From: an uncultured Actinomycetes bacterium
Lineage (GTDB): Bacteria; Actinomycetota; Thermoleophilia; UBA2241
Direction: 5' to 3'
NCBI GenBank assembly: GCA_963767005.1
Contig: CAVYCN010000019.1
Location: forward strand, 113,730-177,729
Length of the DNA: 64,000 nucleotides
Under the pieces are notes generated by a model that saw only the letters and a program-made list of their open reading frames with translations, was not told where the DNA came from and ran no database searches. This document shows positions 1 through 64,000 of this stretch, one piece after another. The translations under genes were made by a program, and so were the position numbers. Numbering within the stretch: the stretch's first letter is position 1; every line of letters starts with the position of its first letter.

Positions 1-751
1 GCGAGCGCCCGCACTTGGACACAGCGAGCGGCTTCTTCAAGGCCACGCTCCTGGCGGCCGCCACGAAGCGCGGACCGTCGGACACGCCCTCGAGGTACAG
101 GGCCACGGCCCGCGTGTCGTCGTCGTCGGCCAGCAGGTCCGCACCGCGTCCGCCTGCGCAGATGTCGGCCTGGTTGCCGAGACTGATCGAGGCACTGACG
201 CCGAGGCCGTCGTCCTGGGCCCAGTCGGTGATCACGCCGCCACGACCGTGCCGCTCTGCCCGACCACCGCGAGGGGCCCGTGCTCGGTCGTCGCCCGGCC
301 AGAACACGGCGCACAACCGGTTGGGCCCGTACGACACGCCCTGGATGTTGAGCCCGAACAGGCGCAGGCCGCGCTCGCGCGCGATGGCCACGAGCTCCCT
401 GTCGAACTCGGGCTTGCCGGAGACTGACTCGCGCCCGCCGGCGCTGATCACGATCGCTCCGGCCGCTCCCTTGTCGGCGGCCTCGTGCAGGACGCCCGGC
501 ACGAACCGGGCTCGCGCGGCGATCACCACGAGGTCGATCTCGCCGGGGATGTCCGTGACCGCGGGGTAGCACGTGAGGCCCGACACCTTCTCGGCCCTGG
601 GGTTGACCGGGAAAACCTCGCCGGTGAACCCCCCGGCCAGGATCGACGGCACCAGCACGCCGCTGAACTTGCTCGGGTCCTGCGACGCACCGACCACGGC
701 GACGCGTCGCGCCTTCAGCATCCGCCAGATGGCGTCCGTGTCACCCACCAC
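1..751 (-). CDS. CoA-binding / NDP-forming acyl-CoA synthetase family protein (partial, runs off window start; probably frameshifted)
   Basis: Manual translation from GTG 751 after GAAGGAG: MVGDTDAIWRMLKARRVAVVGASQDPSKFSG...VFPVNPRAEKVSGLTCYPAVTDIPGEIDLVVI, a typical CoA_binding_2 N-terminus. Confidence 0.8.
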   Translation of the reverse strand, partial: MVGDTDAIWRMLKARRVAVVGASQDPSKFSGVLVPSILAGGFTGEVFPVNPRAEKVSGLTCYPAVTDIPGEIDLVVIAARARFVPGVLHEAADKGAAGAIVISAGGRESVSGKPEFDRELVAIARERGLRLFGLNIQGVSYGPNRLCAVFWPGDDRARAPRGGRAERHGRGGVITDWAQDDGLGVSASISLGNQADICAGGRGADLLADDDDTRAVALYLEGVSDGPRFVAAARSVALKKPLAVSKCGRS

Positions 752-808
752 GCTCTCCTTCACTCGTGCACAGTCCGAAACGGAAGAGGACGCCCCCGTT
801 CATCACGA

Positions 809-2183
809 TCACCGCAGCAGCTCGAGCGCGACCTGCTCGACGAAGAACGCCTCGAACGCCAGGTCGGCCACCGCGATGCGCTCGTCGACGTTGTGGCAGC
901 GCGGCCACACGTCCTTGTAGCTCTCCACGACGTGCGGATCGAAGTTGTGGGCGACGACGTCGGGGAAGGCGCGCGCAGCCAGCGCGAGTCGGTGAACCCG
1001 ACGCAGTGCGTGTTGCCCAGGACGGCGCCCGGCACGTGGCGCTCGAGCACCGCGCGCACGGCCTCCGAAAGCGGCGACGGGTACGGCGAGGCGTTGCCGC
1101 GCACGACGTTGATCCATTCGAGCTCCCACTCGGCCTCGACGCCCTGTAGCGCGGCATACACCATGGCCTGGACGCGGCCTCGTCGTCGCCGGCCAGCGTG
1201 CGGCAGTCCACGCCGAGCTCCACCCCCTGTGGTCGGAAAGACGTTCACTCCCCCGGGTTGTCGGACCGCACGGTGGTGACCGAGAACGCAAAGCCGTACA
1301 GCGGCTCGATCATGGCGGCCAGGCCGGGTTCGCGATCCGCCAGCTCGTCGAGGGCGGCGCGCGCCCGCGCGGGGTCGCGCAGGCGGGCGCGCAGGTCGGG
1401 ATGCCGGCGACCAGGTACCCGACGAGGTCGCGCGACTGATCGACGACCTCGACCGGCAGCTCGCAGGCGGCGAGCGCCGCGGCCACGCGTGCGGCGGCGA
1501 GCACGGCGTTGCCCTGCCGCAGCGGCACCGAGCCGTGACCGGCGCGGCCGTGCACGACGATGCGGAACTGGGCCGCGCCCTTCTCGCCGCTCTGCAGCAG
1601 GAAGAGGCGGCGATCGCCGCACGGCACGTAGGCGCCGTCTCCCTCGTTCAGGACGTAGTCGCAGCGCAGGAGATCGGGGCGCTGCTCGAGCAGCCAGCGC
1701 ACCCCGCCACCGGTGCGGCGCTTGCCCACCGTCGGCCGTGCAGGCATAGGTGACCGTGCCGGCGAAGGGCGCGCCAGTGGCGGCCAGGCGCCGCACGGCG
1801 ACGGCGTTGGCCGCCACGAGGTTCTTGATATCCACGGCCCCGCGGCCCCAGACGTAGCCGTCCTTCACGAGGCCCGAGAACGGCGGGACCTGCCAGTCGG
1901 CCGGGTCAGCCGGCACGACGTCTTCGTGGGCCAGCAGCAGGAGGGTCGGCCCCGGCCTGCTGCCCTCGAGCCGGCAGACGAAGCTGGCTCGCCCAGGCTC
2001 GCCGACGACCTCGCCCTGCAGCCCGTGCCCACGAAACCACTCGGCCATGAACGTCGCCACGGCCGTCTCGTTGCCCGGCGGGTTGCTCGTGTCGATCTGG
2101 ATGAGCCGGCTGAGCAGGTGGGCCGACTCGCGCTCCAGGTCGGCCATCAGCGCCGGGTCGAGGCCGATGGTCGTGGTGGTCAT
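809..2183 (-). CDS. M20/M25/M40 family metallopeptidase/amidohydrolase (frameshifted)
   Basis: LSRLIQIDTSNPPGNE, LLLAHEDVVPA, WGRGAVDIK, GHGS and HNVDERI motifs spread over ORFs 1245..2540, 1310..1747, 760..1248 and 809..1291. Confidence 0.85.
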
Positions 2184-3689
2184 GTCACACCTCCGAAGCG
2201 TCGGCCGGCGGCTGCGAGCGACTCTCCGCGCGAGGCGTGGCTGGTTGCCCAGTCCGGCGCCGCGACGCGGGTGGCCGCGGCATGGTCGCGCACGTACTGC
2301 TTGATGCGCTGCACCACGTCGGACGGCGCGCCGTACGCGAAGGGCCCGCTCCAGGATCTCCTCAACCCTGGCGTGGGCGCGCGCCAGCATCGTGTACTCG
2401 TCGCCGGTGCGACCCCGTGTGGTTGAAGGAGCCGCCGTAGTAGTGCTCGCCCGCCTGCACGGCGCGCCTGGTGTGCGTCTCGCCGAGGAACGAGCCGCCC
2501 GGGCCGATCTTCTCGATGATCTCGTAGGCCAGGGTCGCATCGTCGACCACGATCTCGGTGGAGAGGCGCTGCGCCATCTCCCAGATGTCGTGATCGATCA
2601 CGACCTGCTCGTAGCTGTGGTGGGCGGCGTTGTCGAGCGGGCCGCCCATGGTCACGAAATCGGCCTCGCTCTGGGCCAGGATGAGGATCGCCATGGCCTT
2701 TTCGATGCCCGCCTGGACGTCGGGCCACTGCGAGTCGCTGTACCCGCCCATGCGCGTCGTCGGTAGGCCGTAGTACCTGGCCAGCGCCATCTCGCCGCTG
2801 CTGATCAGGCAGGTCTCCGCCGCGCCCATCGACAGGTAGCCGGTGCGCATGTTCATGAGGGAGCCGGTCGGAGCGTGCAGGACCTTCGCTCCCGGCCAGA
2901 TCGTGTTGGCCAGCGTGCACAAAAAGAGCGTCTCGGCATCACCCAGCAGCAGGTTGGCAGCCACCACGTCGCCGGCGTGGCGACCCCGGCGATCGGCATG
3001 GGGCAGACGTCGACCGGACAGTGCCGCCCGACGACGTGCATGATGATGTCGCCCTCGCGCGCGCCCAGCACGAGCGGCGTGGTTGTGTTGATCTCGGCCC
3101 ACGTGCCGGGAGCGCTGTCGAGGCTGTCGGTGCCGGCCGCCACCATCGCGAGATCGAGCGACGTGCGGGCGTCGCCGACGTTGCCTGGCGCGCAGAGACT
3201 GAGCTTGCCGGTGACGGCCAGCACGAGCCCGAGCGTGTCGGCCACGTCGATCTCGGCCGGCACGTCGCTCGACGGGTACTGGATGGCGACCGTGAACTCG
3301 GCGCCGGGCAGCGCGTTGGTCACCCGGCAGAGATCGATCACGTCCTGGCGGCGGGGCGGGCGGAACTCGTGAGCGCCGTAGTCGAGCATCTTCGGCATCT
3401 TCACGCGCACGCCGGCGTGCTGCCTACCGTCGGGGACGGTGAACCGCGACCCGCCCGGGCGCACGAGCTCGAAGGTCCGCGGGAGCTGAGCCATCGCCTC
3501 CTCGACCATGGCGGCGGGCAGACGCACCACGTCGGTCTGCCCCAGCGCCTTGGCGCCGGCGCGCTCGAGCACCTCTCGGCAGCGGTCGTTCTCGACGCGC
3601 ACGCCGACGTTCTCGAGGACCCTCAGCGACTCGGCGTGGATCCGGTCGAGCGCCTTCTCGTCGAGCAGGGACACGGCCTTGGTCGCCAT
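2180..3689 (-). CDS. Trimethylamine methyltransferase (MttB superfamily), non-pyrrolysine (frameshifted)
   Basis: LDRIHAESLRVLENVGVRV N-terminus; YYGLPTTRMGGYSDSQWPDVQAGIEK; SYEQVVIDHD; IGPGGSFLGETHT. Confidence 0.85.
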
Positions 3690-3709
3690 CTCGTCGCACG
3701 CTCCCCTTG

Positions 3710-4991
3710 TCAGCGGCCGCGAGCGCCGTCGCCCACCGCGGCGGTCGCGAGGGCGAGGCCCTGGGCCGCCATGCGGCCGAGCGCACGCTGCCAGGCGGCC
3801 ACGACCTCGCCCAGCACGCCGTCGTCCATCGGCGTCGAGAGGTTCATGCTGCCGCGCGGCGCGATGTAGAGGCCTTCCTCGAGGCAGGCGCGATGGAAGG
3901 CCAGCGGCGCCGCCGAGTTCACCTGCAGCAGCGAGCCGTAGTTGTGCACGCGTACGTCGAGGCCGGCGGCGTCGGCCGCGTCGTTGAGCAGGCGCGACAG
4001 GCTGTCGCCGAAGCCGTTGATGCGGTCGCAGGCTGCCGTGTCGAGCATGTCGAGGCTGACGCAGCCCGCGGCCAGGCACAGGGGGCTGCCGTTCATGGTG
4101 CCGTGGGCCGACAGCGGCTCGGGGATGCGCGGGTCGAAGATCCGCATGACCTCTTCCTTGCCCCCGTAGGCGCCCAGCGGCATGCCGCCGGCGATCGTCT
4201 TGCCGACCGTTGTGAGATCGGCCTCGATGCCGTGCTCCGCCTGCCAGCCGCCGGGGTGCAGGCGAACGGTGATCGTCTCGTCGAGGATGAGCAGAGCGCC
4301 GTGCTCGTGCGCGAGTCGCAGCGCGGCGCGGATGAACTCGGGGTCGCCGGGCTCGAGGATGTGGCCCAGGATCGGCTCGAGCAGGATGGCGACTGTTGGG
4401 GCCGTGCGCCTGCATCAGCTCCTCGAGATGGGCGACGTCGTTGAAGCGCACGAAGTGGCACATGCCGGCGAGCGCCTGGGGGATGCCCATCGGGACAACG
4501 CCGGCGCCGTCAGGGTGAGCCTCGTCGGCGCCGCTCAGGGAGACCTGGTCCCAGCTACCGTGGTAGCCGTTGGCGGGCATGATGATGTCGTCGCGGCCGG
4601 TGAACGCGCGCGCCCCTCGCACGGCCATCATGACCGCCTCGGTGGCCGAGTTGGTGAAGCGCACGAGGTCGATCGAGGGCGTCCGCGAGCAGAGCCGCTC
4701 GGCGAGCTCACCCTGCAGGGCGATAGGCGCGGGCATGGCCGCGGCCAGACCGTGGGGTGCCGTGCGCGTCATGGCCTCGACGATGCGCGGATGCGCGTGG
4801 CCGTGGACCAGGGCGGTGTAGTTGTTGATCAGGTCGATGTAGGCGTTGCCGTCGACGTCCCAGAGGCGGCAGCCCTCGCCCCGCTCGATGCCGATCGGGA
4901 ACGGATCGTAATGGGTCACCGTCCTCGTGTTGGCGCCGGGCATCACCTTCGCCAGCCGCTCGAAGAGCTCGCGTGATCTGTCGTCTCTCAT
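3710..4991 (-). CDS. Class III PLP aminotransferase (glutamate-1-semialdehyde aminomutase-like), frameshifted
   Basis: GEGCRLWDVDGNAYID, GHAHP, VRFTNSATEAVM, YHGSWD; C-terminal GTMNGSPL in ORF 3710..4183. Confidence 0.85.
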
Positions 4992-5083
4992 CTGCCTCTC
5001 CTGCACGATCGGGGCTTGGCGTAGTGGGCAAGCGCAACGCGCCGGTCACCGACTTGCCCGCCCGCGGGGGCTGGATGCGTATC

Positions 5084-5100
5084 GTATGCAATCAGCATAC
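5084..5100. promoter_or_regulatory. Candidate GntR operator GTATGC-N5-GCATAC
   Basis: Palindrome in the intergenic region; related hexamers with the same 5-bp spacing occur at 14067-14094 and 15128-15144. Confidence 0.5.
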
Positions 5101-5118
5101 CGAGCGCGGTGATGGCGG

Positions 5119-6154
5119 TCAACGGAAGATGAACCCTTCCCCGACGGGGTCGTCGGGGTCGACGAAGAAGGTGGCCGTACCGGTAAGGAAGGCCGCGCCC
5201 GTGACCTCGGGCACGACGGCCCGGTGACGACCGACGCCTGAGCGCGCGACGACGGACACGGCGAAGCACGTGCCGAGGATGCTCTCGATGACGATGGTCT
5301 CGCCGTCGCCGAGCTGGCCGGCATCATGCAGCAGGGCGGCCCGGGCGCTGACCCCCGTGCCGGTCGGCGAGCGGTCGACCTCGCCCTCGGCAAAGACGCA
5401 GACGTGCCTGCTGTGGTGGCGCTCGTCGGCCGGCGGGCCGGTGAAGATGACGCCGTAGAGGAAGCCCAGGTCGGGGGCGTTCGGGTCGTCGATCGTGAGC
5501 TGGGCCGCGACCGCCTGCTTGACCAGCTTTCCCACACAGACCAGGCGATCGTGCTGGCCTGGCACCAGCGACAGGCCGAGGTCGGCCGCGTCGCAGAAGG
5601 CGTAGTAGGCGCCGCCGAAGGCGACGTCGCAGACCGTCGTGCCGATGCCCTCGAGCCTCACGTCGACGCCGCGCCGGTAGACGAACGACGGCACGTTGGC
5701 GAAGCTCACCGTGTGCACGGTCCCGCCCGCCGCCGTCGCGCGGGCCACCACGAGACCGGCCGGCGTGTCGGTTCTCACCGAGCGACTCGGCGCCCTCGCC
5801 GGCCGCGACCATGCCCGTCTCCAGGAGCACCTTCGTGAAGCCGATGATGCCGTGCCCGCACATGGTGCTGAAGCCCTCGTTGTGCAGGAACAGCACGCCG
5901 CAGTCGCTACCCTCCGTCACCGGGGCGGTCGGGATCGCGCCGTACATGTCGGCATGACCGCGCGGCTCCCACATCAGCGTCCGCCGCAGGCCGTCGAGAT
6001 GCTCCTGGGCGTAGCGACGTTTGGCGAGCATCGTGTCGCCCGGGATCGGCGGCAGCCCCTCGACGATCACCCGCAGGGGCTCGCCGGCGGCGTGCACGTC
6101 GATGGTCCGCAGGACCGGTGAACCCCCGGGTACGTGCGGCGTGACCTGCGCCAT
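5119..6154 (-). CDS. Proline racemase family protein, Cys/Thr dyad (trans-3-hydroxy-L-proline dehydratase-like), frameshifted near 5775
   Basis: [26 protein letters not shown] and DRSPTGTG motifs. Confidence 0.85.
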
Positions 6155-7539
6155 CAGCCGTAGAAGGGCGGATCGCGGAACTGCAGCCCCATTGCTTCCA
6201 GACCTGCCCTTGCCTCTTCGTATGCCGCGCGGATCTCCGGGCCGGGGCGCCGCGTCGCTACCTCGTAGCAGTCCTGATAGCGCAGACCGAGCGGCGGGTC
6301 CTTGAGCTTGTCCTCGTAGGCGTCGAGCAGCCGCAGGACGATCGCGTTGACCTCGGCCCGGGGCAGACCGACCACGGACCGCCCGACCTCGGCGGCAAGC
6401 AACGGCTCCGCCGGCGAGACGTGATCGGGGTGCGTGGCGCGCGCGGCGGGGCCGGCCTCGACGCTGCCGCCGCTCACCACGCAGGTTGCGGCCATCGCCG
6501 CCGCCTCGTACAGGCTCATCGTCGTCCCGGGCCCGGCCGCGTAGACACCCGACTCGAGACAGGGCACGTCGCTATGGGTGGTGACCGCCTGCATCGCCAC
6601 CGACCGCACCCAGATGACGTCGCGGCCGGCGACGGACTGCGTCTCGAAGTGCGTCACGTACGGGTGCTGGACGGCGGCCTGAAGGACGAGCAGCGCGAAG
6701 AAGTGATAGGCGGCGAGCGTGATCGCACAGCCGGCCGGACCACCCGCGTAGCCGCCGATCACCTGCCCGGTGCCGCCCAGCACGTGGCGACCCTGCGAGC
6801 GTGCGAACGCGACCCGGCTCAGATTGTCGAAGTCGATCTTGAGCTCGGCGATGTTGCCGATCTCGGTCACGTCGTGGCTGCCGGCGAGGGCGCCGCCGGC
6901 GATGTTCCCCTGCGCCTTGACGCCGGTCGGCACGAGGTTGGAGATGCCCAGACCGGGGCGCCCGGCGGCGTGGCGCGCCGCCTCCCGCGTCATGGCGACC
7001 GTGCGCAGGCACCCCTCGACCTCGAGAGGGCTGCCGGCGACGACCGGCAGGCCGTCGATCTGCGCCATCGCCGGCGAGGCGACGGCGTCGATGTGGGGCA
7101 GCTCGCAATAGGCTTGCGTGAGGCTCGCGAAGACGTCGTCGCTGGTGACCGCCGCGCCGCAGGCGCCGAGCGAGAAGAACGGCTCGATCGCGCTCTCGGG
7201 GCGGCGGGTCGGGATCGCCCTGGCCTGCTGCCCCTCGCCCAGGACGACGCCGCGCGGCGCTTCGGCCAGCGCCTGGTCGAGCTCGAGCTCGTCGAACGCG
7301 ACCACTCGCTCGGTGTCGACGCAGTAGACCCCGACGCGCAGGAACAGCTCGCGGCCGGCCTGCCAGACGCGTTCGGCGAGGTCGTCGTCACTCGGGATCG
7401 GCGTCTCGGGCGTGTAGACGATCCCGTGCTTCTTGACGAGCTCGCGGACCGCCGGGATGAAGCGCTTGAGGTCGAAGTCGCCCTGGTTACAGATCTCGCC
7501 GCTCACGGCGCGGCGGTAGAAGTCGACGCTCGAGAGCAT
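6154..7539 (-). CDS. Monomethylamine methyltransferase (MtmB family), non-pyrrolysine
   Basis: 461 aa; DFDL..IP...[50 protein letters not shown]; no in-frame TAG. Confidence 0.85.
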
Positions 7540-7545
7540 CCGCCA

Positions 7546-8197
7546 TCAGCTCCTCTGGCGCCGGGCCAGGGCGACGGCGTCGGCCGCCGTCTCTCCGTAG
7601 CCGTCGGCCCCGATCTCGCGCGCCCACTCCGCGGTGACGGCCGCACCGCCGACCATGACGAAGAAGTCGTCCCTCCTGCCCGCCGCGGCCAGATGCTCGA
7701 GGACCTCGCGCTGCTGCGGGATGGTCGTCGACATGAGGGCGCACACGGCGATCACCTCGGCGCGCGCATCGCCGGCGGCCGAGACAAAGCGCGACGCGGG
7801 AACATCGACGCCGAGGTCGACCACCTCGAACCCCGAGGCCTTCAGCATAGTGGCGACGATGTTCTTGCCGAGCGAGTGGATGTCGCCCTTGACGGTGCCG
7901 ATCACGACCTTGCCCCTGGCGTCGGCGCGCGTGGCGCCCTCGAGCAGCGGCTCGACCAGGTCCATGCCGGCCTGCCAGGCTTCGGCCGCGAGCATCATCT
8001 CGGGCAGGTAGACCTCTTCGCGACGGAACTGCTCGCCGACCTCGCGGATGCCGGCCACGAGCCCGTCGTCGAGCAGGGCGCGCGGCGCAAGACCGGCCTC
8101 GAGACCCTCCCGTACGAGCGCCGGCACCCGGTCGAAGTCGGCCTCGACGAAGGCCGCCACGATGCGGCAACCCCCGCTCGGCCTGCGCATCACTCAT
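7546..8197 (-). CDS. Corrinoid (B12-binding) methyltransferase partner protein
   Basis: YLPEMMLAAEA cap domain; GTVKGDIHSLGKNIV, DLGVDV, MVGGA and GADGY motifs; N-terminal frameshift likely. Confidence 0.92.
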
Positions 8198-8371
8198 ACC
8201 GTACCTTCCTGTCGTTCCGTCACGTCGAGGTCAGGGGTCCCGCCGGCCCAGTGCAGACACCGGCCAGCAGCGGTCGGCCGCAGTCGCGGCCGCCGGCCAG
8301 GGTCCACGAGGCGCCGCTCCACGAGCGTCGCCGGGGAGTCCGAGTACTTCCCGTGAGGCCTTCGTGTCGCT

Positions 8372-10289
<1,918 letters not shown>

Positions 10290-10293
<4 letters not shown>

Positions 10294-11180
10294 ATCACTG
10301 CCAACCGGCTCAGCTCGTCGCCGGCGAGGACCCGCGACAGGGCATCGGCGGTGAGGTTGAGTGACACGGCCAGGCACGTGATGCCGAGCGCCGGCAGCAT
10401 GGTGCCCCACGGCGCCACGGTGATCAGGGCACGGTTCTCGGCCACCATCAGCCCCCAGTCCGGCGTCGGCGGCTGCACGCCGAGGCCGAGGAAGCTGAGC
10501 GTGGCGACGAACAGGATGCCGTAGGTGAGCCGCAGGCCGAACTCGGCGAGGGTCGGCCCCGAGACGTTGGGCAGCACCTCGCGGAAGATGATCGACAGGT
10601 CCCGTTCGCCGCGCGCCTGCGCGGACAGGACATAGGGGTTGACGATCACCGACTGGGCCGTGCCGCGCACCACCCGCCCCATGCCCGGCGCGTACACGAG
10701 CGCGACGACAGTGATCAGCACCGTATCGGAGGAGCCGACCGCGCCGATGATCACGAGCACGATGAGCAGCGGCGGCAGGGTGAGCATCACGTCGAACACC
10801 TTGGAGATCACGACGTCGGGCCAGCGGCCCCAGTAGGCGGCGAACAGGCCGAGGCTGCCGCCGACGATGAGCGAGAGCGTCACGGCGACGAGCGGGATGA
10901 GCAGCACGGTCACGCCGCCGTGCAGGAAACGGCTCAGGACGTCGCGCCCGAGGGCGTCGGTACCGAACCAGTGCGCCGCCGACGAGGGCGAGCCCGGAGC
11001 GCCGGCGTCGTAGTTCGTGCCGGGCCCGAAGAAGCGGCCGAGCACGATGAGCCCGATCATGAAGGCGCCCAGGCCGATGCCGATCTTGCCTTCCGTGGTC
11101 TGCAGCACGCCGCGGAGCACGCTGCGCCGCGGTGCGACGCTCGCCACGGAAGCGGCGGCCGATGATTCTGCAATGCTCAT
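10290..11180 (-). CDS. Peptide ABC transporter permease (DppC-like)
   Basis: HWFGTDALGRDVLSR, LSFLGLGVQPPTPDWG. Confidence 0.92.
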
Positions 11181-11183
11181 CTC

Positions 11184-12224
11184 TCAGCCGTTCCTGAGTC
11201 GGGGGTTGTAGAAGGTCACAAGGACGTCGGCGGCGACTCCGATGGCGATGAAGAGGACGCCACAGAGCATCGCGACCGCCTGGACCACGAGCAGATCGCC
11301 GTCGGCGATGGACTGGACGAGCAGCGTGCCCATGCCCGGGAAGCCGAACACGTTCTCGACGATGATGACACCACCGACGAGCCAGATCAGGTCGAGGGCC
11401 ACGGCGTTGATGATCGGGCCCGAGGCGTTCGGCATGAGGTGCTTGTAGACGATGGTGCGACGCGACAGTCCGCGCAGGACCGCCGCGCGCGCGTAGGGTG
11501 TCGTCATCGTCTCGCGCACGGAGACCTGCGTGAGCCGCGAGATGTGCGGCAGCAGCGAGATCACCAGCGTGGTGGTCGGCAGGATGAAGGCCTGGATCTT
11601 GCCGGACACCCCCCCGAACGACATGCCGGTGCTGTCGACCGGTGTCAGGCCGAGCTTCACGGACAGCGCGTAGATCAACACGATGCCGATGACGAAGACC
11701 GGGATCGCGGCCACCGACACGTTCATGATGGAGAGGCTGAGCTCGCGCACCCGCGAGCCGGGTCTGGCAAGGTAGACGCCGAAGGCGATCGCGATCGGCA
11801 GGGCGACGATGATCGAGGTCAGCGCCAGGATGAACGTATTGACGAACTTCGGCATGACGATGCCGCTCACGGGATCGTTCGTGACCGCCGACGTGCCCCA
11901 GTCGCCGTGCAGGAACCCGACGAGCCACTGCTCGTACTGCACGATCACCGGCCGGTCGAGCCCGTGCGCGCGGTTGAAGTCGGAGAGCTGCTGCGGCGTG
12001 GCCTGGCGACCGAGGACGCGGCGCGCCACGTTGATGCCCAGCACGTGCGTCGAGGCGAAGACGATCAGCGAGATCAGCAGCAGCGTGACCAGGGCGGGAA
12101 TGAGGCGCGACCGCACGAGCAGCCACGCCACCGACGCCGCACCCCCCCTGCCGGGGGGTGCGGCGAACGCTTCGGTGGAAGCCAGCGCCGCCTCGGGTAG
12201 AGACGGTTCCGAACCTTCCGTCAT
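11184..12224 (-). CDS. Peptide ABC transporter permease (DppB-like)
   Basis: GLDRP..VQY..WL...LHGDWG, ENVFGFPGMG, NPRLR. Confidence 0.92.
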   Translation of the reverse strand: MTEGSEPSLPEAALASTEAFAAPPGRGGAASVAWLLVRSRLIPALVTLLLISLIVFASTHVLGINVARRVLGRQATPQQLSDFNRAHGLDRPVIVQYEQWLVGFLHGDWGTSAVTNDPVSGIVMPKFVNTFILALTSIIVALPIAIAFGVYLARPGSRVRELSLSIMNVSVAAIPVFVIGIVLIYALSVKLGLTPVDSTGMSFGGVSGKIQAFILPTTTLVISLLPHISRLTQVSVRETMTTPYARAAVLRGLSRRTIVYKHLMPNASGPIINAVALDLIWLVGGVIIVENVFGFPGMGTLLVQSIADGDLLVVQAVAMLCGVLFIAIGVAADVLVTFYNPRLRNG

Positions 12225-13843
12225 GCGTAGAACCCGCACTGCCGGAAGTCGAGCATGGAGAACGTCCAGGGTACGACCCTGGTGCCGACCCTCGAGGTCC
12301 AGAGGCGATTGAGGTAGGCGGGGATCATCTCGCCGCTGCCGCCGTCACCGGAGGCCATCCATTCGCAGCACTCGGTGGTCGCCGCCGTGAGCGCGTCGCC
12401 GGTCGACGCGTACGCCTTGGTGAGCAGCGCGTCCATCTTGGCGCTCTTCCACTTGGACTCGTTCCACGGCGCGCTGCTCTGGCAGTTGAGCGCCATGGTC
12501 TCGACGGGATGACGCCGGTTCCAGTCGTCGACGCAGAACGGATCCTTCATCCACACCGTGTCCCAATAGGTGTCGGCCGGGATCTGCTTGACGGTGATGC
12601 GGAAGGGCGAGCCCTTGGTCGCGGCCGCGAAGGCCAGGCTGAAGTTGGCGTGCAGCGCGTCGCCGGGGGCCTTCAGGTTCAGGTCGATGCCGCTGGCGTA
12701 GCCGGCCTCGGTCATGAGCTGGGTCGCCTTGGCGCGATCCATCTTCGTCGTCGCGATCAGCGTGTCGTTCATGAACGGGTCGTCCATCGCGACCCAGGCG
12801 TCGGGCGACGCGAACCCCTGCCCGCCGTAGGCGATGTTGATGACGTTGTCGCGGTCGATCGAGAGCTTGAGGGCCTGGCGCACCCGGGGGTCGCTGAACG
12901 GCTTGGTCGTACAGTCGCACACGACGCAGTACGTGATGCCCTTCTCGTAGGGGTTGACCTGCAGCTTGGAGTTGGCCTTGACCACGGCGAGCTGGTCGAA
13001 CGAGACCTGGGTCACGCTCGCCGCGCCCGACGCGACCGACTGCAGCTTGGTCGACTCTTCGGGGTCCTGGATGCCGCGCACGGTGTCGACGATCGGATAG
13101 CCCGTCATCCAGTAGGCCGGGTTCTTGTCGACCTCGAAGGACTGACCTTCGTTGTAGAACTTGAGCTTGAACGGGCCGGTCCCGATCCCCTTGGCGTAGT
13201 CGGCTTCCTTGCTGTTCGCCTTGACGAGGTAGCACTGCTGGTTGGACAGCGCCAGCAGCAGGAGCGAGTCGGGGCGCTTGAGCTTGAGCTTGAGCGTCAG
13301 GTCGTCGACGACGACGACGCCGTTCTTGTCGATGCTCGAGTCGAGACGCTGCATCATGCCCGAGCCGCCCTCGGGCGACATGATCCGCTCGATCGACCAG
13401 GCGGCGTCCTTCGCCGTGAACGGCGTGCCGTCGTGCCAGGTGACGTTGGGGCGCAGATGGAAGGTGTACTCCGTGAGCTCGGGATTGACGTCCCAGGTCT
13501 GCGCCAGGCGCGGCACCGGCTGGAACTTGAAGTCGTAGGACACAAGACCTTCGCGCAGCATGCCCTCGAGCGCGTCCTGGCCGTCGTCGATGTTCTTGAG
13601 CGGATCGAGGCCGTCCTTGGGGAACAGCTGATCGGTCGCGAACGTGAAGACCCCGCCGCGCTTGATGGCCCTCGACGAGGCCGTCGGCGCGGCGCCCGTC
13701 CCTGAACCGCTGCTCCCGCAAGCGGCCAGCAGGCCGGAGCTTGCGAGCCCCGCTCCCAGGCCGACGACAGCGCCGGCCTGCAGCAGTTGACGCCGCGTCA
13801 GGCGTACGCCCAGGGGGCCTTCTGCTTCACCTCGTGACTTCAC
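12221..13843 (-). CDS. Family 5 ABC substrate-binding lipoprotein with Tat signal
   Basis: TRRQLL twin-arginine motif and LAAC lipobox; YTFHLRPNVTWHDGTPFTAKD, GTGPFKL, PFSDPRVRQAL. Confidence 0.92.
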   Translation of the reverse strand: MKSRGEAEGPLGVRLTRRQLLQAGAVVGLGAGLASSGLLAACGSSGSGTGAAPTASSRAIKRGGVFTFATDQLFPKDGLDPLKNIDDGQDALEGMLREGLVSYDFKFQPVPRLAQTWDVNPELTEYTFHLRPNVTWHDGTPFTAKDAAWSIERIMSPEGGSGMMQRLDSSIDKNGVVVVDDLTLKLKLKRPDSLLLLALSNQQCYLVKANSKEADYAKGIGTGPFKLKFYNEGQSFEVDKNPAYWMTGYPIVDTVRGIQDPEESTKLQSVASGAASVTQVSFDQLAVVKANSKLQVNPYEKGITYCVVCDCTTKPFSDPRVRQALKLSIDRDNVINIAYGGQGFASPDAWVAMDDPFMNDTLIATTKMDRAKATQLMTEAGYASGIDLNLKAPGDALHANFSLAFAAATKGSPFRITVKQIPADTYWDTVWMKDPFCVDDWNRRHPVETMALNCQSSAPWNESKWKSAKMDALLTKAYASTGDALTAATTECCEWMASGDGGSGEMIPAYLNRLWTSRVGTRVVPWTFSMLDFRQCGFYA

Positions 13844-14066
13844 TGGTTACCTCCCTGTCGTCGTCGTGCTCGGGGACGATGTGTGGGGAACGGGCCGGGA
13901 CCCTGGAACGAACCTGTGCGCTCCCCCCGGATGCGCGGACCGCGCCGGAAGCTCGTCGCGCCACCTGCGGCGGCGCCTTCTGCTACCCGGCCGCGGGGTC
14001 GGCTCACGTCATGGACCCTCCTTTGCGGAATGTCTGAACGGCTGCGGCTTGCCGGGCCTGTGTGGC

Positions 14067-14094
14067 GTACACTTCTGGTATGCGCAGAGTATGC
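14067..14094. promoter_or_regulatory. Candidate GntR operator (GTACAC-N5-GTATGC-N5-GTATGC) in divergent promoter region
   Basis: Three hexamers at 11-bp period between the divergent SBP and reductase genes. Confidence 0.45.
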
Positions 14095-14185
14095 GTAGCC
14101 CTCCGTGGTCGTCAAGAACGTCGTGCAGCGAGGTTCGCGGGACCTCCTGATCGGACCGGGGCGCGGCGTCGCGAAAGGAGAGACC

Positions 14186-15100
14186 GTGGGTGAGAAGGTC
14201 GGGTTCATCGGGCTCGGTATCATGGGCCGGCCGATGGCGAGGAACCTGCTGAAGGCCGGTCACGACCTCGTGGTGCTCGACGTCGACCCGCGCGCCGTGG
14301 CGGCGCTGGTCGCCGACGGGGCCCGGGGTGCCGCGTCGCCGGCCGAGGTGACCGACCGCGCGCCGTGGGTCGTCACGATGCTGCCCGGCGGGCCGGCGGT
14401 CGAGGAGGTCGTCCTGGGGGCCGACGGGGTGCTCACCGCCGCCCGGGCGGACACCGTGCTGGTCGACATGAGCAGCACGTCGCCCGGCACCGCCAGGACC
14501 GTCGCCGCGGCCCTCGAGGCGCGCGGCGCCTCGTCCCTCGACGCTCCGGTCAGCGGCGGCGAGCCGGGCGCGGTGTCCGGTGAGCTCGTGATCATGGCCG
14601 GAGGGCAGCCCGACGTGTTCGCGGCGGCCGCGCCGCTCTTCGCGGCGCTCGGAAAGCGCGCCGTGCTGGTCGGACCGAGCGGCGCCGGCCAGACCGCGAA
14701 GCTGGTCAACCAGCTCCTCGTCGCCGCCCACCTCGAAGCCATGGCGGAGGGCCTCGCGCTGGCCTCGAGCGCGCACGTCGACCCGCGCCTGGTCCTGGAA
14801 GCGATCAGCGGCGGGCTCGCCGATTCGGCCGTGCTCGCCGCCAAGGGTCCGCTGCTCCTCGCTCGCGACTTCGCGCCCGGCGCCAGGATCGAGATCCATC
14901 GCAAGGACATGAAGAACGTGCTCGCCGCGGCCCGCGACCTGGGGCTGACGCTGCCGGTCGCAGAGCTGCTCGAGGTCATGTTCGACACGCTGGTCGGACA
15001 GGGCAAGGGTGGGCTCGACCACGTCGCGCTGGCGCAGGTCGTCGAGGCCATGAACGGCATCGAGATCGGCGGCGCCGGCAGGCTCGGCTACCTCCCTTGA
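14186..15100 (+). CDS. NAD(P)-dependent beta-hydroxyacid dehydrogenase (2-hydroxy-3-oxopropionate reductase/3HIBDH family)
   Basis: GTG after AAAGGAG; VGFIGLGIMGRPMARNL, DAPVSGG, GAGQTAKLVNQ. Confidence 0.9.
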   Translation: MGEKVGFIGLGIMGRPMARNLLKAGHDLVVLDVDPRAVAALVADGARGAASPAEVTDRAPWVVTMLPGGPAVEEVVLGADGVLTAARADTVLVDMSSTSPGTARTVAAALEARGASSLDAPVSGGEPGAVSGELVIMAGGQPDVFAAAAPLFAALGKRAVLVGPSGAGQTAKLVNQLLVAAHLEAMAEGLALASSAHVDPRLVLEAISGGLADSAVLAAKGPLLLARDFAPGARIEIHRKDMKNVLAAARDLGLTLPVAELLEVMFDTLVGQGKGGLDHVALAQVVEAMNGIEIGGAGRLGYLP

Positions 15101-15127
15101 CAGCCTCCGGCTTGCCACCTACGATGT

Positions 15128-15144
15128 GCATACACACCGTATAC
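15128..15144. promoter_or_regulatory. Candidate GntR autoregulatory site GCATAC-N5-GTATAC
   Basis: Lies upstream of gntR and matches the motifs at 5084 and 14067. Confidence 0.45.
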
Positions 15145-15226
15145 GATTCCGCCAGCGAGGTGATTGTGTACGTCCCTGCCCATCATCGTCCCGTCAACGT
15201 CCCTCCGCCCGAAAGGTCTTGCTGAC

Positions 15227-15895
15227 ATGGCCAGGAGCATGGCTTCCGCAGGCAACGCCGGTCAGTACGAGCGCGCCAGCGACACGGCGCTGCGGGAGTT
15301 GCGCCGGATGATCATCACGCTGGAGCTCGCCCCCGGCGAGGCCATCACCGAGGAGAGCCTGGGCGCCCGCCTGAAGTGCTCGCGCACGCCGATCAGAGAG
15401 GCGCTGCAGCAGCTCGTGCGCGAGCACCTCGTGGTCGCCACGCCTCACCGCGGGGTGTCGGTGGCGACGCTCAACCTGACCGACTTCTTCGCCATGCTCG
15501 AAGCCACCGAGGCGGTCGACGCGACCCTCATGCGGCTGGCCGCCGAGCGGCTGACCGACGAGCAGATCGCCGAGCTCGACGAGCTCCTGCGACAGTCCGA
15601 CGAGGCCGAGGCGGCCGGCGACTTCGAGCAGGTCGTGGAGCTCGACTTCCAGTTCCACAGCGTCATCGCGACCGGCTCGTCCAATCACTTCCTGATCGAG
15701 TTCCACGACACCCTCCACCGTCTCTCGACGCGCTTCGTGTTCCTCGGCTTCAGGCGCGCCGGCACGGCGGCCGGCGCGATCGAGGATCACCGCGTGATGC
15801 TCGAAGCGCTCCGCGCCCGCGACGCCGACCGCGCCGAGAGTGCCGCACGCGCGCACTGCCGTCACGCCCGCGAGCGCATGATGGCCGGGCTCTGA
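15227..15895 (+). CDS. GntR family (FadR/FCD-type) transcriptional regulator
   Basis: LAPGEAITE...SRTPIREALQQL HTH; DFQFH and EDH FCD motifs. Confidence 0.92.
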   Translation: MARSMASAGNAGQYERASDTALRELRRMIITLELAPGEAITEESLGARLKCSRTPIREALQQLVREHLVVATPHRGVSVATLNLTDFFAMLEATEAVDATLMRLAAERLTDEQIAELDELLRQSDEAEAAGDFEQVVELDFQFHSVIATGSSNHFLIEFHDTLHRLSTRFVFLGFRRAGTAAGAIEDHRVMLEALRARDADRAESAARAHCRHARERMMAGL

Positions 15896-16037
15896 GACCG
15901 TCCGCGGCCGGCCCCGTCAGGTCCTAGAAGCGGCGGGGCGTGCCCGCTTCTGTCCACCGTTGCCACAGGCCAACGCGACCGGGGAGATCAGACCGTGAAG
16001 AGACGCCATCTGGGACTTCGCAGACTCTCAGCAGTGG

Positions 16038-16952
16038 ATGGAGCGCACCAGCAAGTTCCCGCCCCTCGTGATCACGGTGGCGGTCAACGGCGGCATCCAG
16101 GGCAAGGAGAGCCACCCGGCGCTGCCCGAGCTGCCCGAGGAGATCGCCGAGCAGGCTCACGAGGCCTACCAGGCCGGCGCTTCGGTCGTCCACATCCACG
16201 GCCGCGACCTCGCCGACTTCACCAACTGCACCGAAGATCCCGAGGTCTATCGCCAGATCAACGGCCTGGTGCGGGCGAAGTGCCCGCAGATCATCATCAA
16301 CAACACGACCGGCGGCGGACCGACCACGACCATGGAGGCCCGCATCGCCTGTCTCGACGCACTGCCCGAGATGGCCTCGCTCAACCTCGGCCCCGACATG
16401 GAGCGCTTCGAGCTGGCGGCCCGCAAGCCCCCGCTGCCCCACCCGCGCGAGGCCGTGCTGGTCGACATGTGCATGCCGTTCACCTACGGCTTCATCGACC
16501 GGCTCGCCACGGTGATGCTCGACAAGGGGATCAAGCCCGAGCTCGAGATGTACCACCCGGGCGAGTACTGGGTCAGCCGCGGCCTCATCGCGCGCGGGCT
16601 GATCAAGCCGCCCTACGCCCACCAGTTCGTCATGGGCGTGCAGACGTGCAGCTATCCGACCCCCTGGAACGTGCTGGAGATGCTGCGCGAGCTGCCCGAC
16701 GATTCGCTCTTCACGGTCGCCAGCATCGGCAAGTTCCAGTGGCCGCTGGCCGCGCTCGGCATCATCCTCGGCGGCAACGTGCGGGTCGGCCTCGAGGATA
16801 ACCTCTACCTGTCCCGCGGCGTGAAGCTCAAGGGCAACGGCGAGGCCGTCGAGAAGGTCGTGCGTCTGGCCCGCGAGCTCGGCCGCGAGGTCGCCACGCC
16901 GGCGCAGGCCCGCGAGATCTACGGCCTGTCCCCCACGCCGAGCACCTACTGA
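16038..16952 (+). CDS. Beta-keto acid cleavage enzyme (BKACE/Kce, DUF849)
   Basis: ITVAVNG, AGASVVHIHGR, KPELE, GGNVRVGLEDN, ATPAQAREI. Confidence 0.92.
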   Translation: MERTSKFPPLVITVAVNGGIQGKESHPALPELPEEIAEQAHEAYQAGASVVHIHGRDLADFTNCTEDPEVYRQINGLVRAKCPQIIINNTTGGGPTTTMEARIACLDALPEMASLNLGPDMERFELAARKPPLPHPREAVLVDMCMPFTYGFIDRLATVMLDKGIKPELEMYHPGEYWVSRGLIARGLIKPPYAHQFVMGVQTCSYPTPWNVLEMLRELPDDSLFTVASIGKFQWPLAALGIILGGNVRVGLEDNLYLSRGVKLKGNGEAVEKVVRLARELGREVATPAQAREIYGLSPTPSTY

Positions 16953-17007
16953 GAGGTCACACGCGCGCGCAGGGCGCTCGCTCGAGATCACGAGAGGGAG
17001 ACGGGGC

Positions 17008-18042
17008 ATGAAGGCGCTGGTCAAGACGAAGCCCGGGCCTGGGCTCGAGCTCATCGACGTAGCCGTCCCCGAGGTCGGTCGCGACGACGTGCTCATCCGC
17101 ATCCTGAAGACGGCCATCTGCGGCACCGACGTGCACATCTACGAGTGGGACGAGTGGGCCCGGCGCACGGTGCCGGTGCCGCTGGTCGTCGGCCACGAGT
17201 TCGTCGGCGTGATCCACGAGCTGGGCAGCGACGTGCGCGGCCTGCAGCTCGGTGAGCTGGTCACCGGCGAGGGGCACATCGTGTGCGGTCACTGCCGCAA
17301 CTGCCGGGCCGGCCGCCGCCACCTCTGCGTCAACACGATCAGCATCGGCGCGACCCGCGACGGCGCCTTCGCCGAGTACCTGGTGCTGCCGTCGTCGAAC
17401 ATCTGGGCCGCCGACCCCGCCATCCCGCTCGACGTGCTGGCGATCTGCGACCCGCTCGGCAACGCGGCCCACACGGCCCTGTCGTTCGACCTCGTCGGCG
17501 AGGACGTGCTCATCACGGGCGCCGGCCCGGTCGGCTGCCTGGCCGCCGCGATCGTGCGCCACGTCGGCGCGCGGCACGTCGTCGTCTCCGACATCAACCC
17601 CGACCGTCTCGACCTGGCGAAGACGATGGGCGCGTCCCTCGTGCTCGACGCCCGCCGTCAGCAGCCGACGCGACGCCTTTGCGATGCTCGGCATGACCGA
17701 GGGCTTCGACGTCGGCCTCGAGATGTCGGGCAGCCCCGACGCGCTGCGCGGCATGCTCGCCGTCGATGTGCCACGGCGGGCGCATCGCGCCTGCTCGGAT
17801 TCCTCGAGGGCGAGAGCGCGATCGACTGGGAGCGCGTCATCTTCGGCGGCCTCACGCTCAAGGGCATCTACGGCCGCCAGATGTACGAGACCTGGTACAA
17901 GATGACGGCGATGCTGCAGAGCGGCCTCGACGTCTCCCCGGTCATCACCCACCGCTTCGCCTTCACGGAGTACGAGACCGCTTTCGACATGATGCTGTCC
18001 GGTCGCTCCGGGAAGGTCATCCTCGACTGGGCGACCGCGTGA
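17008..18042 (+). CDS. tdh: L-threonine 3-dehydrogenase (internal compensating frameshifts ~17660-17790)
   Basis: [46 protein letters not shown]; [13 protein letters not shown] appears in the alternate frame. Confidence 0.92.
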
Positions 18043-18071
18043 ACGCCGCCCTCCGCGCCTAGGAGCACGCC

Positions 18072-19270
<1,199 letters not shown>

Positions 19271-19274
<4 letters not shown>

Positions 19275-20469
19275 GGCTCGCCGAACGAGTCTCCCGCCTG
19301 GGCACCGAGACCGCCTTTGCCGTCTCGGCCGAGGCGGCCGCCTACGCCGCCGCCGGCCACACGGTCTACCCGTTCCACATCGGCGACATGAACCTGGCGA
19401 CGCCCGCCAACATCCAGGAGGCGGCCCTGCGCGCCATGCGCGACGGCAAGACCGGTTACTGCCCGAACGGCGGCATCGCGCCGCTGCGCGAGGCGCTGGC
19501 CGCCGAGGTCTCGCGCACCCACGGCGTCACCTACGGCGCCGACAACGTGGCCGTGCAGCCGGGCGGCAAGCCGGTCATCGAGAAGTTCCTGCTGAACCTG
19601 GTCGACCCCGGCGAAGAGGTGCTGTACCCCAGCCCCGGCTTTCCCATCTACGAGTCGCAGATCGAGTTTCTCGGCGCCCGGGCCGTGCCCTACGGCTTCC
19701 GGCCCGGCCCCGACAACTTCCTGCTCGACTTCGCCGCCATCGAGCGCGCCGTCACAGCGCGCACCCGCGCCATCATCGTCAACGACCTGCACAACCCGAC
19801 CGGCGCGGTCAGCCCGCGCGGCGAGCTCGAGGCGCTCGCGGATCTCTGCCTGCGGCACGACCTCGCGGTCCTTGCCGACGAGGCCTACTGGGACATCCGC
19901 TACTCGGGCGAGCCGCTCTCGATCGCCGCCCTGCCGGGTATGGCGGAGCGCACGGTCATCCTCTACACCTTCTCCAAGAAGTTCGCCATGACCGGATGGC
20001 GTCTGGGCGCCGCCATCGGCCCGCAGCGACGTGATCGCGGCGATCGCCACGCTCAACGTCAACCAGGAAAGCTGCACCAACCACTTCGTCCAGCACGCCG
20101 GGGTCGAGGCCCTGACCGGCGACCAGTCGGGCGCGGCCCACATTCTACAGACGCTGCGCCGAGCGCCGCGACGTGGCGGTCGCCGCGCTCAACGCGATCC
20201 CCGGCGTGACCTGCTACTCGCCCGACGCCACGTTCTACCTGTTCCCCGACGTCACCGAGCTGATGGAGCGGGTCGGCGCGGCGAGCTACGACGAGTTCCG
20301 TCTCGCTGCCCTGCGCAGCACGGGCTGCTCGTTCTGCACGCGCCTGCACTTCGGCCGCGCGCTCCCCGGCGAGACACGGCGCTACGTGCGCATCGCCTAC
20401 TCGGGCATCGACGCCGACCAGATCGAGGAGGGGCTCGGCCGTCTCCGAGACTGGGCGGCCAGAGGCTGA
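19271..20469 (+). CDS. Class I/II PLP aminotransferase (aspartate aminotransferase-like), frameshifted
   Basis: [39 protein letters not shown]; C-terminus in ORF 20173..20469. Confidence 0.88.
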
Positions 20470-20735
20470 CCGACACGATCACTGAGCTGTCGCGCCGGCT
20501 CGTCTCGTCTGGCGCTGCCCCCAGCGCCCAGAGAGCCGGCGTGGCCCAAGGGAGGTCCCGGCGTCACGGCCTTCCTGGTGGGGGAAGCGGCCACGCCCGC
20601 CAAGGGCGAGGCCGCTTTCCCCTCACTGCCACCCTTGTCCGCCTCGTCCCACGAACGGGCGCCCCGACGAGCCGCCTCGTGTCGCAGGCGCCGGACCGCG
20701 CCGCGCGCGGCCCTTGCCGCGCGGCGCCCCGACCT

Positions 20736-23429
20736 CTAGCGCGAGACCAAACGACGTACCTCGGCGGCCGTGGCAACCCTGAGGGCGCGCGCGGCCAGGC
20801 GGCGGGCGCCGGCGCGGCCGGCGCGGCGCACCGCCTGCTTGGCGAGCGCCATGCGCGCCGGCGCCATCGACAGGGCGTCGACGCCCAGGCCGAGCAGCAG
20901 CGGGACGGCCTGCGGGTCGCCGGCGATCTCGCCGCAGACCGCGACCGGCCGGCCGGCGCCGGCCGCCGCCCGCGTCACCTCCGCGATCAGGCGCAGCACG
21001 GCCGGGTGCAGGGCGTCGCCGAGGCCGGCGACCGCGGCGTTGCCGCGCTCCGCGGCCAGGACGTACTGGGTGAGGTCGTTGGTGCCGATCGAGAAGAAGT
21101 CGACGTGCGGCGCGAAGGCCGCGGCGAGCAGGGCGGCGGCCGGTACCTCGATCATCACGCCGACCTCGAGGCGGAGCGGCACGGCGACGGCGGCGGCCGC
21201 TAGATCGGCGCGCGCCTCCTCTACGAGCGCGCGCACGCGCAACACCTCGTCGACGCCGGTGACCATGGGCAGTAGCAGTCGTAGCGGATGGTCGGCGGCC
21301 ACACGCAACGCGGCGCGCAGCTGACCGGTCAGCAGCTCGGGCCGGCGCAGGCCGAGACGGACGCCGCGCAACCCCAGGAACGGGTTGTCCTCGTGAGCGG
21401 CGGGCAGGTACGGCAGCGACTTGTCGGCGCCCGCGTCGAGCGTGCGCAGCACGAGCGGGCGCCCGCCGAGGGCGGCGGCGATGGCCCGGTAGGCGCGCTC
21501 CTGCTCGTCCTCGGTCGGCAGGTGGTCGGCACGCAGGAAGAGGAACTCGGTCCGCAGCAGGCCGACGCCGTCGGCGCCGGCCGCCAGGGCCGCGGCGACC
21601 TCGCCGGGCTCACCCAGGTTGGCTTCGACCGGCACGGTCAGGCCGTCGCGCGTGACGGCCGGCTCGGCGGCGCGTGCGGTGGCGGCTGCCGCGGCGGCGG
21701 CGCGCCGCGAGCGGCGCGCCGCCGCCGCGCGCCAGACCGCCGCCGGCGGATCGACCGTGAGCGTGCCCGCGTCGCCGTCGAGCACGACCGGCGTGCCGTT
21801 CGCCACCGCGAGCAGCGCCGGCCCGCAGCCCATCACGGCCGGCACGCCGAGCGCCCGGGCGAGGATCGCGCCGTGCGAGGTGGGCCCGCCGCCGGCGCAG
21901 GCCACGCCGAGCACGTCGTCGCCCAGCGCCGCCGCCTGCGCCGGCGAGAGGTCGGGCGCGAGCACGACGACGGCGCGCGACCGACCAGCCGGCTCGCTGC
22001 CGCGGCCGCTGGGCTCGCCGCCCGGCGTCTCGCCCAGGTGACGCAGGACCTGGCCGGCGACCTGCCGCAGGTCGGCGCCGCGGGCGCGCAGGTAGGGGTC
22101 GTCGAGCGCGTCCCACGCGGCGGCGGCCTGGGCGGCGGCCGCCGCCCAGGCCGCCGCCGCGCCCGTACCCTCGCCGAGCACGGCGGCCCGCGCCGGGCCG
22201 AGCAGCGCCTCGTCGTCGAGCAGCAGCAGGTGAGCGTCGAAGATCGCGCCGTGCGCCGCGCCGGCGCGCGCGGCGACCGACTCGCGGGCGCCGCGCAGCT
22301 CGGCGCGCGTCGCGGCCAGCGCCGCCTGCAGACGGTCCCACTCGGCGCGCGGGTCGCCCACGCTCGAGGCGCTGGCCGGTGCCTCGAGCGTGGGCGCGGC
22401 GAGCCACCGCGCCGGGCCGATGGCGACACCCGGGGCTGCGGGAAGACCCTGCAGCACCTTGCCGCGCTCCGGAGGCGACGCGGCGCCCGGCTCGAGCGGC
22501 GCCGCGGTCCCCAGGTCCGAAGCCGGCGCGACCCCCGGTTCAGACGACGCGGGCGCGTCCGGCCCCGGAGCCCCCGTGCTCGGGCCCACGGCCGGCCCCC
22601 GGGGCGGCCCTCCGGGCGCGCCGGCCACGCGATCGCCGAAGTCGTCGTCGGCCAGGGCGCGCAGGGCCGCCAGGGCGACGGCCGCCTCGACGCCGCGCGC
22701 CCGCAGCACGAGCTCGTGACCGCGCGAGGCGCCGAGTGTCGCCACCGCGCTCAGGCTGCGCGCGCTGACGGGCCCGCGGCCGGCGGTGACGTCCTCGACG
22801 GTCACGTCGGCGTCGAAGCCGGCCGCCGTGCGCACGAGGCGGGCGACCGGCCGCGCGTGCAGGCCGAGCGGACTGTGTACGACGATCCGCAGTGCCTGCT
22901 CCCCTTCAGGCTCCTTGTCGCCGGCCGGCGTGCCGGCTCCCGCAGCACCCGCGTCCCGTCCCCGAGGGCCGCCCGACGGAGCCGTCGGGCCCGCGGTCGG
23001 CGCGTCGCCGGCCGGCACGACGGGCGCGAGCTGGGCCGTCTTGCCGGCCAGACCGGCGGCGGCCTCGGCCGCGACGGCCACGAGCGAGCCGCCGGCCGCC
23101 GCCGCCACGGCGGCCGCCACGGCCCCCTCGACAAGCGGCGCAGCGCTGAGCAGCACCTTGGCGCGCCGGCGCTCGTCGAGCAGCTCGAGGGCGAGCTCGG
23201 CCGACAGCACGGCGCTGCCCAGGTCCATGAGCACGAGCACGCCGTCGTCGGACCAGGCCGCGTCGATCGCGCGGGCCACGAGCGCCGCGTCGGTGCCGAG
23301 CGGCCGTTCGGGCAGGTCGAGGCCGCCGGCCGCCGCGATGCGCAGGTCGGGGCCGGCCATCTGCGCGGCGAGCTCGGCGGCGCCCTCGGCGAGCCGGGCG
23401 CTGTGGCTCACCAGGACGAGGCCGATCAC
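20736..23429 (-). CDS. dhaM: DhaM-type multidomain PTS protein: EIIA(Man)-HPr-enzyme I
   Basis: IGLVLVSHS and DLGSA (EIIA); GLHARP (HPr); TSHGAILAR, GVGLLRTEFLF, FSIGTNDLTQY and VCGE (complete EI). Confidence 0.88.
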   Translation of the reverse strand: MIGLVLVSHSARLAEGAAELAAQMAGPDLRIAAAGGLDLPERPLGTDAALVARAIDAAWSDDGVLVLMDLGSAVLSAELALELLDERRRAKVLLSAAPLVEGAVAAAVAAAAGGSLVAVAAEAAAGLAGKTAQLAPVVPAGDAPTAGPTAPSGGPRGRDAGAAGAGTPAGDKEPEGEQALRIVVHSPLGLHARPVARLVRTAAGFDADVTVEDVTAGRGPVSARSLSAVATLGASRGHELVLRARGVEAAVALAALRALADDDFGDRVAGAPGGPPRGPAVGPSTGAPGPDAPASSEPGVAPASDLGTAAPLEPGAASPPERGKVLQGLPAAPGVAIGPARWLAAPTLEAPASASSVGDPRAEWDRLQAALAATRAELRGARESVAARAGAAHGAIFDAHLLLLDDEALLGPARAAVLGEGTGAAAAWAAAAAQAAAAWDALDDPYLRARGADLRQVAGQVLRHLGETPGGEPSGRGSEPAGRSRAVVVLAPDLSPAQAAALGDDVLGVACAGGGPTSHGAILARALGVPAVMGCGPALLAVANGTPVVLDGDAGTLTVDPPAAVWRAAAARRSRRAAAAAAATARAAEPAVTRDGLTVPVEANLGEPGEVAAALAAGADGVGLLRTEFLFLRADHLPTEDEQERAYRAIAAALGGRPLVLRTLDAGADKSLPYLPAAHEDNPFLGLRGVRLGLRRPELLTGQLRAALRVAADHPLRLLLPMVTGVDEVLRVRALVEEARADLAAAAVAVPLRLEVGVMIEVPAAALLAAAFAPHVDFFSIGTNDLTQYVLAAERGNAAVAGLGDALHPAVLRLIAEVTRAAAGAGRPVAVCGEIAGDPQAVPLLLGLGVDALSMAPARMALAKQAVRRAGRAGARRLAARALRVATAAEVRRLVSR

Positions 23430-24073
23430 GGCGACTCGGGCAGCAGCGCCGCGGCCGCCCGCAGCAAGAGCCACGACGACGTCGCGCCGGGGTCCTGCGT
23501 GCCGGCGCTGCGCTCGCCCAGGTAGCTCGCCCTGCCCTTGCGGGCCACGAGCGGCACGGTCGCCAGCATGCCGCGCTCGGCGCCGGAGGCCGTCGCGCGC
23601 AGGGCCGCGCGCCCGGGCAGGCCGGCGGTGACAGCGTCCTGGAGCGCCTCGACCGCCGGCAGCAGGGCGTCGACCATGGTCTTGTCGCCGGCCTCGGCCT
23701 TGCCGCGCTCGCGCACGCCGGCCACACCGGCCGCGAGCGCAGTCGCAAGCCCGGCGACATCGAGCTCCTCGGCGGCGCCGGCGGCCGTCGCCATCCGCAG
23801 GAACAGCGTGCCGTAGAGCGGTCCCGCGGCACCGCCGACCGTCGACACGAGCGTCATGCCGACCGTCTTGAGCAACGCGCCGACGCCCCCCGCGGCGTCC
23901 GCCGCGGCGAGCTTGACCAGCACGGCCTGCATGCCGCGGTCCATGTTGATGCCGTGGTCGGCGTCGCCGATCGCGGCGTCGAGCGCGGTGAGCTCGTCGC
24001 GGTGCTCGGCCACGGCGGCTGCGAAGGCCCGTATCCAGGCCGCGACGGCGGCCGCGTCGATCGTCTCGCTCAC
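23426..24073 (-). CDS. dhaL: Dihydroxyacetone kinase subunit L
   Basis: LDAAIGDADHGINM, GDKTMVDAL, GRASYLGERS, DPGA. Confidence 0.95.
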   Translation of the reverse strand: MSETIDAAAVAAWIRAFAAAVAEHRDELTALDAAIGDADHGINMDRGMQAVLVKLAAADAAGGVGALLKTVGMTLVSTVGGAAGPLYGTLFLRMATAAGAAEELDVAGLATALAAGVAGVRERGKAEAGDKTMVDALLPAVEALQDAVTAGLPGRAALRATASGAERGMLATVPLVARKGRASYLGERSAGTQDPGATSSWLLLRAAAALLPESP

Positions 24074-24182
24074 GTGCCCGGCCCCCGACCTGTGAGCCGC
24101 CGCAGACCCGTCGTCCGACCGCGGATCACGCGTACCGCCGCCGCCCCGCGAACGGTCGCGAGCGGCCTTGCCCGACCGCCCA

Positions 24183-25184
24183 TCACGCGCCCCACCGCAG
24201 GCCGGGGGTCGCGACCGGCGCGTCCCAGAGCTCGGTGAGCTCGTCGTCGAGGCGCAGCAGGGTGACCGAGCAGCCCGCCATGTCGAGCGCCGTCATGTAC
24301 GGGCCGACGAGGTTGCGCGCGATCACGAGGCCGCGCTCGGCGAGCAGCCGGTCGAGCTCGCGATAGACGACGTAGAGCTCCATGAGCGGGGTCGCGCCGA
24401 GGCCGTTGACGAAGGCCAGCACGCGGTCGCCGGAGCGAAACGGCAGATCGTCGAGGACGGCCGCGGCGAGCTCGGCGACGACGGCGGCGGCCGGCTGCGC
24501 CGGCCGCCGCTCCCGCCCCGGCTCGCCGTGGATGCCCACGCCGAGCTCGATCTCGCCGGGCCCCAGGTCGAACGTCGGCGCGCCGACCATCGGCACCGTG
24601 CACGAGGTGAGCGCGACGCCCATGCTGCGCGCCGCGGCGTTGACGCGCCGGCAGAGGGCGGCGACCTCGCTCAGGCTGCGCCCGCGCTCGGCCGCCGCCC
24701 CGCAGATCTTCTCGGCCAGCACCGTGGCGCCCACGCCGCGGCGGCCGGCGGTGTGCAGGCTGTCCCGCACGGCCACGTCGTCGTCGATCACCACCGACTC
24801 GACCTGCCGGCCCGCGTCGCGGGCGAGCTCGGCGGCCATCTCGAAGTTCATCACGTCGCCCGTGTAGTTCTTGACGATGAGCAGCGCGCCGGCGCCGCCG
24901 TCGACCGCCTCGACGGCGGCCAGCACCTGGTCGGGCGTGGGCGAGGTGAAGACCTGGCCCGGGCAGGCGGCGTCGAGCATGCCCGGGCCGACGAAGCCGG
25001 CGTGCATCGGCTCGTGGCCCGAGCCGCCGCCCGAGACGAGCGCCACCTTGCCGGCCACCGGCGCGTCGGAGCGCACGACGAAGTCGGGTGCGTACTGCAC
25101 GCGCAGCCTGTCGCGATGGGCGGCGGCGAGGCCCTCGAGCGCCTCGCGCACGACATCCTCGGGCCGGTTGATGAGCTTCTTCAT
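24183..25184 (-). CDS. dhaK: Dihydroxyacetone kinase subunit K
   Basis: [32 protein letters not shown]. Confidence 0.95.
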
Positions 25185-25300
25185 CGCGACTCTCCTGTCG
25201 ACGGCCGCGCGCGCGGCGGCGGGCGCATGCGCAGCACGCGCCCGCCTGTCGGTTTACTTGGAAGCGCGGTCCGCCGTCAAGAAGGGACGCGGCCGCGGAG

Positions 25301-27467
25301 TCAGCCGCGGATGAAGACTCCGGGTGGGCGCCTGAACCGGGAGCTCGGCATGTCCGTCGTGCGCTCGGCCGGGAACGGGCGCGGCATGTCGGGATCCCAC
25401 TTCGTGAAGAGCCGCAGCCGGCGCCGCTCGGCCCAGGGGCCGACGAACAGCAGCAGGGCGACGCCGACCGCGCCGCCCGACGCCGGCAGGAGCGGCAGGC
25501 CCAGGCCGTGCGGCGTGCTCCCGCCGCCCTCGCCGCCGCCCGCTCGTCCGGAGGCCTTGAACGCGTAGCCCGACACGGTCTGTGCCGAGTTCCCGGCGGC
25601 GCCGGAGCCCGCGACCGCGGCCGGCGAGCTGCGCCGCCGGTGCCGCCGGCGCCGGTGACGGAGCCGTTGGTGTCGGTCGAGCCGCTGCCACGCCGCTGCC
25701 CGTGCCTTGGCCGGACCCGCTGCCGGTGCCGCCCCCCACGCCGCCGCCCGTGCCCGAGCCGCCGCCGGCGCCTGGGTCGTTGCCGCTCGCCGTGCCGTTG
25801 CTGTTCTTGCGGTCGCCGCTCGCGCCACCGCCGCCCGAGCCGCTCGACTTGCTCGGCGTAGGGCTCATACGCCGTGGTGAGCGATCGCAGCTCGGGAGCG
25901 AAGGCGCCACCGGCCGAGAATGAGATGATGTAGGCGATGCTCTTGCCGACCGTGAGGGGTGGGAACTCGATGGTCTCGACCACGGACCCGGCCACCGTGC
26001 CCGGCCCGACGCGAAACGACGTCTTCAGCGTTCAGGAAGCTCCCACCGTCGATGGTGTACGACACGCTGACGTTGCTGGTCGGGACGGGCCCGAGCACGC
26101 ACCGTACGCTCAGCAACTGCTTGCGGCCGGCGCGACCCAGATCGGAGCCCGGCCAGCCGCACCGATCCGCGCTACCTACCGTCCCGATCGTGACTACCCT
26201 CTGCTCGCCGGGATCTGCGACCACAAGGCTCCCGGCATTCGTGTCGCTCGATGGGCGCGACCTGCGACAGCGACGCCGGCGACGAGAGCGAGGCCGTGAA
26301 CCCCGTGGACAGCGCCGAGCCGGTGACGAAGTCGGCGAACACGCGATGCCCGGCAGGCGGGTCGTTCGCGCCGGTCGCCACGCCGAGCACGCGAGGGTAT
26401 CGCAAGCCGGCGTCGGCGATCCAGATCACGCCGTCGCCGCCGAAGCTGCCGAGCGCACAGGTCGGAGCTTGCAGCGTGTAGCCACCCGAGCTCGAGAACC
26501 GCCACGCGACGCTCGCCGCGCTGAAGCCACCGTTCTGCGCCGAGGCGTCGTAGTCGGCCGCGCGCACGACGATCACCCGCGCCGCCTGCCGGTCACAGAT
26601 CAGCATGTCGCCGTGTGCCGCGTCGAGCCGCTGGACCGACGTCGGGGTCTCGAGCTGATCGGCTCCGCAATGCCCGACGCGCCGCTGCCGTACTGCCACA
26701 CGATGCTCAGCGCGCTGAAGCCGGCGTCGGAGCCGGCACCCGTGTAATCGGCCGCGCGCACCACGATCACGCGGTGATTGGCGGTGTCGCAGATCGCGAC
26801 GTTGCCGTAGCGCGTGAAGTCGCTCCCGGTCGCACCCGCTATGGGCAGCCACTCCGCCGACGTCGGCGAGTCGAGGTGGTCCACGCCACTGCCGGGCAGA
26901 TCGGTGGAGCCGTACTGCCACACCACCTGGTCGCTTGCGCTCGCATCGATGATGAAGATCCGGTCTGCGCCCTCATCGCAGATCAGGACGAGCCCGTCGC
27001 GGACATCGCCGCCCGAGGCCGTCACGCTGCCCCCGGTGAGCGAGCGCGCCGACACCGGCGCGCTCGCACTGCCGGGGACCCTGTACGACCAGACGAGCGA
27101 ACCGCTGGGGGAGAACTCCGCGACCAGATGGTTCGCCGGATCGGCGACCAGCATGTCGCCGCCGCTCAGCGCCTGAGCGCTGACGGGGTCGGGCTGCGCA
27201 ACGCCGAGCTGCTCGATAGCCGGGGGAGGTGGCACCGATCGCCGCGAGCTCGCCGATCGTGGCGGCGAGGCCGCCGCCGCTCAGCTTGACGACGCCGTTG
27301 TCCTTGACGACCTGGAACGGCTTGCCGCCCGCGCCCTGCTTGAAGGCCACCGGGGCTGCCGCCGAGGCGACGGTGGGCACCGTCGCGACGACCACGGCCC
27401 CGATGGCCAGGCAGAGCGCGGCGGCGCCGATCGTGTGACGCATCACGGGTCCGAAGTACCCCCCCAT
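25301..27467 (-). CDS. Secreted NHL/beta-propeller-like surface protein with Gly-rich stalk and C-terminal membrane anchor (frameshifted)
   Basis: Signal peptide (ORF 26973..27467); repeats LVADPANHLVAEF, LICDEGADRIF, VVWQYG, ICDTANHRVI, IWIADAG; Gly-rich linker; hydrophobic helix followed by RRRLR. Confidence 0.65.
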
Positions 27468-27505
27468 TCTCAGGCGCAGCGGGATTTCGCGCCGACGTGA
27501 CAGTG

Positions 27506-27529
27506 CGCTGTATTTCTAATAGTATAACG
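27506..27529. promoter_or_regulatory. ModE-type operator CGCTGTAT-N8-GTATAACG overlapping a candidate modA promoter
   Basis: Matches the ModE consensus CGnTATAT-N8-ATATAnCG; AT-rich patch; GTGACA-17-TAGTAT promoter-like spacing. Confidence 0.7.
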
Positions 27530-27683
27530 CCCTGCCGACTCCCAAAGCCGAGGCCGGCACGGCCGGTCGCACGGGTCGTGTCCGCTCAGTGGACAGAGCG
27601 ACGAGCCACGCCGCGAGGGAAGCGAGCAGGGGCCGCTCCACGAGGAGCGACCTGGACAGTGGTCACGCAAGGAGGGGACTCAC

Positions 27684-28784
27684 ATGAAGCGCAGGTCATG
27701 GGTGCTGCTGGCCGTCGCCGCGACGGCCATGATGGTGCTCGGCGCGGGCGCAAGCCCGGCGTCGGCCGCCACGCAGCCCAAGTTCACCGTCTTCGCCGCC
27801 GCCTCACTCTACAAGGCGTTCCCGGCGATGGTGGCACCGTTCAAGGCCAGGTTCCCGCAGTACAAGCACGTGAAGTTCGTCTTCAACTTCGCGGGGACCA
27901 ATGACTTGGCGACCCAGATCCAGAACGGCGCCTACGCCGACATCTTCGCGGGCGCCAGCACCAAGTACAGCGACCAGCTGCTGTCGCCCACCGTCTACCT
28001 CAACACACCGCGCCTGTTCTGTCAGAACACGCTGTGCGTCATCGTGCCCAACGTGAAGGGTCACAAGGTCAAGAGCCTGGCCGACCTCGCCACGCCGAAG
28101 ATGGAGATCGCGGTCGGCACCTGGGGTACGAACGGCGTCCCGATCGGTACCTATACGCAGACGGTCCTGACCAACCTCAACGCCGATCCCGCCCTCAACG
28201 ACGCGACCTTCGCGACCGACGTCGACAACAACGCCACGGAGTACGGCGCCGTCGTCGCCAACGTGAACATGGTCACCGCCCTCGTCGTGCTCAACGAGGT
28301 CGACGCCGGCTTCGTCTACTACAGCGACAAGGTGGCCGCGGCCAACAAGGCCATCCAGATCTCGATCCCCTTCGCCTACCAGTCGAACCCCCTGCCGACC
28401 TACCCCATCGCCACGGTCAAGGGCAGCACCAAGGTCACCATGGGCAACCGCTTCATCAAGTTCGTGCTCGGCGCCAGGGGCCACGCCATCCTCAAGCGCT
28501 GGGGGTTCCTCGCCCGGCCGGTGCCGATCGTCTCCTCACTCTCGGCGACGTCCGGCGCAGCAGGGTCGACCGTGACCATCACCGGCACCAACTTCGGCAG
28601 TAACAAGACGGGCTACGTGCCGGGCGTGGTGAAGTTCGGGACCACCGTGGCGACCACCACGGCGTGGACTACGACCTCGATCACGGCCACGGTGCCGGCC
28701 AGCCTCACGGCAGCCACGTACAAGGTCACGGTCACCGCCGATGGCCAGGTCTCGAAGGCGACGACCTTCACGGTGACCCCGTAG
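27684..28784 (+). CDS. modA: Molybdate ABC substrate-binding protein with C-terminal IPT/TIG domain
   Basis: VFAAASL, FNFAGT, ADIFAGAS, VPIGTY, DAGFVYYSD; C-terminal PIVSSLSATSGAAGSTVTITGTNF...ITATVP. Confidence 0.88.
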   Translation: MKRRSWVLLAVAATAMMVLGAGASPASAATQPKFTVFAAASLYKAFPAMVAPFKARFPQYKHVKFVFNFAGTNDLATQIQNGAYADIFAGASTKYSDQLLSPTVYLNTPRLFCQNTLCVIVPNVKGHKVKSLADLATPKMEIAVGTWGTNGVPIGTYTQTVLTNLNADPALNDATFATDVDNNATEYGAVVANVNMVTALVVLNEVDAGFVYYSDKVAAANKAIQISIPFAYQSNPLPTYPIATVKGSTKVTMGNRFIKFVLGARGHAILKRWGFLARPVPIVSSLSATSGAAGSTVTITGTNFGSNKTGYVPGVVKFGTTVATTTAWTTTSITATVPASLTAATYKVTVTADGQVSKATTFTVTP

Positions 28785-28941
28785 GGATCTCCGCACGGCG
28801 GCATCGTCTGCGACAGCACACGGTCCAGCCCCTCAGTCCGCACCTGAGGGGCGGCGGCAGGCAGTCACGCGCGGCCTGCTGAAAGGCGCGGCGGCGGCGA
28901 TCACGGGGATCGCCGCCGCCGCGCTGCTTCTGTTCATCGGC

Positions 28942-29667
28942 ATGCCCGTGCTCGCCATCTTCCTGCGGGTGCCGCTGTCGACCCTGCTCTCCCAGTTCCA
29001 CTCGCAAGTGGCCCTCGACGCGCTGCGCGTCAGCATGAAGACAAGCCTCATCTCGCTGGCCTTCATGGTGCTGGCCGGCACGCCGGTGGCCCACCTGCTG
29101 GCCCGGCGGCGGTTCGCCGGACGGGCCGTGGTCATCACCCTGATCGAGGTCCCGCTCGTCCTGCCGCCGGCGGTGGCCGGCATCGCGCTCTTCGCGGCGT
29201 TCGGGCGCACGGGCCTGGTCGGGACCTACATCGCCGCGCACGGCATCCGCATACCGTTCACCTGGATCGCCGTGGTCATGTCGCAGTCGTTCGTGGCGAT
29301 GCCGTTCTACGTGCGCCAGGTGATCGCGTCGTTCGGCGCCGTCGACCAGCAGCTCGTGGGCGCCTCGCGGACACTCGGCGCGGGCGCGTTCCGCTCGTTC
29401 TTCCGCATCGAGGTGCCGCTGGCGCGGCAGGGCCTCGCCGCCGGCGCGGCTCTGGCCTGGGCCCGGGCGCTCGGCGAGTTCGGGGCGACCGCCCTGTTCG
29501 CCGGCGGCTTCGTCCAGGGTGTCACCCAGACGCTGCCCCTGGCGATCTACGCGCAGTTCCAGGGTGCGAACATCACATCCTGCCTGGCCATGTCGGCGTT
29601 CCTCGTCGCCGTCAGCTTCGCCGTGCTGGTCACCACCAAGATCCTCCTGAGCTGGCGGGAGATGTGA
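28942..29667 (+). CDS. modB: Molybdate ABC permease (true start probably further upstream)
   Basis: PLVLPPAVAG, WARALGEFGAT, TLPLAIY. Confidence 0.9.
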   Translation: MPVLAIFLRVPLSTLLSQFHSQVALDALRVSMKTSLISLAFMVLAGTPVAHLLARRRFAGRAVVITLIEVPLVLPPAVAGIALFAAFGRTGLVGTYIAAHGIRIPFTWIAVVMSQSFVAMPFYVRQVIASFGAVDQQLVGASRTLGAGAFRSFFRIEVPLARQGLAAGAALAWARALGEFGATALFAGGFVQGVTQTLPLAIYAQFQGANITSCLAMSAFLVAVSFAVLVTTKILLSWREM

Positions 29668-30857
29668 GCCTCGTGACCGCCCCCGACGACCTGCTTCACA
29701 TCGAGATCAGGCACCGCCTGCGGCGCTTCGAGCTCGATGTGAGCTTCGCCGCGGGGCATGAGACCCTGGCGCTCGTCGGGCCCTCCGGCGCCGGCAAGAC
29801 GTCGGTGCTGCGCGCTGTCGCCGGGCTGTACAAGCCCGACCACGCGCGCATCGAGCTCAGCGGTCGCACGCTCATCGACACCGAACGGCACGTGAACCTG
29901 CCACCGGAGAGCCGCCGGGTCGGCATGATGTTCCAGGATGGCGCGCTGTTCCCGCACCTCTCGATCGCCCGCAACGTCGCCTACGGCCTGCGGCCGCGGC
30001 CGCGCCGACGTCGCGAGCGTCGCGCCCGCATCGACGAGCTGCTCGCCCGCTACGGCATCGCCGAGCTGCGCGACGCGCGCCCGGGCCGGGTGTCGGGCGG
30101 CGAGCGTCAGCGAGCCGCCCTCGCGCGCGCCGTCGCCACCACCCCCGACATCCTGCTGCTCGACGAGCCGCTGTCGGCGCTCGACTCGGTGACCAAGGCG
30201 CGGGTGTCGCGCGAGCTCGCTCAGTGGCTCGCCGAGCTGGGCCTGCCGACCATCCTCGTGTCGCACGACTACGCCGACGTGGCCGGCCTCGCCGATCGCA
30301 TCGCCGTGATCGACGCCGGCCGCATCGTGCAGACCGGCACGGCGGCCGACCTGCAGCGCGCGCCGGCCTCGCCGTTCGTCGCCGCCTTCGTCGCCACCAA
30401 CTACTTCAGGGGCACGGCGCGCAGGGACGGCGACCTGACCGTGGTCGACCTTGCCCAGGGCAGGCGTTTCGTCTGCACCGCACCGGCCGGCGGCGACGTC
30501 GCGCTCGTCGTCGACCCGTGGGCCGTGCGCCTGGCGCGCGCCGGGGGCGAACCGGCCGCGGCCGACACGGTCGTGGACCCGACGGGAACGGTCGGTCCGA
30601 CCCGTGTGGCGACAGCGGTGGCGGCTACGGCGGCGTCGCTCAACGTCGTGCAGGGGACCGTCGCCCAGCTCGTCCGGATGGGCGGCGTAGTCCGCGTCAC
30701 CCTGAGCTCCGACCCGCCGGTCGTCGCCGAGCTGCCGGCGGAACGGGCGGACGCTCTGGGCCTCACGCGCGGTGCGCTCGTCGTCGCGACCTGGTCGCCC
30801 GAGGCCGCCCGACTGGTCGCAGCGGACGGCCCTGCCGCGGTGTCGGGCGACCGATAG
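29664..30857 (+). CDS. modC: Molybdate ABC ATPase with TOBE domain
   Basis: GPSGAGKT, SGGERQR, LLDEPLSALD. Confidence 0.88.
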   Translation: MSLVTAPDDLLHIEIRHRLRRFELDVSFAAGHETLALVGPSGAGKTSVLRAVAGLYKPDHARIELSGRTLIDTERHVNLPPESRRVGMMFQDGALFPHLSIARNVAYGLRPRPRRRRERRARIDELLARYGIAELRDARPGRVSGGERQRAALARAVATTPDILLLDEPLSALDSVTKARVSRELAQWLAELGLPTILVSHDYADVAGLADRIAVIDAGRIVQTGTAADLQRAPASPFVAAFVATNYFRGTARRDGDLTVVDLAQGRRFVCTAPAGGDVALVVDPWAVRLARAGGEPAAADTVVDPTGTVGPTRVATAVAATAASLNVVQGTVAQLVRMGGVVRVTLSSDPPVVAELPAERADALGLTRGALVVATWSPEAARLVAADGPAAVSGDR

Positions 30858-30905
30858 GCGGCGCGGCCCGCGTCGCCGGCCGCGCGCGGCGCAGCCGCGG
30901 GCACC

Positions 30906-31964
<1,059 letters not shown>

Positions 31965-32002
31965 CGCCGCACCCCCGCGCGTGTCGATGCGACCCGCACG
32001 GC

Positions 32003-32863
32003 TCAGCGACCGCCGAACCAGTGGCCGCGCAGGGCGACGAGCACGGCCAGCGACACCGCGAGCAAGACGAGGCTGAGGGCGATCGCCGCGCCCTGGTCGT
32101 TCTGCAGGGCGACGTAGACAGCGAGCGGCATGGTCTGCGTGCTCCCCGGCAGGTTGCCGGCGAAGGTGATGGTCGCGCCGAACTCGCCGAGCGCACGCGC
32201 CCAGCACAGCGCGACGCCCGCGCCGAGCGTCGGCGCCACGAGCGGCACCGTCACGCGCCGGAAGGTCGTCCAGCGGCCGGCCCCGAGGGTCGAGGCCGCG
32301 TCCTCGTAGCGCTGGCCCAGCGACCGCAGGCCGGCCTCGACCGTCACGACCAGGAAGGGCATGGCGACGAAGGTCTCGGCGAGGATGGCGGCGGTCGTCG
32401 AGAAAGGGATCGTGATCCCGAACCAGCGGTACAGCCACTCGCCGACCAGGCCGAAGCGGCCGAAGGCAAGCAGCAGGGCGACGCCGCCGACCACCGGCGG
32501 CATCACCATCGGCAGCGTCACCACGGCGCGCGCCACGGTGCGACCGGGGAACGGCACGCGGGCGAACACCCAGGCGAGCGGCACGCCCAGCACACACGAC
32601 AGCGCGACGGCCGCCACCGAGCAGACGAGCGAGAGCCGGAGCGCCGTCAGCACGCCGGGCTGGACGAGATCGCCGGGGATCTCGCGCCACGGGGCGCGCA
32701 CGACGAGGCCGATCACCGGCAGCGTGAGGAACGCGAGCGCCGCCACCGCGAGTGGCGTGAAGCCGAAGGGTGCGCGCCGCAGCGACCGGTGCCGGACGGC
32801 GGCGGGCCGGCCGGCGGCGACCGGCGCTCCCGACCCGGGCGCCTGCCCCCCGGAGAGCTCCAC
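32003..32863 (-). CDS. modB: Second molybdate ABC permease
   Basis: LPMVMPPVVGG, WARALGEFGATITFAGNLPG.TQTMPLAVY. Confidence 0.92.
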   Translation of the reverse strand: MELSGGQAPGSGAPVAAGRPAAVRHRSLRRAPFGFTPLAVAALAFLTLPVIGLVVRAPWREIPGDLVQPGVLTALRLSLVCSVAAVALSCVLGVPLAWVFARVPFPGRTVARAVVTLPMVMPPVVGGVALLLAFGRFGLVGEWLYRWFGITIPFSTTAAILAETFVAMPFLVVTVEAGLRSLGQRYEDAASTLGAGRWTTFRRVTVPLVAPTLGAGVALCWARALGEFGATITFAGNLPGSTQTMPLAVYVALQNDQGAAIALSLVLLAVSLAVLVALRGHWFGGR

Positions 32864-32884
32864 GGTCAGCTCCCTCCACTCAGT

Positions 32885-33709
32885 TCACTGCGCCGACGGT
32901 GGCCCGAAGCCGGCGCCGGCCAGCAGCGCCTGGGCCTGCGATCCAAGCACGAACGCCATGAACTGCTGCGCGGCCGTCGCGTTCTTGGTCGCCTTGACGA
33001 CCGCGATCGGGTAGCTCGCCACCGCCTGCGCGGCGGCAGGCAGGCCGATCGTCGTCACCTGGCTCCCGGCGCTCCTGGCGTCGGTCACGTACACGAAGCC
33101 CGCGTCGGCGTTCCCCGTCGACACCGACGTCAGGATCGAGGTCACATCGAGCGCCTCGGAGGCGACGTTCTTGAGGACCTTGCCCGAGTAGCCCACGCCG
33201 TACAGCGCGTCGAGGTTGCCCAGCACCGTGCGCGTGTACGTGCCGATCGGCACCGTCGCGTCGCCGATGACGAGCTTGATGCCGGGCGTGGTCAGGTCGC
33301 GCAGCGAATGGATGTGCGCCGGGTCGCACGCCGGCACGACCACGACGAGCTTGTTGGTGGCGAAGGTCCGCGGCGTGTCGATCAGGCCCTTGCCGGCGAG
33401 CTTGGTCCCGTACTTGGTGCTGGCGCCGGCGAAGACGTCGGCCGGCGCGCCCTGCTCTATCTGGGTGGTCAGGGTGTCGGTGCCGGCAAAGTTGAAGGCG
33501 AACGCCACGCCCGGGTGAGTCTTCTGGAAGTCCGCCGCGATCTGAGGGAAGACCTTGTTCAGCGAGGCCGCAGCGAACACGGTGAGCTTGACGGGGCTCG
33601 CGCTCGCACCCGAGCCCGACCCGGATGAGCCGCAGCCAGCCGCGATCAGGCCGACGGCGAGCACGAGCAACGCGATGAGAGCGTGCAGGACTGGATGCTT
33701 GACTGGCAT
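32885..33709 (-). CDS. modA: Second molybdate-binding lipoprotein
   Basis: IAAGC lipobox, VFAAASL, GAPADVFAGAS, VPIGTY, DAGFVYVTD. Confidence 0.92.
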   Translation of the reverse strand: MPVKHPVLHALIALLVLAVGLIAAGCGSSGSGSGASASPVKLTVFAAASLNKVFPQIAADFQKTHPGVAFAFNFAGTDTLTTQIEQGAPADVFAGASTKYGTKLAGKGLIDTPRTFATNKLVVVVPACDPAHIHSLRDLTTPGIKLVIGDATVPIGTYTRTVLGNLDALYGVGYSGKVLKNVASEALDVTSILTSVSTGNADAGFVYVTDARSAGSQVTTIGLPAAAQAVASYPIAVVKATKNATAAQQFMAFVLGSQAQALLAGAGFGPPSAQ

Positions 33710-33796
33710 GAAGACGGTCCCTCCTAGCGCGCAGTCCGCGTCGCCCCCAAAGGGGCCGGCCGGCGCCCGATCTGACGTCGGCGCCACGGCCGCGCG

Positions 33797-33820
33797 CGTT
33801 GTACGGAAGGCAGTATAGCG
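33797..33820. promoter_or_regulatory. ModE-type operator CGTTGTAC-N8-GTATAGCG upstream of the second modA
   Basis: Same 24-bp architecture as 27506-27529. Confidence 0.65.
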
Positions 33821-33854
33821 CGGACGTCAAACGCCGGGCCGCCCCGCCGCGGCG

Positions 33855-34740
33855 TCACCGACCCACGAGGCCAGAGAGGGCCGCGGGGAGCTCGGCGCGC
33901 GGCACGACGACGTCGGCGGCGTCGCGCGCGGCGGCATCGCCCTCGACCACGGCGATCCCGAGGCCGGCCCAGCGCAGCATGCCGGCGTCGGGGGCGCCGT
34001 CGCCGCAGGCGACGGCGCCCGCCGGCGACACGCCGAGCCGGGCGCACAGCCGCGCCAGGGCCCCGGCCTTGTCGGCGGCGGGGTGGTGCACCTCGTAGCG
34101 GCCGCCGGGCGCGGGGCTCACGGCCACGTCCGGACGTCCGAGAACCAGCTCGTCGAGCAGGCCGACGAGCTTCGACGGCACCCCGCCGACGACCAGCCGC
34201 GTCACCGCGACCCCTTCGAGCGCCGCTGCCAGGTCGGGCTGCACACGTGTGGTTGCGCGCGGAGCCGAGCGTCGCGCCCGCGAGCGCCGCGACCGACCGC
34301 GTGCTCACGAACGAATCACGGCGCGCTCGCCTCGCCGGCATCCCGTCCGCGTTGATCTCCTGCTCCCAGCGCGCGTCGTCGACGTAGGCCGTGACCGAGG
34401 CGCCGGCACGAAGCAGCGCCGCGGTGAGCGCGGCCGCGACGCCGGGCGGCAGGTCGAGCCGCTCGAGCCAGCGGCCGTCGTCGAGGTCGGCCAGGACGGC
34501 GCCATGGTAGGCGATGGCGTAGCCGCCGGCCAGCCCGAGGCGCTGCGCCCCCGCGCGAGTGGCCCCGACCGTCCGTCCTGTGCACAGGACGATCCGCAGG
34601 CCCGCCGCGCTCAGGGCGGCGAGCGCCGCGACGATCCCCGGATACGGCTCGCCGGCCTCGTCGACCAGCGTGCCGTCGAGGTCGCAGGCGGCCAGCGCGT
34701 GCGCGCCGGTCGGCCCCTCGGCTCCGCCGCCCGCGCTCAC
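33855..34740 (-). CDS. HAD superfamily Cof-like hydrolase (frameshifted)
   Basis: DLDGTL, CTGR, DKAGAL, CGDGAPD. Confidence 0.85.
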
Positions 34741-35912
34741 GGCGCGGTCTCGAGTACCCGCCGCGCGACGAGCACGGCCGGCTCCCCGATAAGGCGCTCG
34801 ACCGTGGCGGCCAGCGCCCGGGCCGCTCCCAGCCGGGCGCGAGCCGCGGCCTGGCCGTCGGGCTGCCCGTCGAGGTCGCGCAGCTTCGCCGCGAGGCGCT
34901 CGTCGAGGTCGATCACGACCGTGCCCCGGAGCAGCTTGTCGGCGAGGTAGAGCACCTCTGCCTCGCCGGGCAGCGGGTCGGGCGACGGCGTCAGCGACCG
35001 CCCCTCCCTCTCATTCTCAGCCTCTACCTGAGCGTGAAGGTCGATGTGACGGGCGACCAGGGGCGCGAGCCGGCGATAGCCGAGCTCGCGCAGCCGCGCG
35101 GCGCCGGCGGCGGCGTGATCAGGCTGCAAACGGGCGATATCGTGGAGCAGCGCTGCGGCCAGCAGGAGCTCCGTCTGCAGGCAGAGTCCGTGCTCGTTCA
35201 GTCGCCGCGCGAGCGTCATTGCCACGGCCGCGACCGCCCGCGAGTGGTCCACGACCGCCGGCGGCAGGCTCGCGTCGGCGAGGAGGTCCAGGCAGCGCTG
35301 CTCGTCGGGCAGCACCTCGAAGGCGACCTCGTCGCGGGCACGGCTGTAGTCGGCCGGCCGGTCGAGGTCGATCAGCGTGCCGGGATCGCCTGTCTCGACC
35401 TCGAGGGCGGCGGCGTCATGGGAGCCGAGCAGGTCGCGCAGCCCGCCGCGCGGCTCGTCGCCCAGGTCGGCAGGCAGACTGGCGCGGGCGATCAGCGGCG
35501 GGTGGCCGCGGCGGCCGGCGAAGACCGGATAGACCACCGGCGCCGGTCGCGCGAGCGCGGCCCGGGCGAGCCGCCCGACCGTCTCTGAGCGCACGAGAGC
35601 GCAGTCGACCGGCAGCAGGAAGACGCGCTCGACGCCGGCGTCGAGGCTCGCGAGGCCGGTGGCGACCGACGAGAACATGCCGCGCCGCCAGTCGGGGTTG
35701 AGGGCGGTCGGCACGCCGAGCGCCTGCGCGGCGGCGGCCACCTCGTCGGCGCGCCAGCCCACGACGACGCGCACGTCGTCGATGCCGACTCCGGCAAAGA
35801 CGGCGACGGCGCGGGCGAGCACGCTGCTCTCGCCGAGGGGCAGCAGCGGCTTGAGCTCGCCCATGCGCGACGAGCGGCCGGCGGCCAGCACGACGGCGGC
35901 GAGCCGGCTCAC
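34737..35912 (-). CDS. MocA-like nucleotidyltransferase fused to an HD domain (DVU_1551-like)
   Basis: VVLAAGRSSRMG.LKPLLPLG, GMFSSV, GRRGHPP; HS..VA, ALLHDIAR, YLADK. Confidence 0.85.
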   Translation of the reverse strand: MSRLAAVVLAAGRSSRMGELKPLLPLGESSVLARAVAVFAGVGIDDVRVVVGWRADEVAAAAQALGVPTALNPDWRRGMFSSVATGLASLDAGVERVFLLPVDCALVRSETVGRLARAALARPAPVVYPVFAGRRGHPPLIARASLPADLGDEPRGGLRDLLGSHDAAALEVETGDPGTLIDLDRPADYSRARDEVAFEVLPDEQRCLDLLADASLPPAVVDHSRAVAAVAMTLARRLNEHGLCLQTELLLAAALLHDIARLQPDHAAAGAARLRELGYRRLAPLVARHIDLHAQVEAENEREGRSLTPSPDPLPGEAEVLYLADKLLRGTVVIDLDERLAAKLRDLDGQPDGQAAARARLGAARALAATVERLIGEPAVLVARRVLETAP

Positions 35913-35953
35913 CGAAGGACGACTCCCGCGGCACTGGTCGCCGTCCCCACGGC

Positions 35954-37000
35954 CTAGCTGCCCGCGCCGGCCCGCACCTGGATCATCTCGGCCACGATGC
36001 TGACGGCGAGCTCGGCCGGCGTCTCGGCGCCGATCGGCAGGCCGATCGGCGCGTGCAGGCGAGCGAGGTCGTCGTCGCTGAAGCCCTTCGCGCGCAGAGC
36101 CTCGGCGATGCGCCGCACCTTCGTGCGGCTGGACATGAGGCCCACGTAGCGCGCCGGCGTACGCAGCGCCTGCTCGAGCACGGTCACGTCGTGCGTGTGG
36201 CCGCGGGTCACGATGACGATGTAGCTCTGCTCGTCGACCGGCCGGCGCGAGAGGACAGCCGTCGAACGACGCGATCAGCTCGACCTGGGCGCCGGGGAAC
36301 CGGTCGGGCGCGGCGAACTCCTCGCGGTCGTCGAGCACGAGGACCCGCCAGCCGGCGTTCGCCGCCACCGGGGCGAGCGGCGCGACCGACGTGCCCGGCG
36401 CCGCAGATGATCGCCGTGAGCCGGCGGATCGAACGCCTCGACCACGACCTCGCGAGCCGTCGGGCAGACGCGGCCGTGCCGTGGCATGGCGATCTTGCCG
36501 ACGGTCTTGCGCAGCGTGCCGGCGTCGCACGGGGCGGCGCCGACGACCGTGCCGTCTTCGTGCAGCAGGCAGTGCTCGACGGCGCCGCCGTCGGCCGCCG
36601 GCAGGACGGTGAACAGCCAGGCGCGCCGGCGCGCGGCCTCGGCCGCGCGCATCGCCTCGCAGACCTCGGCCAGCGTCGGATCGCCGGGCGCCATGTAGGC
36701 GATCAGCACCTCGGCGCTGCCGCCGCAGACCATCTCGTCGGCGCTGTCGACGTCCCTGCCGCGCAGGCGAAAGGCCGACGTCTCGGAGCGACCGCGGTCG
36801 AGCACCTCGGCCGCCTGGCGCATCATGGTGGCCTCGAGCAGGCCGCCGCCGATCGTGCCGGCGATCGAGCCGTCGCGGCGCACCAGCATCTCGGCGCCGG
36901 CGGCGCGCGGCGTCGAGCCCTGGTCGCTCACCAGGCGCACCAGCGCCAGGTCGTGGCCGGCCCGCAGCTCCGCCAGCACCTCGTCGACGATCTCCCTCAT
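35954..37000 (-). CDS. XdhC family Moco-enzyme maturation factor (frameshifted)
   Basis: GSTPRAAGAEM, GTIGGG, MVCGG; TRGHTHD, YVGLMSSRTK, PIGLPIGAETPAELAVSI. Confidence 0.9.
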
Positions 37001-38417
37001 CTGACCTCTCTCGTGTCGTTTCCGTCTGCGGCCCGTTGTGACGGGCCGCGTCGCTCGTCGAGCAGGCGCCGCTTGGCGGTGCCGTCGCCGCCGCTCCAGG
37101 GTGGCTCGGCCACCGTGACCGCGACGTGCAGCCGCCCGCTCGCACGGGCGGCGGCGAGCGCGGGCGCGCGCTCGAGGGCGGCGGCGGCGCGGCGGCAGAC
37201 CGCCGCGCCGCCGCCGCCCTCGAGCGCGATCTCGACCGCAAGCCGCTCGCCGTCCTCATCGTCGCCCAAGCGCGCCCGAAAGTCGAGCACGCCGGGAAGC
37301 GCGAACAGCGCCTCGTCGAGGTCGGCCAGGGCGAGGCGTCCGCCGCCGGGCAGCGGCGCGACGTCGGCCAGGCGCGCCCGCACCGGCCCGAGACGGCGCA
37401 GCGCCGAGCCGCACGGGCAGGTCCCGGGCAGGAGCCGCCCCAGGTCGCCGGTGCGGTAGCGGATCAGCGGCATGGCCTCGCGCGTGAGCGTGGTGAAGAC
37501 GACCTCACCCTCCTCGCCGTCCGGCAGCGGCCGTCCGCTCGCGGGTTCGACCACCTCGAACAGCAGGTCGGCCGCGCGCAGGTGCAGGCCCTCATGCGCC
37601 TCGCACTCGACGCCGCCGCCGAGCCCCGTCTCGGTCGTGCCGTAGTGGTCGAACACGCGGCAGCCCCACGCCTGCTCGATCGCGGCCACGAGCGCACGCG
37701 GCGCCTGGTCGGTGCTCAGCAGCACGGTGCGCGGCGCGACCGCCCGGCCCGCGGCCGCGGCGCGCCGCGCCAGGGCGAGCACCTGCACGGGGATGCCGAC
37801 GACGACGGTGACCCGCTCGCGCTCCAGATGGTCGAGCGCGTCGCCTGCGTCGTGCACCGGTCCGTGCAGGACGGGCGTCGCGCCGAGGCGTTCCAGCCCG
37901 AGCCGCAACAGGTCGCCCACCCCGCCGGGCCGCTCGTAGGGCAGCAGCACACCGACGCGGTCGCCGGGCCGGGCGAGCACCGACATCCCGTGACAGAAGA
38001 AGTCGACGGTGAGCTCCAGGTCGGCGACGCTGAAGCGCAGCCGCTTGGGCGGGCCGCTCGTGCCCGACGTCGGCAGGCTCACGATGCGCTCGACCGCGGT
38101 CGCCGGCACGCAGAGCATCCGGTCGCCGTGCTCGCGGATGTCGGCGGCCGTCGTAAACGGCAGCGCGGCGAGGTCGTCGAGCTCGAGGCTCGCCGCCTCG
38201 ACCCCGGCGAGTCGCGTGGCGTAGAAGGGACTGCCGGCCTGCGCCAGGGCGACCGTCACGCGCAGGGCCATGCGCTGATGGCGGCGCATGGCCACGGGGT
38301 CCAGGAGGCCGTCCGCGATGCGCTCGAGGGCGCCGCCGGCAGCGGCCGTCCCGGCCGCACGCCGCCGGCGGCGCGAGCCGCAGCCCACGCGTCGAGCGGC
38401 GTGAGCCGGACGCTCAC
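36997..38417 (-). CDS. Phenylacetate-CoA ligase-like AMP-dependent ligase (DVU_1553-like)
   Basis: TSGTSGPPKR, DHYGTTETG, FTTLTREAMPLIRYRTGD. Confidence 0.85.
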
Positions 38418-39943
38418 GTCCGCCCGCCGGCCAGCCCGCGCCCGCGCGTGTCGGTCAGGTTGAAGGCGCAGAACGGCAGCAGCACGCCGTCGGTACGCAT
38501 GACGTGCAGGTAGCAGTGCGAGAGCCGGTCGAGATCGAGCGTCCAGGCGTCCTGGAAGGCCATGCCGCTCAGGCTGAACGTGTTGCCGCGCACCTGGCGC
38601 AGGATCTCGTCCCACTCCTCTGACCGGGCGGGGCCTTCGACGCCCGGCTGGTCGGCGGCAACGCCCGAGCGGTCGGCCGCGACGCGCGGCGGCGTCGACC
38701 AGCGGCCGGCGACGAGCGCCGCCTTGCGCTCGGGCGCAAGCGCGTCGCCGGAGCCGCAACACGACGACGAGGGCGTCGTCTCGGCCGGCGCCGGCGTGCA
38801 ACAGGATGACGCGGGCGCGGCGTCGACCTCGGCCGGCGCGGGGCCGCAACACGAAGATGAGGGTTGCGCTTCGACCGCAGCCGGCGCGGGGCCGCAGCAC
38901 GAGGCGGGCTCGTGGCGGCGCAGCCGCACGAGGCGGCCGTCGGGCCGGCGCAGGTACTCGGCCTGGAACGAGCAGAGCGCGTGCTCGCAGTCGCCCGGCC
39001 TGAAGTCGTCGAGCGCGATCGCGCCGCGCGACTGCTCGACCAGGGCACGCATGACGTCGGGCAGGGTGACGCGGCGCTCGTCGTCGGGCCGGAAGCGACC
39101 GTCGTAGCGGCCCAGGTGGGCGAGCGGCTGCACATGGACGCCGCGCACCACGGGCAGGTTCGCGAGGGCGAAGTCGAGGATCGCCCCGAGGGCGTCGAGG
39201 TTGACCCCGGCGGCCACCGTCGGCACCAGGACGACGCCGAGGCCGGCCGCGCCGCAGGCCTCGATCGCGCGACGCTTGTCGGCGGCGAGCGGGGCGCCGC
39301 GCAGCGCCAGGTACGGCGCGTCGTCGAGCCCGTCGAACTGCAGGAAGACCGTCGAGAGGCCGGCGGCGGCGAGGGTCGCGGCGTAGCCGGGCGCGCGCGC
39401 CAGGCGCAGGCCGTTGGTGTTCAACTGGATGAACGAGAAGCCGTGGTCGCGACCCCGGGCGACGATCGCCGGCAGGTCGTCGCGCACGGTCGGCTCGCCG
39501 CCCGAGAGCTGCACGTTGCAGCCGGGCGCCGTCTCGACCAGGCGGCGATACCAGTCGTCGACCGTGGCGAGGCTCGGATCGCCGTCGGCGACGCCGGCGG
39601 CCGCATAGCAGACCGGGCACGACAGGTCGCAGCGCGCCGTGACCTCGAGCAGGACGCAGCACACCCCCTGGGCGTGCTCGGTGCAGGTGCCGCAGCTCGC
39701 CGGGCAGGCGGCCGGCGCCGGGTCGACGGGGGCGCCGGCCGCAAGGCCACGCCACGCGTCGTAGTCGGGAGGTCCACGCCAGATCAGCGCCCGCGTGACG
39801 CCGTGCTCGGGACAGCGGCGCTCGAGGTACACCTCGTCGCCGGCGCGGTCGAGCCGCCCCGGCACGCGCGCGAGGCACACCGGGCACACAGTCGCCGTCG
39901 AGCCGGCGAGGACGCCGGTCGCGGAGGCACCGCGGCAGGTCAT
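38414..39943 (-). CDS. Radical SAM protein (TrsS-like) with a Cys-rich repeat insert
   Basis: TVCPVC, CPEHG, CPASCGTCTEH, CDLSCPVC (CxxxCxxC), SGGEP, AFQDAWTLD, PFCAFN. Confidence 0.85.
   Translation of the reverse strand: MTCRGASATGVLAGSTATVCPVCLARVPGRLDRAGDEVYLERRCPEHGVTRALIWRGPPDYDAWRGLAAGAPVDPAPAACPASCGTCTEHAQGVCCVLLEVTARCDLSCPVCYAAAGVADGDPSLATVDDWYRRLVETAPGCNVQLSGGEPTVRDDLPAIVARGRDHGFSFIQLNTNGLRLARAPGYAATLAAAGLSTVFLQFDGLDDAPYLALRGAPLAADKRRAIEACGAAGLGVVLVPTVAAGVNLDALGAILDFALANLPVVRGVHVQPLAHLGRYDGRFRPDDERRVTLPDVMRALVEQSRGAIALDDFRPGDCEHALCSFQAEYLRRPDGRLVRLRRHEPASCCGPAPAAVEAQPSSSCCGPAPAEVDAAPASSCCTPAPAETTPSSSCCGSGDALAPERKAALVAGRWSTPPRVAADRSGVAADQPGVEGPARSEEWDEILRQVRGNTFSLSGMAFQDAWTLDLDRLSHCYLHVMRTDGVLLPFCAFNLTDTRGRGLAGGRT
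38750..38906 (-). repeat. Four imperfect intragenic repeats encoding SCC(G/T)PAPA-type units
   Basis: ASCCGPAPA / SSCCGPAPA / SSCCTPAPA / SSCCGSG; DNA ccggcgcggggccgca recurs. Confidence 0.8.
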
Positions 39944-40365
39944 GGAGCGAGCAGGCCGCGCGCCGCGAGCAGCTGGGCGGCCTCCTCGTAGGTACGGCTC
40001 ACGATCGCCGGGCAGGTCGTGAAGCGCGCCATGGGGTCGCCTTTCAGGATGTCGTCGCACTCGAGCGTGCCGTACTCGTCCTCGAACCACTCGACGAGCT
40101 GCCTGGTGAGCTCGCCGTCGACCGGCGCCGAGCTGCGCAGCGCCATGGCGAGCAGGCCACCGGTGAGCGCGCCGCAGGTGCGACCCGCGAACAGGCCGAG
40201 GCAGAGCGCACCCACGGCGTCGACCATCTGGGCGTTCTCGGCGCCGGTCTCGTCGAGCGCCATCTGCACCATGATCTGCGTGCAGCAGCGCCCGGACAGG
40301 CCGAGCTCGTTCACGCGGCGAGCCACGTCGTCGCTGGCCGGCCGACCGAGACTGCCGTCGCTCAT
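39940..40365 (-). CDS. C-GCAxxG-C-C family redox protein (DVU_1555-like)
   Basis: CCTQ, TCGALTGG, LECDDIL, TCP. Confidence 0.85.
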   Translation of the reverse strand: MSDGSLGRPASDDVARRVNELGLSGRCCTQIMVQMALDETGAENAQMVDAVGALCLGLFAGRTCGALTGGLLAMALRSSAPVDGELTRQLVEWFEDEYGTLECDDILKGDPMARFTTCPAIVSRTYEEAAQLLAARGLLAP

Positions 40366-41099
40366 GTCGCGTCCTCTCCTCTTCGCACCGTGCGTCCGTC
40401 GCAGCGGGCGACACACAGATAGTAGCCGAGACCACCCCCGCCGCGCAGCACTGCCGGCACGGTCGTACGGGCGCTCGCCGTAGCCGCATGGGCGCTCGGC
40501 GCGCGCGTGCCGAGCGCGCCGCTGCCGGCCAGGTCCCACACCAGCCGGGCGAGCACGCTCGAATGGTCCTCCCACGCCTCGACCACGAACCCCCGCTCCG
40601 TCAGCAGGCGCCGCGCGGCGTCGGGGTCGCGGCGCCGGAACAGGTCGTTCACGAGCAGCCGGCCGCCGGGGCGCAGCACGCGGACCCACTCGGCGACGGC
40701 CGCGCCGGGGTCGTCGAGGAGCGACAGCACGCACTCGGCAAGGACGGCGTCGACGCTCGCGTCGGCGAGCGGCAGGCGCGCGGCGGAGCCCTCGCGCAGG
40801 TCGAGGCCGGGACAGCGCTCGCGTCCCTGCCGCAGGAGCGCCGCCGACACGTCGACGCCGACGACGCGCAGGCCGAGGCGGTGAGCGAGGTGCTCGGCGG
40901 TGACGCCATCGCCGCAGCCGACATCGAGCACGACCGCGCCGCGCGGCAGGCGGGCCAGAGCGAGGCCCCGCTCGGTCAGCTCGAGGCCGCCGGGGTGGCG
41001 ACAGCCGCCGGTCAGACCGGGCAGCCCGTCGCCCACACAGACCAGGGGCGCCGTGAGCCCGCAGCCGACCCCGGCGGACGTCGCCCCCGCACCGCTCAC
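40362..41099 (-). CDS. Class I SAM methyltransferase (DVU_1556-like)
   Basis: HPGGLELT, VLDVGCGDG, ECVLS, RVLRPGG, LGYYL. Confidence 0.85.
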   Translation of the reverse strand: MSGAGATSAGVGCGLTAPLVCVGDGLPGLTGGCRHPGGLELTERGLALARLPRGAVVLDVGCGDGVTAEHLAHRLGLRVVGVDVSAALLRQGRERCPGLDLREGSAARLPLADASVDAVLAECVLSLLDDPGAAVAEWVRVLRPGGRLLVNDLFRRRDPDAARRLLTERGFVVEAWEDHSSVLARLVWDLAGSGALGTRAPSAHAATASARTTVPAVLRGGGGLGYYLCVARCDGRTVRRGEDAT

Positions 41100-41902
41100 C
41101 GCTGGCGCGCTCCCGCGCTGCGCCGCTCGGTCTCCGCCGCGCCCGTCCGCGGGCAGCGGCAGTAGACCTTGCGCACGTAGGGCTTCATGCCCGGCGTCGC
41201 GGCGCCGTGGCGCACGACCCGCTCGATCATGGTCGCGTCGATCGGCACGATGCCGGCGAGCACGTCGACCGGCAGGTGCGAGAAGGCCTCGGGCACGAGC
41301 GGCGTGCTCGGCCCCAGCACCAGGGTGCGGACCCGCGGAGCGGTCGCCGCGAGAAGGTCTTCGATGCTGTCGTTCAGGATCGCGGTCGCCGTCACGATCA
41401 GCGCGTCGGCCCACGAGCCGAGCAGCCCGCGGAAGCGTGCGGGGTCGCCCATGCCGAGCGACGAGTCGATCACCTCGAGCTCGGCGCCGAGCCCCGGCAG
41501 CGTGCCGGCGAGCGGCGGGAAGTAGCCCACCATGCAGACGCGCGTGCCGGGCCCGATCTCGAGCAGCCGCAGCGAGCGCGACAGCGGCATGCCGCCGTCG
41601 TCGTCGAAGCCGCTCGCGCGCTCGCGGTTCAGGGCGTTCACCGTCGCGAGGCCGATGCTGCGCTGGAACGGATCGTCGCTCAGCAGGCGCTCGAGCAGCT
41701 CGGCGGCGGGCTCGCCTTCGACGTCGTGGTAGTGATTGGCGAAGGAGCGGGTCTCGCGGCCCTCGAGCCAGGTGAACGACAGGCCCAGGCCACCGTCGCC
41801 GGTCGTCACCACGGTGTAGCCGAGGCCCACGGTGAGCGCCGTCACCGTGGTCGCCTGAGCCAGCGGCAGCGCGGTCTCGTAGAGCCGTTGCGTCAGCAGC
41901 AT
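41096..41902 (-). CDS. DUF364 / Rossmann-like putative metal-binding protein
   Basis: GLGYTVV, SIGLATVNAL, VGYFPP, TATAILN, LGPSTP. Confidence 0.8.
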   Translation of the reverse strand: MLLTQRLYETALPLAQATTVTALTVGLGYTVVTTGDGGLGLSFTWLEGRETRSFANHYHDVEGEPAAELLERLLSDDPFQRSIGLATVNALNRERASGFDDDGGMPLSRSLRLLEIGPGTRVCMVGYFPPLAGTLPGLGAELEVIDSSLGMGDPARFRGLLGSWADALIVTATAILNDSIEDLLAATAPRVRTLVLGPSTPLVPEAFSHLPVDVLAGIVPIDATMIERVVRHGAATPGMKPYVRKVYCRCPRTGAAETERRSAGARQR

Positions 41903-41909
41903 CGGCCGC

Positions 41910-44481
41910 TCACTTGTCCTCGAGCGCAAGTTCGACCTCGCGCATCTGGCCGGTGGCGAGCTCCTCGGAGACGAGGGCGAGGCCGTGCTCGAGGCAGGTC
42001 GGCAGCGTCACCGGAAAGCCGGCCACCAGGTACGAGAGGCTCACCGTGCGCGGCTCGAGCTCGTGGTCGCCGGCCGCGCAGCGAAAGCGCGGCCGCTCGT
42101 CCGGCTCGAAGGCGGCCAGCTCGGGCCAGGGCGGCGGCACGACCTCCATGCGATGGCTGTAGGCGCTCACGACCTCGAAGCGCTCGCCGGCCGCGGCGTA
42201 CTCCACCCAGTAGGTCACGCGACCGATCGTGCGAAAGCCGAGCAGCCGGCCGGTCGCCGGGTCGGCGAAGCGCCGTCCCGTGGCCTCGGAGTGGGCGATC
42301 ACCTGATGGACCTCTTCGGGGCGGATGAAGCGCTGTTCGAGCAGGTCCTCGACTCTCGGCCGAGATGCACGAGCCGCTCGCGCCAGGCGCCATCGCTCGC
42401 GCCTGCTCGCCCCAGAGGTCGGCCAGCAGGCGGCGCTTGAGGAGCGCGCGCGCCTCGGCCCGCTGCGTGAGCAGCGGGCCGCGGCGCCGCGCGCGCTCGT
42501 CGTAGTCGTCGCCGAAGAGCAGGTCGAGCAGGTGGACGGTCGGCTTGCCGCGCTCGACGAAGCGGTCGCGGCACATCGCGCAGTAGGCGAGAAAGTCGGT
42601 CTCCGACGTGCCCACGCGACGGTCGGCGATGAGGTCGGCCATCTCGCGGTTCGCGTAGAGCTGCAGGCCGCCGAAGCCGCAGCACTCGGTGCGCTCGCGC
42701 GACAGGCCGAGCTCCTCGATCTCCGCACCGCAGGCCGCGAGCAGCTCGCGCACGGCGGCCTGCACGCCGGTCTGGTAGCGCGCCGTGCAGGAGTCGTGCA
42801 CGGCCAAGCGGCGCCCCGCCGCCGCGCCGGCCGCGCCGGCCGGCAGCCCGACGTCGCGCAGGACCTCCCACAGGGACACCGTCTCGATGCCGGGCAGGTG
42901 GGCCGCGAAGACCGTCTCGCAGGTCGGGCAGGCGAGGATCACGCGCGGCGTGCCGAGGCTCTCGAGCTGCGCGCGCAGGCCGGCCAGGGCGGCGTCGAAG
43001 ACGCCGCCCTGGCCGGCCCAGTCGGCCGGCGCGCCGCAGCAGTTCAGCACCAGGCCGGTGGCCGGCGAGAAGCGCTCACGCAGGTGGGCGTAGACCCGTT
43101 CCACGCTGCGCGAATCGGAGGCCGCGAGCTGGCAGCCGGGAAAGAACACGGCCGCGCTCGCCTGCGTGCCCGGTGCGTGCCGCGCCAAGGCGAACTGGTC
43201 GCTGCGGGCGAGCTCGAGGTCGCGCAGCGCGCCGTCGAAGTGCGACGCCGGCATGCGCCCCTGGCGCACCATCTCGCGGCGCGCGTCGTGGGTCACCTCG
43301 GCCATGTCCAGGTCGGTCGGGCAGACTTCGTAGCACAGACGGCACATGCTGCACGAGTCGATCATCTTGTTGAGCGAGCGCGTGCCGCGGCCCATCGTGA
43401 CCGTGAGGTTGTTGTAGATGCGGCGCGCGTACAGCCCGGGGTGCGCGCCGAAGGCCTCGAGGTAGGGGCAGACCTTGACGCACTGCAGGCACTCGCACTG
43501 CAGGCAGCGCGCGGCCTCGGCGACGGCCTCGGGACGCGAGTAGCCGGCGGCCGGGTCGGCCGGCTCGGCCGGCGCCCGCGGCTCGACGCCGTCGAGCTTC
43601 ACGACCATGCGCGTGCCGTACGAACCGAAGTCGCCGCGCGAGCCGCCCAGCGACACCCGCTGGAGCTGCCGCTCGATCGACAGGGCGGCGCGACGGCCGT
43701 CGGCGATCGAACCGATCGGCGACCACGGCCCGTCGGGCCGTAGCATGCTGCCGCCGCAGTAGATGTCCGGTTTGCTGGTCGCCAGGGTGACGGGGTCGAC
43801 GGCGATCCGTCCCTGCTCGTCGAGCTCATAACCCAGGGCGGCGCCGGCGTCGGCCTCGGCCGTGCCCATGGCCACGAAGATAGCGTCGACGCCGGGCGCG
43901 AGCTCAGCGAGGGCGTTGGGCTTCGTAGGGTACTCGAGGGCCACCCGCGTGAACGGCACGAACTCGGCGCCCGCCGCCATGACCACGGCGCAGTCGGCTT
44001 CGAGCTCGGCCGCCGGCAGGGCCTCGCCGGCAAGCTCGCGAGCGCGGCCGCCGGGACCGTCGCGCTCCTCGAAGATCACGACCGAGTAACCCTTACGGGC
44101 GAGCTCGTAGGCGCAGGACAGGCCGGCCAGACCGGCGCCGATCACGGCGATGCGGCCGGGCTTCTGGCGACGGAACGTCGTGGCGGGCTTGGGCGGCTCA
44201 CCGTAGGCCACGGCGGCGCGCTCGATGTCGCGCACGCGGATCGCGCCGCCCCGCTCGCCCCGCACGCAGGCCGCCTCACAGGGCGCGTCGCAGCAGCGCG
44301 CGATGACGTGCGGGAAGGGCACGGCCTGCGTGAACAGCCGGCGAGCCTCGGCGAAGCCGTCCCGTGCCGCCGCCGCCAGCAACTCCCTGGCGTCGACGTG
44401 CACCGGGCAGGCCGTCACGCAGGCGGCCGGCTGGTTCTGGATGCACTGCTCCTCGAGTTGCAGCAGCCTCTTCTGGTCCAT
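41910..44481 (-). CDS. Pyridine nucleotide-disulfide oxidoreductase/dicluster Fe-S/CCG protein with a C-terminal DVU_1557-like domain (frameshift ~42360)
   Basis: CVTACPVH, CEAAC, GAGLAG, CLQCECLQC...C, CSMCRLC...C, CCG motifs, AYSHRM, ...VELALEDK. Confidence 0.82.
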
Positions 44482-44647
44482 GACACATCCACTGTTACAG
44501 ACATGGCCGGCCGGCGCACCTCCCGCGGGGGCACGCCGGCCGGCCGGAGCGCCGGCCGCCTGGCGGCGGCCGGCGCGGACTTACCGTGCCGCCGATCGAC
44601 TTCGTCGTCGGCGCTCAGGCATGCGCGGCTTCGCTGCGTGCCTCGCC

Positions 44648-47389
44648 CTAGAAGGCCTGGATGTCGCGGTCCTTCATCGCCGCGAGGACCTTCTCGGGCA
44701 GGGCCGGCAGGTGCCGTACACGAGCCCCACAGGCGTCGTCGATCGCGTTGATGATCGCCACGTGCGGAGCGGTGAGCGGCGCCTCGCCGCAGCCCGATGC
44801 GCCGTAGGGGCCGAGCGGCCGCGGCGTCTCGAGATACAGCACCGTCAGGTCGTCGGTGACGTCCTTCGGGTAGGGGATGCCGCAGGCCCGCATGTTGGTG
44901 TGCTTCTTCAGGTCCTCGAAGTCCTCGGTCAGCGCGAGACCGATGCCCTGCGAGAGGCTGCCCCACATCTGGCCGTCGACGTTCAGCCGGCTGTTGATGA
45001 CGCCCACGTCGGTGCAGATCAGCAGGTGGTCGACGTAGGTCTTGCCGGTCGCCTCTTCGACCGAGACCTGCGACATGAAGACGCTGTACATCCAGTTGGG
45101 GATCGGATGGCCCTGACCGGTCTTCGGGTCGATGAGCACGCCCATCGTCTGGGTCCAGTTGCCCTCGTAGCGCAGGTCGAGGCCCTCGGCCACCATCTCG
45201 TCGTGGGTGCGGTAGGTGCCGTCGCCCTTGGCCATGGCGGCGATGAGCTTCTCGCAGGCGTCCTTGATGGCGTTGCCGACCAGGACCTGCGAACGGCTGC
45301 CGCCGGCGCCGCCGCTGTCGGGGCAGTAGGCGGTGTCGTTCAGGTCGACGCTGATCTGGTCCATGGCGAGGCCGAGCGGACGCAGCGCTTCGTGCGCCGT
45401 GCCGAGCGTGCCGCCGTCGGAGCCCTGGCCGTGGTCCTCCCAGGTGTTGTAGATGCGCACCGTGTTGTCTGCCCGCAGCTCGGCCGCGGCGTTGGCCACG
45501 TCCTCGCCGTCGCCGCCGGCGCCGAAGATGCCGAGCGAGATGCCAATGCCGCGCTTGATGCCGGCGGGCGCGGGCTCGTCTTTCCAGGCCTTGGCCTTGT
45601 CCCAGTAGGGCTTGACCATGTCGAAGAGCTTCTTGAACGAGTAGACCTCGTACTCCTGGCCCCACGAGTAGGTCGCGCCGGGCTCGGCGAGGTTCCTGTA
45701 GCGCAGCTCGAACGGGTCCATGCCCATCTTGCGGGCGAGCTCGTCGACGATGCTCTCGCCGGCGAAGAAGGCCTGCGGCGAGCCCCAGGCGCGGAAGGGG
45801 GCGCCCCAGCCATGGTTCGTGCGCACCAGGTGGCCGTCGCCACGCATGTTGGGGATGTTGTAGCCGCCGCCGCAGAGCATGCCCTTCTGCACCAGGTTGT
45901 CGCCGAACTCCATGTACGGACCGTGGTCGCACCACCAGTGGTTCTCCATGGCGAGGAACTTGCCGTTCTCGTCGGCGGCGAGCTTGCAGTGGTACCAGTG
46001 CGGCGAGCGCTTGCCGGTGTAGGCGATGCTCATCCAGTAGTCGTACTTGAGGTAGACCGGCCGACCGGTCGCCATGTGGGCGGCGCCGAGCAGGGCCTCC
46101 ATCGTCGGGCAGAACTTGTAACCGAAGGTGCCGCCCGTGTTGTTCTGCACCATGCGCAGGTTCTCGAGCTCGACACCGAGGCCCTCGTTGATCATCGCCG
46201 CGTGGAAGTTCAAGGCCACGCTCTTGGAGTGGATCGTGAGGCGGCCTTCCTCGTCGGTGTAGGCGAAGCCGCAGTCGGGCTCGAAGTACAGGTGCGGCTG
46301 GCGCTGCAGGTAGTACTTGCCTTCGACGACGTGCGCCGCCTTCTCGAAGATCGGGTCGGTCTCCTCACCCTTGATCAGGTTCTGGGTGAAGAACATGTTG
46401 GGCGTGCCGGGGTAGATGTCGATCGCGTCGTCGGCCATGGCGTCGAGCGCGTTCATGTACGCGGGCAGCTCCTCGAGCTCAACCTTGACCTTGGGCACCG
46501 CGGCCAGCGCCTGCTCGATCGTGGTAGCGCAAACGATCGCCAGGGCGTCGCCGTACTGGAAGACCTTGGTGTCGCACAGGATCGGGCGCTCCCAGCCGTC
46601 GGCCATGACGTCGTCGGGGTACATGACGAGGCCGTTGATACGGTTCTTGCCCTTGACGTCCTTGTGCGTGACGACCTTGAAGACGCCCGGCATCTTCTCG
46701 GCCTCGGACACGTCGATCGAGATGACGTTGGCGTGCGAGACCTGAGCGTGGACCACGGCGCAGTGCAGCGTCTCGGGGGGCATGCGCAGGTCGTAGTCGG
46801 CGCCGTAGAGCATGGTGCCGGTGACCTTGGCGAGGGCCGACGGCTTCGGGAAACGGGTGTTCCAGATGTGGCCGTCCTCGGGTACCTTGAACGTGAGCTC
46901 GTCCTCGCTCATCTCGCCGCGCAGCACCTTGGCGGCGTCGAGCACGGCGTCGACGAGCGGCTTGTAGCCGGTGCAGCGGCAGACGTTGGCGTGCTTCTGC
47001 CACCAGTCGCGGACCTCTTCGCGAGTCGGGTCCGGGTTCTCGTCGAGGAGCGCCTTGGACGAGACGATGAAGCCCGGCGAGCAGTAGCCGCACTGGGCGC
47101 CGCCGTGCAGGATCCAGGCGAGCTGCAGGGCGTGCAGCTTGTCGGGCGTGCCGATGCCCTCGATCGTCGTGATCTGCGACTCGGCCGGCACGCGCTTCAT
47201 GGTCGTCGTGCAGGAGCGCACGACCTTGCCGTTCAGGATCACCGAGCAGCAGCCGCACTGGCCCTGGCCGCAGGCGACCTTGGTACCCAGCAAGCCGACC
47301 TGACGACGCAGCACGTCGCTCAGCTTCTGCCTGGGATCGACGATCACGATCGTCGGGATCCCGTTGACGTTGATCAGCTTCTTGTCCAT
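44648..47389 (-). CDS. mop: Molybdopterin-dependent aldehyde oxidoreductase (Mop-type, xanthine oxidase family)
   Basis: 913 aa; CGQGQCGCC and QCGYC...CRCTGY 2Fe-2S motifs, GGTFGYK, FRAWG, DHGQG, GGSRS, GEAPL. Confidence 0.92.
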   Translation of the reverse strand: MDKKLINVNGIPTIVIVDPRQKLSDVLRRQVGLLGTKVACGQGQCGCCSVILNGKVVRSCTTTMKRVPAESQITTIEGIGTPDKLHALQLAWILHGGAQCGYCSPGFIVSSKALLDENPDPTREEVRDWWQKHANVCRCTGYKPLVDAVLDAAKVLRGEMSEDELTFKVPEDGHIWNTRFPKPSALAKVTGTMLYGADYDLRMPPETLHCAVVHAQVSHANVISIDVSEAEKMPGVFKVVTHKDVKGKNRINGLVMYPDDVMADGWERPILCDTKVFQYGDALAIVCATTIEQALAAVPKVKVELEELPAYMNALDAMADDAIDIYPGTPNMFFTQNLIKGEETDPIFEKAAHVVEGKYYLQRQPHLYFEPDCGFAYTDEEGRLTIHSKSVALNFHAAMINEGLGVELENLRMVQNNTGGTFGYKFCPTMEALLGAAHMATGRPVYLKYDYWMSIAYTGKRSPHWYHCKLAADENGKFLAMENHWWCDHGPYMEFGDNLVQKGMLCGGGYNIPNMRGDGHLVRTNHGWGAPFRAWGSPQAFFAGESIVDELARKMGMDPFELRYRNLAEPGATYSWGQEYEVYSFKKLFDMVKPYWDKAKAWKDEPAPAGIKRGIGISLGIFGAGGDGEDVANAAAELRADNTVRIYNTWEDHGQGSDGGTLGTAHEALRPLGLAMDQISVDLNDTAYCPDSGGAGGSRSQVLVGNAIKDACEKLIAAMAKGDGTYRTHDEMVAEGLDLRYEGNWTQTMGVLIDPKTGQGHPIPNWMYSVFMSQVSVEEATGKTYVDHLLICTDVGVINSRLNVDGQMWGSLSQGIGLALTEDFEDLKKHTNMRACGIPYPKDVTDDLTVLYLETPRPLGPYGASGCGEAPLTAPHVAIINAIDDACGARVRHLPALPEKVLAAMKDRDIQAF

Positions 47390-47549
47390 AGACCGGCTCC
47401 TCTAGAGTCGACAGCAGGCCGCACATTTGCGAAGCGACGAGGCGCGCCACAGAGTCACGCCCGCCTGAGCGACGACGACGGAGTCGCGCGACGGCACAGG
47501 AACCGAACGCACTGGACGCCGCCTCACCCCACGGTGCCCGGATTGTAGC

Positions 47550-47573
47550 CGTTGTGCGTTCGCGAACACAACG
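47550..47573. promoter_or_regulatory. Palindromic site CGTTGTGC-N8-ACACAACG (ModE-like) next to a minus-strand TACAAT upstream of mop
   Basis: Same 24-bp CGnT...AnCG geometry as the two modA boxes. Confidence 0.45.
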
Positions 47574-47627
47574 GAGCACGAGTTGGACCGGCAGGCGACG
47601 TCACGCTCCCCGCCGGGACATCTTGGC

Positions 47628-47680
47628 AGACAGACGGGGCGGGCGGCATCCCGTCGGGATGCCGCCCGCCCCGTCTGTCT
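47628..47680. terminator. Perfect inverted repeat with 26-bp arms downstream of fdh (terminator-like hairpin)
   Basis: agacagacggggcgggcggcatcccg-t-cgggatgccgcccgccccgtctgtct; no clear U-tract. Confidence 0.55.
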
Positions 47681-47727
47681 CGTCGCGCCCACCCGCGGGC
47701 GAGCCCGCGCAGCCGCGATCCGGCCGG

Positions 47728-50448
47728 TCAGCCGACCGGCACGGCCGCCGGCTCGTCGGCGGGCGCGGGCGCCTTTTCGATGCGCACCGCGCAGACCTTG
47801 AACTCGGCCGTCTTGGTGACCGGGTCGAAGGCCGAGTTGGTGAGCTCGTTGACCGGCGATTCCTTGTAGTGGAACGTCATGAAGCAGACGCCCGGCGGCA
47901 CGATGTCGGTCACCGTCACGTGCGTCGTGATCGAGCCGCGCCGCGAGCTCACGCGGGCCACGTCGCCCTCGGCCAGGTCGAGCCGTTCGGCGTCGACCGG
48001 GTTGATCTGGGCGAGCTCGTGGGGCCGCAGGTTCTCGAGGTTGGCCGAGTGCCGGGTCATGATGTTGTAGTGGTAGAGCATGCGCCCGGTCGTGAGCAGG
48101 ATCGGGTACTCGTCGCTGCAGAGCTCGGCCGGCGCCTCGTACTCGATCCCCTGCAGCAGGCCCTTGCCACGTGTGAACCTGCCGACGTGCAGGAACCTGG
48201 TGCCCGGATGCGACTCGTCGGGGCAGGGCCACTGCAGGCCGACCTGATCGATGCGCTCGTAGGTGATGCCGGCGTACTGCGGCACCAGGGCGCGCATCTC
48301 GTCGAAGATCTCCTGGGGCGAGTCGTAGTGCACCTCGTGGCCAAGGCGGCACGAGAGGTCGGCGATGATCTGCCAGTCGGGGCGGCACTGCCCCGGCGGC
48401 TCGACCGCCTTGCGCACGCGCTGCACGCGGCGCTCGGTGTTGGTGAAGGTGCCGTCCTTCTCGGCGTAGCAGGCCGCCGGCAGGAACACGTCGGCGTACT
48501 TGGCCGTCTCGGTGATGAACAGGTTCTGGACCACGAGGAACTCGAGGCTGTCGAGAGCCTTGCGCACGTGGTTGGCGTCGGCGTCGGTGAGCGCCGGGTC
48601 CTCGCCCATGATGTACATCGCCTTGAGCTTGCCGTAGACGGCCATGTCGAGCATCTCGGGGATGCGCAGGCCCATCTTCTCGGGCAGCGGCACGCCGTAG
48701 GCGGCCGCGAACTTCGCCCTGGCGGCCTCGTCGTTCACGCTCGGGTAGCCCGGGTACGAGTTGGGCAGAGCGCCCATGTCGCAGGAGCCCTGCACGTTGT
48801 TCTGGCCGCGCAGCGGATTGACGCCGGCGTTCTCGACGCCGATGTGGCCGGTGACCATGGCGAGGTTGGCCAGGTTCATGACGTTGGCCGTGCCGGTGGT
48901 GTGCTCGGTGATGCCGAGCGTGTAGAAGATGCCGGCCTTGGGCGTGTTGGCGTACAGCTCGGCGGCCGCGCGGAGCTGCTCGACCGCCACGCCGGTGATC
49001 TCGGCGACGCGCTCGGGCGGGTAGTCCTTGACAACCTCCCAGAGGCCGTCGAACCCCTCGCAGCGCTCGGCGATGTAGGCCTTGTCGTGCCAGTCGTTGC
49101 TGATGATCAGGTAGAGCAGTCCGTTGACGAGCGCGTTGTCGGTGCCGGGCTTCAAGCGCAACCAGATGTGGGCGAGCTCGGCGAGCTCGGTGCGCCGCGG
49201 GTCGGCGACGATCAGCTTGGCGCCGTTCATGGTCGCGGCGCGCTTCATCTTGTTGCCGATGATCGGGTGCGCCTCGGGGGCGTTGGACCCGATGATGAAC
49301 AGCACGTCGTCGAACTCGATCTCGCCGATCGAGTTGGTCATCGCGCCTGAACCGAGCGTGGCGGCCAGACCGGCCACCGTCGGAGCGTGTCAGGTACGTG
49401 CGCAGTGATCGATGCTGTTGGTGTTCAGCCCCGCCCTCGTCAGGCGCTGCAGCAGGTAGTTCTCTTCGTTGGTGCAGCGCGCGGAGCTGAGCACGGCGAG
49501 GGCGTCGGGCCCGTCGCTGTGCTTGATCTCGAGCAGGCGCTTGGCGGTGTAGTCGAGCGCCTCGTCCCAGGTCGCCTCGACGAACACGCCGTCGCGCTTG
49601 ATGAGCGGCGTCGTCACGCGGTCGGGGCTCGAGATGAGGTCGGTGTGGAAGCGGCCCTTGACGCACAGCGCGCCGGCGTTGACCGGCGCCTCGTAGTTGG
49701 CCGTGACGCCCACGACCTCGCCGTGGGCGACGTTCAGGTCGAAGTTGCAGCCGACGCCGCAGAAGGGGCAGGTGGTGCGCACCTTGGTGCGGTCCCAGCT
49801 CCGCGTGCCCTTGAGCTGCTTGTTGACGAGGGCGCCGGTCGGGCAGACGTCGACGCATTGGCCGCAGAAGCGGCAGAAATCCTGGTCGAGGGCGTGATCG
49901 AACGACGAGGTCACGGTCGACTCGAAGCCGCGGCCGGCGAAGTCGACCGCGCTCGTCACCTGCACCTCGGCGCAGACCCGCACGCACTTGCCGCAGAGGA
50001 TGCACTTGTTCTGGTCGCGCTCGATCAGGTGGTTGACCGAGTCGATCTCGAGCTGCTTGGTGGCGCCCTTCACGAAGCTCGTGTGGTCGACGCCGTAGCG
50101 ATAGCAGTACTCCTGCAGCAGGCAGTCGCCGGCCTGCTCGCAGATGAGGCAGTCCTGGGGGTGGTCGGAGAGCAGCAGGTCGAGCACCGTGCGGCGCGCG
50201 TCGACCACGCCCTCGGACTCGGTGAGCACGACCATGCCCTCGGTCACCGGCGTGGCGCAGGCGGCCGCCAGGTTGGGCCGGCCCTCGATCTCGACGCTGC
50301 ACAGACGGCAGGCACCGAAGAGCGAGAGGTTCTTGTCGTAGCAGAGGGCGGGGATGTCGATGCCGACGCTCGCCGCCGCGTCGAGGATGGACGTGCCCGG
50401 CGGGACGCTGACCGCCCGACCGTCGATCACCAGGTCGACCATACTCAT
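47728..50448 (-). CDS. fdhF: Selenocysteine-containing formate dehydrogenase alpha subunit with N-terminal Fe-S domains
   Basis: ORFs 49390..50472 and 47728..49377 are in frame across TGA 49390-49392, giving DHCART-U-HAPTVAGL; CPFCGVGC, PLRGQNNVQG, EKDGTFTNTERRVQ. Confidence 0.92.
49360..49392 (-). promoter_or_regulatory. Sec UGA codon and bacterial SECIS hairpin
   Basis: UGA CACGCUCCGAC GGUGGCC-GGUCU-GGCCGCC; GGUCU apical loop at the same offset as in the E. coli fdhF SECIS. Confidence 0.85.
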
Positions 50449-50534
50449 CCCTCCACGTCCACGGGGAATCACTGCCGCGCGCCTGCGAGCCGCGCGCCTG
50501 CGCCGGCGTTCCGGATGAGACCGGGCCGGCGGGC

Positions 50535-50552
50535 TTGTGGCCCGCTTCGCAA
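50535..50552. promoter_or_regulatory. Possible Rex operator upstream of fdh
   Basis: TTGTGGC-CCGC-TTCGCAA against TTGTGAA-N4-TTCACAA; just downstream of a minus-strand TACAAT at 50563-50568. Confidence 0.35.
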
Positions 50553-50759
50553 TCTGTCAGAGATTGTAGCGGTTCCGCGCGGGCGCGGCCAACGGGCGCG
50601 CGACTGCGGCCCGCGGACGTCGACCACCGCACCGTCCGCATCCGGCCCGACGTGCTCGGACGCGACGTGGCCACATGTCCAAGAGAAGACGTCGCGGTTC
50701 TGCCACACCGGCGCGGACTCGCCTTGCCTGGGCTCCGCCCCGGACATAGAATCCGCCCT

Positions 50760-50860
50760 GTCTCCGAGCCCGGGAACCCTAAGGACCTGATTGGTCTAAG
50801 GACCTTGGGCCGGTAGGGTACAGCGCGAAAGCGCCGTGTCTCCCAGTGCGGAAAGGAGAT
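50760..50860 (+). ncRNA. Moco-class riboswitch, P3-less (tungsten cofactor 'Tuco'-type) variant
   Basis: UCUCCGAGC...CCUAAG-GACC/GGUC-UAAGG...GGGC-CGGU-AGGG...GCGC-GAAA-GCGC...CUCCC...GGAAAGGAGAU; P1 UCUCC/GGAGA. Confidence 0.85.
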
Positions 50861-51033
50861 GGCGCCGTCACGGCACCGTCCGCCCGACGCGGGGGTCGTG
50901 ACAGCCCGCGCTTGCGGCCGGCCTCGAAGACGGCAGGCCGGGGGAGCGCCGGCCATCCTCTTCTCTTTCTCTTCTGGGCGCAGCGGAAGAGGCCGCGTGG
51001 CCTCTTCAGGTCGAGTGAGAGGAGTCATCGAAC

Positions 51034-51957
51034 ATGAGCAACCGCAGGCAGGGCATCGTACTTCTCGTCGTCGCCGTCCTGGTGGCAGCGGGCGTCATGC
51101 TGGCAATCGGCGCCGCTCCTGGCGCGACCGGCAAAGCGAGCGCCGCCCCCACGACGTCGCCGTCGCCCTCGGCCAGCCCCGTGCTGCAGGTCGACCGCAA
51201 CGGCCACAAGGTGGCGAGCTACACCCTCGACCAGATCAAGGCCTTCACCGCCGTTGCCACCTACGCCGGCTGGCGGGGCGGCTCGGCGCACGGTCCCGAC
51301 GCCGTGACAGGCGCGGCCATTACCGACATCCTGAGCGCCGCCCTGGGCACGCCGCTGACGACGGTCGAAAGCCTCCAGATCGCCGAGGTCCCGATCCAGC
51401 CGTCGGGTTACTCGCAGACCTTCAGCGGCCCGCAGATCATCGATCCCAAGGACAACTACGGGATGGTCGACTCGACCGGCACGCCTATCCCGCCGGCGAG
51501 CCTGACAGGCACGATCGCCGCCGTGCTCGTGTATTCGGATCCCGACGGAAACGTCATGTCCGCCTCGAGCGGTCCGCTGCGCTCCTTCATGACCGATTCC
51601 GTGCTCGCCGACGGCGCATTCACGGTCGGTCAGAACAGCGTCTCGTCGGCCAACCTCCTGAACGTCATCGACGCCATCAAGATCACCTGCAAGCCCAGGC
51701 CGCGCGTCGTCACGCTCGGCAAGTCGTGCGCGTTCCGCGGCGTCGTGACCAACGCCATCGCGACCAACAAGTGGGTGGCCGTGCGCATGGTCAAGAACGG
51801 CAAGTTCGTCCTCAAGGGGACCGGCAAGGTCTCGGCGACCGGCGCCTACCGCATCGTGATCAAGCCGGGGAGGGTCGGCAAGCTCCACTTCGTCGTCACG
51901 TACCGGGCCGGCGCGATGTTCTTCAGCAAGGCGGTGACGATCACCGTCCATAAGTAG
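51034..51957 (+). CDS. Secreted protein with one molybdopterin-oxidoreductase-like (SUOX-fold) domain and a basic Ig-like C-terminal domain
   Basis: Signal peptide; YTLDQIKA, TGAAITDIL, GYSQTFS, VLVY, GPLRS; paralog of 53791 and 55016. Confidence 0.65.
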   Translation: MSNRRQGIVLLVVAVLVAAGVMLAIGAAPGATGKASAAPTTSPSPSASPVLQVDRNGHKVASYTLDQIKAFTAVATYAGWRGGSAHGPDAVTGAAITDILSAALGTPLTTVESLQIAEVPIQPSGYSQTFSGPQIIDPKDNYGMVDSTGTPIPPASLTGTIAAVLVYSDPDGNVMSASSGPLRSFMTDSVLADGAFTVGQNSVSSANLLNVIDAIKITCKPRPRVVTLGKSCAFRGVVTNAIATNKWVAVRMVKNGKFVLKGTGKVSATGAYRIVIKPGRVGKLHFVVTYRAGAMFFSKAVTITVHK

Positions 51958-52112
51958 CGATCGGACGCGGCGCCCTCGGGGTCGAACGACCCGCGGGCGG
52001 CCGCGCAGGCGGCGGACCGGTGGCGTCGGCTCCGCGCGGAGCCGACGCCACCGGTCGTCCCCGCGTCGCGGCAGCGGTCGCGCGCGGCAGGTGAAGGAGG
52101 CCTGACACGGTC

Positions 52113-53705
52113 ATGAGCGCATCCATCGCGCGTCACAGGGCGGCTCGGCGGGGCCGCGGCGCCGCTGTCTGTGCGTCAGCGGCGCTCGCCGCGGCGTGGC
52201 TCCTGCTCGGCGTCGTGTCCGTCGCCGGCGCGGCGCCGGCGACCCCGGCCGCTGGGACGGGCGCGACGGCCCAGGCCTCGCCGGCGACGACGGACGCGCA
52301 AGCCGCGTCCTCCACACCGTACGGCTGGGTCGTGCAGCTGCGCGGCGTGCTCAGCAGAGATCTCACCTCCGGTCAATTCGCCGCGCTCGCGGCCAAGTAC
52401 TCGATCTGGAACGACGGCACCGACACCTGGACCGGCGTACCGCTGTGGCGTCTGGTCGCGCTGGTCGACGACAAGAACGCGGCCACGTTCGACGCGAGCC
52501 TGGCCAAGAAGGGCTACTCGATCCAGGTCGTCGGCCTTGGCGGCGTGGTGACGCTGACGAGCGCCGACGGGCTGTGGGTCGGCAAGAACGGCGTGCTGGT
52601 CGCCGACCTCGAGGATTCGCTGCCCCTGGCATTCGGCACGCTGGCCGGCGCGACGTGGACGCCGACGTGGCCGGCCGAGCTCGTCGGCGCGGGCTTGACC
52701 GCCGATCGGCAGCTCGGCGGTGTCGTGCGGGTCATCGTATACAAGCCGGGCGTCAAACCGCCGGCAAGCCCCACGGTCCAGCCGAGCTGGGTCGTGCAGG
52801 TGCGCGGTGGCCTGAAGAGCGTCGACGACTCGGCCTCGCAGTTCCGCGCGCTCGCCAAGGCTCACCCGGTGAGCTGGACCGACACGGCCACCTCAGCCAA
52901 GTACACGGGCACGCCACTGTGGCGCCTGGTCGCCCAGGCCGACGGCGGCAGCCCGACCGCGCTGAACCTCGACCTCCTCGGCCTTGGCAACCTCGCCGCC
53001 CCCGGCGTGGGGTACAGCGTCGACGTGGTCGGCATGGGTGCGTCGGGCGCCACCACGACCACGGTCACGGCCTCGCAGTTCGCCGCCTCCAACAGCGTGG
53101 TCCTGGCCGACCGCCAGGGCTCTCCGCTCGCCCAGCTCACGCCGCTCGCCGGCACCGTCACAGGGTTGGACCCGGACTACGCCTGGACGCCGACCTGGCC
53201 ACTGCGACTCTGCGGCACCGGCGTGACCACCGGCCAGGGCGGCGTGCTGCGCGTCGTGATCCACCGGCCACCGGTGCCGTCGTACGTGGTGCCGCTCACG
53301 CTGGTCGGGAGGCGCACGGTGAAGATCCCGTATCTCGCCTTCCCGACGTCGGTCACCTGGGACGGCCGCAAAGCCGGCAACATCAACCCCCAGCTCCGGG
53401 CGCTGTACCGCGGCCAGGCGCTGGACAAGCTGATCGGCCTGGTCGACGACAAGGACCCCAAGACGTTCAACGCGACGCTCGCGCGCAAGGGCTACAAGAT
53501 CGAGTTCATCGCAAGCGACGGCTACAAGTGGACGATCAGCAGCAAGACGGTCGTCGGCCGGACGCACTGGATCGTCGCGTCGCTCAAAGACGGCGCGACC
53601 ATGGCGTCGGGCGAGGGCCCGTACCGCTATGTCGGATCGTTCATCAAGCCGTTCTACGGCAAACCGTCGGTGTACAAGCTCATCAAGATCAAGCTGATCT
53701 TCTAG
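52113..53705 (+). CDS. Secreted protein with three tandem SUOX-fold-like repeats
   Basis: WTGVPLWRLVALVDD...GYSIQV...WPAELVG; YTGTPLWRLV...GYSVDV...WPLRLCG; YRGQALDKLIGLVDD...GYKIEFIASDGY...GPYRYVG. Confidence 0.7.
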   Translation: MSASIARHRAARRGRGAAVCASAALAAAWLLLGVVSVAGAAPATPAAGTGATAQASPATTDAQAASSTPYGWVVQLRGVLSRDLTSGQFAALAAKYSIWNDGTDTWTGVPLWRLVALVDDKNAATFDASLAKKGYSIQVVGLGGVVTLTSADGLWVGKNGVLVADLEDSLPLAFGTLAGATWTPTWPAELVGAGLTADRQLGGVVRVIVYKPGVKPPASPTVQPSWVVQVRGGLKSVDDSASQFRALAKAHPVSWTDTATSAKYTGTPLWRLVAQADGGSPTALNLDLLGLGNLAAPGVGYSVDVVGMGASGATTTTVTASQFAASNSVVLADRQGSPLAQLTPLAGTVTGLDPDYAWTPTWPLRLCGTGVTTGQGGVLRVVIHRPPVPSYVVPLTLVGRRTVKIPYLAFPTSVTWDGRKAGNINPQLRALYRGQALDKLIGLVDDKDPKTFNATLARKGYKIEFIASDGYKWTISSKTVVGRTHWIVASLKDGATMASGEGPYRYVGSFIKPFYGKPSVYKLIKIKLIF

Positions 53706-53790
53706 GAGACCGAAGGTCCGGCGACGAACTCGTCGGGCGGGGCCCGCGGAGGGCAACGGCCGCGAGGCCATGCACGAAGAGAGGGGAGCC

Positions 53791-54933
53791 ATGAAGAGGC
53801 GCAGAGACCTGATGACCCTGGTGGTCGTCGCCGCGATCCTCGCCGCCAGCGTCGTGCTGGCCGGCAGCGTCGCACGCGGGGCGACAGGCGGCGGGACCGC
53901 TCTCGGCGTCTCGCCCTCACCGTGGCCGTCGCCGTCGCCGAGCGTCGTGCTGCAGGTCGGCCACGACGGCACGTTCGTGAAGGAGTACACGCTGGCCGAC
54001 CTCGAGGCGCTGCCGGCGTCGGACCCGGGCACCGCCGTGTTCAACGGCTACGCCGGCTTCATGAACACCGGGAACATCGTCTACGGCCCCGATGCCGTGT
54101 CGGGAATCACCCTGTCCGACGTCCTGCAGGATGCGCTGGGGGCGCCGCTCGGCGCGAACCAGTCGGTGCAGTTCATCGGGTCCGACGGCTACGTGCAGAC
54201 GTACTCCGACGCCCAGCTGACCAACGTCGACCAGATGACCCAGCTGTACAACGCGACCACCAAGGCACCGGTGTCGTCGACGAGCTACACGGGACCGTTC
54301 GCCACGGTCCTCCTGTACGCCGACAACACGCCTGGCGGCCAGGTGTTCAACCCTGATCCGCCGCCCGCCGGCGACGGGCCCCTGCGCCTGGCGGTCGCCG
54401 ACGCCACGAACGAGAACGTCGTCATGACCGGCAGCGACAGCGTCAAGTGGCTCGTCAAGCTGAACGTGCTCGACTCCGTGCCCAAGGACTGGAGCCTCAA
54501 GCTGACCGGGCTCAAGATCAAGGGCGTGCGGCAGACGCGCACGATCAGGCGCAACGACTACTCGAGCTGCCTAAGCTGCCACGAGTACTCGCACAAGGGC
54601 CAGTACACGACCCTCGGCCACAAGTGGAGCGGCGTGCCGCTCTACATGCTGATCGGCGAGGTCGACGGCGGCAACACGATGACCTTCAACGCCGCGCTCG
54701 CGAAGAAGGGCTACCGCATCGAGGTCATCACCTCGAAGGGCCAGAAGCGCTACGTGAGCTCGCGCCTGATCGTCTACAAGGGCGAGGGTCGGCGCAAGGT
54801 CGTGCTCGCCTGGACCCGCGACGGCCTGACGCTCCCCAGCAGCTCGTTCCCGCTGCGCCTGGTCGGTCCGACCCTGCTGTCGTCGCAGGAGATCGGCCGC
54901 ATCACGCGGGTCGTGCTGCTGCCCGCGAAGTAA
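53791..54933 (+). CDS. Secreted protein with two SUOX-fold-like domains and a CxxCH motif
   Basis: YTLADLEALP, SDGY, DGPLRL, SVKWL; CLSCH; WSGVPLY, GYRIEV, FPLRLVGP. Confidence 0.7.
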   Translation: MKRRRDLMTLVVVAAILAASVVLAGSVARGATGGGTALGVSPSPWPSPSPSVVLQVGHDGTFVKEYTLADLEALPASDPGTAVFNGYAGFMNTGNIVYGPDAVSGITLSDVLQDALGAPLGANQSVQFIGSDGYVQTYSDAQLTNVDQMTQLYNATTKAPVSSTSYTGPFATVLLYADNTPGGQVFNPDPPPAGDGPLRLAVADATNENVVMTGSDSVKWLVKLNVLDSVPKDWSLKLTGLKIKGVRQTRTIRRNDYSSCLSCHEYSHKGQYTTLGHKWSGVPLYMLIGEVDGGNTMTFNAALAKKGYRIEVITSKGQKRYVSSRLIVYKGEGRRKVVLAWTRDGLTLPSSSFPLRLVGPTLLSSQEIGRITRVVLLPAK

Positions 54934-54944
54934 CAAGAAGACGG

Positions 54945-54981
54945 GGGTGGGGGCGGGCTCTGAAAGAGCCCGCCCCCACCC
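54945..54981. other. Perfect 17-bp intergenic hairpin
   Basis: gggtgggggcgggctct-gaa-agagcccgcccccaccc between paralogs 3 and 4. Confidence 0.6.
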
Positions 54982-55015
54982 GCCACAGGAGCGCGAGGGC
55001 GCCGAAAGGACGGCC

Positions 55016-56062
55016 ATGAGCCATCGCAGCATCGTCACGAGGCCGGCCGGTCTGATCGTCCTCGTGCTCCTCCTCCCCGCGCTCTTACTGGGCGCGGCGC
55101 TGGCCATCGGCGGCCTGGGCGGCTGCGGTGCGGCGGGATCGACCGCCACCTCGCCGAGCTCGGGCGGTCCCGTCGTGGTCACCGTCGCCGGCGCCAAGGG
55201 CAGCAAGTCGTTCACGCTGGCGCAACTCGAGGCGCTGCCCTCCTACACCGGTTACGCCGGCATCAAGGACAGCGTCGGGGTGATCACGCCGCCCACGCAG
55301 TACACGGGCGTGCCGCTCTCCGAGCTCACCGCGCAGGTCGGTGGCGTCGACCCGTCGTACGGCGTCACGGTGCTCGCCAAGGACGGCTACGGCATGACTT
55401 TCTCGGCCGGGCAGGCGGCCGGCGGTGACTTCACGACCTACGACCCGGTGACCGGCGCCGAGCGCTCGCCGGCCTACAAGCTCACGCTCGTGCTCGCCTA
55501 CCGGCACCAGGGCAAGCCGCTCGACCCCTCCGAGGACGGCCCGTTGCATCTGGTCTTCGCCGAGCCCAAGGCCGACGTTGTGGTCGACGGCCACTGGTCG
55601 GTGCGCTGGGTCGACCGGCTCGAGGTCAAGAAGTCGCTCGGCCAGTGGCAGGTGGCGGTGCAGGGCTACACGAGCTCGACGCTCACCCAGGCGTCGTACG
55701 TTTCGTGCGCCTCGCCCGGCTGTCACGGCAGCGAGTACTCAGACACCTCGGGGCAGCGCTGGACCGGCATCCCGCTGTGGCTCGTGGTCGGATCGGTCGA
55801 CGACGGCCGCACCCACGGTGCCGGGGCCTTCGACGTGAAGCTGGCCCGGAAGGGCTACCGGATCGAGCTGATCGCCGCGAACGGCGTCACGACCTTCTTG
55901 AGCTCGCGCGACCTGCTCAGGCACAAGAACTGGATCCTGGCCGGACAGATGGACGGTGAGACGCTGACACCCGACTACTTCCCGCTGCGCCTGGTCGGAC
56001 CGGGCCTCACCGACGACCAGTCGATCGGGCGCATCACCGAGGTGCGACTGCGCTCCGGCTGA
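55016..56062 (+). CDS. Lipoprotein with two SUOX-fold-like domains and a CxxxxCH motif
   Basis: LGGC lipobox; FTLAQLEALP, YTGVPL, AKDGY, LAY...GKPL...DGPLHL, SVRWV; CASPGCH; WTGIPLW, FPLRLVGP. Confidence 0.72.
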   Translation: MSHRSIVTRPAGLIVLVLLLPALLLGAALAIGGLGGCGAAGSTATSPSSGGPVVVTVAGAKGSKSFTLAQLEALPSYTGYAGIKDSVGVITPPTQYTGVPLSELTAQVGGVDPSYGVTVLAKDGYGMTFSAGQAAGGDFTTYDPVTGAERSPAYKLTLVLAYRHQGKPLDPSEDGPLHLVFAEPKADVVVDGHWSVRWVDRLEVKKSLGQWQVAVQGYTSSTLTQASYVSCASPGCHGSEYSDTSGQRWTGIPLWLVVGSVDDGRTHGAGAFDVKLARKGYRIELIAANGVTTFLSSRDLLRHKNWILAGQMDGETLTPDYFPLRLVGPGLTDDQSIGRITEVRLRSG

Positions 56063-56070
56063 GGGTGATC

Positions 56071-57210
56071 ATGGCAGGTTGCAGGCGGGTGGGAGCGACG
56101 ACAGCGGTGCGGCGCGTTTGCGCGATCGCTGCGCGCGCGCTGCTCGCCGCGGCGCTCCTCGCCGCAGCGCTGCTCGGCGTGGCGACGCTCGCCGGCTGCA
56201 CGCACGGCACACACGACAAGACGCTCTCGCTGGTCGACGCCGACAGCCTCATCATCCCGTTCGCGCACCTGGCGCAGGCCTATCATCGGGCCCATCCGGG
56301 CGTGCAGGTCGAGACCGAGACGCACGGCAGCATCCAGACCATCCGTCAGGTCACCGACCTGGGTCGCAGCTTCGACGTGCTCACCTCGGCCGACCCGTAC
56401 CTGGTCACGCTCATGATGGAGGACGCCCGGCATCCGACCGCCGGCTGGTACGCCGTCTTTGCCACGAACCGCATGGTCCTCGCCTGGTCGCCGCACAGCC
56501 GCTTCGCGGCGCTGTTCCGTTCGGGGGACTGGGTCAAGGCGATCACCACGCCGGGTGTGCAGCTCGGCCTGGCCGACCCACGCTTCGACGCGACGGGCTA
56601 CCGGGCCCTCATGGTGCTCGCGCTGGCGCAGCGCTATTACAACGACGACCACCTGTTCGCCGACGTCACGGTCGGCCGGTTCTCGCCGCCGATCACGCTG
56701 ACGAGCGAGCGCGACGGCCGCGAGGTGATCGACGTGCCCGAACTCCTCGAGGCCGCGTCGGGCACGGGACTCGTGCTGCGCGACACCGCCATCGAGCTCG
56801 AGACGCTGCTCGAGGCGGGCGACATCGACTGTACGTTCGAATACGAGAGCGTCGCTCGTCAGCACCACATGCCGTTCGTGTCACTGCCGGCCGCCGTCGA
56901 CCTGGGCTCGCAACGCTACGCCACCGAATATGCGAAGGTCGCGGTCGCGACGCCGTTCCAGCGCTTCGCGAGCGTCAAGCCGCTGTTCGTGGGCGCACCG
57001 ATCGCCTACGCGGTGACGATCCCGAGCACGGCCCGGAACACCGCCGAGTCGGAGCGGTTCATCGCCTTCCTGCTCGGCCCCCAGGGCCGCGCCATCCTCG
57101 CGGCCGACGACCAGCCGAGCGTGACGCCGGCGCTCGTCGACCACTACGCGGCGCTGCCGGCGTCGCTGCGGGCGCTCTGCCGGCCGCTGCAGCCTGGGCA
57201 GGCGCCGTGA
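56071..57210 (+). CDS. wtpA: WtpA-like tungstate/molybdate-binding lipoprotein
   Basis: LAGC lipobox, HGSIQTIRQVTDL, SAD, FATNRMVLA, DATGYR, FEYESVA.QH, PIAYAVTIP. Confidence 0.8.
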   Translation: MAGCRRVGATTAVRRVCAIAARALLAAALLAAALLGVATLAGCTHGTHDKTLSLVDADSLIIPFAHLAQAYHRAHPGVQVETETHGSIQTIRQVTDLGRSFDVLTSADPYLVTLMMEDARHPTAGWYAVFATNRMVLAWSPHSRFAALFRSGDWVKAITTPGVQLGLADPRFDATGYRALMVLALAQRYYNDDHLFADVTVGRFSPPITLTSERDGREVIDVPELLEAASGTGLVLRDTAIELETLLEAGDIDCTFEYESVARQHHMPFVSLPAAVDLGSQRYATEYAKVAVATPFQRFASVKPLFVGAPIAYAVTIPSTARNTAESERFIAFLLGPQGRAILAADDQPSVTPALVDHYAALPASLRALCRPLQPGQAP

Positions 57211-58072
57211 GCGCACGGGTCGAACGGTCGAGGAGCGCGAGGGGCGGGGCGGCGGCGAGGCCGCGCGGCCTCGCCGCCGCCCCGCCGCCTTTTCGGTCCT
57301 TTCCGGGGCGCTCGGCTTCGTCCTGCTGCTGTTCGTGGCGGCGCCGCTCGTCGCCCTGGTCACCGGAACGAGCCTGCACGAGCTGCTGAGCACGCTCGGC
57401 GAGTCCGACATCCGCGCCGCTCTGGCGACTTCGGTCGAGGCCGCTGTCCTGGCTACGGTCCTCGCCGCGATCTTCGGCGTGCCGCTCGCCTACCTGCTCG
57501 CGCGCCGCAGCTTCGCCGGGAAGCGCCTGATCGAGGGCCTGATCGACCTGCCCATCGTCTTTCCGCACACCGCCGCCGGCATCGCGTTGCTGCTCGTGTT
57601 CGGTCGCAGCGGCGCCTTCGGCCGCGGCTTCGCGCATCTCGGCCTGGCCTTCACCGACACCCTGGCCGGCGTCGTCGTGGCGATGCTCTTCGTGAGCCTG
57701 CCGTTCCTGGTCGACACGGCGCGCGAGTCGTTCGCGCTGGTCGACCCCGGCTACGAACGGGTGGCCCGCACCCTGGGCGCCTCGCCGGGCGTCGCCTTCG
57801 TTCGGATCGCGCTGCCACTCGCCTGGCGCGGCGTCCTGGCCGGCGCGTTGCTCATGTGGGCGCGCGGCATGAGCGAGTTCGGCGCCATCGTGATCCTCGC
57901 CTACAACCCCAAGACGATGTCGGTGCTCGTCTATGAGCGGTTCGAGGGCCTCGGTCTGGGCGCCGCCAAGCCGGCCGCGCTGCTCATCGTGCTGCTCGCG
58001 CTGGTCGTGTTCGTCGTGGTGCGCTCGATCGGCGGGCGGGAGCGATCCGACGGACGAGGGCGGTCCGCATGA
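57207..58072 (+). CDS. wtpB: WtpB-like ABC permease (N-terminal frameshift)
   Basis: IDLPIVFPHTAAGIALL, FVSLPF, WARGMSEFGAIVILAYNP. Confidence 0.85.
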
Positions 58073-59304
58073 TCGGCGCCCGCGGGCTTCAGGTGCGCGC
58101 CGGCTCGTTCACGCTCGGGCCGATCGACCTCGCCGTGGCCGACGGCGAGTATCTCGCCGTGGTCGGTCCGAGTGGGGCCGGCAAGAGCGTGCTGCTCGAG
58201 ACCCTCGCCGGCCTGCGGCCGGCCGCGGGCGGCCACGTCGTGGCCGGCGACGGCGAAGCCGCGAACGGCCCGCCGAGCGGCCTGCGGTCGGGAGCTGGCG
58301 GAGGCGACGGCGCCGACGTGACCGGACTGCCGCCCGAGCGCCGCGGCATCGGTCTGGTCGGGCAGCAGCCGCTGCTGTTCCCCCACCTGACGGTCGCCGC
58401 CAACATCGCCTTCGGTCCGGGCGTCGCGGCCGGCGGGGCGGCGCGCTGGTTCGGGACAGGGCACAGACGGAGCGGAGCCGCCGGGAGACCGGCCGGCGCC
58501 GGCGGCGCCGGCGGCAGCGACGGCGACGTCAGCAGCAGCGGCGACGTCGTGCGCGAGGTCGCCGAGGCGCTCGGAGTGGTCTCGCTGCTGCGTCGCCGGC
58601 CCGGGTCGCTGTCGGGCGGCGAGCGCCAGCGCGTCGCGCTGGCCCGTGCGCTCGCCGCCCGTCCGCGCGCCTTGCTCCTCGACGAGCCGCTCAGCGCCCT
58701 CGACCCCGAGGCGCGCGAGGAGCTGCAGGCCGAGCTGCGCCGCGTGCACGAACGCTTCGCCATGACGATCGTGCACGTCACGCACAGCCTCGACGAGGCG
58801 TTGGCGGTCGCGGGTCGCTGCGCCGTGCTGGTCGCCGGGCGGGTCGCGCAGGACGGGCCGATCGACGCGGTGATCGCACGGCCGGCGAGCGCCGCCGTGG
58901 CGCGCCTGACGGGAGCCCGCAACGTGGTGTCCGCCACCGCGCGCCCGGCCACCGACGGCGCCGGCTGCGAGGTGACGCTCACCGACGGCCTCACGCTGCG
59001 TTCGGCCGCCGTCGCGCAGGGGCCTGTCGTCGTCGTCGTGCGCGCCGACGCCATCCGGTTGAGCCGGCCCGCGGCGACCGCGGGCGAGGCCAGCGCGGGC
59101 CGTGAACGACCAGCGTGCGATCTCGTCGTGGCACACGTCCTCGAGGTGCGGGACGTGGCGAGCGGTCTGCTGGTCTCGGTCGACGCCGGTGGGCTGACGG
59201 TGCTGGTGCCGAGGGCCTACGCCGACGGCGCGCGACCGAGTGTGGGTGACGACGTCGAGCTCGCGGTCCCGCACGGCGCCGTCCATGTCATTCCTGAACC
59301 GTGA
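58069..59304 (+). CDS. wtpC: WtpC-like ABC ATPase
   Basis: GPSGAGKSVLLE, LSGGERQR, LLDEPLSALD, HVTH. Confidence 0.82.
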   Translation: MIGARGLQVRAGSFTLGPIDLAVADGEYLAVVGPSGAGKSVLLETLAGLRPAAGGHVVAGDGEAANGPPSGLRSGAGGGDGADVTGLPPERRGIGLVGQQPLLFPHLTVAANIAFGPGVAAGGAARWFGTGHRRSGAAGRPAGAGGAGGSDGDVSSSGDVVREVAEALGVVSLLRRRPGSLSGGERQRVALARALAARPRALLLDEPLSALDPEAREELQAELRRVHERFAMTIVHVTHSLDEALAVAGRCAVLVAGRVAQDGPIDAVIARPASAAVARLTGARNVVSATARPATDGAGCEVTLTDGLTLRSAAVAQGPVVVVVRADAIRLSRPAATAGEASAGRERPACDLVVAHVLEVRDVASGLLVSVDAGGLTVLVPRAYADGARPSVGDDVELAVPHGAVHVIPEP

Positions 59305-59329
59305 CGGACTGCCGCGGGGATCGCCGAAG

Positions 59330-61358
59330 ATGGGCAGCATGACGAGACGGCGACATGGGTGGCGCGGCCCTCGCAGGGGCCCCGCGCGCGAGGTGCGGCC
59401 GGCCCGGCCCCGGGCCGGCGTGGCGGTCGCACTCGTCGGCCTCGTGGCGGTCCTGGCCTGCGCCCTGCCGGCCGCGGCCGCGGCCGGCACGCTCGAGGCC
59501 GGCACGCCGGGCCATCCCTTCAGCAAGGTCATCACGAACCTGAGCGACAAGAACGCCGACGGGCTTGCGATCGTCGGCACGTCGAACCAGAGTCTCACGC
59601 TCAAGCGGTGCGTCCTGTGGACGGCGGGTGACGGGTCGCCGGCGAGTGGGACCTGGGGGTCGGCCCAGTGGCTGTCGAACGGCTCGCGGCTCGTTTGCGG
59701 CGGCGGCGCCGTGCAGGAGGTCGGCGTGAACGGTACGACCACCTGGACCTACCCCACCGGCGGCGCGGGCGTCGATCCGACCTGGGCGTGGGAGTTCGGG
59801 CAGGGTGGCCACACGTACGTGCTCATCTGCGACGAGCTCTCGAGAAGCGTGTTCGCCGTGGATCGGGGCAGCGACGCGGTCGTCTGGACCTGCTCCGACA
59901 TCGCCGATCCCGTCTGCGCGCGGTACGTGGGCACGTCGGGCACCGTGCTGATCGCCGACGACGATCCGGCCGCGCCCGAGGTCATCGAGGTGTCCTTCGA
60001 TCCGGGTTCGAGCCCGCAGACGATCTGGAGCTACGGCGGGACGAGCGGCACCGGCTTCGACCAGGTCATGGGTCCGACCGACGTGTATCGCGAGAGCGAC
60101 GGCTCGACCCTGATCGCCGACGCCGCAGCCGACAGAGTGATCCGGGTGGGGCCGGGCAGCCAGGACGTGTCCTGGCAGTACCCGGCGGCAGGGTCGGAGA
60201 GTGGCACCCTGAACGACCCCATGGGCGTGGGGGTCGAGCAGGACGACGTGATGATCGCCGACACCGGTCACGGGCGGGTGATCGAGGTCGACCCGGGTAG
60301 CGACGCCGTTGTCTGGAGCTCGGCCGACCTCGGGTCATCGGCTCCGGCGCTTTCCGTGCCCCGCGTCGCCGAACGAGTGACGGGCTCCGCGCCCTCCGGG
60401 TTGCAGGGCGATAGCACCACCGTCGACGGCGGGCTGCTGGTCTGCGACCAGGGTGGGCAGGATCTCGCGCTGATCGGTAACACCACGGGCGCGCAAGTCG
60501 ACACGAAGTCGTTCAGGCTGGCGAGCGGGGGCAAGCAGGCTCACCTCCTGAGACTCAGGCTGGACGCCTCCGTGCCGACGGCCACGCACACGGAGCTGTA
60601 CTACACGCCGTCCGACGGTGTCCAGCGGGGCCCGTTCGGTCGCGGCGTCATCTCGGTCAGGAGCGTGGTGACGACGAGGGTCAGCTTCGTCCTCGCTCTG
60701 AACAGCGACGACCTCTGGCTCACGCCCACGGTCAAGGACATCGTCCTGACCTATACGGCAGGCGAGACCAAGGCAAAGACGTTGGGCAACGGCGGCGCGA
60801 CCGGCGGCAACGGCACGGCATCCGGCGCGGGCACGGGCACAGGCAGCGGCGTCGGCGGCTCGGGGAACGGTTCGGGGGTCGGCGCCGGTCAGGGCACGAG
60901 CGCCGACCTGGGCGGCAGCGGCAGCGCCGGCAGCTCGGGCTCGACCGCGCAGTCCGGCGGTGCGAACGTGGTGGTGCCGGCCGGCGCCCAGGTCGCGACG
61001 ACCGGCGGCGCGGCCACCGCAGGCACGATCACCGGCGTACCGGTGAACGTCGGGAACCTCAGCGGCGGGGCGCTCGGCGGTGGGGGGCAGCCCGCCGCCC
61101 CGCGTCTCGGACCTCGCCGCCGACCTGCGCGTGGCCGGCGCGGCGGTGTTCGTCGGCTGCCTGCTGCTCTGCCCGTCGTTCGTGGTGCGTCGCCGTCTGC
61201 GCCGCCTCGCCAGCCACGAGCCGACGGACGTCGTGGACGCGTGGATCGTGGAGGCGGCGCCCCCGGGGCGGTCGCCGAAGGGCGGCCCGTGGGGCGGTCG
61301 AGGCCGCCGCGCGTCGTGGCACCGACCGAACGCTACGGAGCGCCCGGCTCGTCGGTGA
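59330..61358 (+). CDS. Secreted NHL/beta-propeller-like surface protein with Gly-rich stalk and C-terminal membrane anchor (frameshift ~61085)
   Basis: Signal peptide; LICDE, LIADD, LIADAAADRVI, IADTGHGRVIEV, WQY; Gly-rich linker; AAVFVGCLLLCPSFVVRRRLRRL in ORF 61080..61358. Confidence 0.7.
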
Positions 61359-62514
61359 GGCCGCACGCCTCGTTCAGGGCATCCGCGGTCAGGCTGACGT
61401 CTTCGGCGGTGTTCAGGTAGCCGACGCTGAGACGCACGGCGCCGTCGGGGAACGTGCCGAGGTGCCGGTGCGCATAGGGGGCGCAGTCGAGGCCCGCGCG
61501 CACGGCGATGTCGAACGTGTGGTCGAGCAGCAGGCCGAGCTCGGCGGGGCTGAACCCGGCCAGGTTGAACGACAGGAGGGCGACGCGGTCCGCGCCGCCG
61601 CGTCGCAAGAACGCTTCGTCGGCCCCGTAGAAGGCGAAGCGGCCGGGCGTCGCCAGCTTCTGCAGAAACAGCGTCACGAGCGCCCTCTCGCGCCGGCCGA
61701 TGACCTCGGCGCCCTCTTGGAGCACGGTGCGCACACCCTCGCGCAACCCGGCGATGCCGAAGACGTTGGGCGTGCCCCCCTCCAGGCGGTAGGGCAGCTC
61801 CTCGGGCTGCAGCGGACTCGCCGAATCGCCGCCGGTGCCGCCGTCGCGCCACGACGCCGGCTCCACGCGGTCGCCCACGACCAGGCCGCCGGTGCCGGTC
61901 GGTCCGAGGAGGCCCTTGTGGCCGGTGAAGGCCAGCAGGTCGATCGCGTCGCGCTCGACATCGATGGGCACAGTGCCTGCGGTCTGGGCGGCATCCACCA
62001 GGAGCAGGCCGTCGCGCTCGCGGACCAGGCGTCCTATCTCACCCACCGGCTGCACGGTGCCGGTCACGTTGGAGGCGTGGGTCACCGCCACGAGCCGTGT
62101 GTCGGGGCGCCAGGCCGCCGCGACCGCCTGCGGGTCGAGCACGTGGTCGACGCCGGCCGGCAGGCGGGTGAGAGTGATCGCGCCATCGTGCTCAAGGCGA
62201 TTGAGCGGCCGGTTCACCGAGTTGTGTTCGAGCACAGATGTGATGACGTGGTCTCCCGGCCGCAGCACTCCCTTGATCGCCATGTTGAGGGCGTCGGTCG
62301 CGTTCAGGGTGAAGACGACCCGTTCGGGCCGCGGCGCTCCGAACAAGCGGGCGAGCAGTCGCCGCGTGTTGTCGATCATCGCCTCGGCCTCCACGGCGAG
62401 GCGATGTCCGGCGCGTCCGGGGTTTCCCCCCGATGCCCGCGCGAACATCTCCACAGCGCGGTAGACCACCTCGGGCTTCGGATACGAGGTGGCGGCGCTG
62501 TCGAGGTAGATCAT
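61333..62514 (-). CDS. Cysteine desulfurase (class V aminotransferase) family protein
   Basis: MIYLDSAATSYPKP, LEHNS, DAAQTAG, FTGHKGLLGP, EGGTPN, RAGLDCAP. Confidence 0.9.
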   Translation of the reverse strand: MIYLDSAATSYPKPEVVYRAVEMFARASGGNPGRAGHRLAVEAEAMIDNTRRLLARLFGAPRPERVVFTLNATDALNMAIKGVLRPGDHVITSVLEHNSVNRPLNRLEHDGAITLTRLPAGVDHVLDPQAVAAAWRPDTRLVAVTHASNVTGTVQPVGEIGRLVRERDGLLLVDAAQTAGTVPIDVERDAIDLLAFTGHKGLLGPTGTGGLVVGDRVEPASWRDGGTGGDSASPLQPEELPYRLEGGTPNVFGIAGLREGVRTVLQEGAEVIGRRERALVTLFLQKLATPGRFAFYGADEAFLRRGGADRVALLSFNLAGFSPAELGLLLDHTFDIAVRAGLDCAPYAHRHLGTFPDGAVRLSVGYLNTAEDVSLTADALNEACGLTDEPGAP

Positions 62515-62528
62515 GCTCGCCGCGGCCG

Positions 62529-63587
62529 CTAGGTGCCGATGTAGCGGGCGTAGACGGACTTGGCGACGGCCGGATCGTCGGTGCCGGCCACGATCGTCCG
62601 ACCGTCGGCGAAGACGGTCAGCTCGTAGCGGTCGATCGTGGCCCGCAGCAGAAAGCGGTTGCGCTCCACGCTGCCCAGCGGCGCGAGGCGCGCAGCCAGC
62701 GCATCGAGGTCGAGACTCGTGTCTGGGCGGGCGCGCACCTGGACCGCGTCGCGCCCGCACAGCGCGGTCGTCTCGGACGACCGCCCGCCGTTCAGGAACT
62801 CGAGGTCGCCCTCACCGCAACAGCGGCACTGCGGGTCGCGGTCCGGCAGCTCGGCGGTCTCGAGCTGGTTGGCCCAGACGTCGACGACCGCCATGCGGCG
62901 GTTCACCAGCCGCGGCTGCCCGCTCAGGACCTTGAGCGCCTCGGCGACCTGGAGCGACGCGACGACGCCGACGATCGGCCCGAGCACGCCGGCGGTGTCG
63001 CAGCTCGCGGCGGTGCCCGCCGGCGGCACCTGGGGAAAGACGCACCGCAGACAGGGCGTCTCGCCCGGCAGGACCGCGAATGCCACCCCGTAGGAGCTCA
63101 CGCAGGCGCCGTAGATCCAGGGGGTGCCGGTCGCCACCGCGTAGTCGTTCAGCAGGTACCGGGTGTCGAAGTTGTCGGTGGCATCGAGGATGACGTCGGC
63201 GCCCACGAGCAGGCGTGCCACGTTGGTGCTGTTCACGTCCTCGACGAGGCCCTCGACGGTGACGAGAGAGTTCGCGGCCCGCAAACGCTCGGCCGCGGCC
63301 GCCGCTTTGGGCCGCAGCTCGCGAGCATCGGCCTCGTCGAAGAGCACCTGGCGCTGGAGGTTGCTCTCCTCGATCAAGTCGCGGTCGATGATGCGCACCC
63401 GGCCGACGCCGGCGCGCACGAGCAGTGTGGCCTGCACGCAGCCAAGGCCGCCGCAGCCGACGACGGCGGCGGTCGCGTCGATCAGCGCGCGCTGGCCGCT
63501 CGCCCCCAGGCCAGCGAAGAGGACCTGGCGGGCGTACTTCGCCGGAATCCCCTGCAGACTGTCCTGTGCCTGGTCCACCAGTCGCAC
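62529..63587 (-). CDS. ThiF/MoeB family adenylyltransferase
   Basis: YARQ, VGCGGLG, DRD..E.SNLQRQ, DNFDTR, PCLRC, C..C. Confidence 0.9.
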   Translation of the reverse strand: MRLVDQAQDSLQGIPAKYARQVLFAGLGASGQRALIDATAAVVGCGGLGCVQATLLVRAGVGRVRIIDRDLIEESNLQRQVLFDEADARELRPKAAAAAERLRAANSLVTVEGLVEDVNSTNVARLLVGADVILDATDNFDTRYLLNDYAVATGTPWIYGACVSSYGVAFAVLPGETPCLRCVFPQVPPAGTAASCDTAGVLGPIVGVVASLQVAEALKVLSGQPRLVNRRMAVVDVWANQLETAELPDRDPQCRCCGEGDLEFLNGGRSSETTALCGRDAVQVRARPDTSLDLDALAARLAPLGSVERNRFLLRATIDRYELTVFADGRTIVAGTDDPAVAKSVYARYIGT

Positions 63588-63829
63588 TCCGCCCCTGTGG
63601 CCCGCCTGCGCCTCCCGCGGGGCCTGCGGCGCGGCGCGACGACGACCGAGGTCCGCAGGTATCGGCCCGCGCCCCGATCCTCATCTTATGGTAGTCCAAG
63701 TGCGCCCGTACGCGCAGCGAGAAGGGCCATACGGCAGGCGATTGCCTGCCGGCCCGGCGACCGTCTACAATGGTGCCCGTTCTCCACCACGTGAATAACG
63801 CACCGTCGAAGCAAAGCAGGAGGGGCGCC

Positions 63830-64000
63830 TTGGACTTCTACAAGGGCAGCGTGCTCAGGGTCGACATGACCTCCAGGACGGCCGACGTCGAGCCGCTCAA
63901 CATGGAGTGGGCACGCCTGTACGTCGGCGGGAAGGGCCTGATGCTCCGCTATCTGTGGGAGCTGACCGAGCCGGGCATGGACCCCTGGTCGCCTGAGAAC
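63830..64000 (+). CDS. Aldehyde ferredoxin oxidoreductase (tungsten AOR family), N-terminus only
   Basis: TTG after AGGAGG; MDFYKGSVLRVDMT...YVGGKGL...DPWSPEN. Confidence 0.85.
   Translation, partial: MDFYKGSVLRVDMTSRTADVEPLNMEWARLYVGGKGLMLRYLWELTEPGMDPWSPEN

What the first reader, a model, noticed from the sequence alone, without database searches (positions are those of the whole stretch)
50760..61358. Riboswitch-controlled operon of four secreted molybdopterin-fold paralogs, WtpABC and a beta-propeller: candidate extracellular tungsten/pterin-cofactor capture system
Seen: one co-directional run of a Moco-class riboswitch, four exported paralogs (three with signal peptides, one lipoprotein), wtpABC and a membrane-anchored propeller. 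The four proteins hold about eight copies of one domain (TLxxLEALP...[WY]TGVPL...DGY...LAY...GPLRL...SVKW). Known: this pattern resembles the sulfite-oxidase/MsrP molybdopterin-binding domain, whose enzymes ligate Mo with a Cys in the segment before WxGV and are usually Tat-exported with cofactor. Seen: six copies have no Cys in that segment, and the other two carry a C..CH motif there. Inference: these are mostly non-catalytic surface proteins that bind or scavenge tungstate, polytungstate or metal-pterin and feed the ABC importer, under cofactor feedback. The window also encodes likely consumers (Sec-FDH, AOR, Mop). I know of no characterised system with this layout.
Basis: partly seen in the sequence, partly recalled or inferred. 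Interest (0 to 1): 0.9.

Follow-up and report, generated by a model that had tools for sequence, protein, structure and literature searches.

The report
Surface tungsten-capture proteins feeding WtpABC
An anaerobic bacterium's tungstate-import operon starts with four exported proteins built from eight sulfite-oxidase-like domains that lack the metal-binding cysteine; relatives keep them beside, or fused to, tungstate importers, so they likely catch tungsten outside the cell (probably still bound to its pterin cofactor) and pass it to the importer, a step not described in the papers searched.

Summary
Observation confirmed. RF01055 riboswitch at 50750-50874 (58.5 bits) lacks P3, the tungsten-cofactor type. 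It precedes exported paralogs A-D (eight domains, two subtypes), then wtpABC. AlphaFold plus VIA-align puts subtype d1 in the SUOX/PruR fold (Z 11-16; unrelated ≤5.2). d1 keeps the full cofactor hairpin, with Ser/Thr at the Mo-Cys position (35/36 homologs). d2 carries a co-conserved Cys/His/His triad (205/296); a haem-c motif occurs in only 33/296. Linkage is strong: wtpA lies downstream in 71/80 Actinomycetota/Chloroflexota loci (7 of the other 9 truncated), related domains are fused to TupA (18 loci), WtpA (1) and ECF S-components (119/120 listed homologs). These are neither MsrP/SUOX enzymes nor PruR by defining features. Best reading: extracytoplasmic accessory proteins of tungsten (sometimes molybdenum) uptake, about 0.8; ligand W-pterin 0.4, free oxyanion 0.3. 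Binding, hand-over and co-transcription are untested. The propeller is a lineage-limited add-on whose anchor is frameshifted here. Seven literature searches found no description. This scan noted similar loci before in three other genomes.

The parts
50724..50752 (+). sigma-70-like promoter match (9 of 12) directly before the aptamer; weak
   Evidence: 2 found in the region against 0.3 +/- 0.6 in shuffles
50750..50874 (+). Moco/Wco riboswitch aptamer, P3-less (Tuco/Wco type)
   Evidence: RF01055, 58.5 bits; P3 rule from PMC2408646 passages
50875..51033 (+). leader, likely expression platform: GC hairpin (50936-50954) with a pyrimidine tract, and a second hairpin before the ribosome-binding site
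   Evidence: seen; the terminator scan did not call it; mechanism inferred
51034..51957 (+). A: exported, one degenerate d1 domain plus a C-terminal Ig-like domain
   Evidence: (Big_6 E 0.024, weak)
52113..53705 (+). B: exported, three d2 domains without the Cys/His/His triad
53770..54933 (+). C: exported, d1 (Thr at the Mo-Cys position) plus d2 with CxxCH
   Evidence: (PF00174 E 1.7e-6)
54945..54981 (.). 17-bp GC hairpin between C and D (terminator-like on the minus strand); may stabilise or cut the transcript
   Evidence: role inferred
55016..56062 (+). D: lipoprotein, d1 (Ser86 at the Mo-Cys position) plus d2 (Cys236, His237, His267); the conserved core, 2 bp before wtpA
56065..57210 (+). 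WtpA tungstate-binding lipoprotein
   Evidence: TIGR03730 244.3 bits, cut-off 242.75; ModA models only 32-33 bits
57207..58072 (+). WtpB permease; frame change near the 5' end, main ORF 57335-58072
   Evidence: (NF040839 best hit, 263 bits, under its cut-off of 340)
58069..59304 (+). WtpC ATPase
   Evidence: NF040840 best hit, 233 bits, under its cut-off of 440
59330..61358 (+). exported NHL-repeat (propeller-like) protein with Gly/Ser linker; the C-terminal membrane anchor (61080-61358) is in another frame here
   Evidence: ScyF NHL E 8e-6; NHL in one of two orthologs scanned; fold not modelled

Best explanation
A-D are exported, cysteine-less sulfite-oxidase-fold proteins encoded in front of wtpABC behind a P3-less cofactor riboswitch, and they likely act as a cell-surface capture layer that binds tungsten, most probably as tungsten-pterin cofactor shed by other cells, and would release it as tungstate to WtpA. 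Steps: (1) low internal cofactor would switch the operon on (riboswitch shown, response inferred from PMC2408646). (2) A-C are exported and D and WtpA are lipid-anchored (sequence features). (3) d1 is predicted to hold the metal-pterin in the ancestral pocket: full hairpin, Ser/Thr instead of Cys, D-G-Y, Arg and Lys kept, so it would bind without redox turnover (inferred). (4) The d2 Cys/His/His site would hold a metal or the freed oxyanion (inferred, weakest step). (5) WtpA takes tungstate and WtpBC imports it (family knowledge). In lineages with an ECF module the pterin itself would be imported; this genome has none and makes its own pterin. The broader claim, accessory proteins of W/Mo uptake whatever the ligand, is about 0.8.
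For: Fold: d1 matches PruR 7kp2 Z 15.8, SoxC 15.4, SorA 15.2, YedY 11.2; best unrelated 5.2 (model pLDDT 88.7). d2 is homologous to d1 (97.5%) and to the genome's own Cys-bearing SUOX proteins (93-97%). Pocket: Ser/Thr at the Mo-Cys position in 35/36 d1, D123 and Y125 36/36, R178 34/36, K197 34/36. Human sulfite oxidase C207S still shows the pyranopterin dithiolene Raman bands (PMC9370002 passage), so a Cys-to-Ser pocket can hold cofactor. PruR shows that Cys-less exported SUOX folds bind pterins (PMC11194511). Context: wtpA co-oriented downstream in 71/80 loci, with 7 of the other 9 ending within 1.4 kb; gap under 300 bp in 60/70. Fusions to TupA in 18 loci and WtpA in 1. A second, more distant subfamily has wtpA in 17/33 loci of at least 10 kb, tup only in 2, ECF in 2. 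ECF S-component fusions: 332 homologs, 119/120 listed carry the domain; ECF S components mostly carry vitamins (family knowledge). Riboswitch in 7/8 relative loci, all 8 alignments shown lack P3. All 11 genomes with D have AOR.
Against: No binding data. This genome has moaA, moaC, mogA, moeA, mobAB and moeB, and no ECF S of this type was found, so it has no need and no obvious route for intact cofactor; its co-regulated importer takes oxyanions. Fusions to TupA/WtpA fit free tungstate equally well. d1 lacks the N-terminal SUOX segment (structural alignments start at chain residues 66-147 of the enzymes), and D itself has His178 and Arg197 instead of Arg/Lys; A has lost the hairpin Ser and the Lys. 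Free Moco/Wco is unstable (PMC2408646 passage). Not essential: 27 of 38 AOR-bearing genomes lack D, and a second WtpA clade sits without these genes in 3 of 4 genomes where it was viewed (G004, G010, G015 without; G011 has them nearby). Not only tungsten: L161 and L029 have P3-containing riboswitches, and 0/6 Anaerolineae loci had RF01055. The loci surveyed are related to each other and were the best 80 of 286 and 73 of 383 hits.
Confidence: 0.4

Rival explanations
1. A-D bind free tungsten oxyanions (tungstate, polytungstate or thiotungstate) and concentrate or buffer them at the surface for WtpA/TupA; the pterin pocket has been re-used for an oxyanion.
For: Fusions to TupA (18) and WtpA (1); hydroxyl-rich K-[S/N/T]-[S/T]-x-G hairpin plus Arg and Lys; tandem arrays of up to about ten domains on PKD, SLH or dockerin scaffolds; this genome makes its own pterin and has no ECF; MoSto-like gene in 7 loci (name recalled).
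Against: Invariant D-G-Y, whose Asn/Tyr equivalents bind the pterin in PruR, is not needed for an oxyanion; ECF S fusions point to an organic ligand; WtpA already binds tungstate very tightly (recalled); no SUOX fold is known to bind free oxyanion (recalled).
Confidence: 0.3
2. D and C are surface enzymes that convert unavailable tungsten (thiotungstate, polytungstate, W-dithiolene) into tungstate, using the d2 Cys/His/His metal site or a Ser-ligated W-pterin in d1.
For: Cys, His and second His are kept or lost together (205 all three, 34 none of 296); a third His (H193) is in 28/36 d1; Ser ligates Mo in DMSO reductases (PMC9370002 passage); a purple acid phosphatase neighbours 31 of 73 loci.
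Against: No Tat motif for cofactor export; B lacks the triad altogether; no electron-transfer partner in the operon; residue proximity could not be measured because model coordinates are not provided.
Confidence: 0.14
3. C and D are c-type cytochromes (CxxCH, CX4CH) serving an extracellular redox step.
For: Motifs present and exported; CASPGCH invariant in 51 close homologs; genome has ccmE and ccmF; ccm genes follow the moa genes near the operon in some relatives.
Against: Only 8 CxxCH and 25 CX4CH among 296 d2 domains, 181 have one Cys; the first Cys is often Gly; the family occurs in Methanocalculus, an order without cytochromes (recalled). Haem attachment in C/D alone is not excluded.
Confidence: 0.06
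4. They are PruR-like pterin sensors that signal across the membrane.
For: PruR is the top structural match.
Against: No DcpA/DTB-type receptor beside them in the window or among recurrent neighbours; neighbours are importers; PW motif and Trp160 absent.
Confidence: 0.04

Closest known systems
PruR (Agrobacterium tumefaciens; PDB 7kos, 7kou, 7kom, 7kp2, 7rkb; PMC11194511)
   Same: Exported SUOX fold without the Mo-ligand Cys; Asn102/Tyr104 correspond to invariant Asp123/Tyr125; best structural match, Z 15.8.
   Different: PruR is a single ~170-aa domain with a shortened hairpin, PW motif and Trp160, in an operon with DcpA-type receptors in Proteobacteria. Here: tandem domains, full hairpin with Ser/Thr, Lys/Arg at the Trp160 position (by register), partners are W/Mo importers, control by a cofactor riboswitch, hosts are anaerobic Actinomycetota, Chloroflexota, Bacillota and methanogens.
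Sulfite oxidase family enzymes (MsrP/YedY 1xdq, SorA 2blf, SoxC 2xts, sulfite oxidase 1sox)
   Same: Fold (Z 10-15), hairpin length, GPLR Arg and VKW Lys in d1.
   Different: No Mo-ligand Cys, no Tat motif, no N-terminal segment or dimerisation domain, no MsrQ or cytochrome partner; d1 resembles the Cys-to-Ser variants. The genome has four separate Cys-bearing members.
WtpABC and TupABC tungstate importers
   Same: wtpA passes TIGR03730; wtpB and wtpC are best hits.
   Different: Described as three-protein systems (recalled; no accessory protein found in searches); here preceded by, or fused to, extra surface domains.
Surface capture relays such as Isd/NEAT haem uptake or BtuG-type cobamide capture (recalled analogy)
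   Same: Several anchored paralogs of one ligand-binding domain in front of an importer, under ligand feedback.
   Different: Unrelated fold and ligand; analogy only, not tested.

Membership tests
SUOX family enzyme (MsrP/SorA/SO) | SUOX Moco-binding fold | tested here: met
   d1: Z 10-15. d2: profile homology only; its model (pLDDT 96) could not be fold-searched
SUOX family enzyme (MsrP/SorA/SO) | Cys ligand at the hairpin tip | tested here: not met
   0 of 8 window domains; Ser/Thr in 35/36 d1 homologs
SUOX family enzyme (MsrP/SorA/SO) | Tat export with cofactor | tested here: inconclusive
   no match to a simple twin-arginine pattern in A-D, although B and C have Arg pairs; no TatP/SignalP run
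SUOX family enzyme (MsrP/SorA/SO) | bound Mo/W-MPT and oxo-transfer activity | not testable with these tools
   needs purified protein
PruR pterin-binding proteins | exported SUOX fold lacking the Cys | tested here: met
PruR pterin-binding proteins | shortened hairpin with PW (Trp70) | tested here: not met
   d1 hairpin has the MsrP length without gaps; no PW in d1 or d2
PruR pterin-binding proteins | pocket Asn102, Tyr104, Trp160 | tested here: inconclusive
   Asp123 and Tyr125 align to Asn102/Tyr104; Trp160 maps to Lys/Arg197 only by counting from the C-terminus, not by a printed alignment
PruR pterin-binding proteins | operon with DcpA/DTB receptor | tested here: not met
   neighbours are wtp, tup and ECF genes
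PruR pterin-binding proteins | binds reduced monapterin | not testable with these tools
   binding assay needed
WtpABC | WtpA above TIGR03730 cut-off, with permease and ATPase | tested here: met
   244.3 against 242.75 bits; wtpB and wtpC best hits but under their cut-offs
WtpABC | tungstate preferred over molybdate | not testable with these tools
   inferred from family and P3-less riboswitch
Tuco/Wco riboswitch | RF01055 above gathering score and no P3 | tested here: met
   rule from PMC2408646 and PMC11725836 passages
Tuco/Wco riboswitch | responds to tungsten cofactor | not testable with these tools
   even in PMC2408646 the assignment is by gene context
c-type cytochrome | exported CxxCH and a maturation system | tested here: met
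   C has CxxCH, D has CX4CH; ccmE and ccmF present
c-type cytochrome | two-Cys motif conserved across the family | tested here: not met
   33 of 296 d2 domains

The most novel reading that the evidence does not exclude
Anaerobic bacteria and archaea salvage the pterin cofactor of tungsten/molybdenum enzymes from their surroundings with a widespread family of surface SUOX-fold receptors: one branch strips the metal for Wtp/Tup importers (this operon), another hands the pterin or whole cofactor to a dedicated ECF importer. This would make Wco/Moco a shared good like cobamides.
Probability: 0.3. Interest if true: 0.9.

Novelty: new variant of a known kind. Interest (0 to 1): 0.68.

Why it matters
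Tungsten is scarce and often complexed in anoxic habitats, and known uptake stops at three-protein ABC importers. This family has 1,424 representatives at 50% identity, is auto-annotated as 'molybdopterin-dependent oxidoreductase' or 'YedYZ catalytic subunit' although it lacks the metal ligand, and occurs in cultured anaerobes (Longilinea arvoryzae, Dehalogenimonas sp. THU2, Methanocalculus chunghsingensis). It offers a direct test of whether prokaryotes scavenge or exchange Moco/Wco, and small soluble domains to assay.

Tried and rejected
ESMFold2 of D with WtpA gave no answer (0.26, mark 0.32); neither support nor evidence against. Single-sequence PDB search of D found only 7kom at E 0.15. 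The Atlas search added only PF00174-type clusters. Foldseek 'pdb' and the fold search of the d2 model never ran, so d2's fold rests on profiles. The weak NF041762 'GEGP diheme protein' hit (22 bits against 300) was not pursued. Haem c as the family function was rejected. Active MsrP-type enzyme and PruR membership were rejected on defining features. The propeller as a core part was rejected: present in 5 close relatives and 1 of 80 loci. Cofactor auxotrophy of this genome was rejected; moaE was not found, but a MOSC protein sits with moaAC, a known alternative (recalled). The frame changes in wtpB and both propeller genes are read as likely assembly errors because orthologs are intact; reads were not checked. 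Literature searches found no paper on this family in W/Mo uptake; one search returned nothing; Workun 2008 was not held. No supplements were opened: the PruR supplementary alignments and the similarity network in PMC13259868 Fig. 4, which includes archaeal SUOX-like proteins, may touch this family.


Full report
Observation. The window is G000:C19:113730-177729. A relative in the same family is titled Actinomycetes and its near kin Thermoleophilia, so the host is most likely an anaerobic actinobacterium of that class (inference). Rfam gives one hit in 64 kb: RF01055 at 50750-50874, 58.5 bits, with the P3 stem missing. PMC2408646 (passages) sorts P3-less RNAs with tungsten metabolism, and PMC11725836 (passages) uses the same rule for tupABC and WOR operons of Eubacterium limosum. 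Downstream on the same strand lie A, B, C, D, wtpA, wtpB, wtpC and a propeller-like gene. Gaps are 155, 64, 82 and 2 bp, then overlaps; GC hairpins lie between A-B and C-D, so one transcript is likely but not shown. WtpA passes TIGR03730. wtpB and the propeller each change frame once, while orthologs are intact.

Domains. Pfam PF00174 hits C and D only. HMMs iterated from homologs give eight domains of two subtypes: A d1; B d2 x3; C d1+d2; D d1+d2. AlphaFold2 models D at pLDDT 88.7. Against 48,161 chains the ten matches with Z of 8 or more are all SUOX-family or PruR: 7kp2 15.8 (rmsd 2.6, 132 aligned), SoxC 15.4, SorA 15.2, 7rkb 14.9, YedY 11.2; the next is 5.2. These alignments cover d1. d2 folds with high confidence alone (pLDDT 96) and is homologous to d1 (97.5%), to the genome's own Cys-bearing SUOX proteins (93-97%) and weakly to solved sulfite oxidases (E 0.002); its structural search did not run.

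The pocket. In the genome's MsrP-like protein the Mo-ligand Cys lies ten residues before the W-x-G aromatic; d1 aligns to it without a gap in the hairpin. At that place 35 of 36 diverse core d1 domains have Ser (24) or Thr (11); Asp123 and Tyr125 are invariant, Arg178 is in 34 and Lys197 in 34. In the wider mixed set of 217 d1-like domains the figure is 59% Ser/Thr, because other subtypes are included. PruR binds pterin with Asn102, Tyr104 and Trp160 and has a shortened hairpin with Trp70 (PMC11194511, section 12 and passages). Asn102/Tyr104 align with Asp123/Tyr125; Trp160 falls on Lys197 by register. d1 is therefore closer to a Cys-to-Ser sulfite oxidase than to PruR, and the C207S variant keeps the dithiolene bands of the cofactor (PMC9370002 passage). 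That the Arg and Lys touch the cofactor is recalled. In the window itself C has Thr, Arg and Lys; D has Ser but His178/Arg197; A is degenerate. d2 has a short hairpin, lacks the Lys and has an insert with a second His. Of 296 d2 domains 205 have Cys, His and the second His, 34 have none; CxxCH occurs in 8 and CX4CH in 25 (related sequences, so the association is overstated). A metal site is more likely than haem c for the family, though C and D could be haem-attached since Ccm is present.

Neighbourhoods. Among 61 genomes (own plus 60 relatives), 11 have a D ortholog and all 11 have wtpA next to it. Ten of the 11 genomes with WtpA over the cut-off have D; G015 and the second WtpA clade of G004 and G010 do not (the G005 contig is too short to tell). 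AOR is in 38 of 61, so the module is optional for tungsten users. The riboswitch precedes the genes in 7 of 8 loci scanned, P3-less in the 8 alignments shown. In GTDB genomes 286 stretches encode relatives and the best 80 were kept: Thermoleophilia, Anaerolineae and other Chloroflexota, one Eisenbacteria, one Deltaproteobacteria. wtpA follows in 71; 7 of the remaining 9 end within 1,344 bp; 2 lack it. In 60 of 70 measured loci the gap is under 300 bp; in 9 only further family genes intervene. A short third subtype (d3) is fused to TupA in 18 loci, in either order, and d1-d2 to WtpA in L124. A metagenome scan with a distant subfamily (383 hits in about half the collection, 73 loci kept) gave 33 loci of 10 kb or more: 17 with wtpA, 2 more with tup, 2 with ECF; a purple acid phosphatase neighbours 31 of 73. 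L172 encodes an ECF S component fused to the domain; 332 homologs exist, named from Syntrophomonadaceae, Desulfotomaculaceae, Thermovorax and others, and 119 of the 120 listed carry the domain. Single-domain copies sit with ECF, an NTPase and sometimes MobAB in four relatives. Against strict tungsten specificity, L161 and L029 have P3-containing RNAs; six Anaerolineae loci have none, and a GntR-PBP regulator recurs in 32 of the 80 loci. The whole family has 1,424 representatives, many with tandem domains and PKD, SLH or dockerin anchors, including Methanocalculus and Dehalogenimonas proteins.

This genome. It has moaA, moaC, MOSC, mogA, mobAB, moeA and moeB; moaE, tupA and an ECF S of this type were not found (100% complete by markers). 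It has Sec-FDH, AORs, a Mop-type enzyme and two modABC sets. So here the product of capture must reach the cell as oxyanion through WtpABC.

Mechanism. Shown: layout, fold of d1, loss of Cys, conserved pocket residues, linkage and fusions. Inferred: riboswitch response, ligand, role of d2, hand-over. I commit to capture of tungsten-pterin with release of tungstate to WtpA (0.4) because the pterin-side residues are invariant and a sister branch is fused to a vitamin-type importer. Free oxyanion capture is close behind (0.3). An enzyme that mobilises complexed tungsten (0.14), cytochrome (0.06) and sensor (0.04) follow. Accessory role in W/Mo uptake in any form is about 0.8.

Known or new. Fold, importer and riboswitch are each known. 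A-D fail defining features of both SUOX enzymes and PruR. Searches of open-access full text found no account of such proteins in W/Mo uptake; a 2026 pterin review (PMC13259868, passages) treats PruR-type proteins only as signalling partners and calls pterin transport unknown. Subscription papers and supplements were not seen. Earlier AI notes of this scan describe like loci in three other genomes; they agree but are not independent support, and I had the ECF fusion before reading the ECF notes. Verdict: real, widespread, mis-annotated accessory module of a known importer type; interest 0.68, higher if cofactor salvage is shown.

Noticed in passing
window ~25300-27600 (-): Second NHL-propeller paralog with Gly/Ser linker and membrane anchor, broken by several frame changes, divergent from a modABC set (27702-30857); so each propeller sits beside a W/Mo importer.
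   Followed up: partly
window 27702-33709: Two convergent modABC sets; the first ModA carries a C-terminal TIG domain.
   Followed up: partly
window 33855-47389 (-): Mop-type aldehyde oxidoreductase with a maturation-like cluster: MocA-HD, XdhC, AMP-binding, radical SAM, C_GCAxxG_C_C, methyltransferase, DUF364, FAD/CCG protein.
   Followed up: no
window 47728-50442 (-): Formate dehydrogenase alpha subunit with in-frame TGA at the metal-ligand position (selenocysteine), divergent from the riboswitch.
   Followed up: partly
L172:14024-15118: ECF S component (PF09819) fused to an outward SUOX-fold domain, behind P3-less riboswitches; 332 homologs in anaerobic Bacillota. Candidate pterin-cofactor importer.
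   Followed up: partly
L120:8460-9191: Protein with a DDTD motif and no Pfam hit beside tungsten importers in 19 of 80 loci.
   Followed up: no
L094:8566-9660: GntR-PBP regulator divergent from the operon in 32 of 80 loci; possible tungstate-sensing regulator replacing the riboswitch.
   Followed up: no
L107:18121-18999: AA_kinase-family gene resembling Mo-storage protein subunits (resemblance recalled) in 7 Anaerolineae loci.
   Followed up: no
L161:13574-15283: Exported purple acid phosphatase among the SUOX-fold genes in 31 of 73 metagenome loci; could remove the phosphate of molybdopterin.
   Followed up: no
G000 C6:241169-244512 and C15:4472-7837: The same molybdopterin oxidoreductase operon and riboswitch appear on two contigs, probably an assembly duplication.
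   Followed up: no
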